A DNA stretch of 64,000 bases from Epithemia pelagica. Taxonomy: Eukaryota > Protista > Bacillariophyta. The stretch is from positions 1,674,001 through 1,738,000 of the forward strand of contig OX337238.1 in the NCBI GenBank assembly GCA_946965045.2, read 5' to 3'. A model generated the notes under the pieces. That model ran no database searches, had not been told where the DNA came from, and worked only from the letters and a program-made list of their open reading frames with translations. Both the position numbers and the translations under genes were made by a program. How positions within the stretch are numbered: position 1 is the stretch's first letter; each line of letters begins with the position of its first letter. This document shows, piece after piece, positions 1-64,000 of this stretch.

Positions 1-1503
1 ACTTGTGGATCGCACATGTACTTATGTTCCAATCGTATGTAAGGGTTGCCTCCGACCATGCAATTCAAATGGAGAATGTGTCAGTATTCGGGTCTGTTGG
101 AAGTCCAACAATAAATATTTCATATGGCGTTTCTGTATGATCGTTCGAAGAGCCTTACTCTTGAATCAATACAGGCCTGACCTGACTTCTGGGGTAGGAG
201 GGATACCCCGATACACACAGGTGGTCATAGTCAAAGCAGTTCAACAGATGTACAAGGACCTCCGGTACCCCAATGAATCATCACAATTCTCTAGCCCCTT
301 CATACACATGGGAACAGAGGTCGAGTGGACAAAATGGTTGGTATCAACCTGCTTCATACAACAAACGCCGAAAACCACAAAGTAACAAACCACAAAACAA
401 GGGGGTACTTAGTGAAAGCCGTGGAAACAATCTTCATCCAGAAGAAACCCAGTTCCAAAATGACGGCGACATCACATTTCTCGAGGATTTATTTCAATTG
501 AGAGAAGAGAAATTCCAGAAAGAGAAGAAAGGACATCACAAAAATAACAACAGCAACCACGTCGATGAATTGGCACCACGAGTAGGAGATGTCAGCTCTC
601 CTGAACCAGGTATATCCGTCGAAGGGCATCACGAGAAAACAGAGTCTCCAAAGAAAACAGAGACTCCTGGTAACGTTGTTGTACCACCATCCATTCCCCG
701 ATACAACTATCGTTCCACATACTAATCCCAAGAAAACGGTCATTCGCAATCCATATGCGGTCAAAAGCCGTATCATTGACCCCTCTGTGGTCACTGCGAA
801 ATTTAAGACAATACCATTGGCTCCGGAATCACCGAGTTATTCTGATCGAGTTGGTGACCGAGATGCAGACTTTCACCCTGAAGTGGTTAAGTTCACCAGA
901 CTTGCCAACAAGGTATTGGGTTCTACAGAGAATATAGCAGATGCCATTTGTCCAGTTTGTTTGTTTCAAGATAACCCAACAACCGATCGGTATCTAACAG
1001 GAAAATTCTGGCATCCTTTTGGTACTACTCACCGGTGCCGTGACCATTGTTACGGTTGTGGGGTACATTGTGATGTATGCGAAACAGGTGGCAATGAATA
1101 CAAATGCTGACAATGCATTTTCGACCACGATGGTAAACTCCATGATAAACTTGTGGATCGCACATGTACTTATGTTCCAATCGTATGTAAGGGTTGCCTC
1201 CGACCATGCAATTCAAATGGAGAATGTGTCAGTATTCGGGTCTGTTGGAAGTCCAACAATAAATATTTCATATGGCGTTTCTGTATGATCGTTCGAAGAG
1301 CCTTACTCTTGAATCAATACAGGCCTGACCTGACTTCTGGGGTAGGAGGGATACCCCGATACACACAGGTGGTCATAGTCAAAGCAGTTCAACAGATGTA
1401 CAAGGACCTCCGGTACCCCAATGAATCATCACAATTCTCTAGCCCCTTCATACACATGGGAACAGAGGTCGAGTGGACAAAATGGTTGGTATCAACCTGC
1501 TTC
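1..1503 (+). repeat. Direct duplication: 1-355 repeated at 1149-1503 (offset 1148 bp); the first copy probably starts before the window
   Basis: Both copies start ACTTGTGGATCGCACATG and end ...ATCAACCTGCTTC; ORFs 5..385 and 1153..1584 share their first ~117 aa. Confidence 0.95.
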
Positions 1504-1584
1504 GGTCCCTTTTTCAATCACATGGTGTTATTCCGATACTGTTTCCAAGCCATCATGAACCTCAAAGAGAATACCGCGACTTAA
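356..1584 (+). pseudogene. Disrupted Cys-rich (putative Zn-binding) protein, paralog of 3369..4244
   Basis: ORFs 589..1110 and 1153..1584 are in the same frame, separated by one TGA (1108-1110) inside KC*QC. A frame change from ORF 273..725 is needed near 700-720. Shares CKxCxRP, FxWxFCM and FIH...WxxWLxS motifs with 3369..4244. Confidence 0.6.
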
Positions 1585-1596
1585 ATTAAAACAGAC

Positions 1597-3200
1597 GTCG
1601 ATGTCCCAAACTTCCATGGACATGGAGCAAAGACACCGTCCTATAGCTTGAATCACTCCAAATATCGGTAGAGACACTTGGGAGATCATAGGCATGGATA
1701 ATATAGGCTCTGAACTCATCTACCATGGACTGAAAGTCTTGTTGTAGACCATACCAGTGTGGTGTTGTCGATGTACCAAACTTCCATGGACATGGAGCAA
1801 AGACACCGTCCTATAGCTTGAATCACTCCAAATATCGGTAGAGACACTTGGGAGATCATAGGCATGGATAATATAGGCTCTGAACTCATCTACCATGGAC
1901 CAAAAGTTTTGTCGTAGACCATACCAGTGTGGTGTTGTCGATGTACTAAACTTCCATGGACATGGAGCAAAGACACCGTCCTATAGCTTGAATCACTCCA
2001 AATATCGGTAGAGACACTTGGGAGATCATAGGCATGGATAATATAGGCTCTGAACTCATCTACCATGGACTGAAAGTCTTGTTGTAGACCATACCAGTGT
2101 GGTGTTGTCGATGTACCAAACTTCCATGGACATGGAGCAAAGACGCCCTTCTATAACTTGAATCGCTCCAAATTTCGGTAGAGACACTTGGGGTATCATA
2201 GGCATGGATATCATAGGCTCTGAACTCATCTACCATGGACCAAAAGTTTTGTCGTAGACCATACCAGTGTGGTGTTGTCGATGTACCAAACTTCCATGGA
2301 CATGGAGCAAAGACGCCCTTCTATAACTTGAATCGCTCCAAATTTCGGTAGAGACACTTGGGGTATCATAGGCATGGATATCATAGGCTCTGAACTCATC
2401 TACCATGGACCAAAAGTTTTGTCGTAGACCATACCAGTGTGGTGTTGTCGATGTACCAAACTTCCATGGACATGGAGCAAAGACGCCCTTCTATAACTTG
2501 AATCGCTCCAAATTTCGGTAGCGACACTTAGGGTATCATAGGCATGGATGTCATAGGCTTTGATAGCGTCTATCGCGGACCAAAAGTCTTGTTGTAGACC
2601 ATACCGGTGTGGCGTTGTCGTTGTTTCAACCTTCCATGGGGGGCATGGAGCAACGACACCCTTCTATGACTTGAATCGCTCCAAAATTCGGTACAGACAC
2701 TTGCGGTATCATAGGCATGGACGTCATAGGCGCTGAACTTGTCTATCATTGATCAAAATTCTTCTTGTAGACCACACTGGTGCGGCGTTGTCGTTGTCCT
2801 AAACTTCCATAGACTTCTTGGAGCAAAGACATTTTTCTGTTCATCGAATCGACCCAGGTCTTGGTACATATCCTCGGGATATCATAGCCATGTATACCAT
2901 AGGCTCTGATCTCATGTGCCGTCAAGATAAAGGCTTGCAATAGATCAGATCGGTTTGGCGTTGTCGCCGTGCCAAAATTCTATGGACATGGAGCAAAGAG
3001 ATCCTTCTCTTCATGGAATCGGTCCAGATTTTGGAAGAGACCCTTAGTGTATCATTTTTATGGATACCATAGGATCTGATCTCGTGATCTGTGACGAGAA
3101 AGGCTTGCAATAGACCATACCGATATAGCGTTGGCCTTGACATTGTCCAAAAATTTCGTAGGCTCATTTTATCCTCCATTGAATCGTATGACAAAGCAAA
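1597..3200. repeat. Tandem array of ~9.5 units of 170-173 bp
   Basis: Unit starts (GTCG...) at 1597, 1767, 1937, 2107, 2277, 2447, 2617, 2790 and 2963. Units are near-identical on the left and increasingly diverged to the right. Confidence 0.95.
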
Positions 3201-3368
3201 CAAGACTCAGAAATTCTTAGCGTTATTTGAATTTTTCCCCATAAAAACGATAAGAACTGAGAGATAGTCAGGATCAGTTGTTTTCTCCGAAGTACATCTT
3301 CTTGCAACCGCAAACAGAAATCCTCTTACCATTACTCTTCGAGAAGACCGTTCGATATCGTATAAAAG

Positions 3369-4244
3369 ATGGAAGACTCGTCTTGGTTGAATACTGTTGC
3401 AATATGGAATCTCATCTCGAATACACGATTTGATGTTGAAATTTCGTTTTGTCTTCGTAGCAGTGATAGGAATGTTGTTCTCACTGAAGATGTTGCGGCG
3501 GCAGCCGAAGGAATCAAAAACAAATTCAAGGATCTTGTAGACAAGATTATTAATCACGAGGGACGACTTGATGTGATTTCCATTATGAATGGTAATCAAG
3601 AGGGATATACAGAAGAGCACCAGTGTCAGATGGGCACATGGGCAGACAGACCGGAATTCCTTGACGGACCCTTCATCTGGAAACAAAACTTCCTCGAGAC
3701 ATGTCTTGTTTGCGGTAAATTCACCTGTAATCAACGGGTAACAATATACACATGCAAGCATTGTTTCCGTCCTTTACAAGTACCTGGGTCGTCTTCATCT
3801 TGTGATACCACTTGTGCAAAGACTCCCTGTACTTCATCCATGAACATGTCCTTCGTATGGGAGTTCTGTATGACTTTAAGAGAGGCATTCCAAGCGTGGT
3901 TTGACTTCCACAAGTTTGGAAAAAACAGAAAGATTCCCTTTTTTGAATATATCCCAGCCAAAACTTGTGGGATCTTGACAAAAACGGTCGGTAAAGTATG
4001 GAGAGAAAAATTGGAGCCTTATTACGACGAGGATACCAAGTGGCGTAGTCCATCTCATTTCATTCACACCGAGAAACAATGGGCATTGTGGCTGATTTCG
4101 TCACCACCTGGTTGCTCCTTTCGCAACTATATGCCTATTTTTACTGCATGTTACCATATAGTACAGGAAAATCCAAAGAAACACGCTGCTGGTGTACCAC
4201 ACCAGAGTGCTCGTAAGAAGCGAAAGACGTGGAATGCTCCCTGA
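3369..4244 (+). CDS. Hypothetical Cys-rich protein (291 aa), paralog of the disrupted ORF at 356-1584
   Basis: ATG-initiated ORF with CLVC, CKHC and further Cys pairs, plus motifs shared with 1153..1584. The true start may lie upstream. Confidence 0.6.
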   Translation: MEDSSWLNTVAIWNLISNTRFDVEISFCLRSSDRNVVLTEDVAAAAEGIKNKFKDLVDKIINHEGRLDVISIMNGNQEGYTEEHQCQMGTWADRPEFLDGPFIWKQNFLETCLVCGKFTCNQRVTIYTCKHCFRPLQVPGSSSSCDTTCAKTPCTSSMNMSFVWEFCMTLREAFQAWFDFHKFGKNRKIPFFEYIPAKTCGILTKTVGKVWREKLEPYYDEDTKWRSPSHFIHTEKQWALWLISSPPGCSFRNYMPIFTACYHIVQENPKKHAAGVPHQSARKKRKTWNAP

Positions 4245-4283
4245 ATTTGTTTTTCCTTGGTGATGAATGCATCCAGAAAGAAT

Positions 4284-5390
4284 TTATAATGTTCCGCTAC
4301 GAATGCCTTGAACCGTCTTGGTTATACCATGGTCCTCTCTTGTTTCGTTGACAGTTGCATTCATAGACCTGGAACTTACTGCCCAAAACCAACTAATAGT
4401 GTCGTTCTTCATGTTCCCATCTTTATGTTGTCTTTGTGTGTGTATTGACGTTCCATGCCGGATCACACGTCCATCCCATAGAACCGAAACCCCATGAAAT
4501 AGTTGTATACAAAGACCATGGTATGTAGTACCATCATACTCCACAAGAATATTTGGCAAAACAAAGAACCAATTTTGGGAGTCACCAGGGATTGTCTCTG
4601 TCCAGATTGCGAATGAAACAGAACCATCGTGAACATCATAATGTGTCGTGTTCATGAGGTTCAAACTTAGGGTAATGGCTGAGGTCATACCTCCGACTCT
4701 TCCTCCGAATTCACTAGGCATTTCTTCGCCAGCTGAATCTTCTAGATACCGGAATGTTGGAATCACCCCAGGATATTCGCGTTCACAGAACCTTTTTGCC
4801 GCTGTACTTATTTTCGGCAGTATCATCGATAATGTCTTGTCCTTTGTAAATAATTTCTCGGAAACGAAAGTAGAACCGTTTCCTCTTGCCGCAGTATTAC
4901 CAACAGTAGTCATAGATCCCAAGTCTCCCTTATTACATCTGGCATTGGCCGCCTTTCTCAGAGACCCAGTACGTGTAAATTCCCTTGCTCTGTAGTGTAA
5001 TAGGTCCAACAACGTCTGGTCCTTCCGTAACAGGGATGTCACTCGAATGTAACTAAGTGACTCTGGTCTCCCATCATTTCGGCGTGTCCGAACAATGAAA
5101 GTAATGTTTCCCCGAATACGATGGTCGTATACCAGTGGCCTTGGGTGTGTACCGGACGACATTTGCAACCATAGGTTTCGATGCAAAGCACCACTAACAT
5201 ATCTCCGACTCCCTTTCTTATCTGAGTCATTCCTGTTTATAATCAGCCTTGTTGGATATTGTTCCCGTGACATGTGATGTGTCATCGACTGTTTATTCCC
5301 TGGCTTTTCGATCTTTCCCTTGTCATCGAGGTACACGTCAGGAGGTAAAAAAGTGGGCTCCCATCCTCCACATCGGACCATTGGTAACAT
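4284..5390 (-). CDS. TET/JBP-like Fe(II)-dependent dioxygenase domain (probably the last exon of a larger gene)
   Basis: NLMNTTHYDVHD (HxDxxD), FFVLPN, GVSVLWDGRVIRHGTS (distal His) and upstream GSM...G match the TET/JBP pattern (compare JBP1 NxRxxTxxHxDxGD ... FDxxxxH). Confidence 0.75.
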   Translation of the reverse strand: MLPMVRCGGWEPTFLPPDVYLDDKGKIEKPGNKQSMTHHMSREQYPTRLIINRNDSDKKGSRRYVSGALHRNLWLQMSSGTHPRPLVYDHRIRGNITFIVRTRRNDGRPESLSYIRVTSLLRKDQTLLDLLHYRAREFTRTGSLRKAANARCNKGDLGSMTTVGNTAARGNGSTFVSEKLFTKDKTLSMILPKISTAAKRFCEREYPGVIPTFRYLEDSAGEEMPSEFGGRVGGMTSAITLSLNLMNTTHYDVHDGSVSFAIWTETIPGDSQNWFFVLPNILVEYDGTTYHGLCIQLFHGVSVLWDGRVIRHGTSIHTQRQHKDGNMKNDTISWFWAVSSRSMNATVNETREDHGITKTVQGIRSGTL

Positions 5391-6311
5391 TCCTTCACAG
5401 TTTTGCCATTATTAGTAAGATGTTCACCCCAATCTAGACTCCAACAACGATGAATCTTTTTCAAGAATGCATTACTTGCAGGTTGGCCATCTTTGTGTCG
5501 CAGACGTAACCAAGACAACGGTAGTGGGACTGATGACGATGTGATGTTGGACGACCTTGATAGTTCTTGAAATTGACGCACACATGTATAAAAAACCCCA
5601 GCCAAAGGGAAGAGGATAATGATATCTCTGAAGAGGTGATCATTTTCGTCAAGACATAAATTTTTGTTAGTCCGAATCATCATGACAGGATCTTTGAATA
5701 TAGAGGACGACACATGTGTTGTCTTTTTCCTGATTTCTCTATATCTTGTCCTCGACAAGGTACATTCCAATATGAATGCATTGTGGATCGTTTTAGTTAC
5801 AAGACCCACCGGGATTTGAGCAACAATCATAGGACAACATTCTGGTATAATGTTCGAATGACTGACAACGTCATCTCTTGTCTCCTAAACATCATCCATA
5901 GCCTTGTTGTATATTTCTGGGATACGTGCAAAGACACTCGGGATATCTTTCATATCGACCTTCCGTTGTATCATATCCTTTTCGAACGACAAACCAAAAC
6001 AATCTTGATCGTCGTAACTTCCAAAGCAACGCTGCAGTAGATGCGATAGCATCCTTATTCGATCGATGTCCTTGTCCAAGACAAAGTAGCACATTCTTTC
6101 ATGTGCACTTTCGTTCCGATGCAACATGGCGACCACTGTTTCACTTATACGTTGCGTTTTCTTCTTTTCGTACTTGGCATAGGTCTCCTGTGTACATGTG
6201 AGTCTCGAAATCGTCTGATCCGATGCCATATCTTCGAAAGTGGGACGAATATGTTTCTTCTTTATGGATGTCACCTCCGCTCTAGGATGTGTGCTTGTCG
6301 TTTCCGAACTT
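5282..6311 (-). CDS. Linker exons of unknown function between the RING and TET-like regions
   Basis: ORFs 5885..6274 and 5282..5830 are in one frame, separated by a single TAG (5885-5887). Candidate introns 6312-6418, 5842-5925 and 5393-5475 join them in frame to the flanking ORFs. Confidence 0.45.
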
Positions 6312-6408
6312 CTTGTAGTACAAACACATAGTTAGTACGCGGATAGAAATGCCAAATACCTGAAACTAGAACGTCTCTTCTCTTGATGGAGAGTACTAAT
6401 AATATAGA

Positions 6409-7080
6409 TCAGACTTGCCTTTTCGCTTCTGTGTTACTGATCGTGATAGTAGAAGATTCAGTTTGGTCTCTCCTATTCTTCTCTCTTTGTTGTTCTTTAC
6501 TCATGAAACGGAGAGTTTCCAACGGTACACGACCCCATGCTGTCTCTGGAAATACAGGGACCGGTCTGTAGAGACCACGATGTTCCTCTTTTGACACGCC
6601 AACTTCTTCAACTGAACCATCATGTGCATTGGTGTACGTAATCGAAGCAATATCTCCGTTGCACAAGGGGCAACTCTCATTCATTTCAGGAGGTGTCGAT
6701 TTCTGTTTCCCCATAGGAACTTGTTTTTCGGTGGTAAGGACATGACCAAGACACACCCGACAAAACTTGTGCCCGCATCTCTCGATCCGACAGTCGTTAG
6801 GACGCTGTCCATGGCATATGGCACAATATTGTTCGGAGTCTTCATCATATTCGTCTAGGACGATTGTCTTGTCTTTCTTCGCAATTAATTCTGTCTCATG
6901 TAGATCATGTGGTATTAGCTCAGCATGACTATGACCACATATGGAACAAAATCGATTCTTCACCGAATTCCGGATGAAAGTACATGTTGGACAATGATAA
7001 TGAGGACAGTTTGAGGTTTCTTGCCTTGTCCAACTCACGATAGAAAAGGTCCGACTTCTATCCAGATCCTTTTTAAGCAA
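6409..7080 (-). CDS. RanBP2/NZF-type zinc finger plus C3HC4 RING finger protein region
   Basis: CPTCTFIRN...FCSICG (NZF-like, with TF motif) and CAICHG...CGHKFCRVC...CPLC (C3HC4 RING). No ATG at the ORF start, so probably an internal exon. Confidence 0.8.
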   Translation of the reverse strand: MLKKDLDRSRTFSIVSWTRQETSNCPHYHCPTCTFIRNSVKNRFCSICGHSHAELIPHDLHETELIAKKDKTIVLDEYDEDSEQYCAICHGQRPNDCRIERCGHKFCRVCLGHVLTTEKQVPMGKQKSTPPEMNESCPLCNGDIASITYTNAHDGSVEEVGVSKEEHRGLYRPVPVFPETAWGRVPLETLRFMSKEQQREKNRRDQTESSTITISNTEAKRQV

Positions 7081-7138
7081 TGAGGTCCCACTCGTTCAAT
7101 GTTCGTACCAGATCCAAAAATCGCCGATCTTCGCGAAG

Positions 7139-9388
7139 TCATTCGAGCGCCTTGTCCGCTCCTGTAATCTCTTGTATCACTTTAATGTCCTCGAATCGTT
7201 CATCGTCGGAATCCAGCACATCTTCCATTACCTCCCCTCGATCTTTCCCTTCCATTATAAACCAGCGACTGCGTTTGATCCTTGGACGTGTATCGTCATT
7301 AACGTCCTTGAAACATACACGCAGAGTCGAATCACGTTTCGCTTTATTGTTAGCCGTACTCACGATATGATTGCAGGCCTTGTGACATTCTCGCCTACAC
7401 GATGGCAATTCTTGAGCCCATTTCCCCATCATCTGATCACAGGACATATTAGGGGACGCCTTTGACAGGATCTCGTCGATCACACATATTATTGATACTT
7501 GGGGAAGCGTACACGCACTTGGTGCCACCGGATTCGGATACTTCTTATAAATGAATCTCCAGTCACATCCAACGAGCTCTTCCTTTATATCAACGCTCAA
7601 GAATGATTGGATTTTCTTATCGTCGTCCAATAGCCTTAGTTTCCGTAGACATCGAATCACTGTAGGCCTCCACGAGCGAATATCCCTTGTCAATAATGGA
7701 TCGAATATCAACACTTCTCTTTGATGTGCTTGTAAGAGGATTAAGACGGGATCAAAAGCTTCATACTTGGTAGTGACGACGACCAATGTAGTATCGGAAG
7801 ACGACGAACTCAAATCCATTGCAGTCGTTGTGTCCATTCTCAGACTATCTTCGTCGATTTGCTCAAAGGAAACGGACTTGTTGTGCCATTTATGAACCAC
7901 CAGCACAAGCATCGACCTGAATATGAGGGGAGGGATTCCCTTAAACTTAGTCTTCTCTTGAGTATTCGTCCGTAGCAAAAGGTTTCGTCTGTACTGGCGA
8001 TGTGGGACAAAAAGGACGTCCATTTTCCCGTTGTCATGTTGTAGAGAACCATTCTTGTTGGTACAGCAAGCACAGGTAAAGCCAAATCGCAAAACAACTT
8101 CATGGATGCTTCCCTTACGTCTAACGGCACTTTCTTTACAGAGATCCCAAGCTTCATTGATCGCTGACATCGACTGTTTGAGGGACCAGTTAGCCATATG
8201 AATCAAACGGTTGTTAGTGAAAGATGCAAGGTCGTCTGATGGACCAGGTTTATTCTTGAGAGGAGGTGGTTTCTTTGGTATTCCTTTAGGTTTGTCGCTA
8301 CCGTAGTCAACATGTGATTTACTTTCCAACAGACCCACCTTCGATTGAGAGGAAGATTTTCTTGTCGTCGCTTGTTTTCCTTTTTGTGGTTTCTTTTTCA
8401 ATGCAAGAGTATCAAAAATGGAACTCCGATCCTCCTCGGTCGCTGACAGAGACTGAGATGGTGATTTGCTCTCGTTATTTGAAACAGTGAAAATGGTAGA
8501 ACTTGTTGCACCATCACATTTACTGTCTGACGCTCGTTTACGGCGTTTCCTGTCTTGAGATCGTTGTTCATGTCGCCCCTTCTGATACTCCTTCGTCTTT
8601 GTAGCGTATTCCCGTTCCGTCGTCTGGTAATATGAAATTAGAACCGCCAAATTGGAATGGTCGTTCGCGGGATACTTAGCAGCTCTTGGTATGTCAAAAT
8701 AAGGACGAAACCAGCAATCAGGAAGTGTAAGGGCTAATGCTTTTTCAACATCGACTCCTTCCATTTCATAGGAGTCAGATTCCAATACCCGATAGACAGC
8801 TGCCATATGTTGAACGCTCCAAACCATTTCTCGGACTGGTATTGTTCTGTCTTTCCGAAACTTTGATCTATCAGACGTCATGTAGTCCAATATTTTTGCA
8901 GCCACGACATTAAGCCGTCTCTCCATCGAATACGAGTTGAGGACAATATCAGCGAGCATAGGATGGGCTCCAAGAAACACCTTGAGGGATCGAGTAAAGC
9001 TTGCGCTCGACTTTGATCTTGTCGTGCACGGGAATTCCTTGTCCCACAGACGAAGTGCGTCTCCATATAGAGTTTGTTCGAATAGGTCGATTCCTGGTGA
9101 AATAAAACTACCAGCTCCGTCACTCTTGTTTCCCTCTTGTTGTTCTTCGATCGTCTCTACAAGTCTCAGTATCTTCGGGAAACAAACAGCAGCATGCGAG
9201 GCGATATCACTGAAAATACTTGATCCACAGCGCAAGAGGGATACGAATATGGTTTCACCTCCATATGTAGTGGAGAAATCTGTCCAATTATCAGTGTTGG
9301 AATAAACAGAACAATACCACTCGATTGTATATTCATAACATATCAAGTCTGGGAAATATCGATCGGAATCTTCTACCGAATCAGCCAT
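7139..9388 (-). CDS. Hypothetical 749-aa protein with basic/Ser-rich middle and possible degenerate Ulp1/CE-clan protease-like C-terminal fold
   Basis: Long ATG-initiated ORF; NLS-like RKRRKR; VLILLQAHQREVLIFDPL and LPQ..C only loosely resemble Ulp1 motifs. Confidence 0.55.
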   Translation of the reverse strand: MADSVEDSDRYFPDLICYEYTIEWYCSVYSNTDNWTDFSTTYGGETIFVSLLRCGSSIFSDIASHAAVCFPKILRLVETIEEQQEGNKSDGAGSFISPGIDLFEQTLYGDALRLWDKEFPCTTRSKSSASFTRSLKVFLGAHPMLADIVLNSYSMERRLNVVAAKILDYMTSDRSKFRKDRTIPVREMVWSVQHMAAVYRVLESDSYEMEGVDVEKALALTLPDCWFRPYFDIPRAAKYPANDHSNLAVLISYYQTTEREYATKTKEYQKGRHEQRSQDRKRRKRASDSKCDGATSSTIFTVSNNESKSPSQSLSATEEDRSSIFDTLALKKKPQKGKQATTRKSSSQSKVGLLESKSHVDYGSDKPKGIPKKPPPLKNKPGPSDDLASFTNNRLIHMANWSLKQSMSAINEAWDLCKESAVRRKGSIHEVVLRFGFTCACCTNKNGSLQHDNGKMDVLFVPHRQYRRNLLLRTNTQEKTKFKGIPPLIFRSMLVLVVHKWHNKSVSFEQIDEDSLRMDTTTAMDLSSSSSDTTLVVVTTKYEAFDPVLILLQAHQREVLIFDPLLTRDIRSWRPTVIRCLRKLRLLDDDKKIQSFLSVDIKEELVGCDWRFIYKKYPNPVAPSACTLPQVSIICVIDEILSKASPNMSCDQMMGKWAQELPSCRRECHKACNHIVSTANNKAKRDSTLRVCFKDVNDDTRPRIKRSRWFIMEGKDRGEVMEDVLDSDDERFEDIKVIQEITGADKALE

Positions 9389-9505
9389 ATTAACGTGCGA
9401 TTCAATCAGCTTGAGGAAGAAACAAGGAGAAATTTTCTTTCGATGCAGGGTTCCGATGCAACTTGATACTACCGTTTCTCAAGCTTGCGTGATGGAAACC
9501 CTGGA

Positions 9506-10290
9506 GGGTCTTGGTCGATAGGGATGGAGGAGTGAAGGATATGGGTGTACCAACTTGATGTCTCGGTCCTTCCAGTCAAGAATCAGTAGCAAATACAACA
9601 ATCCAATAGGGTCTTGGTCGATAGAGATGGAAGAGGGAAGTATGGGGGCGCACCAACTTGGTGTCTCGGCCCTTCAACAGAACCACCAATCAAGATACAG
9701 CAATCCAATGGGGTCTTCTTGGTTAATGTAGATGAAGGAGGGAAGGAGAGGGGTGCACCAACTTGGTGTCTCGGCCCTTGTTCCAATCGGGAAGGAGAAG
9801 CAACACAGCAATCCAACAGGGCCTTGGTCAATGGAAATGGAGGGGTGAAGGAAATGGGTGCACCAACTTGGTGTCTCGGCCCTTGTTCCAAATGAGAAGG
9901 AGTAGCAACACAGCAATCCAACAGGGTCTTGGTCGATGGAGATGGAGGGGTGAAGGAAGTGGGTGCACCAACTTGGTGTATTTTGCCCTTTGTTCAATAG
10001 AATCCTCACCAATCTGACCGTTCAGATCGTTGAAAATGGTCTTATGGGATAATAGGAGGGAAGAAGCAGCGGCAATCCAGCAATCCAACCAGTTTTGGTC
10101 GATGGAAATTGATGGGAGAATGAAATGGGTGCACCAACTTGGTGTCTTCGCCCTTTTTCAAACAGAACCACCAATCCAGTCGTTCAGAGCGTTGAAAATT
10201 GTCTTGTGGGATGATAGGAGGAAAGAAATAGTTGCCAAACAGCGATCACATGGTTGGGTTTTCATGGAAACAGAAGAAAATGATTAGTGG
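9506..10290. repeat. Tandem array: 103-105-bp units followed by two ~166-bp units, with palindromic core CACCAA-C-TTGGTG
   Basis: GGG(T/C)G(C/T)ACCAACTT cores at 9543, 9646, 9751, 9856, 9961 and 10127. Confidence 0.9.
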
Positions 10291-10400
10291 GCATATAGGA
10301 AAACGACAAAACAAACTCTCACTGTTGTCTTGTCGACTTGGCTTACCTAGCACCTTTCAAATTTGAAAAAGGAAATGATTCTCTTTGTGTTCGCCTGTTT

Positions 10401-10466
10401 GTTGTAGCTGTTGTTGTTGTTGTTGCTGTTGTGTTGTTGTTGTTGTTGTTGTTGTTGCTGCTGCTG
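10401..10466. repeat. (GTT)n/(GCT)n microsatellite
   Basis: Directly visible trinucleotide run. Confidence 0.95.
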
Positions 10467-10767
10467 TGTGTTTTTTGGGGCGTTGGGGGTTGATGTGAGT
10501 TGGATGAGGCACTCTATGACTCTATCGTCAAAAAGTGATCACAAAAGTGGGAGAGTATATCTTTTGTGTGGTTGTTGTGTGAGGAAAATCTAATTTTCAG
10601 CGTTCTTCTGTGATTTTGTGTCCATTGTTCTTCGTATGTCACTGTGACGTGATTTGGTGGTGGAGGAGAAATTTGTGGGTCGCTTTTGGAGTTTACGTGC
10701 GACTGGAATACTAGGTGTTATATGTGTAGCTAGTAGTTAGGTATCTAGGCAAAGGTTAGGCTCTGTG

Positions 10768-10946
10768 CACGCGTTTCCACATACAATAAACATGCTCACG
10801 CGGGTGTCAACACGTTTCACGCGTTGTCTACACGTTTCACGCGCATTCACGCGCAATCTGGAGCGCCACGCGCTTCGTACGCGCCAAATGCGCGTGATCC
10901 GTGTTCTGGGGGTGCTGCACGCGCCTATTGGGCGTGTGTCACGCGC
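10768..10946. repeat. Cluster of ~9-10 (C/T)ACGCG motifs
   Basis: CACGCG/TACGCG near 10768, 10797, 10818, 10838, 10848, 10867, 10878, 10918 and 10940, plus one inverted copy near 10890. Confidence 0.8.
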
Positions 10947-11097
10947 CTGTTGGTGGAATTCCAGTCACTTATCTTCAAAAAATCTCTTTAGACGTGCGCC
11001 AAAGAGAGAGGAAGAAGCGAATGAAAGCGAAGAGGATGGGCAACGGATTCATCATCACCAAATAAGAATACATAGCAATGAGCATCCGCCCGATGAG

Positions 11098-12609
11098 TCA
11101 TTCGTCGTCCTTATCTAGGATAGTTGCAGCTCCACAATATTTTAGAGATGCAAGCGATGCGGCCGGTTTCGTACCGCCAGTTTGATTCGCTTTCTTCGCA
11201 TAATCGTTATCTTGCGTCGCCGTTCCGTGCGATAGTCGCCAGAATCCACAAATGGCACACCAATGCCACGTTGTTCCGTTCACATTTTTTGTTTCAGGCT
11301 CTCCATCACCGGGTGGTTTGGATTTCCAAGGAGCCTTCGGAGCTTTTGTCTTTCGTTCGCCTCCTTTGCCGTCGTTGTTGTAGGCTTTGGGGCAGTCTTT
11401 CTTTAAATGATCCGGTGATCCACAGATATGGCACTTGCGACCGCCATTGTTGGACGTGCCTTTTCCATTGGTGGCGCCTCTCTTCAAGGCAGCAGAAACA
11501 CTCTTCTGAACGAGATTGTTTATCTCGGTTTTTGTGAACGACATCATTGCTTCTGGCGGATTTCCAGAGTCGCTCTTTCCAGACGGTCCCCAACGCTTGG
11601 CCGTCAACAACAACGTATACTCCGCATTCGCTTCCTCCACAAGTTGTTGGACTGAGATGTAATCAGGTTCAGCCGCTCGTCCTTCAATGGTTGCTCTTGA
11701 GAGGCCATGGACTTTGGTGACCCATTGGTTGACCGCTGTGCTCCGAGCAATAAACTTCACACGAAATTGCTCCACTGACGATGTGCAGAGCTGTTCATTC
11801 AGGAGAAATGGAGCGTCGCTTGGCACATTCTTTCCAAGCTCCACACAAGTCTGTAGAAACTTGGTGGTGAACACTTTCACATCTTCTCCAGCCGTTTGGC
11901 GAAGTTTGTGGGCTTCCAGTTGCTGTTTCAACGCTTTGATTCGCTGGAAGGAGGCGGTTCTAACCTCACGCACGACGTAAATCCAGAGGATCGGCCCATA
12001 CTTCAAATCGCGTGGTAGCAGTGGGCGAATACTGTTCTTCACTGAGTCATCCAACAGTGACATAATGGCCTTATACGCAAGGTCCATGTTGTTGGTGGAG
12101 TAGTCATCGTACAAGGGTGTTGTTGCTCCCATTCCAGTTCTGAAGTGATTGACAACAAAGGCTGGGGTGAACTCGGAGTCTTCTTGCAGGATGTCAACAA
12201 GTCTGGTGGGATCTTGTGGATCAGGAAGGTAGAATTCACTGTCCATCCCATGAAACTCCATGTGGTCGGCAACCATCTCTGCAAGCTGCTCAATCGTGAG
12301 GCTCTTTTCATCTCGTGTAAACTTGCGCGGCTCACTTTCACTACTATCCACAATGGTCGTCTTCTGTTTGAGCGCCTTGTGGGCTTCCGTCGGATCTTGC
12401 AACTGGTAGCAATATGGGCTCCGCGGAACGGTTCGTGTCGTTGCAACGAACGTTACATCGGTCGGTCTGCCTCCAGTCCATGGATGGATTCCATTCAACC
12501 CTCCAAGCTGTGGCGGTGTTGGAAGAGGACGTGCTCGAGGTGTAGGTGGTGGACCCGGTGGTGCCCCTGGTGCTCCTCCACCAGCAGACATGGTTCTTCC
12601 CAGCGTCAT
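11098..12609 (-). CDS. gag: Copia-type Gag protein (503 aa)
   Basis: Zinc knuckle CHICGSPDHLKKDC (CX2CX4HX4C), a second WHWCAICGFWRLSH motif typical of diatom copia gags, and a Pro-rich N-terminus. Confidence 0.85.
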   Translation of the reverse strand: MTLGRTMSAGGGAPGAPPGPPPTPRARPLPTPPQLGGLNGIHPWTGGRPTDVTFVATTRTVPRSPYCYQLQDPTEAHKALKQKTTIVDSSESEPRKFTRDEKSLTIEQLAEMVADHMEFHGMDSEFYLPDPQDPTRLVDILQEDSEFTPAFVVNHFRTGMGATTPLYDDYSTNNMDLAYKAIMSLLDDSVKNSIRPLLPRDLKYGPILWIYVVREVRTASFQRIKALKQQLEAHKLRQTAGEDVKVFTTKFLQTCVELGKNVPSDAPFLLNEQLCTSSVEQFRVKFIARSTAVNQWVTKVHGLSRATIEGRAAEPDYISVQQLVEEANAEYTLLLTAKRWGPSGKSDSGNPPEAMMSFTKTEINNLVQKSVSAALKRGATNGKGTSNNGGRKCHICGSPDHLKKDCPKAYNNDGKGGERKTKAPKAPWKSKPPGDGEPETKNVNGTTWHWCAICGFWRLSHGTATQDNDYAKKANQTGGTKPAASLASLKYCGAATILDKDDE

Positions 12610-12697
12610 TTCCGTTTCGTTTCGTCGATGGTACGCGAAGTCTTCTTCTTCTCCAGCTCTTATTCGATAACAAAAGCAAGCTTACAACCCTTTGTTT

Positions 12698-12709
12698 GGG
12701 CTCATAACC
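12698..12709 (-). promoter_or_regulatory. Primer-binding site (GGTTATGAGCCC)
   Basis: Minus strand reads ...TTGCGACA|GGTTATGAGCCC, the GGTTATGRGCCC PBS type of copia-like elements, directly after the LTR-terminal CA. Confidence 0.8.
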
Positions 12710-12886
12710 TGTCGCAACAGACGATGTTGCTTTTGCTCAAAGTCGTACGCAGCGGAGAGTTGATGCTCCACTATGGTCAACTTGGTTCGATGATGCGGCT
12801 AACGACGAAAAGGAAGATCAAAACAACAGATTTGGAAATTATGGTGACAGTGGGAATTTGAATCTATCTACTTTCCCATGCCGACA
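12710..12886 (-). repeat. 5' LTR (~177 bp)
   Basis: 5-bp inverted termini TGTCG/CGACA adjacent to the PBS. No second copy in the window, so the outer boundary is inferred. Confidence 0.6.
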
Positions 12887-13091
12887 CGCGCGCTACAAGA
12901 CTGCCGGTCAACCCCACTGATGGACAGTACGCCCCACTTTGTGACAGGCTGGATCCGTCATTTATTGTCAATTGTGGCATTTGGGACAAACTGCTCATTC
13001 CACGCATCATCCCACCTCGAAGCGAATTGTTGGGCCGTCGGGCAATATTCCCATGAAGGGCAAGGTCAAGTTGATTGATGGTGAGAATATC

Positions 13092-15290
13092 AATACAATA
13101 CAACACAACTCAATGATTAGTCTTTGTTAAACTAGACTGCCCGAGGCTGCGTCGGGCCGCCTGGATCCGGAGCAGGAACCGTCGTTGGGTCCCGATAGCA
13201 CCCAGATACCGAGCGGCCAAGGGACGGAGAAACAGACGTTGAACGGGCGCAGGAAGGCCTAGGGGGCCGCGTGCATACTCCTGTTGGAGGTCCAATTGCA
13301 CTGCGGCGCGCTCCTGGGCCTGGGCCCGGCGGACCTGATGTCCATTCCTATGTTCCCAAAGATTCCACGAGACATTCCACAGCTGGACAATTAGGGCCGC
13401 TAACCATCGCCGTCCCGAGTAACGGCGACCCAAGAAGCGAAAGTAAGACTCTTGAGCCTCCGCCCACGCAGGAGACCAATTACCCTCCAGGGCGGAAGAC
13501 CAGCCGAGGAGACGTTGTGCCGCTAGAGCGGTGGGAAGAGAGGGAACAGTTGTGTGAAGAGAAGGTGGGGGCTGGCCGTGGCGCCAAGCGCGGAGAGAAT
13601 TAAGGATACAAGAAGCGATTGTTGGGTGAGTAAAGGAGCGAGCAAACCAGCGGGAGAGAGCAGTCAAGGCCTGGTCCCACAATACAGAGACTTCCACATG
13701 GGGGCATTGGTAGACGTGAAGGGCTGTTTCCAGCGGGTGGTGACACCGCGGACAAGAGGCATCCTTCCACTGTCTTCGACGGAGCATTTCGACACCGACC
13801 GCAGAGCGGTCGAGCGAGGCCTTAACGACCCAATGGCGTCGGTTCTGTGGTTGCATATTGGCGGCCAAGGAATAGGCTTCCCAGTCGACAGATGTGGCGG
13901 ACGCTGTGCCGAATTTACCGCGGCGGGCTAGGAGGTCCAACAGAGGCGGGCCGTTAATATGTCTGCGGAGACCTGTGGCGAAATCCAAAACAAGCACCTG
14001 CTCATCAAGAACCAAGGGGGATAATTTGCCAAAGGGAGACGGAGGCAGTTCATCAGGAGGTATCAGCTCATAGACTTGCGACGCCCGCTCGTCCATAAGG
14101 ACGTTGCGCAATTCCCAACGATCCAGATTCTGTCGGCCCGTAGCGTCTTGATGGCCGCGCACGTGGCGTGGAAACCAAGTGACTTGGGGCATCGCCAGCA
14201 GAAGGTTCTGCACGGCCGACAACAGCTCCCAGCTTTTATCGGTCACAGCGGCTGGACGCGTGGAGCGGAAAACTCGATTCAAGGCGCTCAGACTGTCAGA
14301 GGCCACTGTAACTTCCCCACTGGGTAGATTCCCCAGGCGGACTAAGTTGCGTACTGCCGAGACGATGCCGAAGATCCCGTACAACTCACTCCGGAAGGAA
14401 TTTTGACTGTCCGGTGGACCTGGTACCCTGGCGCCGGCAGATATCGATTCAAGGGTGTCGGCATCGGTGGCCAGACACCACGCACACGTGCCATCAATTT
14501 TAGCCCGAGCAGAACCATCGGACACCGCCTCCAGAGTGCCAGCGGCCAGCGCCGAGATAAGAGGCGAGAGGCCGGCGGTGGAGGCCGATAGGAACCACAC
14601 TTGAGCAACAGGTGACAACTGAGCTTCGAAATCAGCCAAAGGGGCCGGCGGAGGAAGCACCGGACCGCCTAACGAGAACGTCAGGGCGGTGGTATCCTGA
14701 GACCACATGATCACCTGCCCGTCCCTAGGCCTGACCAAAGGCACTGGCACCGTGACGTCCACGACATAGACCGGGCCGGCCAGGGATAGCATCCCAAAGC
14801 CTACCAGGCTGTCCGTGGGAAGGAAACGGGAGCGGCCCCTCTGTCGAGGCAGGGCGCGAAACTCCTGCCAGCTCGTTGGAACGACACAATCACGGTCATC
14901 CAATGGAAGGTACAACCGATTCCACCGAGAAGAATAAAGAGCCGCAGCCGGGAGAGCGTGCGGGAAGATCCAGGTGGAGACCACCGCAGTGACGCGCCGA
15001 AACCGAGAAGATGCGCCCAAGGACGTAGACAAGGCACGCTGCCATAATGACCAATCCAATGCGTGATGTGGGGGTGCACGAGGCCAGTCCCACGCTGGAC
15101 GTCGACCACAAGAGCCATTGACCCCAGTCCAGGCATCCTCGAGGATGCGGGAGCCATCAGCGGAGAGAATATCCGCGAGCGACACTGCCCGAAGGTACAA
15201 CCGACACTGGTTCTAGGAGCGAAGAGTAGCCGGGTGTCGAAAGCCGGACCGGTAAAAGGTTTCCATCAGATATTGGTCGCCTCCTCTAAG
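13092..15290 (-). mobile_element. 5'-truncated non-LTR retrotransposon (LINE, RNase H-bearing diatom type)
   Basis: Flanked by a 15-bp TSD GATGGTGAGAATATC (13077-13091 and 15291-15305); more GC-rich than flanks; short (RTTGT)n 3' tail. Confidence 0.9.
13110..15290 (-). pseudogene. LINE ORF2 C-terminal fragment: post-RT region, RNase H and CCHC zinc finger
   Basis: RNase H residues VSDGS / RSELYG / SDSLSAL / HVRGHQD / NVLMD; CPRCHHPLETALHVYQC; LWEHRN. In-frame TAG at 15213-15215 (RS*NQCRLYL). RT is absent because of the truncation. Confidence 0.85.
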
Positions 15291-16246
15291 GATGGTGAGA
15301 ATATCGAACCGGAATGCCTGTCGCCATGACCAAGGAAGATATTGACCGAACCATCAAAGACTATGTCAATGGTGCCCTTCGAGCCAAGGAAGCTGGCTTT
15401 GATGGAGTCGAATTGCATTCGGCCAATGGCTACTTGTTTGATCAATTCTTTCAATCCAGTACGAATGATCGGACCGATGAATATGGTGGCAGCGTCGAAA
15501 ACCGAGCTCGACTCTTGACCGAAACCTTTCAAGCCATTGTCGACAGTGGTGCCTATCCGGCCAATCGCATTGGGTTTCGTATGTCCCCCAATGGTATTTT
15601 TGGTGACATGGGCTCGGAGGACAATCACACAACCTTTCCGGCCATTGCCAAGATTATGAATGCGTACAAACCAGCCTACTTGCATGTCATGGATGGTTTG
15701 GGCTTTGGGTATCACAACAAGGCACCGGTGGTGACGGTTTCGGATTTTCGTAAAGTCTTTGATGGACCCATTTTTTGCAACATTGCCTTGACACGAGATG
15801 TGGCCGAAGGCATGTTGCGCTCCGGTGCCTGCGATATGGCCGTCTTTGGACGGTTGTACATTTCGAATCCCGATTTGGTCGCCCGGTTTGAAAATGATTG
15901 GCCCTTGGCCGATTCACCACCCCATGAAACGTGGTGGTATCCCACGGGTGCCAAGGGATATACCGATTGGCCTACCTATGAACAAGAGGCCAAAAAAGCC
16001 ACCGAAGCCGAATCTGGGCCAGAAGAAGCCGAAGTGGCTGCCTAAAAACAATCAAAAGCCGTGTAGATGGGGCTCATGGTAGCCTGATGGAACATTTCGA
16101 ACGATATACAGAGTCGAACGACTTTTAAGGGTAAATTCAATATCTCAGATTTTGCCTTTGAGTAGACTTTTTGTATGTGGTAGAGCTGTAGGTTGGCTAA
16201 CCTTGTTTGCCGATGGAATCAACAGTGGGACTGTTTCTCATTCTCC

Positions 16247-18844
16247 TTATTGTCTAACTGCTCCCGTGCGTCGTGTCGTCGGAGGAGGAACCCTTCCCTT
16301 TCGATGATTGCGTTCGCAACTCTTGACGTGGACCGCCAAACGATCAGGCATAAAGGTGCGGCCACAATATTGGCAGGCTTCTAACGCATGTTCTTCAAAG
16401 ACTTGTCGGGCCAAGACATTGCGTTGACTGGCAGGACAGTGCGGAGGAAGTTGCGGAACGGGTTTTCGTTGCGACCGTTTTGATACGAGTTTGGCTTGTC
16501 GTTGCTTCCAAGCCTTTTCACATTGGGGAATATGAAACTTGTCAATGGAATGAATGGTGTATTTGCGACCACAAATGTGACACAAGACGATATTTTTGGA
16601 TTCTTCCGAGACAGTGGTGGCACGGGGTGGGGGGACGACGGGTTGACAATAGTCTCCACCAATGGGTGGTGGATCGTGACCATGGGCCGGTGCACAACTG
16701 CGCAAGTGGACTTGCAATCGATCGGGCAAAAAGGTTCGTTCGCAATACTGACATTTCTCCAAGGCATGTTTGTTGTACACTTGCATGGCCACTTCGTTGC
16801 GAAGTTGCAGCGAGTTCTTGGCAAATTTATTCAGTGACTTGGTCTTATTGGATCGTCCACGGCGGCTACTGCTCTTGGTCGCACTTTCAGTTATGGTGGA
16901 AGTTTGCGGTGCCTCGTCGATGTTGTCTTCCTTTCTGCCCTGTGTACGAGATACAAAAGTGTTCCATTTGCGTCGACTGGGTAATCGAGGCAAGGGTTTG
17001 CGTTGCGCCGAGGGCAAGCGCCGTTGTCGATCCTTCCACAATTGTTCGCATTGAGGAATGTGAATGCCAATGGAATGAGTGGTATATTTCCGACCGCAAA
17101 TGTGACAAATGACAGTGTTACTGGCTTGATCCAACTTGGGGAGTGTTGTTGTGGGTGTTTTGGTAGATCGAGGAGGCCATTCCTGTCCATGAGACCGAGC
17201 ACAACTAGGCAAATGGACTTGTAATCGATCTGGTAAAAAGGTACGATGGCAAAATTGACATTTCTCCAAGGCATGATCATTGTAGACCTGCAGCGCCATT
17301 TCATTGCGTTCTTCCAGGGTCAGTAACTGACGTTTGCTCCGTCCTCGAACACTGGTGGTGGCGGCTGTTCCAGAGGACATTGGTTGTTGTTGTTGTTGCT
17401 TTTGCCTGCGCCACGATCGTTCCGACGGCAATTGTGGAACTGGTCGACGTTGGCGGGAAGGCAATTGCAGCTGTCGTTGTTTCCACAATTTTTGACATTG
17501 TGGAATATGAATGTCAATGGAATGGGTAGTGTACTTGCGTCCACAAATATGGCAAATCACTGTATTGCTGGCATGTTCTGGCCGGGGGCGTGGACTTGCC
17601 GCCGTCGCAGTAGCAACTGGTGTACAGTGAGGCGGCGAAGGTCCTTCTTGACCATGCGCCCGTGCACAACTGGGCAAATGAACTTGCAATCGATCGGGCA
17701 AGAAAGTTCGATGACAATGGGGACATTCCTCCAGGGCATGGGCATTGTAAATTTGCATAGCCAAGGCATTGCGTTCCTCCAAGGGCAACTTTTTGATTTG
17801 ACGTGTCGAAAGGGCTCGAGTCATTCCTGGAGGACCAGCACCACGCGTGGTGGAATCCACCACATTGCCGGATGAAGGTTGTGGTGGTCCTCGTCGTCGT
17901 CGCCACGATCGTGATTTGGTCGTGGAGGCCAGGGGATGGCTCGAGCTTGCTACAGAGTTGTTGTTCGGGTTGGATGTTGTTGTTGTTGCGACAAGACTTA
18001 GTTTGGGAACGGGTTTGCGTTGCTTGGGTGGCAAGAGAGCTTGTCGTTGGTTCCACAATTTTTCACATTGCTTGATGTGAAGATCAATGGAATGAATGGT
18101 ATATTTTCGACCACAAATATGACAGAGGACCGTATTGTGTGCCTCGTGAACACCGACATGTCGATAGGGTACGACCGATCCTCCCTTCTTCTTGCGACGA
18201 CTGTTGGTGCTAGTAGTGACAGACCGAAGAGTGCTATCAGTTCCACCGGCTGCCGGTTCTTCTCTAGTCGTTGGTGATGTACACGGACGACAGGTCAAGG
18301 CTTGTTGCTGTTGATGTTGTTGGTAGACTTGTTGGGCGGCTTGATTGCGTTCGTGGACGCTGCGCAACTGTTTGTTGGTACTCCTCTTGTTACCTAGTTT
18401 GGGAACGGGTTGACGACGTACTTGTCGTCCCTCTTGGACCGCTTGTTTCTGCTCCTGCTTCCACTCGCGTTGACACTTTGGAATGTGCAATCCAATGGCA
18501 TGAACGGTAAAGGTATCACCACAAATGTGACACAAGACGCGCTCTTGTTCGTGCTGCTGCTGTGACACGGACGACACTGGTTGCATGCCTTTGTCCTTTT
18601 GTGGCTGCTGATTCGGTTGTGCCGACTCGGGGACGTTTGTCCAGGAAGGAGGATGCTGCAGCTGCTCTTGTTTGGTATACTTGGATCGTCGCGATGGAGT
18701 TGTCGAGGTCGAGTCCACTTTTGTCGGTGTTGTCGTCGTGGATTCTCCTGGAGCGTGCCAGACCATGGTCGTTGTTGTTGCTCTTGTTGTTGTTGTGGTG
18801 GTTCTTCCAACGCGTGATGGAGGTGCTTCAGTGTGGTTGGACAA
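16247..18844 (-). CDS. Multi-repeat C2HC zinc-finger protein (ZC2HC1/zf-C2HC_2-like), 865 aa
   Basis: Five CHICGxxY/FxxHxIxxHIxxC fingers alternating with four CxxCxRTFxPDRLxVHxxSC fingers, separated by low-complexity linkers. Confidence 0.85.
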   Translation of the reverse strand: MSNHTEAPPSRVGRTTTTTTRATTTTMVWHAPGESTTTTPTKVDSTSTTPSRRSKYTKQEQLQHPPSWTNVPESAQPNQQPQKDKGMQPVSSVSQQQHEQERVLCHICGDTFTVHAIGLHIPKCQREWKQEQKQAVQEGRQVRRQPVPKLGNKRSTNKQLRSVHERNQAAQQVYQQHQQQQALTCRPCTSPTTREEPAAGGTDSTLRSVTTSTNSRRKKKGGSVVPYRHVGVHEAHNTVLCHICGRKYTIHSIDLHIKQCEKLWNQRQALLPPKQRKPVPKLSLVATTTTSNPNNNSVASSSHPLASTTKSRSWRRRRGPPQPSSGNVVDSTTRGAGPPGMTRALSTRQIKKLPLEERNALAMQIYNAHALEECPHCHRTFLPDRLQVHLPSCARAHGQEGPSPPHCTPVATATAASPRPRPEHASNTVICHICGRKYTTHSIDIHIPQCQKLWKQRQLQLPSRQRRPVPQLPSERSWRRQKQQQQQPMSSGTAATTSVRGRSKRQLLTLEERNEMALQVYNDHALEKCQFCHRTFLPDRLQVHLPSCARSHGQEWPPRSTKTPTTTLPKLDQASNTVICHICGRKYTTHSIGIHIPQCEQLWKDRQRRLPSAQRKPLPRLPSRRKWNTFVSRTQGRKEDNIDEAPQTSTITESATKSSSRRGRSNKTKSLNKFAKNSLQLRNEVAMQVYNKHALEKCQYCERTFLPDRLQVHLRSCAPAHGHDPPPIGGDYCQPVVPPPRATTVSEESKNIVLCHICGRKYTIHSIDKFHIPQCEKAWKQRQAKLVSKRSQRKPVPQLPPHCPASQRNVLARQVFEEHALEACQYCGRTFMPDRLAVHVKSCERNHRKGRVPPPTTRRTGAVRQ

Positions 18845-19214
18845 AAAGTTCTCGTTCAGGTATTATAAACTCTCTACAGACCTGCTCTGCAATCTCGGTT
18901 TTGGTGTCAAGCAAGTGTGACCGGCTTCAGTAAAGTGCTTTTGGAAAACGGCTTTGGAACGGAAGCTTATCCAGATACTTGATATCTACAATACCTAGTT
19001 GCTGCAAGAAACTTGCATTACCTTCCTCTCCTCTTCTGTGCAGTATCAAAAGCGACGACAACGAATCAACGCATTGATTGTTAAGAAGAAAGGGCGATCT
19101 TGAAAAGTCGAGCGAAACCCACCAATTTTGGGGGAAATAAGCGTCCTCGTCCATACTATGGAGTCTTCGTCTCTCAACCGCTAAAGTTTTGTCTCGGGGG
19201 CTTGCATCGGATAC

Positions 19215-19468
19215 TACCCCCCAGCGGGGGTGGCTTTGAGGGTGTAATTTCGTGTAGTCACCCCCTTCTCTAAGAGCAAATAATAACCTATTTCTTGACG
19301 GTAGGCATATCTCATTTCCTCCACCACGATAACAACACGTGCCATGGTGTTGCACAGGTTGTTGTGCACCTATTTGGACTCTTGAAACCTGTCTTCCCAG
19401 TCATAGACCTCAAACCAATAGTGTAGAATGCATAAATTACTCTCTCAAAAACACCCCCGCTGGGGGTA
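19215..19468. mobile_element. MITE (254 bp), deletion derivative of the element at 25822-26564
   Basis: TIRs TACCCCC(C)AGCGGGGGTG...; flanks CATCGGATAC / CCTCGGCTAC (8/10 match, degenerate TSD); body matches the reverse complement of 26347-26564. Confidence 0.85.
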
Positions 19469-20679
19469 CCTCGGCTACAATGGTTTTGTTGCGTGGGCTA
19501 TCTTAATCAGGTCGACAACAGAACCCAGCTTTTGAATCCTTCCAAAGGTCCTACTCCTACCTCGGAGTAGCATTTCTTTTCGAGCTATTTCGCAACATTA
19601 TGGACTTTGAAACACGAAACCTAGGGATCAAGTGTCACGAAAATGTACAACAAGACGAGGCAAGTGTTGTTAACGAGTTGCCTGTATTTGAATCCAAGAT
19701 CTATACCGATCTCAAGTTGTGATCCGTCTTGAAATCACACCACAGCTTTGTCTCAGGTGTGTGTTGTTTGGACAAGCCACGTGTACATGGAAAATCTAGA
19801 AAGCTTCAGCATCTTGCTGCTACTGTTGGGTGGTTGGGTGTCGTCGTGAGTTTGGCGGTATACACGCAAAGAAAGACCGACTGTTACATGTAGTCCCCAC
19901 TATGAGCTGCGCCTTTGTCGTGCGGAGAATCGCAAAAGGCGAAAGACTTGTTGTGCACGACATACATAAATCTCGTCGGTATGCAGTTTTGTATCTTGCG
20001 TTCGTCCACAACTGAATGATGGGGAATCTCGATCGTGTGAAAAGAAAAAAAGGTTTGAATCTATTCTTCCAGCTGCCGCGCTCACCCACTCTACCGCCTG
20101 GGGTTAAGTCGACCGACTGCCCTGGCTCGGAATCATGCACCGGGGGGACAGCCCGCTTGTGTGACAAGGGGCCACATAGAAGAGTGGATCGCCCGGCGTT
20201 GGTTTGGTCGCATGTAGAATATATATGACTCAAATTTTCCAGCGTTTTCGTCATTTCCGATTAATCTTTGAAATTAAATGTTCAGTCAACTTCGAATGCT
20301 TGGGATTGACCAACCTCAAGTCTTTGCACGACAATGTCTATTTGGAATGCGTTTTGAAGTGTGACAAAGCACCCGCCGACCAAAGAGCACCTTTGCCGTT
20401 TCTCGAGTTCGTAACTCTTGCTGTGGTGCATGTATGCTATCGACCAAAGCTCACATTCCCAATACCTCCTTGAACTCGGGTAGTGATCGCAGTCGTCGAA
20501 GAAGAAAAACAGCGGCAGGGCAGACAACATCTTCCACCACACTGGATCCCAATACAACGTCGTCGTCTTCCAGTACCAACAGTTTGCTGTCGTCGCTCTT
20601 GGGTTCCTTCAGTGTCACCACCACACCAACCACTATCCCTTCACCTCCTTCGCCAACATCTACGAATCCATCCGTCACC

Positions 20680-22157
20680 ATGGTACATCCGACATATACG
20701 AACCAACCCACGTTGGATTTGGAATTGGCCAACTCCACCGAAAAAAAGCTGGAACTCTTGCCGGCTCAGGACGAACCTTCCTCCCGATCTTCCTCTCCTC
20801 CTCCCATGATGGGAACACCCAGCAAGCAAGATCCGGAAACGGGTGGAGGGGAAGCCACTGATTTGCTGCTTCAATCCCGGCGATCGTTGGCGGCACAATA
20901 TGTCAGTGGCTTGAAGGAAGTTTCGGCCGTCTTGATTTACAGTTTTTGTTCCATTAGCATGATTTTGGTCAACAAGAGTTTGGCCAGCAGGTGCGTTTCA
21001 TAGACGAAACGAGAAGGAAAGAAGAATGAGTGTCATTCCCTTGGATGCTTGTCGCTTCCTTTGGTCGCTGAGTCATTTTATATATATGTCAAGTGTCTCA
21101 CACATTGTCGAACTTGATTGTCTGTTCTTCCTTCTGCATTTGATGTTTGTATTGTCTTCCATTCCCTGGCTGTAACTACAGCTACAACGACTTGATTTAC
21201 TCTGGTGACGATGAGGAGGAATCAAAGGGCAAACGCAACTTGAACATTTTATTGGTTGTCTTCCAAGCGGTTGCCGCCGTTGTGTTTTTGTGGTTTTGCA
21301 AGATTTTCAAATTGCTGGATTACCCCGACTTGAACTGGTCCATTGCTAAATCCTGGGCTCCTGTCAATGTCTTTTTCTGCCTCATGCTCTTTACGAGCAT
21401 GGCCGCCTTGCAAACCAATTCCGTCCCCATGGTGACGGTCTTTAAAAATGTGGCCAACATTACCACGGCCACGGCCGATTACTTTTTCTTTGGTAATCAG
21501 CTGGAAACACTCAGTATAGCGGCCTTTGGTGTCATGTTGTTTGGGGCGATCGCCGCTGCGGGAAATGGAATGGAAACCTCCATGACGGGCCTGTTTTGGA
21601 TGCTTTTCAACTGCTTCGCCACGACCGGTTATGTGTGCTATATGCGATATGCCACACAATCCATTAAAATGACCAAGTTTGGTATGGTCTATGTCAACAA
21701 TGTTCTATGTGTCGTACTTCTGACTCCTGTGGCCTACATGAATGGCGAAGTGGCCACCTTTCTCAAGTCCACCGCTCTTCATACATGGGATTATGGTTTC
21801 AAAAACTTTTTTGCCGGCTTTGTGGGCTTCTTCTTGAATGCAGCTTCCCTGCATTGCGTCAGTGTCACGGGGCCGACGACGTATGCGATCGTGGGATCCT
21901 TGAATAAGGTGCCGGTGACATTTTTGGGATACTTGATTTTTCACGAGAAATTGAGTCGTCAAACCTGGTTGTTTGTCTGTGTCAGTTTGGTCGGTGGCTT
22001 TTTGTATACCTATTCCAAAATTCGAGCCAAGGCGCAGGAAAAGAAACAATTGCAAGAGGACGATGGAGGCAAACCCGATCCAAAGAACAATGTCAATTCC
22101 GAGACGTTGGCGAGCACGAAAAAGCCTGAATCCTGCAACATTACGGCACGCAAATAA
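20680..22157 (+). CDS. GDP-mannose/nucleotide-sugar transporter (GONST/VRG4-like); intron 20991-21181
   Basis: YSFCSISMILVNK in exon 1 spliced in frame (GT...AG) to a multi-TM exon with the GSLNK motif. The start codon is uncertain (alternative ATG near 20806). Confidence 0.88.
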
Positions 22158-22932
22158 GATGAGCAGCGGAGGTGTTGCCAGACCCGAACGCACCATGAGA
22201 GGAGCTTCACACCCAAATACATTCATTCATTCAGCTTGTACCACTATTCTTACAACTCATACACACCATGCTCTTTTCCGGACGACGCTTCGTCCATTTG
22301 CCACTCACTATACTATGATTCTTGGGAACCTCATGTGACTATTGCTCTGTCGGGAAAGAAAGAACATGGGCCTGCTCTCTAGAGTAGTTCCGTGGTTGTC
22401 TTTGCTGCCACCATCGGACTAATATAACACATTCTTTTGTTTCTTTAGATCCGTATAAGCCGGTCTTTTGAGTATGGTCTGGATGAATACAAGATCCTCT
22501 AGGAGTACTCCGATTCACTTCTCTAGAGGCGGTGAAATCATCCATACCAAATACATAGTGCAGTCCCCAAAAGGAAACACAGCAAACCGACATACAGACG
22601 GACGACCCCAAGGCGTGCTTTTGTCCGCACATTTTGGACAGAAAATCGCAAAAACTCGCTTGCTTCCACATCACATACATCGAAAACCCTAACCCTAAAA
22701 TTGAAATCTATTCGTTTGTTTCATCTTGAGACATGAAGACGAACATCGCTCTCAACTAGGTCGACTGATTGAAAGTCTGGTACGGACTCTCCGAATCAGC
22801 TTAACAAACCACGCAGAGAAGCAGCCACTGCACGTTCGACGAACATAGTGGAACAAAGTTTGAACTCCGTCGTTTGTCGAAAGACATCAACAAGGCTTTC
22901 CCCCAAAAGAACCCAGCAACAATAGCAAGAAG

Positions 22933-23910
22933 ATGCAGCCTCCAGAAGAAGAATTGAGAAGCAAAATTTTGGACTTGTCCAATCAAGTGAATTTGGAAAC
23001 GACTGGACTGAAAGAATTCATGGCCTTGTTGTCTCAATCCATGGGTGGAACCAATTTGAAACCACACAAGAAATTTATCAAGGAATGTGTTGTAAAAGCC
23101 ATTCAAGACAAGCAACAACAACAAGAGGAGGAGGAAGAAGAAGAAGACGACGACGATGATGATGAGGATGTTCGTACCCCTCCTTCTAGCAAGGGGCCGA
23201 AAAAGAAGGGATCGGGTGGTGGCTTGTCCGCTCCCAAGGCGTTGAGTGCAGCCTTGGCAGCATTTTTGGGCTTGCCACATCCAGCCGAATTGGCTCGAAC
23301 CGAAGTGGTGAAACGATTATGGGATTATATTCGCAAACATGAGTTACAAAATCCAAACAACAAGCGTGAAATCAACCTCGATGCGGACATGCAAGCTGTC
23401 TTTGACTGTTCAACTTTTACCATGTTTACCATGAACAAATACGTATCGGCTCACATGGCACCCTTTACCCCCGTCAACCTCGATACACCGAGTACCAATA
23501 GTAGTCGCAAACGCAAACGAACGGCAGCCTCGTCAAATACACCCAAGGGCAAACGATCCAAAGGATCGGCTACGAAAAAAACACCCCGCAATGCACCCCA
23601 ATATCGCTTGTCAGAAGCTTTGCAAGCTGTCGTAGGTGGTGCGACGGTCTTGTCACGTCCGCAAGTCGTGTCCAAATTGTGGGAATATATCAAAGCGGAG
23701 GAACTGCAAAATCCAAGCGACAAGCGACAAATTTTGTGCAATGCACCATTGCAAAAGGTCATGGATGGAAAAAGCAAGGTGACCATGTTTTCCATGAATC
23801 AATACCTGTCACCGCACTTGTTGGAACGTGTCCAAGGGACAGCCAGTCGAGAGGGAGAAGAAGAACCCGTTCCAGAGGATGGTGATGAGGACGATGACAG
23901 TGATGAATAA
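22933..23910 (+). CDS. DEK-C plus two SWIB/MDM2 domains protein (UAF30/Tri1-like)
   Basis: N-terminal DEK-C-like helix; two LSxAL...RxxVVxxLWxYIxxxxLQNPxxKRxIxxD/N SWIB repeats; acidic tracts. Confidence 0.9.
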   Translation: MQPPEEELRSKILDLSNQVNLETTGLKEFMALLSQSMGGTNLKPHKKFIKECVVKAIQDKQQQQEEEEEEEDDDDDDEDVRTPPSSKGPKKKGSGGGLSAPKALSAALAAFLGLPHPAELARTEVVKRLWDYIRKHELQNPNNKREINLDADMQAVFDCSTFTMFTMNKYVSAHMAPFTPVNLDTPSTNSSRKRKRTAASSNTPKGKRSKGSATKKTPRNAPQYRLSEALQAVVGGATVLSRPQVVSKLWEYIKAEELQNPSDKRQILCNAPLQKVMDGKSKVTMFSMNQYLSPHLLERVQGTASREGEEEPVPEDGDEDDDSDE

Positions 23911-24225
23911 AAGGGAGAGAGAATCCCACACTTTCCATACAACCCCCCTTACTGGAAATTCTTGAACGTTAAAATCCACCATACAAGAAAAGGGAAGTTG
24001 AAAATGCAAAACGGGAAACACAGTGTATTATACCTGTGTGTACACCAGTAGACAACAACGAAATAAGCCACCCCCCAAAGCTATCATAACTATAGTCCGG
24101 TTACCAAACTGGTCAACTGAATTTGGCTTTAGATGCTTGTCCAACAGACTCCACGACAAAATCTCTTTGGGAGTAATACGAAATGCCCTTGTCTTTATCC
24201 TCGAGAAGTGTGTAGCTGGCTTTTA

Positions 24226-25521
24226 CTAGGTGTTGGTGGAAGCGGACAAACTGGGCCATTTCCATGGTACGCTACTTGACGGTGCTTGTCGTTGTTGTTG
24301 CTTTTGCAAATAGTCTTGACAAGAGTCTTCGACCCATTGGTGCAGCGTTCGAGAGGGTTTGGTGGCTTGTTGCTGCAAGGATTCTTGTGATAGTTGTTGT
24401 TTGCGACGTTGGGATTTCCGAATGGCATCGTCACGCCATTTGGGAGTGGCATGATATTCGTACAAATTCCAAATCACGACTGTATCACCGGTATAGACAA
24501 AGCCCGGTTCATGAAACGACAAGGTACCGATTCGAGGAATGGCATTTGTGGAGCTGGCAGAGTTTGTGGCTCGCTGCGAGGTGGCTCGTCGAAGAATGCG
24601 TGACGCTCGTAACTGTTTGGCATGCAGTTGAATGGGTGTCGTTCCGGTCAAGACTTTTTGTTTCCATTCTTGTTTGGCTCGTTGGGCCACATGCCAGCTA
24701 CAGGAAGCATCCTTGCAACATTCGACACATTGTCGACAGGTTTCGTGACACGTCTTGGGAACACGACGTGTTTGACAGGTTCGACACCAAACAACGACAG
24801 CGGATCGTGACTTGGCGTTCTTATTGTTCTCCTGGTTTTCAACCTCGACCTCCTTTTCGTTTTCTTTGTCGTCTTGTTGGTTTCTTTTCACGACCCGTTG
24901 ACCGGACGAACTTGTGTCAGAAGGTACCACTGTACAGGTTGCTGTGGATGAAACCATATCATTGGCGGCGACATGGTCCTTGTCCTCGTCGTTGGTAGTT
25001 GTCATAGTAGAATCGCCCTTCTTGGTGGTGGATGATTTGCGACGGCCACGGCTGTTTCGAACCACCATACGATGATCGTTGGTGTCACCGTCATGTTCAT
25101 GACCCTTTTTCTCACCACTTGTATCATTGTCCTTTGTGTTTTTGGATGTTTTGTTTTCCTCCGTGTCATTGGAGGCCTCCTCCAGAGCCTCTGTAGGCGT
25201 TGTGGTTGTCTTTGGCGGCGGTGGTTGTTGGCGTTGACGTACCAATTTTCGTTTCAAACGACTTGTTCTCGATGTTGTTGTGGATCGTTGTTGAGAGGGG
25301 TCACGTTTCAGTGATTTGTTAGAGGGTACATGATCATTTGTGGAGGATGCTTCCGGAGCGGACCGTTTTCGTTGTCCAATTCGAGTACTCGTCCTTGCAC
25401 TGCTGGTGGATGCTTGGTCACTTGTCTTCCTGCTTGAAGTATTTGTCATGATGATCCAGTGGGGAAGTTTGCCTCGTTTCTTGACCAGTGCATCCAAATC
25501 TAAAATGTAACTTTCACACAA
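24226..25521 (-). CDS. Hypothetical protein with low-complexity N-terminus and Cys/His cluster
   Basis: 431-aa ORF; CRTC...CHETCRQCVECCKDASCSWH; likely ATG at 25449. Confidence 0.65.
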   Translation of the reverse strand: MCESYILDLDALVKKRGKLPHWIIMTNTSSRKTSDQASTSSARTSTRIGQRKRSAPEASSTNDHVPSNKSLKRDPSQQRSTTTSRTSRLKRKLVRQRQQPPPPKTTTTPTEALEEASNDTEENKTSKNTKDNDTSGEKKGHEHDGDTNDHRMVVRNSRGRRKSSTTKKGDSTMTTTNDEDKDHVAANDMVSSTATCTVVPSDTSSSGQRVVKRNQQDDKENEKEVEVENQENNKNAKSRSAVVVWCRTCQTRRVPKTCHETCRQCVECCKDASCSWHVAQRAKQEWKQKVLTGTTPIQLHAKQLRASRILRRATSQRATNSASSTNAIPRIGTLSFHEPGFVYTGDTVVIWNLYEYHATPKWRDDAIRKSQRRKQQLSQESLQQQATKPSRTLHQWVEDSCQDYLQKQQQRQAPSSSVPWKWPSLSASTNT

Positions 25522-25821
25522 TCCTTTCTACTGGATACAGACACCGACAGTAAACGTCTAGGTAGGTAGTGTCGCTACCGCTTTGATGGTTCTCAGACTT
25601 GTGCTGTGATCTCAATCGAGTCTGATTCTCGCTTGTTTATTTTGGAGGTGATCCATGCTCGTTCAAGATGTGATTTGTTTTCAAGTTGACTCTTGTCGTC
25701 CTTACGATCTATGAACTTTTATTCTGGAACACTTGGTTGTTGTGGTAATGGCATTGGTTTGGGGGGCGTGTTGATGTTGGCATTGCGGACGGATGCTTGG
25801 TAGGTACGGGAGCGACTTGAG

Positions 25822-26564
25822 TACCCCCCAGCGGGGGTGTTTTTGAGGGAGTAATTTCGTTGAAACACCCCCTTCTCTGTTCGCTGGATCTTGACGGTAG
25901 GCATATCTCATTTCCTCCACCACGATAACAACACGACAATCAAACTTTGTTGTTGCTGGTGACCTCCAATGGCCACCCCATCATGATCTGACCATCATAT
26001 GCTTCATCTGGGTACCATGGCAGTGCATTGTGAGGGACACAGTGGATTCGGGCCACTCTAGGAAATGACCAATACAGTGACGCATAATACTGGAACAATA
26101 GGAGACCATGATGGAATGAAAATACATGAGAGTTGATGTTTTGCTATCAATGCAGCGCGTAACTACTACTGTTATGTGTATTGTAGATCAATAGGTGTTC
26201 AAACAATGCAAGATAAGAGCCATATTGTCCCTTTGAGTTGCTTCGTTTGAAATTGTGAGACGTCGCGTCCGTGCCTGTGCCACAAGGCATGGCGCCTATG
26301 AGTCTGATGCATAACAGCCTTAACCTTTAAACTTTGGTGATGCAGATGCATTCTACACTATTGGTTTGAGGTCTATGACTGGGAAGACAGGTTTCAAGAG
26401 TCCAAATAGGTGCACAACAACCTGTGCAACACCATGGCCCGTGTTGTTATTGTGGTGGAGGAAATGAGATATGCCTACCGTCAAGAAATAGGTTATTATT
26501 TGCTCTTAGGGAAGGGGGTGGCTACACGAAATTACACCCTCAAAGCCACCCTCGCTGGGGGGTA
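25822..26564. mobile_element. Non-autonomous TIR element (743 bp) with long imperfect TIRs and 10-bp TSD (Mutator-like)
   Basis: Exact TSD GCGACTTGAG at 25812-25821 and 26565-26574; ends TACCCC.../...GGGGTA; ~115-bp homologous inverted arms. Confidence 0.88.
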
Positions 26565-26827
26565 GCGACTTGAGGTGTTCGGCAACCATACTCCCTGGCG
26601 TCATAATTTGAAAACGATTTGATAATAGTTTATAATGAAAACACGTTTGGAAGCGCTCGGTAGTTTGGGTACGTTCGTCCTTTGATGGGTGGTCGCTCAA
26701 GCCCACGCTGCTGCTGCGACACTCTGGCTGCGGTGATTGTTGCCTCTCTTATTGCCATCCGGGGATACTTGTAGAAATACGACTGTCGTCTCGGATTGTC
26801 ACCTCCACAAGCAGCAAATCTCTCAGA

Positions 26828-27559
26828 ATGGGTGTCTTTTCCACAGTAGTTGGTGGTGTGTCCGGATTCTGCATTACCCTCATGGGTAACGCTGGACGAA
26901 AAATTCCCTTGGCACGAGGTAGGTGAATATGGCCAGAGAATAAGTGTGTGGCCTTTTTGTGGGTGGAATAGCCTTAGAGAGCGAAGCTGTATGGCACAGA
27001 AAATGATGCATCTGTCAGAAGAACGGTACTCTGAGAGAAACTAAAAACAGAAAAGAGTGACGAGTACATGACAGAAAACAGAAAGGATAATTTTCCTGTG
27101 GCCTACCTTTGTATTACGTGAAGTAAATTGCACCGTTGCCTTTTTCTAACTTTCCCATGCTTATCTGTATCTTTACCTCTTGTTCGTTGGGCTGGATTGG
27201 ATTTCCATCCTGTATTTCTACTTTGCCTTTTCGTTGCCGGTTACTTGGAATTCTACATGAACTTTCCTGTATCTACCACGACTATGATCCACCAATATTA
27301 TGTGTAATTATACTGGCATCATTCTTCTTGTTGGTGTCGGAACGTAGAACCTTGGTGGCATGTGACATTTACTATGATCGGTTTGTACATGGGCAATCAA
27401 TGGCCCAAATGGGAACGTCAATTGATGGAAGATATTAATGAAATCCGACGAGTCAAAGGATTGCCCCCCTTGGTACCCTCGGACAAGTGGTTGGGATTGG
27501 AAATTGATCACAATCACGATGGCAATACCACCGGAAGCCATCGCTTCAAAAACATGTAG
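26828..27559 (+). CDS. NDUFC2: Mitochondrial complex I subunit B14.5b-like (100 aa); exons 26828-26918 and 27348-27559
   Basis: Spliced product MGVFSTVVGGVSGFCITLMGNAGRKIPLAR-EPWWHVTFTMIG...WERQLMEDINEIR resembles plant B14.5b (SNALRKLPYMRHPWEHV); canonical GT-AG with matching phase. Confidence 0.7.
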
Positions 27560-28075
27560 CCCTAACACAAGTGCAAGAGTTTTTTGGAACGAGAAATCCA
27601 ACCACATACATCCACACTTGCGTTTTGGACCGAGCCGTCCACCAACGCAACAAGCAAATCGAAAACCAAAGCCAGCTCAACCACCACTCTTGGTTGTGTG
27701 TGTGAAACAAAAACTAAAATAACAAACCGATTCTTTTTTTTTCGTTTGCTTCAGTTATAATAGAGGAAACTGTTTGAGAGAGTGAGAGTTGTGATCCCTT
27801 AGATTTTGTACTATTACTGAAAGACGACGAATGTCGCTTGTTCCTTGTGGAACGAAAACACGCAACTGTGAGAACATTCCGACATGACTTGCCAATAAAC
27901 CATGGACCAATACAAACCATTCCTGGATGGTAGGCAGTCATGCCTCGCTATAATGTCTCATACAAGTCACGGAATGAAAATGTTTTGTTTAATAGTAGGA
28001 TTGTGCACTATCGATCCACAGAACGAGATATAGAATATAGAGTCACCCTTGCGAGGGACGCGGCTGGTCTTGATT

Positions 28076-29591
28076 CTAGGCAACCACTTTGGAACTGGTA
28101 ATTTCGACAATGCAATTGTCCGATTCGGGCAATTCGTACTGAACCAGCAAGTTCCGCATGGTTTGAATTTGAAAGTTTTGCGAATTAATGATACTGCGCA
28201 AAATCTTTTCCATTTCACAGTCGACAAAGTTGGGATCATCTTCGTTGGTCAAATCGGGACAATTGAGGGAATTGGTCTTGAGGAGGGCCTTGGCCATGTT
28301 GACAGCATTTTCATGATGGGGGATCATTTGATGAATAAAAAGGGCAATTTCGTCATTGGAGGTAATACTGGTCGTCATACCATGCATCATGTGACAGTTC
28401 ATGGCATCAATGCATTGCGCGAACTTGCCAATGTCCGAGGCATCGCCATCGTGGCCGCACACAAAGGCGGTGGGACATTGAGAGTTGGGCAAGGTAAAGT
28501 CATTGAGTCCAAAGGTTCCACAATCCTCGTCAAAGCCCGTCACTTCATCGTAAGAATAACCCAGTTCGGGTGTATCCTCTTCATTGATGGGTTCCTTGTT
28601 AGTGTTTAGCAACTTGATGCGGCCACTCATGAATTGATGGATCTGCAAAGACAAGAGCAGTAAAAACGGGAAAATGAGAGAGAAGTCCCTGACTCCACAA
28701 ATTCACTCTCATCATGAAACAAACCAGTGCACAGAAGACTTGTATACGTACATGGCAAAAGTAAAAGATATCTTGTGTGACTGATTCATCGTCAAAACGG
28801 AGTTTGATGCTGTATGTACCAGCTCCAGCCCAATCGCCGAGAGGATAAAAGAATTCGGGTTCGTAGACATCCAGACCAAAATCTTCTTCGCCCGTGGTTA
28901 CGGGAGCAATATCGGCAATGTTGCTATAGACACCCAAATACTCATCATCCTTCATGTACATGGGAGCCGGACAAGTAGCATCGGCAATGCAGGCTGCATT
29001 GTCACTGGCCGATACGGCTGGTTCCAGTTCGGGTGCATCGGCATGAGCGCCATCGGGGACATAGGCAAAACCCAAGGCGTGCTAGTAGTAGAGTCAAAAA
29101 GGAAGAAACCGTCCAGAAAGTGTGAGAGACCACAGGCTAGGAGGGTGACTGAGCTACCATTTGGTGCAAAAGTGAAGAGCTTACATAATAGTTGCTTCGA
29201 TCGGCTTGGACAAAGGTGTAGGTTTCACCGACAACCATTCCAATGGTCGGGTTGGTCTTGTCACCACATTCGTCAAAGGTATAATAACCTATAAACATAA
29301 AGAGCAGAGGATTGCAGAAGAACGGTTTGATGAGTGACAACGACGCATATCCACAATGTCAGATGTAAGCCAAGCATCAAATCGCAAGGATGACGCAACA
29401 AGTCTTTGAATCCATCCCTCTCAATCCTTTTCTCTTGTTCCATGCTACGTACCCAGTTCACCAGCCAAGAGGTTTACCTTGACGGTGTAAGTGTTGGTAT
29501 CACTGATACAAATATCGTCATGGTCCTCTCCGTCGCCATGGGCCACGGATGACCACAACAACCAAAGGAGGAGAAGGGTGACTTTTCGCAT
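28076..29591 (-). CDS. Secreted cupredoxin-like plus DUF305 (ferritin-like) protein, copy 1; exons 29591-29453, 29288-29185, 29081-28752, 28642-28076
   Basis: Signal peptide; YYHALGF; FYFCH|IHQFMSG across the splice (CxxHxxM); FIHQMIPHHENAVNMAK (DUF305 motif); introns in the same positions as in the paralog. Confidence 0.8.
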
Positions 29592-30468
29592 CGAAAGGAT
29601 CATTGTTGTTGTTAATGTATGCGTGAGTCTCTCGGGTTGCAATCCAAAATCCAAGGCGTCCCTTCAAGTAAGTGAGCGTTTGCGGAGGCAAAGTCAGAAT
29701 ACAGATGATGTCGAATCGGTCGTTGGTTCTGAGTATCTCTGGGACGATCAGATGCACAGCACGCCACAGCGTCAGCCACACAGAACCTCCTATCTTGTGT
29801 GTTTTTTCTCGAAAAGGTTTCACTTATTGTCCCGATGGGGTGTGCACACTCTCGAAACCACTTCTTTGGTATTGAGCACGTGCCCGGAACTGTAGCTTCC
29901 ATACATGATTATAAGCACACAATGTATGTGGTCACGAATCCAGTCGCTGGTTGGGTACACCTATTAAATATTATTATTTATTGTATGTTCATACTTCTGA
30001 CAGGCTTCTTGGAACAGAGCGGACGCGTGCAGCGTGCAAGGTGCATGCAGATGCTACAGCTTACAACTCGTACCCATACGAGTACGTGCATTCCGAGTTC
30101 CGAGACAGACAGATGCCACCTGTCTCTGCTACCGTTCAATCGTCCATGCATAATGCATCGCATGCTCGCGCGTGCTTGCACACGCCTTGGCACGGGAAAT
30201 CTCCCGCGCTCGGGAATATACAGTCTTTTAAATGATCTTTAAACAAGATTGTTCGGTGGACGATGGGGTGTCATTGTTTCCTTCCCAGCGTTCCGAAATG
30301 GGAACCGAACAGGCGGAAGATCCATATTCCATTCTGTCCCTTCGTTTTTTGGACCAAACGTCAGTAAAGAATCGATCATCTGGGCAATAACGAGGAGCGA
30401 GAGACCGTCCATCCTCATTTATTTCTCCAGTGTTGAATAAGAGACTAAGCAGACAGCTGCAGTAGACC

Positions 30469-32144
30469 ATGATGAAAGGGTTTGGTTTGAAATCGTGTGG
30501 AACGGTTGCCGTGACAGGAACTCTTCTCCTGAGTGCTGGCTTCCTACCCCAGACGGTCCATGGGCTCTGTATTACCACTAATGACAATACCTTTACGGTC
30601 AAGGTCAACATGTTTGCAGGAGAACTCGGTACGTGTCACCCCATTCAAGAAGAACAAAGTGGATCGTTCCAGGAGAGGCAAGAACACGTTGTTATACTGC
30701 CGCCTAGATGGATGTGCTACTCGTGATGTACACTTTCTGGCAGGTCGTCTTCTTTTGCTCCATTTTCTTATGAATGTGTTGTTCTTACCCATGTTGCTTG
30801 CTTCTATGTTTACCAACCCACAGGCTACTACATGTTTGAAGAATGTGGTGACATTGTGAATCCTACCATTGGAATGAAAGTGGGAGAAACCTATACCTTT
30901 GTGCAAGCCGATCGAAGCAATTACTTTGTAAGTCAAGATGTAGAATGCATTCTACTGATTTGAGAACTGTACCAAAATGCTCATCAAAGTCTCTTGCTGT
31001 GATTCGATATTATTTATGGTTGCGCTTTGATGCCTTGTACACAGCATGCATTGGGATTTTCCTATGTTCCGGATGGTGCTCATGCCGATGCACCGGAGCT
31101 GGAACCGGCCGTGTCGGCAAGTGACACTGCAGCCTGCATTGCCGATGCCACTTGTCCAGCTCCCATGTACATGAAGGATGATGAGTATTTGGGTGTCTAT
31201 AGCAACATTCCCGAAATTGCGCCCGTAACCACGGGCGAAGAAGATTTTGGTCTGGATGTCTATGAACCCGAATTCTTTTATCCTCTCGGCGATTGGGCTG
31301 GAGCTGGTACATATAGCATCAAACTTCGCTTTGATGATACAACCGTCACACAAGATATCTTTTACTTTTGTCATGTACGTGTGTCACTGCCAAAACGGTC
31401 CGATACATCTCTTGGTGTAGTATGAGTGTTATATTGGTCCGTGATTCCTGTATGTTCTCTCACATCGATGCTCTCTCATCATTTGGTTTTTAGATTCATC
31501 AATTCATGAGTGGTCGCATCAAGTTATTGGATGATACCAATACACCCATCAACCCAACTGACACCCCCGAGCTCGGCTACGAATACGATACGGTCAATGG
31601 TTTGGATGCTGGATGTGGCACGTTTGGTCTCAACGACTTTATGCTCCCCAACGATCAGTGCCCAGCCGCCTTTGTGTGCGATCACGAGTCATCCAGTATC
31701 AGTTTGTTTGCCCAATGCATTGAAGCCATGAACTGTAACATGCTGCATGGTATGACCACCGGTGTTTCTTCGGGTGACCCTGTCGCACTTTTTATCCATC
31801 AAATGATTCCCCATCATCAAAACGCAGTCAACATGGCCAAGGCTTTGCTCAACACCAACAAGCTCAAGTGCGAGAACTTGACCAATGAAGACGATCCCAA
31901 CTTTCGCGATTGTGAACTGGAGATTATTGTTCGCAGTATCATTACCGGTCAAAACTTTGAAATTCAAACCATGCGGAATGCCCTGACGACCTACGAATTG
32001 CCCGCATCGGACAATTGTCAAGTCGAGATTACCGAATCCAGTATCAAACAGTCGTCCGCTGTCAGTCATTCCATGCTGCCGATTGGAAAAGGCTTGGTGG
32101 TGATCGCGGCAATCTCGTCATGGATGGCTAGTACCTTCTTGTAA
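30469..32144 (+). CDS. Secreted cupredoxin-like plus DUF305 protein, copy 2 with hydrophobic (GPI-like) tail; exons 30469-30628, 30824-30927, 31045-31374, 31494-32144
   Basis: Same motifs (HALGF, YFCHIHQFMSG, MIPHHQNAVNMAK), high identity to copy 1, canonical GT-AG introns. Confidence 0.85.
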
Positions 32145-32997
32145 ACACCTCGTCGTGGTCATCTTCTTTAAGAATGCTTTATTACATTACAAGACCTGTC
32201 CCACGGTCGCATGCCATGTATATCCTTGACCACCCCACAAAGCAGTGAGGAGTTACTTGATAAACTTTCGTAAATTGTTGTTTCTAAAGTATAGTTTCGT
32301 CACTTTCAATAGTCGTCTACCTACCCGTGTCGCCTCACATATTGTACACTTGCAGCCGTCACTGTTTGAAGCTTGAAATACCAGTGTGGTAGCTTGGTGG
32401 CGACGAGAGCTGCTACCTCTCCTTCTTTAGAGGGAGTCGAAATGTGTGTGGTAATGCGCCGTGTATGTCCTTTGCTTCCGATTGGTTACAAGCAGCAAGG
32501 AGGGCACTCAGCAGTCTGTCGGAGAGTGTCTCTTTGTTGGCATGACACAACATATTCCGGCCCAATCTAACTTTTCGTTATAATGCACTCCTACGTTAGG
32601 AAAAGGACGACTAGAGACTATAGGAGTACCTCTAGCTAGTCCGACGAATCGAAGAATACACATAGCTCTTCCTATTGATGTGTCATCTTGTTTAGCGATC
32701 ACCCAGAAATGGGGGATTCTCTCAACGGATGGAACTACCGCTGAGATGTATAATATTTCCCCATCCGCATCCAGCTTGCGGAGAAAATTGTACAATCGAA
32801 TCATGTAAAAGCAACCGGCCTTCCCTGAAGATAGGGCAATTTCTAGCGTTTTGATGTCACGCGACTGAGAACTTAGTCACCGTCTGTTGGAGCCCCAGTC
32901 GCGTAACAAGGACGGGTCTCCAAATCGCCTCTCTCATTATTTGATTTCGAAGGGAAAAGTTTCGATCACCAAGGCATCGTGAAGATTGGCTAACACC

Positions 32998-35900
32998 ATG
33001 AAGACCACCAAGTTTCTCTCAAGTCCTCGTTCAATAGTCGCTGTCGCTGCAATCTTTGTAGTGGTGGGAGCCATTGGTTCTTTTATCTTTCATCCCCAAG
33101 GGGAAAGTGGAAACCCCGCTACTCTTCGGAACGGTTCCAAGAGAATCATGGAAGAGTCAAGCATCAGTCAATTGGAGATTGAGGATCGACGTTCTGACTC
33201 TTACTATGATGAAGGCACGAAGGCAATGGCAATTGGTTCCGAAGAAACTCTGAAACTGGATCAAACGAAAGACGGTGCTCTCCAAGTATATGGCCAACAA
33301 GACAAAAGTGTACCTTCTGTCAAGAAAAACAACGGGGCTACCACGAATCGTGTCGATACCTCGTTTGGATCCTTCATGAGCCTTTTTTTCCAACCGTTTT
33401 TGGGTGGTCACGTGACTAACTTACCATCTCCACAAGTTGCTGCGGGGCCATCTTCCGTCGTTGCCGTGATAAATTCGCACATTGAAATTCAAAACAGAAC
33501 AGGTGGCACGATCCAGTTCATGTCGAATCTGAACTCCATTTTCAGTTCTTTGATTGGTAATGAGGCCGTCCCTCTCGGCCCACAGATCCGCTTTGATACT
33601 CTCGAAGGCAGGTTTGTTCTTGTCGCCGAGTTCCGCAACTCAAGTGCGTTGACGTATCAGACTCTGATTGCAGTCTCGAAAACAAGCAACCCGAACAGCA
33701 CGACTTCTACTGATTGGTGGACAAGCTCGTTCAATACGTTGATTACCTCGCCCCAGAATGAGACCCTCGGAATCAGCGATGGATCGTTTCCGAGTGGACC
33801 CCCTGGTCTTGGGTTTGATGAAGAAGCTATATACATTACCCGAGAAATGTTCTCAAGCAGTGCTACCGGATTTAGCCGTGAACCACACTTGCTTTGGATC
33901 CTTAACAAGACCGCTTTCTACAACGGAAGTAATCAGACTGCTTTCACAGTCCACAATTTTGCTCGAAATACCCCCGCACCTTTTGATTTGAACGGCCGCT
34001 ACGTACCAGCTACTGTACGCGACGCAACTGGGATCTCATCACTTATCGGGACCTTTCTTGTGGCATACAATGGACTTCACATCACGGGACCACCGCCGAC
34101 ATCATTTATCTGGATGTTTCGAGTCATCACTCCGCTCACTTCCCCGATTTTCACGTTCTACTCGATAAATGCAGGACAGTTTGACACCACTGTACCTGCT
34201 GTCCTTCCGGATGCACCTCAGAGAAATGGTACTTTTCCCGGTGTGGATACCGGTGACCGTAGCGTGTTGGGAGCGGTGTGGCAGAACGATGCCTTGTGGA
34301 TTGTTTCTTCTTGCGTTGATAGCGACAATGAGGTGGCCGCCTTTTGGATGAAATTTACCATTGCCGGATTTGGTGAACCGAGCATTTCAGGTTTTGGTAC
34401 CATCAGCGGAGATGATATTGCTCCAAACACGAACACATTCTTTCCGTCTTTGGATGTGAGTCGAAGTGGTCATGCAGCGATTAGTTTTGCTGCTTCAGGT
34501 CCAAATATCGACCCCGGATTTTATTCCGTGATTGTTGACCCGGATGGAAACCGCGTTTTGGGAGGTTCCAATGAGGTTGCAGCTGGATCAGGGTCTTATT
34601 CCATTGAGACTGACAGTGGAAATCGATGGGGTCGTACGACAGGAACAGCCGTTGACCCTAACGCAACCAACTGTTTTTGGGCGTATGGTCCGTTTGCCTC
34701 GTCCTTCGACTGTTCTACACAATTCAATTCAAACTTTTTCGGCTGTTGGGACACTGCCTATGCACGCCTTTGTGTCCCGGAGCAAATCCCAACTCCTCTT
34801 CCATCGGCCGGCCCTGCGCCAAGCCCGACCGTAAGTCCATTTGCTGCTCCTACGTCAGGTCCCATGGCAAGTCCATCTCAAGCTCCATCGCCTGCCCCCA
34901 CGACAAGTCCATCGCCTGCTCCTACGTCAGGCCCCACGGTAAATCCATCTCCAGCTCTAACGCCTGCCCCCACGACAAGTCCATCTCCAGCTCCAACACC
35001 TGCCCCTGTGGCAAGCCCATCTCCAGCACCCACGCCTGTTCCTGTGGTAAGCCCATCTCCAGAACCCACGCCTGTTCCTGCGGCAAGCCCATCTCCAGTT
35101 CCAACGCCCACCCCTTCGTCAAACCCATTTCCGGTTCCGACTCCTGACCCTACGCCAAGCCCCAGCATTGCTCCTGCCGATCCGTTTGGTCCAGGTGCTG
35201 CTTGTCCGGCATCAACTTCTTGTTCACCTGACGGAACCTGTGGAAATTGTCTCGAGCCACGACCTTTTGACAATCCTGTGAAAGGTTGTTCTTGCAAAGC
35301 ATGTGAATGTGTGGTATGTGCGGCGGATCCCAATTGTTGCTCTGATTCAGAATGGTTTTGGGATGGCGGAGAATTTGGTTGTGCTACAAAAGCCGAAGAA
35401 CTCTGTGAATGCGGATCTCTTCCACCACCTAGCAAGTGCCCACTCCCTTCATCCTGTGATAACGGATCTTGTGGCAATTGCAAGGATGCTCGTGGTACAG
35501 AGGCTGGATGCAGTTGCAGTGGGTGTGAATGCCGGGTTTGCGAATCAGATCCTTTTTGTTGTGAAAATTTCTGGGATCGCCTTTGTGTCCAAAAAGCTGA
35601 AGAGGTTTGCGATTGTACGCCTGATATACCATCTGCAGCTCCATCTTGGATCCCTTCCTCGCTTCCCTCCTCAGAACCATCGTCCTTCCCCAGCGAAAAT
35701 CCATCGGCCAATCCAACCAACAGTCCATCTCAGAGTCCTACGCCATGTCCAGCTTCGTCGGGACCTGCACTTTCACCAGTTTTGGGCTCGTCTTCCGAAA
35801 CCCCGGACGGACCCCTGGCCCTTGCTGAGTTCTCCCTCTCGTGGCCGAGCGACAACATTGGAAGCTTGGTTGTTGAGTTGCAACAAAGTCAGACTCGTGG

Positions 35901-36081
35901 AAATTTTGTCTCTCTCTCGACCATCAACGTGCTTCCTACGTCGGGTATCAATGGAGCTTTTTCAGTCTCTATCCCGCTGACTCGTGTTGGATTGCATAAA
36001 TTTGTCGTTACGGCAACGCCTCAACTCAATCCTTGTTTCTCCACGGAAACAGGGACTTCAAATCTATTCTTCGTTCGTTAA
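32998..36081 (+). CDS. Large type II membrane or surface protein: bacterial-like extracellular domain, Pro/Ser/Thr stalk, two Cys-rich modules and a C-terminal beta-domain
   Basis: N-terminal TM IVAVAAIFVVVGAIGSFIF; QVAAGP...VAVIN...QIRFDTLEGRF...PGLGFDEEAIYIT; PSPAPT repeats; CxxVCxxDxxCC...W modules. Confidence 0.8.
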   Translation: MKTTKFLSSPRSIVAVAAIFVVVGAIGSFIFHPQGESGNPATLRNGSKRIMEESSISQLEIEDRRSDSYYDEGTKAMAIGSEETLKLDQTKDGALQVYGQQDKSVPSVKKNNGATTNRVDTSFGSFMSLFFQPFLGGHVTNLPSPQVAAGPSSVVAVINSHIEIQNRTGGTIQFMSNLNSIFSSLIGNEAVPLGPQIRFDTLEGRFVLVAEFRNSSALTYQTLIAVSKTSNPNSTTSTDWWTSSFNTLITSPQNETLGISDGSFPSGPPGLGFDEEAIYITREMFSSSATGFSREPHLLWILNKTAFYNGSNQTAFTVHNFARNTPAPFDLNGRYVPATVRDATGISSLIGTFLVAYNGLHITGPPPTSFIWMFRVITPLTSPIFTFYSINAGQFDTTVPAVLPDAPQRNGTFPGVDTGDRSVLGAVWQNDALWIVSSCVDSDNEVAAFWMKFTIAGFGEPSISGFGTISGDDIAPNTNTFFPSLDVSRSGHAAISFAASGPNIDPGFYSVIVDPDGNRVLGGSNEVAAGSGSYSIETDSGNRWGRTTGTAVDPNATNCFWAYGPFASSFDCSTQFNSNFFGCWDTAYARLCVPEQIPTPLPSAGPAPSPTVSPFAAPTSGPMASPSQAPSPAPTTSPSPAPTSGPTVNPSPALTPAPTTSPSPAPTPAPVASPSPAPTPVPVVSPSPEPTPVPAASPSPVPTPTPSSNPFPVPTPDPTPSPSIAPADPFGPGAACPASTSCSPDGTCGNCLEPRPFDNPVKGCSCKACECVVCAADPNCCSDSEWFWDGGEFGCATKAEELCECGSLPPPSKCPLPSSCDNGSCGNCKDARGTEAGCSCSGCECRVCESDPFCCENFWDRLCVQKAEEVCDCTPDIPSAAPSWIPSSLPSSEPSSFPSENPSANPTNSPSQSPTPCPASSGPALSPVLGSSSETPDGPLALAEFSLSWPSDNIGSLVVELQQSQTRGNFVSLSTINVLPTSGINGAFSVSIPLTRVGLHKFVVTATPQLNPCFSTETGTSNLFFVR

Positions 36082-36664
36082 ATGGACGATGAATGCAATG
36101 AGAAGAATGACAGAACTTTGTTTCAGTGGCTCGACCGAGTCGTAGCCTTTAATAGTAATCAGTTAGCGCGTTATTTACATGTATTTTCTGCATATTCCCA
36201 ATATTTTAGATATCTCGCATGTAGAAAGGTAGTCCACTTTGCAAATGTTCCCCAAGAGTTGGTTCATGTTTTGAATAACATCGCATAAACATTGCCATTG
36301 CGTTATGGCATGACTAAGGTACGATGCACTATACGTGCCGAATCGTGCAACGTTACGGGACTTGCCTATCCCGTCACAAGATGGCAAACAAAAGAGTGAC
36401 TTGGCGGGAATGCTACGCATAAAGCCTCCCACTCCATCGTACAGATGTCAGAAACAACCCAAAATAGAACGCCACTCTAGCAAGCTTACTGAGAGACACA
36501 AAATAGGAATAGAGAGAAACGAGTTTGTTTGGGACTCAACAAAACCACTAAGTTGAATGAAGATGATGTACCTTGTCTCCATTCATTAATACAAGAGACA
36601 GAACTAAAAGCACTGATGGATTCACGATAGTACTTGTGAGACTTATGGGAGATGGATTCAACAA

Positions 36665-39600
36665 TTACACAAGAAAAAGCCGCGAGCGTGCAGTTTCAGC
36701 AACGAAACAAAAGTTATCCTGTGGAGTGGCAGTGACGGAGAATCGATGCAATGCGCTTTGAAGAGCCATGACCGTCACCGAGTACACACCATTCACACCT
36801 GACGAGACTGTCGCCCTGACTCCTGCAACGGCAACATACTCATTGCGACCGGTATTTTGCTCCAAGACAACGGTCAAGCTTCCAATATTCTTCATTGGCC
36901 AATTCACTGTGAATCGAAGCACCACTTCCAAACCTGAGTTTGGATTCACCGACCCGACAAGCTGTGAAAGTGTTGGACTGCTCGGTGGACAGGCAGTGGG
37001 GCTCTGTGAAGGACTTGAGCTTGGAATTGACGTTGGTATATCGCTTGGCTTAGAGGTGGGATAATCTGATGGACTTGCAGATGGATTCATAGATGAACTG
37101 GGGGCAGCAGAGACAGATGGTTGTGACGAGAGAGTGGGAAGAAACGAGACGCTTGGTTTGCTCGAGATAGAGGGCCGAGCTGACGGACTTGCAGATGGAT
37201 TCATAGATGAGCTCGGCGCGGCAGATACGGATGGTTGCGATGAGAGAGTGGGAAGGAACGAGACACTTGGTTGGCTCGAGAGAGAAGGTGCCGAAGAAGG
37301 TGACTCAGACGGAGCAATACAGCTGCATAGTTCCTCAGCTCGGCCCACACAAAGAGAGTCCCAAAAGTTTTCGCAACAAAAGTCATCAACTGCACAGACC
37401 TCACATTCACATGAACTACAGCTGCATCCTTTTTCATTCAAACGCATTTCCTTACAGTTCCCACAAGTGTCGTCAAAACAAGTAGGCTGAAGCTGACACT
37501 CCTTCTTGGTGGTTCCGCAGTCACATAGAGTCCTCGCCAAGTCGGCGCAAATTTCATCCCAGTACCATCCCTCACTGTCACAACAGTCGGCATCTGCTTC
37601 ACACACGACGCACTCACATCCCGGACACGAACAACCTGCACCCCCGTCAAATAGGCGTGGTTCCAGACAATCTCCACACAAGTTACCAGCGCCGCAAGAT
37701 GTCGGTGCCCTGCAAGTGGATGGTGTAGATGGTGTGGATGGTGTGGATGGTGTGGATGGTGCAGATTGACTAATCGGAGCACTGCTTCGTTCTGTTGGAG
37801 CTGCACTCGGAGTGGAGGTCGGACTAACACTGGGAGATTCAGTATCATCGGAACATGCACAGAGGCTCTTGGTTAAGTTGACGCAAAATTTGTCTCAATA
37901 CCAGTCGTCTGCGCAGCAGCTTGGATCAGCTTCGCACACATCACACTCACATCCTGGGCATGAGCATCCACTTGAGAAGTTTCCTGAGACAACAGAGCAG
38001 TCTCCGCATGAACCATCCCTACACGCAGACGGTCCTGGGCACGACGATGGAGCAGCTGACGTGGTTGGTGTCGTCGTGGGAAATGCAGTGGGAGTTTCTG
38101 ATGGCCTGTCGGTTGGATTTTCGGTGGGATCTTTGGTCGGATTGAAAGAAGGAATTGATGATGGCCTGTCGGTAGGATTTTCAGTGGGATCCTTGGTTGG
38201 GTTAGACGTAGGAGACGACGATGGACTGTCGGTAGGATTTTCAGTGGGATCCTTGGTTGGGTTGGAGGAAGGAGACGATAATGTCCCGTCGGTCGGGTTC
38301 ACGGTGGGGGCTTCCGTTGGACTTGGTGCACAAAGACGAGCGTATGATGTAGCCCAACATCCAAACGACGATGAGGTGTCGCTCCAACAGTTTGTCGATG
38401 CGTACGGTCCATACGACCAGAAACAGTCGGTGTTGTCGGGGTCAAGTGATGTTCCTGTAATTGGGCCCCAGCTGTTTACCCGAGCGCCATAGTCTATATA
38501 CTCCGTTCCGGCCCTGACGACATCAGGGGGCCCTGATACGGTCACTCCGTCCGGGTCCACGATTACGACGTAAAAACCCGGATAAAGGTTCGGGCCACTG
38601 GCAGCAAAGCTTATGGCCACATATCCATTTGAATTTACGTCCATCGATGGTGCAAACGTGTGAGTGTTGCTCGCAATGTCATCACCTGGTATTGTTCCGA
38701 CTATGTCTATAGTTGGGTCGATGAATCCAGTGAGTGTAAATTTCATCCATAAGACAGCAACCTCATTGTCTGTGTCAACGCAGGTCGAAACGGCCCAAAG
38801 AGCGTCACCGTCATAACGGCACTAAAGATTGCACGAGCTTGCCGGTCACCGGTCTCCAACAGTTCGAAGCTGTCTTTTTGAGGGACATTTGGGATCCAGA
38901 ACCTAATCGCCGAGTCAACCGAACCAATATTTTTGGTGTAGAACGTGAATATCGGGTTGTCAAGTGGGTTAATGATCCGAACAATATAAATCAACGATTC
39001 CAATGTACGTGAGTTGCGAAGATTGTCGTATCCAATCAAGTATGTTCCAACAATGTTTGGAATAGTGGCGGTGCGCCGAACAGTTGCAGGTTGATAGTGT
39101 TTAAGCAAAACAGCCGAAAGACGACCACTTTCAAGCACAAAATTGTGAACTGTGAAAGCCGACTGGTCGTCTGCATTGAGATAGGCAGACTTGTCCAAGA
39201 TCCAGACAAGATTGTGTTCGTGGGAAAATGTCGAGAAAGAAACCATGTCTTGCGTGATATAGAAAGCATCTTCGTCATACCCAACTCCAGGAACAGAGTC
39301 GGGAAAGGAAGGGTCGGTGATGCCAAGATTGCTATCCGCAGCCGGGATGAATGTATCCAACGAATAAAACCACCAGTCGGCAGAGCTCACACTTTTCGGA
39401 TTATTATCTTTTGATACAGCAATAAGAGTACGGGTGATCAGATTTGTCATGTCTCGATCTTCTACAAAAAGAATGAACCTGTCTTTAAACGAGTCATAAA
39501 TGATCTTGGGAAAGGAAGGTTCTTCGACTGGGTTGAGCGTACTGAACATGTCTCGCAAAGAGGCTACAGGGAACATCCGAGTACCTGTGGCCTTGTCCCG

Positions 39601-40326
39601 AACTTCAATGTTTGAATCCACAACGCCGATCACTGAAAACTTCCCAGCCGCTGTGTTGGGTGACGGATTAAGAGAAAAGTGATCAAAGTCACTCAGCTGT
39701 TCCGCAAGGCCAATGTCAGAGTGCACGACGTCAGATACCCAATTTCTCGTTGTTGTACTCGTGCGCCGTGAGTCCTGTTCACCGAATACAGCGGGATCGT
39801 TCTCCCCTTCTTGATTGTTTAAGGAAGGGCGACGGATGTGCTCGGAGTTCTTGATAGGAGGTTGAAGAGCGTTGGACAGTTCTGCGACAGAGATGGAATG
39901 AATGACATCGTTGGCCTTTTGTTCTTCGAGAAGCTTGAGGAAAGACTGAAGGTCGTCTTTCGAAACCTCAGTGTCGGCTTCAACGGACGGCTCAGCAACA
40001 AAATTCGTGGTGCCATGAGGATCTTCAAGACGTCCATCCTCGGATTTCTCCTCATGGCTCATGTCAATCGTGTCAATGCGTTCATCCTGAGGGTGAGATG
40101 ACTCCTCATAGTCACTGGAGAGAAATGTCAGCGATTGACTAGCACTTCCAACGGACGATGCATCAATAGACTTCATGGTATCTTGTCTGCGAAGTGCAAC
40201 GGAATGAGCCTGGATTTCCGCTTCTCCGGTAGGATGACGTATCCACTGATACATGGTCGCGATGACGACAAACAGTCCAATGACAACAACCAAGTTACGG
40301 GCGTTTGCTCGAGGCCGGGACATCAT
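36665..40326 (-). pseudogene. Inverted paralog of 32998..36081 with a frameshift (~38816) and a nonsense codon (37895-37897)
   Basis: Three ORF pieces align to the plus copy; a 1-nt deletion in GCC GT TAT; WY*D where the sister module reads WYWD. Confidence 0.75.
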
Positions 40327-41101
40327 GGTGATATTCCTTGTTTGGGTATATTGCAACAATCCAACGTTTTTTTTAAGAGGTGACAAGAAAAATGAGGCCT
40401 CTTTGCTTTCCACGCGACTGAGAGTTAGCGATGAAATGATCACAGCTGGGTTTTTTCGTTTTGGGGGATACAGTGACACAACCTTTCAACTTTCAACCTA
40501 AAAGAGAAAAGAGTTTATTAGAAGTAGCTTAAAAAAGACGGAATGAGAGATGATAGAGAATGGAGAGATCGGTATTTATTACTTTCCCCAATGTTCCCAG
40601 ACTCCCTAGCCTTTACACGACTCCCGAGAATCGCAAGGTAACATGGGCCTTTTGTCCCCACTCGCGCTCATTCGCGACAGATGAGATGCGACCGTTGGCT
40701 ATGGGCTGCGCTTCACAGCTTCGAAGGTAGAATCAATGATTGATGGAATGAATCTACCTTCTCCTGCTTTCCATTTGGAGGTGCACCAACGGGCACAGAT
40801 TCCATGTGGAGGCCATCTCAGAGTTCAGTCGCGTACCAAAGGGATGACTAGTTATGGCAACGCGTCAATGAAGGTTAACAGCCCGGAATGGTTTTTTATG
40901 GATATTCCGTCTAAGTCATCTCCCTATTCCAACCCATAGAAAGTTTCTCGTATTGGATGCGATGAAATACAAATAAGACTGTCGACTTGAGCTGAGTACG
41001 CGCTTATGGATTGGTGACAGTTTATGGAACATGTGAAGTAAACAAATAAAAAATATGGAGGTTGACGAACCCCAATCGACATCGTCGAGTATCTTGGAGA
41101 C

Positions 41102-42835
41102 TCATGCCGAAGTTTGCTCATAGTCTCGAACGGTTTGTTCCAATTCGTGGATTCGTTTGCGTGCCGATCGCAATTCCTGACGGGCAAACACGAGACTGGA
41201 TGATACGACACGACCATGGGCTGCGACAGTTTTTCCATCCGAGGTAGCATGTTTCAACTTGGCGCGCGTCTCTTGCAACTGTTGTAGTAAATTGTGATTT
41301 TCGACTTGTAGTTCGTGGTTGAGCTGCTCCACGGCTTGGAATTCCGCATGCATTCCCTTCAATTCTTGTGATAGACGATCGTGTTCCTGCAATAGTGAGG
41401 TCAATGTGGACGTCAAGGTTTCAACCGCCTTGGATAGCTTCTTACGTTCATCTGTGTGAATGGTTATCTGCGAATCGGCGACGCGAAGTTTGACAGATGC
41501 TCCATCTCCATTGCGCTTGACCTGTTTTCGTTTCTGTTGTTGTTGTTGCTGCTGCTGCTCTTGCTCTCTATGATCCTCCATAAGCGAGTGCACCGCGGCC
41601 ACAAGCGATTTGTTGGCCATGGCCAGCGTATCACGTTCCACACGTAAGCCCTCTAACTGCTGTGTAAGGGATTCCACTTCGGTGGACAAAGAAGCAATCA
41701 CTGCGGTCAGTTCCGCATTCTGCCCGTCATCACCACTTTTGTTGTCCTGTCTCTCTCGGGGACCGTGTGTCTCTTGCTTTTCTGTTGTAGATTCGGTGGT
41801 TCCTTGAGTGGCATTTCGTTCTTCACCAAATGGGTCGGACCCACTAGCACTACCAACTTCCGTTGCTGTTCCGGCTTGCTCTGTTCCGTTTGCACTGGCC
41901 AAATTGGAGCGAATCCATTCCGGAGATTGGTTTGTGGTGACCTTCGACCAATCCACACATAGTGTATCCATATGTTCCTTGGCCATTGCAATCGCTTCTT
42001 GGACGACGGCGATGTCTTTGCGAAGATCGGCCTGGTTGGAGGGCGAGGAAATTGACATGCGTCGCGCGACAAGACTTTGCTTTCTGGAGAGTTTACGTAG
42101 GGCCTGGTCAGGATCCGGAGGTACATGGGAAGATTTAGTTGCCTCAGCATCGGTCAGGGCTGAACCAACGGACGTCGTGTGTTCGGATCGTGATCGAAGG
42201 GCCACCAGGGCATGAACGGCTTTTCGCAAATCGCGTTGAATGGATTCCATTTGATACGAAATATCCGTGTGAGAAATGGTTTTCAACTGATCGTGGGGGA
42301 ATGTATCAGTGTCGGGCCTCCCTGTCGTAGACATGGATGTTTCCTGTGTGGCAGCCAATGGTTTGGCAGTCTCTTTTGCTTGAGAAGCCTTTGGGTACAC
42401 GATATTTGTACTACTCTGAGTCGGTCGTACTGGTTGTCTTGGCGCTGGGGCGGTGCTGGCTCGTTGGTGTTTTGCTTGGAGACGAGACACCATGGAGTTT
42501 GTAGTCAAAGGAAGGGGTTGTTGGAGCAACAGAGGTGGGATGCACACATCACTAGGTACGTCGTCTTCGATTCCTAGCCCATTGACCATTTCGCTAATAG
42601 CATTTGCCGTGTCGTGATGTGGAGACAAGTCTCTTGGTGCATGTGTCTTTGTTGTGGTATTGGTTTTGCGATTCTTAAGATTGTTGCTCTTGTTTATGTT
42701 GGATTCGTGAGAAGAGATCTTCTGCTTGGACTTGGCCTTTTTCTGTCTCAACATTCCACCTTCGGAGGCTTTTGGTTTGGGGCTAGAAGCTGTATATACA
42801 GTTGTGAGAACGGTAAGATGAATATTGGATCCCAT
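41102..42835 (-). CDS. Hypothetical protein with C-terminal coiled coil (577 aa)
   Basis: Long ATG-initiated ORF; heptad-rich C-terminus (LSTEVESLTQQLEGLRVERD..., LNHELQVENHNLLQQLQ). Confidence 0.7.
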   Translation of the reverse strand: MGSNIHLTVLTTVYTASSPKPKASEGGMLRQKKAKSKQKISSHESNINKSNNLKNRKTNTTTKTHAPRDLSPHHDTANAISEMVNGLGIEDDVPSDVCIPPLLLQQPLPLTTNSMVSRLQAKHQRASTAPAPRQPVRPTQSSTNIVYPKASQAKETAKPLAATQETSMSTTGRPDTDTFPHDQLKTISHTDISYQMESIQRDLRKAVHALVALRSRSEHTTSVGSALTDAEATKSSHVPPDPDQALRKLSRKQSLVARRMSISSPSNQADLRKDIAVVQEAIAMAKEHMDTLCVDWSKVTTNQSPEWIRSNLASANGTEQAGTATEVGSASGSDPFGEERNATQGTTESTTEKQETHGPRERQDNKSGDDGQNAELTAVIASLSTEVESLTQQLEGLRVERDTLAMANKSLVAAVHSLMEDHREQEQQQQQQQQKRKQVKRNGDGASVKLRVADSQITIHTDERKKLSKAVETLTSTLTSLLQEHDRLSQELKGMHAEFQAVEQLNHELQVENHNLLQQLQETRAKLKHATSDGKTVAAHGRVVSSSLVFARQELRSARKRIHELEQTVRDYEQTSA

Positions 42836-44463
42836 GATTAGAGGAGAAGAATGTAATCGTTGTACTTACCTCCGCGCTTTGCATCTTTTGATTGTTTATT
42901 GTTAGTGTTGTGGGTGCCGTGCATGGTATTAAAGGAGAGGTATTGCAAAACTTTGCGACCAGGCGATCGACGAGGAACCGAAGCCATGGCTCCATCTTGA
43001 TCTGTCAGCGATGTCGTTACGGGAAGCACCCCTGTAGAACTGGCATTGTTTGGTTTCATTGTGGTAGTTGTGCTTTTGTCGTTCCCTCGAGAGGGTGTGA
43101 AAAGTGAATTGTGATGCCCGTCGAAATGGAACAAAAAAGGTGGTCAACTGGTCCTTGCTGTTTTGTCTTGTTTGGTTTGATCGTACGGGGAAACAGTCGA
43201 AATGGCTTTTGCTTTAGTCCTCGAGACAGTATTCGTAATTCATCGAGTGAGTTCGTGTGGATCTGGGACAGAGAGAGTGTAGTGACTCTCAGGCTCAGGC
43301 CCATTCAAACAAACCGGTCACACAAAGTAAGTAGAATAGAGAGCAAGCACATGAAATGGATGGGAAGGTTGAGAGAGGAACGAGCACATGATCGCCTGCG
43401 TCGTCCGAGCTGGATGGTCCCTCTTATCTACCGAGGGGACATTCGTATCCGATCCATTCGAGGACCAAGATCATTCTAAGTCAAGACAGTATTGTGTGAA
43501 GTGTGAACCGCAAAGTCCGGTTCATCGTCGAGAAGCTGGCTTGACAAATTCGTTTCCGAAACAGACGATAGGGGCAGGCGTGCGTTATACATGGGTCGAC
43601 ATGCGTTGTCTTAGGTACCCATAATCTTAAACAATATGCGGTCTCGCTCGCGGGAGCCATATCTCTGGGCTCGCAACCAGTGGCGAAAGTGACTGGATCT
43701 ACAAGAGGACGACTCCACATTCATCAACACATACACGAAGTCTTCAAGCAATGGTCCTCCATTGTTTGTGTTCGGACTTCGGACACTCCGACCATTTTAC
43801 GATGCGGCCGGATGCATATACTAAGTGCCATTGTAAGGGTAACGGGTAACTGTTCTGATGGACGACTTGTGTGTTTTTCGTCGAATCCTCACGGAGTCGA
43901 TCAAGCAAAAGAGTGACGTGAAAGTTGCAACTCGTCCGGTCATGATCTTGCGTTGCAGTTGGTAGGCAACGTTTTTCTTTTCTTTTGCGATTATTGACCA
44001 ACCTTTGAAGCTCTGGTTGCCGGGTCGATCTACATGGTTACCTTTTGTTTTCACAGTCACGGTAGTGCATCATTCTCCACAAGTGAGAATTTGATTACAG
44101 ATAAATTGCATTCTAGTAGGAAAACGTTCGATACAAGGTTTTGTATCTCGACCGTCCAAAGACACTATAATCACAGTTTTGTGAACCATCGTATGCGACA
44201 ATCCATAGCGTGGACTCGTTGAGATTTGGAGGAGTGATCTTGTTTCAAGTAGGTTCGTTTCAGAGGAAACACACTGCTGTCATAGAACCGCGCCAAGAGG
44301 TGCAAAACAAGAATGGAATGCAACTGGCGACTCTTTGACACCTTCACATCAGACAGTGAACAAGAATATTTTGATGCTTTGTCCATCACTATAACCGCTT
44401 GACAATCCTGACTCATTGACATCTGCAACACAAACATACAAAATCGACTTGTGCTTTTCCGAA

Positions 44464-45057
44464 TTACCGGATATTGGGTCTTCGTGAACTTGTGTAGGGA
44501 TCGCAATGGTTCATGCTGGAGTGCAATCGTGAAAGATTAGGATAACAGAGATCGTCGCCAGGATGATGTCTCCTCGCCTTGCTTCCACCCTTTGGGCGTT
44601 TGCTGGAACAGCCTCGTTTCTGATACGAGGCCGACTCATGAAATCCTCGCGACCCAAATGGTGCCATGGTTTCAGAAAAACTGTTGTGCAGCAGATTTGG
44701 ATACAGATTTTCTTGTGGAGTAATGGGCATCCAGGGGCCCATGTTGTTCATGGGTCGTGGTGGCCGACACGACGGTAGTGTTGGTCGTTCATACCACTTT
44801 GGCTGACTCAGTATCTCCATGTCGCTTGACGACACAACGATAAAAGTGGGAACTTGACCTGGCTCTGTCATTGATGGAGAGGGCAAAGACTCGTATGCTG
44901 GCGAAATGTATCTGCTGGAATATGATGCAGATGCAGATTCTCGATGAGACGAATAGAGTCGAGGACTTTCTTGTGGTTGGCGCTCGTTTTCCTCGGCTTC
45001 CTGGACTGCTGCTTCGTGTCGAAGTGGATGATTCGGCCCTTGTGTTGCGTATCCCAT
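44464..45057 (-). CDS. Possible low-complexity hypothetical protein or exon
   Basis: 197-aa ATG-initiated S/P-rich ORF with no recognisable motif. Confidence 0.25.
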   Translation of the reverse strand: MGYATQGPNHPLRHEAAVQEAEENERQPQESPRLYSSHRESASASYSSRYISPAYESLPSPSMTEPGQVPTFIVVSSSDMEILSQPKWYERPTLPSCRPPRPMNNMGPWMPITPQENLYPNLLHNSFSETMAPFGSRGFHESASYQKRGCSSKRPKGGSKARRHHPGDDLCYPNLSRLHSSMNHCDPYTSSRRPNIR

Positions 45058-47065
45058 TCTTTGTGTCTGTGTGTGTCTTGTATTTGGATGGGGTTTGTCT
45101 TGTTTGGAATTTCACCAGGTTACTATCGTTCTTCTCTACTTGCTTTTTTGGAGAATTTGAGTTGTGTTGAATGGTTTTGTGAGCGCAAATAGCCTGTCGC
45201 AAAGCAATCTTTTTGAATTCCTTGGGGGAAGAAGGAAGCGGATGCTTGTTCGTACGCCATGAGTCTTGCCGGTCTGCTCCCACGAATCAAATTCAACTCT
45301 CGGGCGCTTAGAATTCAAAACATGAAATAGTCTGTGAAAACAACACTTATTCACGATGAGTAGTTGTCCGGACATGCAACAGACAGGAATGCCGGTTCAG
45401 TCTCGTCGCCAGCCATGCCGGTATAAATGAAGTAATTAAAGGACATTCCGGACACGCACGGCGACCTGGCCGACATGAAACCCGTCCTGTATCGCCACAT
45501 GCACAACGGCGATTCTCTTGGAGGGAGTCGAATCTCGGTCTTCCGGTTGTCAGTGTGTGTGTTGGAAGTTGGAAGGCAAGACAATACAGCGGATTCATCT
45601 ATTGTGCGGATAGACTTTGGAGTGCAGTGGGATGGAGTGCAGGGACAATTTCAATCGTGTTCTTTTTCAAACATTCTCACCATTATTTCGTATGGAATAT
45701 TTCAATCGTTGCAAGTGTGGCATCATCGCATAGAATTAGGCCCTCTGGCAAGACGATCCAGGTGGCCATGATACTGCCCCGATACAACTCCTCGTAAGCG
45801 TCAGCCCCAAGAGCCGGAAAGGGGGGAGATGTACGGACCCCCAAACAACAAAACAAATTTGGAGCCACATTTTTTCGTTTTCTTGTCGTGATTCGTCGTT
45901 TGGACCTTTGTCTCGAGGGGTTGCGATATGCCCGAGCCTTTTCCATGGAGTCCATGCAATCATGTGTGCACTGTCTCTTTTTGTTCTTCCTTGGCTGTGC
46001 GAAGGAAGGCTGGAGATGGATTCCGTTCGAGCCGTCGTCGGTCCCCGTCAATGAGATTTCTTGCGGTGGGGCAAATTTCTGGATCAGCACCAAACCGAGC
46101 AGCATACCACTTTTTTGCCGTATCCAGTAAGTCCCTCCGCAAACAGAGGCCGTGTTGCGCTTCTGTGACGACTACACTTTTTATGAATCGTATTTTTCAC
46201 TATTCATGCCGTCCCTCTCTAGAGGGTCACAACTACCAACACCTCCACGGCCAGTTGGACGTCAATCACCATACATGGAACGGACATTTGGGTTGCTGGT
46301 GAATCAAGACGTTTCAGTCGCTCCCAAAGTGGTCTACCTAATAGGTAGTGGTGCGTTTGTCAACGCCCGATCGAGTATGTCCTGCTGGGACTGCCGCTGA
46401 AATAGACTATCCTTTTTGTAGCTTCATGTTGCAATGAAATTATCGGTATACATCAGTGATGTTCGTCTTTCGATAGTATAGGGAGTCAACTATTCGACTG
46501 TCGTTTGTCGACATCTGAAGAGATGCTGACTTCTAACTCGTGACTTAAGACATCCAGTCTTGGGGGACTCTTCAGCTACGGGTGACAACTGACAAGTGAC
46601 AAGAAATACTGTCGGGACTTCGAATGGACCGGCGAAAACGTCGCAAGTCAATGCTCGCAACTATCTTCAACTCTGATAGTAGTGTGGATAAATTGCATGA
46701 TGCACATGGTCAATAAAGTCCCAGCCAGAATGCATCTTGGACGCCGGGATCAAGTCTACAGAATGGATCTATAATGACAGAAAGATGACTCGTTTACCAG
46801 TACAATATACTCTATAATAGGAATATTGTGTACGAGTATTGGGACAACGAGTACGAGTACCTCCTACCTCTTACAATACTCTTAGTACAATACTACTAGT
46901 GTAAACACACTCACGCACTTTTTGGACGAGCACAAAACGCCCACACAATCCAAAATTTCTAACCACACAGATGGAGATGGAGGGAGCAGGCAGCAGGCAC
47001 TGATTCATACTTTTGAGTTCTTTCCCAATTCCGTCCTGTGGAGAAAGCACTATTCTTTCACGATC

Positions 47066-50000
47066 ATGTCCACACGACAAACAGCAAACCAACCAGGCAT
47101 GTCGTCCCTGTCGCAGCTTGCCAATCTCAACAAGAAGGAACTTTTACTCCTTTCTGAAGAATTTGAAGATGACGACTTTGACGAGGAGGATGACGATAGA
47201 TTGGACAAGACAACGGGGACCTTGGGTGATTGGGGCATGCCCGTGCAATCCCGAGTGGAGGAGGTGACCAAACCACAGCCCCAACAACCACAAGACGAAG
47301 AACGAGATGAAATTCAAGAAGTCAAACGTATTGCGCAAGGAGAAACGCGGGTTGTCCGTATTTGGAGAGTTGTGGTGGCCGTGATTTTGATCACAGCCGG
47401 AGCCTTGGTGTCCTATGGAACTTACTACTACCTCGATCAACAATTGGATGACGAAACGGTGAACAAGGTACGCTAGATACTCCCAAACAGGAAGGATAAT
47501 CGAGTTTGAACTCATTTTCTTCTGACACAATTACATCCTTTTTTATCTGGTTGCAGTACAAATTGTTTGTAAATACCATTCATGATGTGTCCCACATGCA
47601 CTTTTTGAATTCTGTCACAGCCTGTCAATCTTTGGCTCGCGCCATGACAGCTGAAGCCACGGCAGCGGCTCAGGCGGCTGCCGCAGCCGCAGGAGTCGAA
47701 GAAATGGCACCCTCTTCGATTCTTCCCTTTTTTACCATGCCCCAATGGGAAGTTCATGCCAGCGAAGCTCGCGAACGGGGAGGGATTGAAGCCTTTGTCT
47801 TTCTCCCGTATTTGGTGAGTCAACGAGACATTGATACCTTTACAGAACATGCCAAGCAACATGCCGCGACCTGGCAAGAACAAAGCATTGCCGTTCATCA
47901 GGCCTACAATCCACACTTTGCCCCTTTGAACTTTGGAACGAGTAGCACAACCGAAATTTATGAATTGGATACTAAGCGTCCCACAACGGTCAATGATACC
48001 GCTCTTATGCAACAAGTGATGAAACAACTACCTCAACTACAACAATTAAAGCAACTGCAACAACAAATGCAAGAGCAGCTCCTTCAACAACTCCAGCAGC
48101 AACAACAAGAAGGAGGGCCACTACCGCCACCACCAGAATTGCCACCTTTTGAGCTTCCCCTCCCCCCACCCATTCTGCCCTATTGGACCATGTCACCGCC
48201 ACCACAGAACAACTATGACATGATGATGGCCAATGCCTTTCCCTTGTATGCCAAACAAATTCAAGATGCTATTGTCACTCGAAGTACGTAATCTGTCATT
48301 CTGTCTATGTATGGTCCCAAAGATTGAGTATGTCCACCGCTCATTATATCCTCTGTACTTGTGATTTTCTTGTTTCCATTTGTTTTGGCCCATTTGCCAA
48401 TTTGTTTTAGTGTTTGGTTTTGGTGCCATGGATTTGCAATTGGGAGATACCCTGGACGACTTGATTGGCGTGGAAAGTCATCAGGTGGTCCATGCCATGC
48501 GACACCCCACAGCGGCGCGGCAACCGGGTGTTGATCCTGCCTCGTATACGCGACAAACTCATGCGTATGCCATTCAACCCGTTTTTACCAGTCTCTCCGA
48601 TACCATTTTACCCATGACTGCACCACCCATACCAGTTGCGGGTGCCTCTGGAGGCGATGCAACAACAGCGGCAGGAGGAAATGCTCCAGAATCCATGGGA
48701 ACTCAGGCAGGGACACCAGGCCCGATTCCCATGGGTCCCCTGTCCTTGGAAGATCAAATTCGCAATGGCATTGGTGGATTCTTAGTTGTATTTGGTGGAA
48801 TTGACGCCTTTCTCATCAATATTCTTCCTACGGGAGTCCGTGGAATTCGTATTGTCATCAAAAACTCGTGTGGAGATACGGTGACCTATGAATTGGACGG
48901 CAACGATGTAAGTGATAAACGAACCAAGGAACGAGTCTGGAAGACTGGTTCTTTTGCCCCCGTGTCTCACGCTCTACTGTCTATGTTGATATATGTGTCT
49001 GTACGCGGAATCCTCGCAACGATTGGCAACTACCAGGCAATATTTATCGGAGAAGGTGATCTCAGTGACCCAGACTATTCCCATTTAACACGAGAGATCA
49101 ATTTCCCGCTTCCGACTACGCCTCTTGGTGGATACTGCAGCTATCATTTTGTTGTCTCGCCTTCCTCGTTGTTTATGGAGGACAACTCATCCAATCTACC
49201 CATTATTTTCACCATAGTGGTTGCTGGTATCTTTGCCATAATGGTTGTGACCTTCTTCATCTATGACATGCAGGTTGAACGCCGAAACAAGAAAATGGTC
49301 AATACAGCCGCTCGGTCCAATGCGATTGTATCATCCATTTTCCCTTCCACCTTTCGAGATCGTCTCATGGCACATGAGGACGAACAAAGGCCTCAATCCG
49401 GGGATAGCGAGGGAGATCTTTTGTTGCAACCAACAAAGACTCATCTGAAGACTTTCTTGAACGCCAATGTCGACAATGATGACGACGAAATGCTTCTCAT
49501 GACTTCGAAACCCATTGCTGACCTCTTTACCGACACTACGATCATGTTTGCTGATATTGCAGGCTTTACGGCCTGGAGTTCAGTACGAGAACCCTCGCAG
49601 GTTTTCATCTTGCTCGAGACCGTCTACCGAGCCTTTGACATGTGAGTTCCTTCAAGCATACGCTGCAGTGAACAGCATTGGAGAATCGCTCACATTTTTG
49701 TTTTCAGCATTGCCAAGAAACGTGGGGTCTTCAAAGTCGAAACTGTTGGAGACTGTTACGTCGCCGTATGCGGACTCCCCGATCCTCGTTTGGACCACGC
49801 CGTTGTAATGTCACGATTCGCTCTGGATTGCCTAACACGAATGCAGTCCCTCTCTAAGAAATTGGAAGTGATGCTTGGACCAGACACGGGAGACCTGGGA
49901 ATGAGGATTGGCCTTCACAGTGGTCCTGTCACAGCTGGGGTCCTTCGTGGTGAAAGGTCTCGTTTCCAATTATTTGGAGACACCATGAACACGGCGTCAC

Positions 50001-51700
50001 GTATGGAAAGCACCGGCGTGGTCAATCGAGTACAAGTGTCCGAAGAAACGTCCAAGCTTTTGGTGGGGGCTGGAAAGGAGCACTGGCTCATGCCGAGAGA
50101 AGAACCAGTGGAGGCCAAGGGCAAAGGAATCCTCACCACATTCTGGTTGAAAAAGTCGGGGGTTGCTTCTTCAGACAGATACTCGGACGATCACACTACC
50201 TCCATGTCCACGTCGACTTTTGAAGGAGGACTAGTGGATGTTTCGGCTCTGTCGAATTCCTTTGGGGCTATTTCAAGCAAGACCTCGCGTCTAATTGGAT
50301 GGAATGTGGAAGTCCTGTTCACCCTTCTCAGGCAGATCGTCGAAACGAGAAGAGATCGAGGAATTGAACCCCTTTTGTGCAGCCCTGAAGATCTAAAACG
50401 ATATGAATCCAATCTAGCGCGCGTCATCGCCCATGACAACTCAACAGTCCTTGAAGAAGTAGAAGAAGTCATTTGGCTTCCGCATCACGATCGAAGTGAA
50501 AGTATGACAAACACGACACTTGGTCAAGTTCGAGCTAAGCAAGAATCCATCACAACATCAAACAGCGATACGCTTCAATCTGCTTCAAATGAACTGGTCG
50601 AATATGTAACAGGAATTGCTACCATGTACAATGAGAACCCTTTTCACAACTTCGAACACGCATCTCATGTCACCATGTCTGTGGTGAAGTTGTTGTCTCG
50701 AATTGTTGCACCTTCCGAAGTTGATTATTACGAAAATCATGCGGCTTCGATCGCCAAGGAACAACCGATCGGGCAACAGGGGACTCGGCCATCATGTTCC
50801 ACCTTGCATGATCACACGTACGGTATCACATCCGACCCTCTCACTCAATTTTCGTGTGTGTTGTCAGCCTTGATTCATGACGCTGATCACCCTGGTGTCC
50901 CCAATGCCCAGTTGGTGAATGAAGGTCAAGAAATGGCCTTGCGCTTCAAAGGGAAGAGCATTGCTGAACAAAACTCGGTGGAATTAGCATGGAATATGCT
51001 AATGGAGGATCGTTTTCGGAACCTAAGATCAGTCATTTATGTTTCTGAGCTCGAGCTAAAGCGCTTCCGTCAACTTGTCGTAAATTCAGTAATGGCCACG
51101 GATATTGTGGATAAGGAGCTCAAAGCATTGCGCAATGCACGATGGGAAACAGCGTTCTGCAAGAATATGCCATCTGGTGGAAGCGAGCTGGAGAATGTGA
51201 ATCGCAAGGCCACGATTGTGATCGAGCATCTGATTCAGGCCTCTGATGTTGCACATACAATGCAACACTGGCATATTTATCGAAAATGGAACCAGCGATT
51301 CTTCATGGAATGTTATATTGCCTACAAAGAGGGACGAGCAGAGCAGAATCCGGCAGATTTCTGGTATCAAGGCGAGATCGGCTTCTTCGATTTCTACATT
51401 ATTCCTCTGGCAAAGAAGTTAAAAGATTGTGGTGTATTCGGTGTATCGAGTGACGAATATTTGAACTACGCGACGAGCAACAGGAACGAGTGGAAAGTAA
51501 GAGGATCCGAACTTGTTGCCGAAATGATGGAACAGATCCAAGCGAAGAGTATGTCGTCTCGACGACTTACTCGGGATGTACGTCTTTCTCCAAAAACAGT
51601 ATGGAGAACCACACCAATTTCAGCTTCTCATCCCTCGAAAGCTTCAAGTGATGTTCCTGACCGAGGAAGTAAAGACAAAAGTATCAAGAATCCATCGTGA
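47066..51700 (+). CDS. Receptor-type class III nucleotide cyclase-phosphodiesterase fusion; exons 47066-47467, 47557-48283, 48411-48907, 49037-49641, 49708-51700
   Basis: TM1, extracellular region, TM2; FADIAGFTAWSS, KVETVGDCYVAV, RFQLFGDTMNTASRMES; PDE motifs NPFHNFEHASHV, LIHDADH, IQASDVAH; canonical splice sites in phase. Confidence 0.9.
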
Positions 51701-51983
51701 ATTCAAAAGGGCCTAGGGTCCACGGAAAAGGTCCAAAATCGCCACAGAAGGACGTCGGAAAGACCGTTGTGTCAGGTCCCTCCTCTTCAACCACTGTTCA
51801 AATAGACATTTAATCAACCGATATATTATGCCTTCCGTACTGAGGACTAGCTCCGACTCATATGGAATTCGCGAGGGGACACCTACAAAGTACCAAGGCG
51901 AAGCAAAATGGGGAAGCATGGTCGAAGTCGAATTAAGAGGAGTTCACCAGCCAATAAAAATTTATAATGTTTTTTCTAACAAC

Positions 51984-54900
51984 CTACACAACCAATGATG
52001 ATGAGACCTTCTGTCCAACAGTAGACAACAGCTCGGACGATCCGACTAATTTCGTGTTTTCTCCAGAGAACGGCGAAGAATCAGGTTGCTGCGAAGGGGA
52101 GGACAGAATCCCTGTATGCCTTTGCAACATTTGCTGGGTCTCTGTCTTTTGTTCTGACGTCGCCGCAATATCCCCTCTCACAGAATCACCTGTGGCTTTC
52201 AGTTTTACGAGCTCTACCATTTCCGCCACAATCTCCTGGCCTCGCACCTCCCATTCACTGCGGTTCTTTGTCGCATAGTTCAAATACTCATCACTCGAAA
52301 CACCAAACACTCCACAGTCTTTCAGCTTCTTTGTCAAAGGAATAATGTAAAAGTCAAAGAAACCAATCTCACCCTTGTACCAAAACTCGGCCGGATTCTT
52401 CTCGGCGCGACAATCCACATAGGCTTGGTAGCACTCCATAAAGAACCGTTCATTCCATTTCCGATAAATATGCCAATGCTGCATCGTATGTGCCACATCC
52501 GAGGCTTGGATCAAATGCTCAATCACAATTGTGGCCTTGCGATTCACATTCTCCAGCTCATCGCCTGACTGAGATTCTTCTGCATTGAAAGCAGTCTCCC
52601 ATCGAGCATTACGCGATGCCTTGAGCTCCTTGTCTACAATATCTGTGGCCATGACGGAATTCACAACCAATTGGCGGAATCGCCGAAACTCGGCCTCGTT
52701 GACGTACAGAGCAGATCGGAGATTTTCGAAACGAACGTCCATCAACAAATTCCATGCAAGTTCAATAGAATTTTGCTCAGCAACACTCTTGCCCTTGAAT
52801 CGCACAGCTACCTCTTGTCCCTCCTTGACCAGTTGTGCATTGGGAACACCTGGATGATCTGCGTCATGAATGAGAGCAGACAAAACACAGGAGAACTGTG
52901 TCAATGGATCTGACGTGATACCGTAGGTGTGATCATGCAGTGTAGAAGATCCGTCTTGCATGGCCTTGGAGTTTTCATAGTCGACTTCGGATGGTGCCAC
53001 AATACGGGACAGCAACTTGACCACGGACATGGTGACATGAGAGGCATGTTCAAAGTTATGGAATGGGTTGTTATTGTACATTGTCGCAATGGCTGTAACG
53101 TATGCACAGAGTTCGTCCGCAACGACAGCAGGCATGTCAACTTCCCCATCAAGCTTTGGCTGCGGGGTCACCGGGTCATTGCGAGGAAGCCAGATAACCT
53201 CTTCGACTTTGTCCAGCATGGTGATGCTACCATTTAGAGCTTTCGTAGTAACCTCCGTTTCGTATTTAAGTCTGTCAAATGAATCTGTTATGTTCCGACT
53301 TTTCCGCAAACGAACTATTTGCTTGATCAAGTTTAGAAGGACCTCCACATTCCAACTGATCAGACGGGCAGTCTTGCTTGATGACGTTCGATTTGTTAAA
53401 GTCGAACTATTGCCTCCACCACGAGAAGGAAACGAGACGTTTCTTCCTTCGTCCACAAACTGTTCAATTGATGCCGTACCTGGCCTTCTTAACCAAAATG
53501 TGGTCAATATGCCCTTGCCTTTAGCTTGCACTGCGTTTTCCCGTGATACCAACCAATGCTCTTTTCCGGCCTTCATCAACAGTTTGGACGTTTCCTCAGA
53601 TACCTGAACACGGTTCACTTCGCCTGTACTTTCCATTCGGGATGCTGTGTTCATTGTATCCCCAAACAACTGGAATCGAGAACGCTCCCCTCGAAGGACT
53701 CCCGCCGTAACAGGTCCACTGTGAATACCAATTCGCATACTCAAATCTCCCGTGTCAGGTCCAAGCATGATTTCTAATTTCTTGGTTAGTGCTTGCATTC
53801 GGCTCATACAATCCAGGGCAAAACGAGCCATGATGACAGCGTGATCGGCACGTGGATCAGGTAGACCACAAACAGCCACATAGCAGTCTCCCACGGTCTC
53901 AACCTTGAATACTCCGCGCTTCTTCGCAATTCTGTGACAAGTACAAATAATAAGATGTCAAAGTTAGATCAAGAGATGGACAATTGTGATTCATTTCCCC
54001 ACTGGAATGCAAAGCTTACATATCAAATGCTCGGTAGACCGTCTCAAGGAGAGTAAAGACCTGAGATGGTTCGCGCACAGAACTCCATGCGGTAAAGCCT
54101 GAAATATCGGCAAACATGACTGTCGTGTCCGTGAACAGGTCGGCAATAGGCTTTGATTCTAAAACAATGTCGTCGTCGTCATGCAATCTCTTGCCATTCT
54201 CTTCCTCGGACGGGGAATGGGCACTAGTTAAAAAGCCCTTCAAATGCGTCTTTGTTGGTTGTAAGAGCAAACCACCGCGTGTCGTCTTCTTGTTGTCGTC
54301 ATCGGGAGTTGCCAAGAGACGGTCGCGGATAGTCGAAGGAAAGATGGACGAAACAATGGCGTTGGATCGGGCTGCGGTATTGACCATTTTCTTGTTTCTT
54401 CGTTCGACTTGCATGTCGTAGATGAAAAATGCAATCACCATAATGACAAAGATTCCGGCAACAACAATGGTGAAGATAAGGGGAAGGTTGGAATCATTGT
54501 CGTCCATATACAAGGAAGTGGGCGTCACAAGGTACTTATAGCTGCAAATTCCTCCAATGTCCGAGATATTCTTTTCAGAGGATGTCCGATCACCAAACTG
54601 GGGATAAATGATGCTATCAAAAAGTAGCTCGCGTGTCAGGTGTGCATATGTAGAGTCACTCTGGTCACCCTCTCCCATGAATGTTGCCTGGGACGGTTTG
54701 ATTTAAAATAAATGTAAAACGAAAGACAATCGTTAGCCTTCGTGTCATTTCTTGTGGTCCAAACGGTCACACTATCGTTTGATTCCGGAAATGGGCTTTT
54801 TGACCTACCTGATTGCCATCCAATTCATAAGTGAATACATCGCCGCAGTCATTTTTGATCACGACACGAATACCCCGAATACCATTGGGTTAAATGTCCA

Positions 54901-55105
54901 CCAAAAAGGCATCAAACCCAAACAATCCAAGCAAATACCCTGCAATACCAGCCCGTGTTTGATCGTTGGGACTGGCGTCGTCTGCCATAGTGGTGGCCGA
55001 TCCGGACAATGTCGTGTAGACAGGTTGCACCAACACGCCATGGGCTTGTTCGGAGGAGGACCGATTGGCCGCTCTAACTCTAACCCAATACGTGTCCAGA
55101 CAGTG
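51984..55105 (-). pseudogene. Inverted cyclase-PDE paralog, 5'-truncated with an in-frame TAA; exons ~55105-54806, 54687-54020, 53931-51984
   Basis: Same motifs and intron positions as the plus copy; VDI*PNGIRG (TAA at 54890-54892) versus INILPTGVRG; no TM1 exon visible upstream. Confidence 0.75.
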
Positions 55106-56440
55106 TTAATTATTTATTGAATTATGTCTGTGACTGAACAAAGTCAGTACGGACCATCGCAACCAAAATCAGAGACCAATTCGTCGCGCCCAGGAGTAAA
55201 AGGTACAGATAGAGGCGATCTAGCTACCCCTACCTACCTTCCTAATATATGGTAGGAGTAATATCGAAGGGATGATTCATGAGTGCTCGACTGGTACCTA
55301 CTCCTAGGTAGGACCTGCACCATCGCTTCATTGTTAGAAGTACTCATAGGAGCGGGAGTATGGCTAGAAAGGTTGTATTGTCTACTCATATCTAGCAACC
55401 TCCTTTGCTGTAGGCAAAAAGGATTTTGCTATAGGCAAAAAGGACTTCCAGTAGCTGGAGGCTAGAGTCCATGAGACCTGCTGGCCGTCGTAGCAGTACC
55501 TTCCGGAAAAAGAGCTGTCTATAGTAGACTACTCCTACCTCTAGACTACCTACCTTCTTGACCTGTGGAATCCCCAATCCCCATCGTGGGAAGACTTGGA
55601 CCAGCGACACTTATTTGCCCGACCAGGAAGACACTAGAATGAAAAACGAAGACATAAGGACAATGGCGAAAGCCTAACGGCAACTTCGTTGTCCTATTTC
55701 CTATTACCATAATACGAGTATCATATCCTCTATCCTCTTCTTTCTTCTCTCTACGAGTATCTCCTCTACTCGTATCTCGTATCTCGTATGCTCAATGTTC
55801 ATTCTCCCATTTCAAATTTTAATGTCATTATGTTATTCGTCATTCCATAATTGAAATATGAAATATTATTTATTCTCTCGATGTGACTCCTACTCGTATT
55901 ATTCGTATTGGGGATGTCCGAGCCATTGGACCAATCCGAATCTGCGAAGACGGGGACGCCGCACACTTCGAGTCTACTCGTACAGTCTACGAGTACGTCA
56001 TTGTAGATTTTAATTAATAATATGGTTGTTGTTTTTGCCGAAGAGGACGCGGAGACATGCGACTTGCGACAAACGTGTCCGTGCGACTGCTCGATAGTTG
56101 ATACGACTGCGATTTCAAAGGGATAGCTTTCCTCCTAGTAGTAGTAGACTGTAAACTTCAGCATTCCACGTACCATTCAAAATGGATCCTGAATCCTGAT
56201 GCCTTGAATCTTCCAGTCTCTGCTTTTAGAGAAAGACATATGATTGTAGAGAGCCCCAACTATCTGTTTTCTCTTGTTTACGTCTACTCCTTTAGGTGGT
56301 CATCATTCGATCTCTTCGCCATATTGCTTGCCCTTTCTCATTCAGGCGATTTCTTCTGTTTTAAGTTGTCGGACTGGGAGGACGGTGCAAACAGGTTCAA
56401 AAACAAATCTTTTCCTTCCTGCCCCAAATCACGAGCTAGC

Positions 56441-58162
56441 TTATCCATTCCCACCGGTAATGGTTTCAATTGCGGTCCTTTTACAGATGCCTGAGCATTG
56501 ACAGGAGTTGTCGCATCTGTGGTCATTGCCGTTTGCACGCGATAGTCCGAAGTCAATGTGGCATGGCGGAGCAACCTGTGGAGTATTAGTATGGGGAATG
56601 TGAGAGGACGAATCTGATGGCATAGATGGTGAATGAAATGAGAACAATGGCAAGGTCTGCGGATGGGGGGATGTTATCAAATGCAGTTGCTCTGCAGCAG
56701 AATAGCCCATGGATCTAACTGCATTATGTGTGCCGTGGTACAAAACTGGAGGGACGACGAGGCCATCTTGCGGACTAGTCTGAAATTGATGTTGAGATGT
56801 TGTAGGTTGCATGACTAATTGAACTTGGTAAAGGTTTGTGGTAGTTCGGGACGCCTGTGTGGTTCCAGTGAACAGATCTTGGCTCCCCATTGGAGCATTA
56901 GTTGTGGTTCTAGCAGCGTGATTCTGTTTGACACCAAACGGTTTAGAGGGGGAGTGCTGCGGGAGCGTTACCGGGCCCGCCTTGGTTGTCATAGCTGATG
57001 TATTGATACTCATCTGAGTTTGTGCTGGTTCCAATTTGGATGCTGCATTGGTGTCAGCATACGAAACTGAATGGTCGGAAAGCTGATCTTTGTTTCCGGT
57101 GTTTAAAAACGCCACTTGCAATGGAGCTCCAATAACACTGTGGGAAGTAGCAGTTTCACCAACAATACAGTCGCCACGACTAGCAGCGCTAGAATCAATT
57201 CCACTTGTCTCGATGGTCGATGACGATGCTTCTAACTTTTTGTCCTTGGTGTCCGAATTCAAAGCTGCTGGAGACGCAGCTTCAAGATTGTTATGACCTG
57301 TATAGACTATACAATGCAGAGTGTGAGACACGAGTGATTTCTTTGGTGGATAACTCTTGTGCCACGTTTCACGCGTACCGTGCATTCCATGACTTTGTTT
57401 TTGTCGTGCTGGTGGTTCATGCTGATGGTCATTGCTGTCTCCAATGTCCTCATCCTCTTCGTCCCCTAAGCTAGTATTGCTACTGCTGCTCCCACCCGCA
57501 TTTTGGTGCTCTCCATCCCCTTCCTCTTGTTGACCCCTTGTTTTGTGTCCTTCCTTAGTTTGGTCGTTTTCCCGATTCCATACCGCCATTTCCTGCTCAT
57601 AGCGTCGTTTTTCCATCAGTGCCATTTGGTCGTATTTCCGTTTGTCTGCAGGATCCTCAATAGCATTCCACATGGCAGCAATGGCTTTTCCCATTTCGGA
57701 GAAGCCCATTTTACCGTGTCCACCGCTTGCAGGAACACCCTCTGGCCGGACTGAGCGCTCAGCCAAGAGAACCTTTCTTTGTTCTTGAAAGAAAAAGTTA
57801 TAGGCACACAGCGGTCGCTTTGGCTTGGGAGGTGAACGTGATTTCGAAGCCTCATAATCTTTCAAAGATGGACGACCCCGACGACGACGACCTCGACCTG
57901 CCGTTCTTGGCCTCCGACGGACAGCTGGAGGAGAACGCTCACCAGAGGATGCAAGACCTACATGATGGAGAGCTTCTTCTTGTCTTGATCTTGAGTTTGA
58001 TACAAATCGCTGAGGTTCCATGATGTGAGAGGAGGCAGATGCTCTCTCGATGGGGTTTCTATCAAGAGGATTATCATTGGTAGCAGCAGTGGAAAGGCCG
58101 TGTTGTGTCTCCCTTTGTGGTGCTTGTCCTTGTCTAGGATTCACGGGGGCTTCTTCTGACAT
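56441..58162 (-). CDS. HMG-box transcription factor-like protein
   Basis: KPKRPLCAYNFFFQEQR...MGFSEMGKAIAAMW...KRKYDQMALMEKRRYEQEM. Confidence 0.88.
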   Translation of the reverse strand: MSEEAPVNPRQGQAPQRETQHGLSTAATNDNPLDRNPIERASASSHIMEPQRFVSNSRSRQEEALHHVGLASSGERSPPAVRRRPRTAGRGRRRRGRPSLKDYEASKSRSPPKPKRPLCAYNFFFQEQRKVLLAERSVRPEGVPASGGHGKMGFSEMGKAIAAMWNAIEDPADKRKYDQMALMEKRRYEQEMAVWNRENDQTKEGHKTRGQQEEGDGEHQNAGGSSSSNTSLGDEEDEDIGDSNDHQHEPPARQKQSHGMHGTRETWHKSYPPKKSLVSHTLHCIVYTGHNNLEAASPAALNSDTKDKKLEASSSTIETSGIDSSAASRGDCIVGETATSHSVIGAPLQVAFLNTGNKDQLSDHSVSYADTNAASKLEPAQTQMSINTSAMTTKAGPVTLPQHSPSKPFGVKQNHAARTTTNAPMGSQDLFTGTTQASRTTTNLYQVQLVMQPTTSQHQFQTSPQDGLVVPPVLYHGTHNAVRSMGYSAAEQLHLITSPHPQTLPLFSFHSPSMPSDSSSHIPHTNTPQVAPPCHIDFGLSRANGNDHRCDNSCQCSGICKRTAIETITGGNG

Positions 58163-58514
58163 GATGCATTAACCGTTGGAGGGCTCAATCGTCGTCCTCA
58201 GTGAAGTACCAGAAAGGATTTTCTCGTGTTGCACCGCCAATCGGCCATTGTGAGTTGCAACTGCCAATTCCGACTTTTGGCCTCGTCTGCTGTTTTGCCT
58301 TGTAGATAAGACAAGATCTGTCGTTGTTCGCTGTTGCTTTCCAGGATCAACGAAGGTTTAGACTTTAGCCTCAATCTGATGTTTAAAAGTAAGACAACAT
58401 CCCCCTCGACATTTTGGATTTTGGAGTTTGGACACATATTGTTCGAATGGAAGGCTGGGAGTCTGGGGGACGGAAGTCGGAATGCCCTCAGGCCATCCCT
58501 ATCCCTTAATGGGG

Positions 58515-59575
58515 TATTGAACCATTTTGGTTCAATAACGAGATTTTTTGCGCTAATTCGTGTCTATCCTTCGCTGTCTCAAAGTAAAATGACTACAAGC
58601 TGAGTTCAAGCCGAATGTCAACGACGTAGCGCTTAGTAGGAAATCTACGTATATCACGCCAGCCATCTAATTACTATAGCCCTTATAATAATGCCTCTCA
58701 TGTGAAAAGTGCTTCCTAAACTCGACAATCTCGCGTTCCCCCAGAAAAACTTCGTTTTGCACGAGAATATCGTGCGTGGGGTGCATCCGATGATCATGTT
58801 GTTGTGGATGATGCTGATGCGTTGAACTGTTGCCCCATTGGTGATGGTCCAACAACACCCTAAGGGAGCTGGATGCAGCTCGGCAACAGTTCAACAGGTC
58901 GGGACGGCCCTCCACCATGGTCAACACACTCGACTGTTTTTTCGTAATTTTTGACGAAATCCTAGCGTTCGGAAGAAATCACACATAACACTAAAGGTAA
59001 AAAATATTTCTTGCAACCACTAGGACGTCGCGTGTCGGACACTAGAAACGCGAAACGCTATCGAGGATTACTCCTCTGGTACAAATTCTACAGGGGCCTA
59101 CGTCGTTGATGTAAACTCTGAACTCAGCTTGTATGCTATACATTGTTCTTTCTGTCTTGAAGTGCTTAAGAGAAGTAAAGTTGATCGATGGCAATTGCAC
59201 CTCTACAACTTGAGGAATCGCTGAATTAACTTTGTGCGAATATTTTAGCTATAGAATACGAATGGAGTAGATCTTTGTAGTACCTATTACTTCCTTCATA
59301 TTATATGGCTAAAATATTCGCACAAAGTTAATTCAGCGATTCCTCAAGTTGTAGAGGTGCAATTGCCATCGATCAACTTTACTTCTCTTAAGCACTTCAA
59401 GACAGAAAGAACAATGTAAAGCATAGTCATTTTACTTTGAGACAGCGAAGGATAGACACGAAATAGCATAAAAAAGAGGAAAAAGATGAAAAATGAAGAT
59501 GTGTAGCGTGTTATTACCACGTAGACTCTGGTACTAAAGCTACGGCCCGTTTTATTGAACCATTTTGGTTCAATA
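58515..59575. repeat. Foldback-like complex: 23-bp palindromic direct repeats at both ends, inverted segments and a central long hairpin
   Basis: TATTGAACCATTTTGGTTCAATA at 58515-58537 and 59553-59575; ~58552-58605 inverted at ~59424-59467; hairpin at 59132-59425. Confidence 0.8.
59132..59425. repeat. Near-perfect inverted repeat, 122-bp arms and 50-nt loop
   Basis: 59132-59253 pairs with 59304-59425; I found two mismatches by eye. Confidence 0.93.
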
Positions 59576-59590
59576 TCGCACACCGATTAA

Positions 59591-60569
59591 CGCCAATCGT
59601 AAGCGAGTAGTGTATAGCTGTCTCCCATATATGGGAGACAGCTATGCACTACTCCCTTAACTTTGACTTTCATCAACTGGAAAGATCTTGAAATTCTGAA
59701 TAACTTCATATATATGATAGTCTACAGTAAATACACAGTCATTAGCGTGATATTTCGCTTTGAAAAATTGGTGATTTTCCTCTTTTTTGATCATTTACAT
59801 CTTCCATCGGCTGAGCGCCAACTTTAGTACCCTTTATAAATGCGACATCTGCACCGATTGTTGCAGGACTCTCCATTCTGGAGGTCTATATGGCAAAGAA
59901 GGCCTTGACCAAAGGAAATGTCCTCCCGACCCTTCCCTGTGGAAAATGACGACCGTGAGTCGGCGCAACTGGATTCGTCGCAATGGCTCATCAACCCACA
60001 TGCCGAGCAACCTGTCCAAGATATCGATCTCAGATACCAAGCGACCCGTCCAAGGTGCTACCAACCTTGCACCTGAAGCCAGTACAACAGTACCAGAGGA
60101 AGCTGATGATGAGGAGGCAGATATACACACAAGGAAGAGGAGAAGGACTGTCGACGACGGCAATATGGAAGAGGATGAGAACAACACAAAAGACAACAAC
60201 GACAATGGCAAGGACAACGAAACGACGGAAATCTCTTGATTATCAGAACAACAGTAGATAGGAATGAATAGATATTTGTTAATGTGAAGAGTTATTTTGT
60301 TGACTTCTCGTAGCACTACATCATGGTCGCTACATCATGGTCACAACATCATGGACTAGGTGCCAACATCATGGACTAGGTGACACTTGTATGATGGGAG
60401 GGGGCCATTGTCATTCCATGTGACCTGTGTTTTAAGCTTAAAACAATCTGTGTTAAGGCCGACTTACGGGAGACAGCCTATGCAAGCAGCTGGCTGATTC
60501 CCATAAAATTTATGGGAGACAGCTATATACTATTCCGATAAGCTTAAAACCCGTTCTTTACGATTGGCG
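59591..60569. mobile_element. Non-autonomous TTAA-flanked TIR element (979 bp), piggyBac-like
   Basis: TTAA at 59587-59590 and 60570-60573; 12-bp TIR CGCCAATCGTAA; subterminal inverted repeats TATAGCTGTCTCCCATA / TATGGGAGACAGCTATA. Confidence 0.8.
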
Positions 60570-60718
60570 TTAAGGGATAGCGTTGACAAAACCAAACCTG
60601 AAGCATGACGTCATCACTCAATTTTGTTTTGGCGGGTTTTGCCGTCCTATAGCACCGGCAAAACCAAAATCCAATTCCGCGCTGCATTCCCCCAAGTCCT
60701 CAAATTCACTTTCACTAG

Positions 60719-63444
60719 TGTCTATTCTACCCCTGTCCTCATATGAGGACAAATCCTCATATGAGGCCACTTTTCAACGTAGCATGTCAAATCATTCATG
60801 TACTCCTAAGAGTGGTTTTATTACAGATTCGTAATCTCCATACTTTAAAACATATCTCATAATATTCTCATGCTTTAATAATGATGAGTAGTGAAGATAC
60901 AGTGTGAAAAGAAAAGACTACCCGCGTTGTGTGCGCATTAGAAAAAAATTTCCATGTCACAATGGCGCCTCCAGATCCACGCCGTACACCCAATTCCATT
61001 GTTTTGGCCAAGGCCATGCATGTGACATCTCTTGCAGAGTTTTCCAGAAGGTATGGAAGCAATGCAAAGACGAAAAGGCTGTTTGGGAAGGTGGTTGAAG
61101 CTTCCATCCAACGGGGCCCCAATGGAAGGTCCACAACAATGGTGACTGTGAACTTCTATATGGGAAGTTTCGAGGTGATCAAGCAGAAGACACTCAACCT
61201 GAGGAGTGTCATTACTCCCAGTGATGAAGAGCTGCTAGCCTATGCCCGTTTCAGGCATCAGCATGAGAGAAATCAACCCCCACAAGCTTCGACGACTACA
61301 GAGGGAAATTCCGCGGCCACAACGGCAACCAACACCAATACGGGTCAAGCTGCGGCATCTGAGCCTCCTGCACCACAGCAGGCCATCCAGGGGACACAGA
61401 CAGCAACAGGGAACCAGGAGAGTGCAGTGGGAGAGTCAAACAATCCACCAGATTGTGAGTGTCAAGTCCATGATGTGAAATGGCATAAGGGCACTTTGTC
61501 ATCTCCATTGAATTGCAATTCGATGGGACGTGTTCCTCCAAGGGATTGGACTTTCAGGACACCTATTGGAGAGAGAATTACTCCAGGAAGTGATAGACAG
61601 GGCTTGCTTTCCAGATTGGACTACTTCCTGATGACATTCCCTCCGCGGCAGTTTGACTTAATGCACAGGCTCACAAATGGACAGCTTGCAAAAATTGAGA
61701 GACCTTCAATGACTAAAGGAGAATTACTCAAGTTCTTTGCCGTTACTATATTGATAACCCGCCATGAATTCACCTCAAGGGCAAACTTATGGTCAAGTAC
61801 AGCAACAAGTCGGTACGGAGTGGCACCTGCCTTCGATAAGACTGGTATGTCAAGAAAGCGTTTTGATGACATCTTTAGATGTCTCCGCTTCTCTGAGCAA
61901 CCAGAATCACGCCCTTCCTCAATGAGATCAGAGACATACAGGTGGAAGCTTGTGGATGACTTCATTCAAAACTTCAATCAGCATCGTGCTTCGCACTTTC
62001 AACCTTGCGAACGCATCTGTGTTGACGAATCAATGATCCGTTGGTATGGTTTGGGTGGCCACTGGATAAACATTGGTCTACCACAGTATGTGGCAATTGA
62101 CAGAAAGCCTGAGAACGGATGCGAGATCCAAAACTCTGCTTGCGGTGGATCTGGGATATTTTGTCGTCTCAAGCTTGTCAAGACTGCCGAAGAAGATGAA
62201 TTGAATCATGAGGAGGACGATGACACAACACTCCTCATGAATCATGGGACAGCTGTCCTCAGAGAATTAGTGGAACCATGGGCTCATTCACAGCGTGTTG
62301 TCTGTGCCAACTCCTACTTTGCTTCTGTGAATACGGCAGAGGAGATGGCAAAGATGGGACTCCGATTTATCGGAGTTGTGAAGACTGCAACTCGCAAGTA
62401 TCCAATGGCGTACCTGTCAAACGTTGAACTACTTTCTCGTGGGGATTGCACTGGTCTCATAAGGAAAGATGCAGATGAACAAGCCACCATGATGGCTTTT
62501 GTGTGGATGAATAGGGAACGGCGCTATTTTGTTGCAAATACATCTTCTCTTGTGGAAGGAGAGCCGTACACACGAACAAGGTGGCGCCAAATTTCAGATG
62601 AGGCAGATGCAGAGCCAGAGCGTGTGGAATTGACAGTGGCACAGCCCCAAGCATGTGAGATCTATTACAAGACATGTGGACTAATAGATCAGCATGACAG
62701 GTGCCGGCAAGACACTCTCTAAATGGAAATCAAAGTGGAAACGAAGCGATGGTGGGTACGTGTGGGGCTTGGAGTGTTCGCAATGTGTGTGGTGGACTCT
62801 TGGCTTTTGTATTCTGGGGCAACCCTGACAAAGGAAAAGCAACAAGACTATTATGCACTGCTTGCAGAGGAATTAATAGACAGCACATTCGAAAGAAGTG
62901 GAGTCCCTTGTTCTGCAAGAAGAAGAGGACGAGTGAGTGACGGAACAGATAATGCCGAAAGCCCATCAGATCTCATCAATCCACGCAGTGGACAAGCAAG
63001 GGCAGGCATTGACATCCATCTGAGCCCAACCAAGAGAAGGAGGAAGGTTGATGGAGTTGCAACAAACCAATGTGCACAAGGAAGATGTAGAGTATGTCGA
63101 AAGAAAACAAAGTATATCTGTTCACAGTGTGAAGACAGTGAAACTCCCTCCGACAGAAATTGTTGGATTTGCCATACAGAAACTGGCCGGATGTGCTTTC
63201 CAACACACGTAGCATCTTGCCACATTAACATAGAACATGATGGTTGATTGTGGTCTAATACTTTTCATTTTTAGTTGTTCATTTTTATGGTCAAACGGCA
63301 GATTCCCATGGTCGGGGTACATTTTTTGTTCCTCGGTTCGTACAAAAGATACTGGGGGCTACGTATGCATGTTATTCGTAGGATTGTCCTCATATGAGGA
63401 CAAACGCTGTCCTCATATGAGGACAAATCGGGGTAGAATAGACA
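60719..63444 (+). mobile_element. piggyBac-family DNA transposon with TGTCTATTCTACCCC TIRs, apparently flanked by CTAG
   Basis: Inverted match 60714-60733 / 63430-63449; subterminal palindromes TGTCCTCATATGAGGACA at 60734, 63385 and 63408; transposase inside. Confidence 0.88.
60962..63247 (+). pseudogene. piggyBac (PGBD-like) transposase with a nonsense codon
   Basis: VDESM, DRKPENG, IDQHD motifs; C-terminal CRVC...CSQC...CWIC...CFPTH; in-frame TAA at 62720-62722; second catalytic Asp appears as Asn (CANSYF). Confidence 0.88.
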
Positions 63445-64000
63445 CTAGTTGAATACTAAAAGAATTGAAAGTAGGACATCAAGCCGGATGTTTTCATTGG
63501 GGTTGGGGCGACCGTTGGAGTAATACGCGCGCCGCGCGATTGGGAGTCATTTCTGTAGGCGAATTATACACTACCATTGAGCAAACAGTATCCCTAATGC
63601 GATTTCAGGTTTGGAGGGTTAACAAAACCTGAGCTCAGGTTTTGTAAAAACCAGAGGTCGACCAAAGTTGAACGATCGGACAACCCGGATTTGACGTCAT
63701 ATTTCCGGGTTTTTTGTGACGTGTCACGCTTCAGTTTTGGTTTTGTCAATGCTATAGGGTCAGCCTCATAACCTATGACCCATCATAGATGCTAGGAGCT
63801 AGGAGTAGCAAATAGAAGACATAGCTCCTCTACTATTACTATCTACAATAGCAATAGGGCAAAACTCTCCCCCGTCTCAAGTCACAAGACTCCTCTTTCG
63901 TCGCGTCACCATGACTGGGGTGACATGACGTAATGACGTTTTGACGCTGAGAGACGCAGTATTGACTGTTGACGAGGACCATACTTTGCCGCATTCATGC

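Follow-up and report, generated by a model that had tools for sequence, protein, structure and literature searches.

DNA transposons of fungi that encode TET/JBP dioxygenases were reportedly described by Iyer et al. in 2014. As CMD1 illustrates, members of the TET/JBP family can take other co-substrates and form other products. Diatom-like algae methylate their transposons. The transposon-borne TET/JBP genes have so far been documented in fungi, and they are thought to aid escape from methylation-based silencing. The fungal elements that carry them belong to the KDZ, EnSpm/Plavaka, hAT, Harbinger, IS3EU and Helitron lineages (Kojima 2025, PMC12730594), and the words RING, ubiquitin and fusion are absent from the paper that lists them. 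Here we describe a locus at which a TET-like gene lies directly downstream of a gene for a protein with two RING fingers. In the window (the whole 64,000-nucleotide stretch of DNA analysed), positions 355-10994 are, in our judgement, probably a dead and truncated copy, on the minus strand, of a multicopy element bounded by inverted repeats, whose intact copies carry a double-RING ORF1 and a TET-like ORF2 (Table 1). The contig is not of human origin: ORFs that fuse guanylate cyclase to phosphodiesterase are found on it, along with other content typical of protists.

Three intact copies (L011, L012 and L013) were taken from ENA assembly ERZ21939226. In these, ORF1 runs uninterrupted for 1003, 1003 and 1002 aa, and an uninterrupted ORF2 of 647 aa follows 180 nt downstream. 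The intact ORF1 protein (P0020, 1003 aa) corresponds to the upstream 749-aa ORF of the window and its RING ORF, joined in frame without interruption, and the same continuous frame is seen in two further copies (L009 and L010), though these have stops of their own that are absent from the window. By this comparison, the 749-aa ORF is continuous with the RING ORF. The original prediction had placed the start of the protein at 7080; the RING ORF is instead the C-terminus of the longer protein.

We aligned the window base by base with the other copies and found four lesions that, as judged from this alignment, are private to the window copy (Table 1). The 32 nt missing from ORF1 code for the first pair of Cys residues in RING finger 1. 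They also keep the reading frame continuous across the two ORF1 halves: the offset is 61 nt, and with the 32 it comes to 93, a multiple of three. Within ORF2, pieces B and C form one frame with a single break at the TAG, and piece D (4284-5390) is shifted by one base relative to them. The real cause of the C-to-D shift is the T6 run; at the corresponding site the intact copies L011-L013 read straight through (...SPLLPPD...). We considered assembly error as the source of the lesions and rejected it, because the set includes two base substitutions and a deletion of 32 nt, and because other copies carry different lesions. Many copies of the element have independent stops and deletions.

Table 1. 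Features of the element copy and their positions in the window.
Feature	Position	Strand	Remarks
ORF4 region remnant	355..1596	+	ORF4 is 423 aa in L012
170-bp satellite array, internal	1597..3083		8.7 units; far longer in L010, L011 and L012
ORF3, 291 aa	3369..4244	+	conserved; intact in copy L012; dN/dS mostly 0.1-0.5
ORF2	4284..6229	-	full length 647 aa (intact copies); interrupted here by TAG 5887-5885 and T6 run 5352-5347
TET/JBP-like double-stranded beta-helix (modelled)	about 5147-4371	-	H-x-D 4643-4635, distal His 4496-4494, Arg 4469-4467
Lesion 4, T4>T6	run at 5352-5347	-	T4 in copy L010
Lesion 3, GTG>TAG	5887-5885	-	GTG in other copies
Open coding stretch upstream of first ATG of ORF2	6230..6311	-	...KKKHIRPTFED; no in-frame ATG inside
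Candidate phase-2 GC-AG intron, 107 nt	6312..6418	-	would join ORF1 to ORF2
ORF1, C-terminal part	6409..7095	-	ends KRQV + TGA; RING finger 1 remnant and RING finger 2
RING finger 2, C3HC4	6825-6646	-	Pfam zf-C3HC4
RING finger 1 remnant (originally called NZF)	7008-6937	-	aligns to RING-H2 finger of paralog P0051
Lesion 2, 32-nt deletion	7092/7091	-	relative to L009 and L010
Lesion 1, CGA>TGA at 7141	7141-7139	-	stop; ends the 749-codon ORF; CGA in L009 and L010
ORF1, first 749 codons	7139..9388	-	P0020 97% identical to window over all 749 residues
Tandem repeats, 105 and 162 bp, internal	9505..10259		upstream of ORF1; also in L009-L013, length varies
5' terminal inverted repeat, 9 bp	10986..10994	-	CGTCTAAAG here; CGTCTAAGG in other copies

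As read from its sequence, ORF1 is a 1003-aa orphan protein that ends in two RING fingers and has predicted E3 ligase activity. The RING finger that the original prediction had recognised is present: in the window, ORF A (6409-7080) matches zf-C3HC4 with 23.9 bits against a Pfam cutoff of 21. The same family scores 30 bits in paralog P0051 and, as a whole-protein score, 19.1 in full-length P0020, slightly under the cutoff. The Pfam families that match P0020 are RING- and FYVE-type zinc fingers only. The claimed NZF turned out to be the second half of RING finger 1. It aligns to the second half of the P0051 finger that Pfam calls zf-RING_2, and Pfam found no zf-RanBP match in the window ORFs or the intact proteins. 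Direct reading of the stretch also departs from the signature W-x-C-x2-C-x3-N-x6-C-x2-C, having His for Trp and x4 before Asn. The 749-aa ORF drew nothing from Pfam, NCBIfam or PDB sequence and profile searches, and ORF1 as a whole gave weak RING-domain matches only (E 0.04 or worse) against PDB sequences. Against our whole library, whose proteins come from intron-blind gene calls, it gave 10 fragmentary matches, none informative and none fused. An AF2 model of residues 1-770, built from a 15-row alignment, was uninformative (pLDDT 34).

Sequence searches were similarly silent on ORF2. Pieces B, C and D returned nothing from Pfam, NCBIfam or PDB sequence or profile searches, and at E<=1 no Pfam family, Tet_JBP included, matched the D ORF of the window, the intact protein (P0035) or any of 17 family members. 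The TET/JBP domain that had been claimed for this region was borne out as a likeness at the level of fold. A 368-residue AF2 model of the C-terminal domain (pLDDT 73, pTM 0.79) was compared with the PDB by Foldseek, and TET2 took ranks 1-5 (E 2e-8 to 4e-7), followed by CMD1 and CcTet, ahead of FTO and AlkB. Four residues, H250, D252, H299 and R308 in the numbering of the D ORF, are invariant in 17 relatives, and all four are intact in the window copy. The model thus shows the C-terminal half of ORF2 to be, at fold level, a TET/JBP-like Fe(II)/2-oxoglutarate dioxygenase with the metal and 2-oxoglutarate residues kept; its TM-scores to TET2 are modest (0.45).

We asked how readily the same data would fit another 2-oxoglutarate oxygenase, such as an AlkB/FTO-like repair enzyme or a protein or small-molecule hydroxylase, in place of a TET-type enzyme acting on methylated DNA bases. 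The missing Tet_JBP match would suit such an enzyme, as would a sequence identity to TET2 of just 13-14%, and Foldseek does also list FTO, AlkB and DAOCS, with E-values of 4e-5 or poorer. However, the eleven best structural matches are all TET/JBP proteins (TET2, CMD1 and CcTet, over 260-378 alignment columns), and their E-values surpass that of the best FTO match (E 4e-5) by as much as three orders of magnitude; we regard a different class of oxygenase as unlikely.

The original prediction had explained the broken frames by one host gene of four exons and three introns, starting near 7080 and encoding an NZF-RING-linker-TET protein. The ORFs, frames and motifs were found where it had placed them, the motifs of the proposed introns are present, and all three junctions keep the frame. 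Two of the introns are nevertheless refuted by the sequences of the intact copies, in which they are needless and would remove conserved coding sequence. The intron at 5842-5925 only bypasses the TAG, which is GTG in other copies, and it spans sequence that is conserved as protein in the L015 lineage. The intron at 5393-5475 would delete residues that align without gaps to uninterrupted relatives (41% identity, L008/P0002). We regard both as artefacts, because they merely bypass two lesions and in doing so cut conserved coding sequence. In addition, the frame of ORF A lacks an ATG before the RING, ORF A is a continuation of the upstream ORF in other copies, the supposed NZF belongs to a RING finger, and the window copy carries four disabling lesions. 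A four-exon host gene is therefore very improbable. The example carries a warning for annotation: frame-restoring "introns" seen in a single copy can be the scars of a pseudogene, and comparison of several copies tells the two apart.

The third proposed intron, at 6418-6312, fared better, being backed by conservation in three diverged lineages. We had first judged it unneeded, given an intact ORF2 with its own ATG, and we revised this judgement after comparison with L015 and L033. Its candidate signals are a donor AG/GCAAGT at 6420-6413, a branch-like TACTAAC at 6337-6331 and an AAG acceptor at 6314-6312, and the junction keeps the frame in phase 2 (...AKR/SSE...). A search of both strands of the window for this composite signal found it a single time, whereas shuffled sequence gives an expectation of 0.12 per 128 kb. 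The window, L015 and L033 all keep the donor AGGCAAGT where ORF1 ends, together with an acceptor that joins the frames; the proteins of these lineages are only 30-63% identical, and the tail of ORF1 is otherwise unconserved in them. In L015 the candidate intron measures 71 nt (11114-11184). A CTAAC lies about 19 nt before the frame-joining AG in both the window and L015; in L033 there is a TTAAC about 24 nt before it.

The coding sequence on the far side of this candidate intron is conserved as well. The 82 nt upstream of the ORF2 ATG are open and show no differences among six copies; the stretch is conserved as protein in comparisons with L033 and L015, and over its last 11 codons four of the seven nucleotide changes relative to L033 are synonymous. 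The ATG itself (window 6229) is an Ile codon in L015. All of this, together with the donor kept at the end of a drifting ORF1 tail in three lineages, counts against the view that ORF1 and ORF2 are separate adjacent genes without any fusion, ORF1 ending at KRQV-TGA and ORF2 starting from its own ATG and served by its own promoter or by reinitiation. The 180-nt spacer, too, is short for a terminator plus a promoter. We still give separate genes some weight, though less than the fusion. Both ORFs are complete in intact copies, with a stop at 6409 for ORF1 and the ATG at 6229 for ORF2, and in L011 the spacer carries a MITE-like insertion of 344 bp that leaves both undisturbed. At 647 aa, ORF2 is near the 543-642 aa of its longer relatives, which begin with Met and a basic patch, and the stand-alone relatives start at a position comparable to that of ORF2. 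Furthermore, no RING or ORF1 homologue was found beside the ORF2 relatives outside this genome (17 JGI metagenome loci, L008 and L002-L007).

Because donor, acceptor and pre-ATG coding sequence are conserved in three lineages, a RING-TET fusion of about 1675 aa is plausible, and we lean towards the reading that ORF1 and ORF2 are linked by a conserved GC-AG intron in phase 2 (window 6418-6312). The fusion would then be made from spliced RNA, whereas RNA that keeps the intron would encode just ORF1 with its KRQV end. Readthrough of the ORF1 stop into ORF2 was also considered, and was rejected because the two frames differ.

Comparison of copies, by which alone the 9-bp ends were found, also defined the limits of the element. 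Homology to every other copy ends sharply at the 9-bp repeat at 10986..10994, and five copies share this sharp boundary with unrelated upstream flanks. The 9-mer recurs in inverted orientation at the opposite end (L014 2125; L009 17329); a scan of window 1-12500 for long inverted repeats revealed no ends. The element measures about 25 kb in the copy on ctg1346l. In the window, homology to the full element breaks at 355, and positions 1-355 repeat the stretch at about 1150-1504. There are many copies: clustering at 90% identity gave 17 ORF1 and 23 ORF2 variants on many contigs of one assembly, so that the window holds a dead member of a multicopy mobile element and not a single-copy host gene. 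The ORFs of the element are under purifying selection, with dN/dS among near-full-length copies of 0.36-0.68 for ORF1 and 0.13-0.39 for ORF2.

Such low dN/dS values (below 1) would be equally expected of host paralogs that are functional, and the unit could instead be a host gene cluster that was recently amplified by segmental duplication in repeat-rich DNA, with some copies functional and no transposon involved. It does contain satellite arrays. Pfam detected no transposase or recombinase in any ORF of the unit, and NCBIfam none in the window ORFs; PDB sequence searches with two ORFs from the element's other end, of 1013 aa (L014:5763-8804) and 696 aa, had no match; and no consistent target-site duplication was read in the two copies with both ends present (L012/L014 and L009). 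An amplified cluster does not, however, sit well with five copies that share an identical sharp end amid unrelated flanks, a 9-bp inverted repeat at both ends, or independent stops and deletions in many copies. Moreover, a relative of ORF2 (P0012, a second family member) lies inside an element of about 12 kb with CACTA-type ends. We consider the cluster explanation improbable and the mobile element the better description of the unit.

By analogy with the fungal precedent, the dioxygenase would act on the DNA of the element itself, oxidising a methylated base (5-methylcytosine most likely), and this would counteract methylation-based silencing. The RING fingers, on the same precedent, would recruit an E2 enzyme so that chromatin, or else a silencing factor, is ubiquitylated at that site. 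Our full proposal is tentative: an undescribed DNA element of diatom-like algae, about 25 kb long, ended by inverted repeats and without a known transposase, in which retention or removal of one GC-AG intron may yield either the double-RING protein alone or the RING-TET fusion, a ubiquitin ligase tethered to a TET-like oxidase of DNA bases. If true, the element would possess a weapon with which to rewrite, where it sits, the ubiquitylation of chromatin as well as the methylation of DNA. Diatom-like algae would also gain a concrete candidate for an active DNA demethylation enzyme, and if a marine protist uses the strategy known from fungi, this would suggest that transposons have repeatedly taken up "anti-silencing oxygenases" as accessories.

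In comparison with characterised enzymes, human TET2, Chlamydomonas CMD1 and Coprinopsis CcTet provide the best double-stranded beta-helix matches to the ORF2 model and share with the ORF2 family the H-x-D...H iron ligands and the downstream Arg, but they differ from ORF2 in sequence (10-14% identity) and match it with TM-scores of 0.36-0.46. The UHRF1-type coupling suggested by the original prediction finds a limited parallel here: were the splice to prove real, one polypeptide would combine a RING with a module that acts on methylated DNA. Unlike UHRF1, however, P0020 has no SRA, PHD, tandem Tudor or UBL domain detected by Pfam, which likewise found no UHRF1-type reader domain in P0020 or P0035; the partner here would be an oxidase rather than a reader, and the context is a mobile element.

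The closest likeness is to the TET/JBP transposons of fungi, which parallel the arrangement loosely, as transposons that carry an oxygenase. Like them, this is a multicopy DNA element with inverted ends and with a dioxygenase gene, under purifying selection, beside other ORFs, and the CACTA-ended element that holds P0012 belongs to the superfamily of EnSpm and Plavaka. Unlike them, it resides in a protist (probably a diatom), lacks a recognisable transposase, encodes a dioxygenase below the detection of Pfam Tet_JBP, and couples that dioxygenase, probably by splicing, to a 1003-aa double-RING protein. New here are a Pfam-invisible dioxygenase lineage, its physical coupling to a double-RING protein, plausibly as a splice-joined fusion, and an element of an unclassified type.

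The window holds an ordinary dead copy of a mobile element, at a locus where the original prediction had placed a spliced NZF-RING-linker-TET fusion (4284-7080). Near-identical copies of this locus are present in ENA assembly ERZ21939226 (L009-L013). B and C form one frame, interrupted by a lone TAG at 5887-5885. The predicted RING was recovered in ORF A above the Pfam cutoff (23.9 bits against 21); Pfam found no domain in B, C, D or the 749-aa ORF, and NCBIfam and PDB sequence searches with the window ORFs gave no match. The remaining window ORFs, which include guanylate cyclase-phosphodiesterase fusions, an HMG box and a piggyBac-type transposase, mark the contig as eukaryotic and not human. 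Transposase ORFs of this type (DDE_Tnp_1_7) lie near element copies at two loci, here and at L009:1-183, with no connection to the element seen.

Features of the window, with strand and content
Feature	Position	Strand	Content
749-aa ORF	9388-7139	minus	
ORF A	7080-6409	minus	C3HC4 RING (Pfam)
B+C open frame	6331-5285	minus	single TAG inside
ORF D	5390-4284	minus	
Satellite array	1597-3083		170-bp units, 8.7 units
Satellite array	9505-10259		105- and 162-bp units; within element
503-aa ORF	11098-12609	minus	CCHC zinc knuckle, gag-like in look; immediately beyond element's end
865-aa ORF	16247-18844	minus	seven C2HC zinc fingers; farther from element's end than 503-aa ORF
636-aa ORF	49790-51700	plus	guanylate cyclase catalytic and cyclic-nucleotide phosphodiesterase domains
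636-aa ORF	51984-53894	minus	same domains; convergent with preceding ORF
piggyBac-type transposase ORF	60929-62722	plus	DDE_Tnp_1_7

A word search with ORF D returned 17 relatives, several of them unbroken proteins of 543-642 aa; none of the 17 has a Pfam domain, and the Pfam family model for TET/JBP matches neither D nor the intact ORF2 of other copies. In the alignment of these relatives H250-x-D252, H299 and R308 are invariant. An AlphaFold model with D and its relatives as input alignment (pLDDT 73, pTM 0.79) has human TET2 (E 2e-8), Chlamydomonas CMD1 and Coprinopsis CcTet as its eleven top PDB matches, with FTO, AlkB and other 2OG oxygenases ranking below them. Because of this ranking and the invariant residues, the TET call stands at the level of fold and active site, though not at that of the Pfam family model.

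Two of the three introns proposed to restore the frame, intron 2 (5842-5925) and intron 3 (5393-5475), are, judged by comparison of copies, pseudogene scars and not introns. The long relatives of D are colinear in a single frame from the end of B through C to D. Segment 5393-5475 encodes a conserved ...AF[IL]KKIH..W... block, and the C-D frame shift sits at a T6 run (5352-5347); L010 has T4 there and, in base-level alignment, reads ...SPLLPPD... like the relatives. The TAG is GTG in both L009 and L010, and the region of intron 2 is conserved at the protein level in a diverged paralog.

The same copies show that the RING of ORF A is part of the upstream ORF. The window TGA at 7141-7139 is CGA in L009 and L010, which also retain 32 nt absent from the window after 7092, so that the 749-aa ORF and ORF A fall in one frame. 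A search with the 749-aa ORF found P0020, an intact 1003-aa protein (ORF1), encoded at L011 upstream of an intact ORF2 (647 aa); L012 and L013 carry the same intact pair. By this comparison the window copy has four private lesions, and those of L009 and L010 differ from them. The supposed NZF aligns with a segment of the paralog P0051 that Pfam calls zf-RING_2, and its first Cys pair falls inside the 32 nt that the window has lost; the C-terminal end of ORF1 is therefore a pair of RING fingers. Among 1.8 billion representative proteins ORF1 has almost no relatives.

Intron 1 (6312-6418) fared better. An ORF2 ATG at 6229 could make it seem needless, but comparison with L015 and L033, which represent diverged lineages from within this genome, points the other way (ORF1 about 30% and 30%, ORF2 45-54% and 63% identical to the window type, respectively). 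In all three lineages ORF1 ends in the octamer AGGCAAGT, preceded by an unconserved tail and followed by a stop after 0-2 codons, and an AG acceptor would bring phase-2 ORF1 into the ORF2 frame. CTAAC lies about 19 nt 5' of the acceptor in the window and L015, and TTAAC about 24 nt 5' in L033; the candidate intron is 107 nt long in window-type copies and 71 nt long in L015. From the acceptor on, the ORF2 frame stays open, and there is conservation of the residues before its ATG (window type, KKKHIRPTFED-M; L033, KKKHTRPSFED; L015, RRRHRPTTKD-I), window-L033 differences there being mostly synonymous; the Met itself is unconserved (M in the window type, I in L015). Across six window-type copies the 107 nt contain four variable sites, and the following 82 nt are invariant. 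The expectation for the composite signal is 0.12 occurrences per 128 kb. Donor octamer and acceptor are thus kept in three lineages, and on these patterns we lean towards splicing that joins ORF1 to ORF2, with a predicted product of about 1675 aa. A RING-TET fusion in this element family is plausible but unproven.

Insertions were seen in one other copy and in the L015 lineage: a MITE-like 344-bp sequence with imperfect inverted ends between ORF1 and ORF2 of L011, whose copy is intact apart from this (L011:13020-13363), and about 7.5 kb with a Copia-type reverse transcriptase (RVT_2) splitting the diverged ORF1 (L015:2300-9829). The L015 ORF2 has an additional N-terminal linker of about 190 aa, built from short repeats.

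Clustering at 90% identity gave 17 variants of ORF1 and 23 of ORF2, spread over many contigs; about half are full length. Five copies share an identical start base amid unrelated flanks, and the 9-mer CGTCTAAGG recurs inverted at the far end, located via L014 and L009; the element is about 25.3 kb long in ctg1346l. It also contains ORF3, two satellite arrays, ORF4 and more orphan ORFs. Between copies, ORF1 has a dN/dS of 0.36-0.68 and ORF2 one of 0.13-0.39. No transposase domain was found in the element ORFs, and no clear target-site duplication at the element ends. The window copy stops at 355; window 1-355 duplicates sequence at about 1150-1504 (99% to L012 20208-20562), the copy being rearranged or nested at this truncated end. 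Unit number of both satellite arrays varies widely among copies, the 170-bp array reaching several kb in L010-L012. Helitron-like PIF1/AAA_30 helicase ORFs lie 5' of one copy (L013:1-638 and L013:2947-3363).

At 17 JGI loci carrying ORF2 relatives there is no RING or ORF1 neighbour. A stand-alone 587-aa ORF2 paralog (32% identity; L011:2906-4669) lies about 3.2 kb outside the element; the 789-aa ORF adjoining it (L011:5356-7725) weakly matches Ulp1 protease (Peptidase_C48). P0012, another ORF2 relative, lies within a block about 11.97 kb long (L003:427-12395, shared by L002 and L004-L007) that is 99.8-99.97% identical across six ENA metagenome contigs with unrelated flanks, has perfect inverted repeats of 22 bp at its ends (CACTAG.../...CTAGTG) and also encodes a 1066-aa orphan ORF; from its sequence, this block looks like a CACTA/EnSpm-type element carrying its own TET-like gene. 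Fungal DNA transposons with TET/JBP genes have been described, and are read there as anti-silencing devices (PMC12730594); the family of the window copy adds a new form to the TET-carrying transposons.
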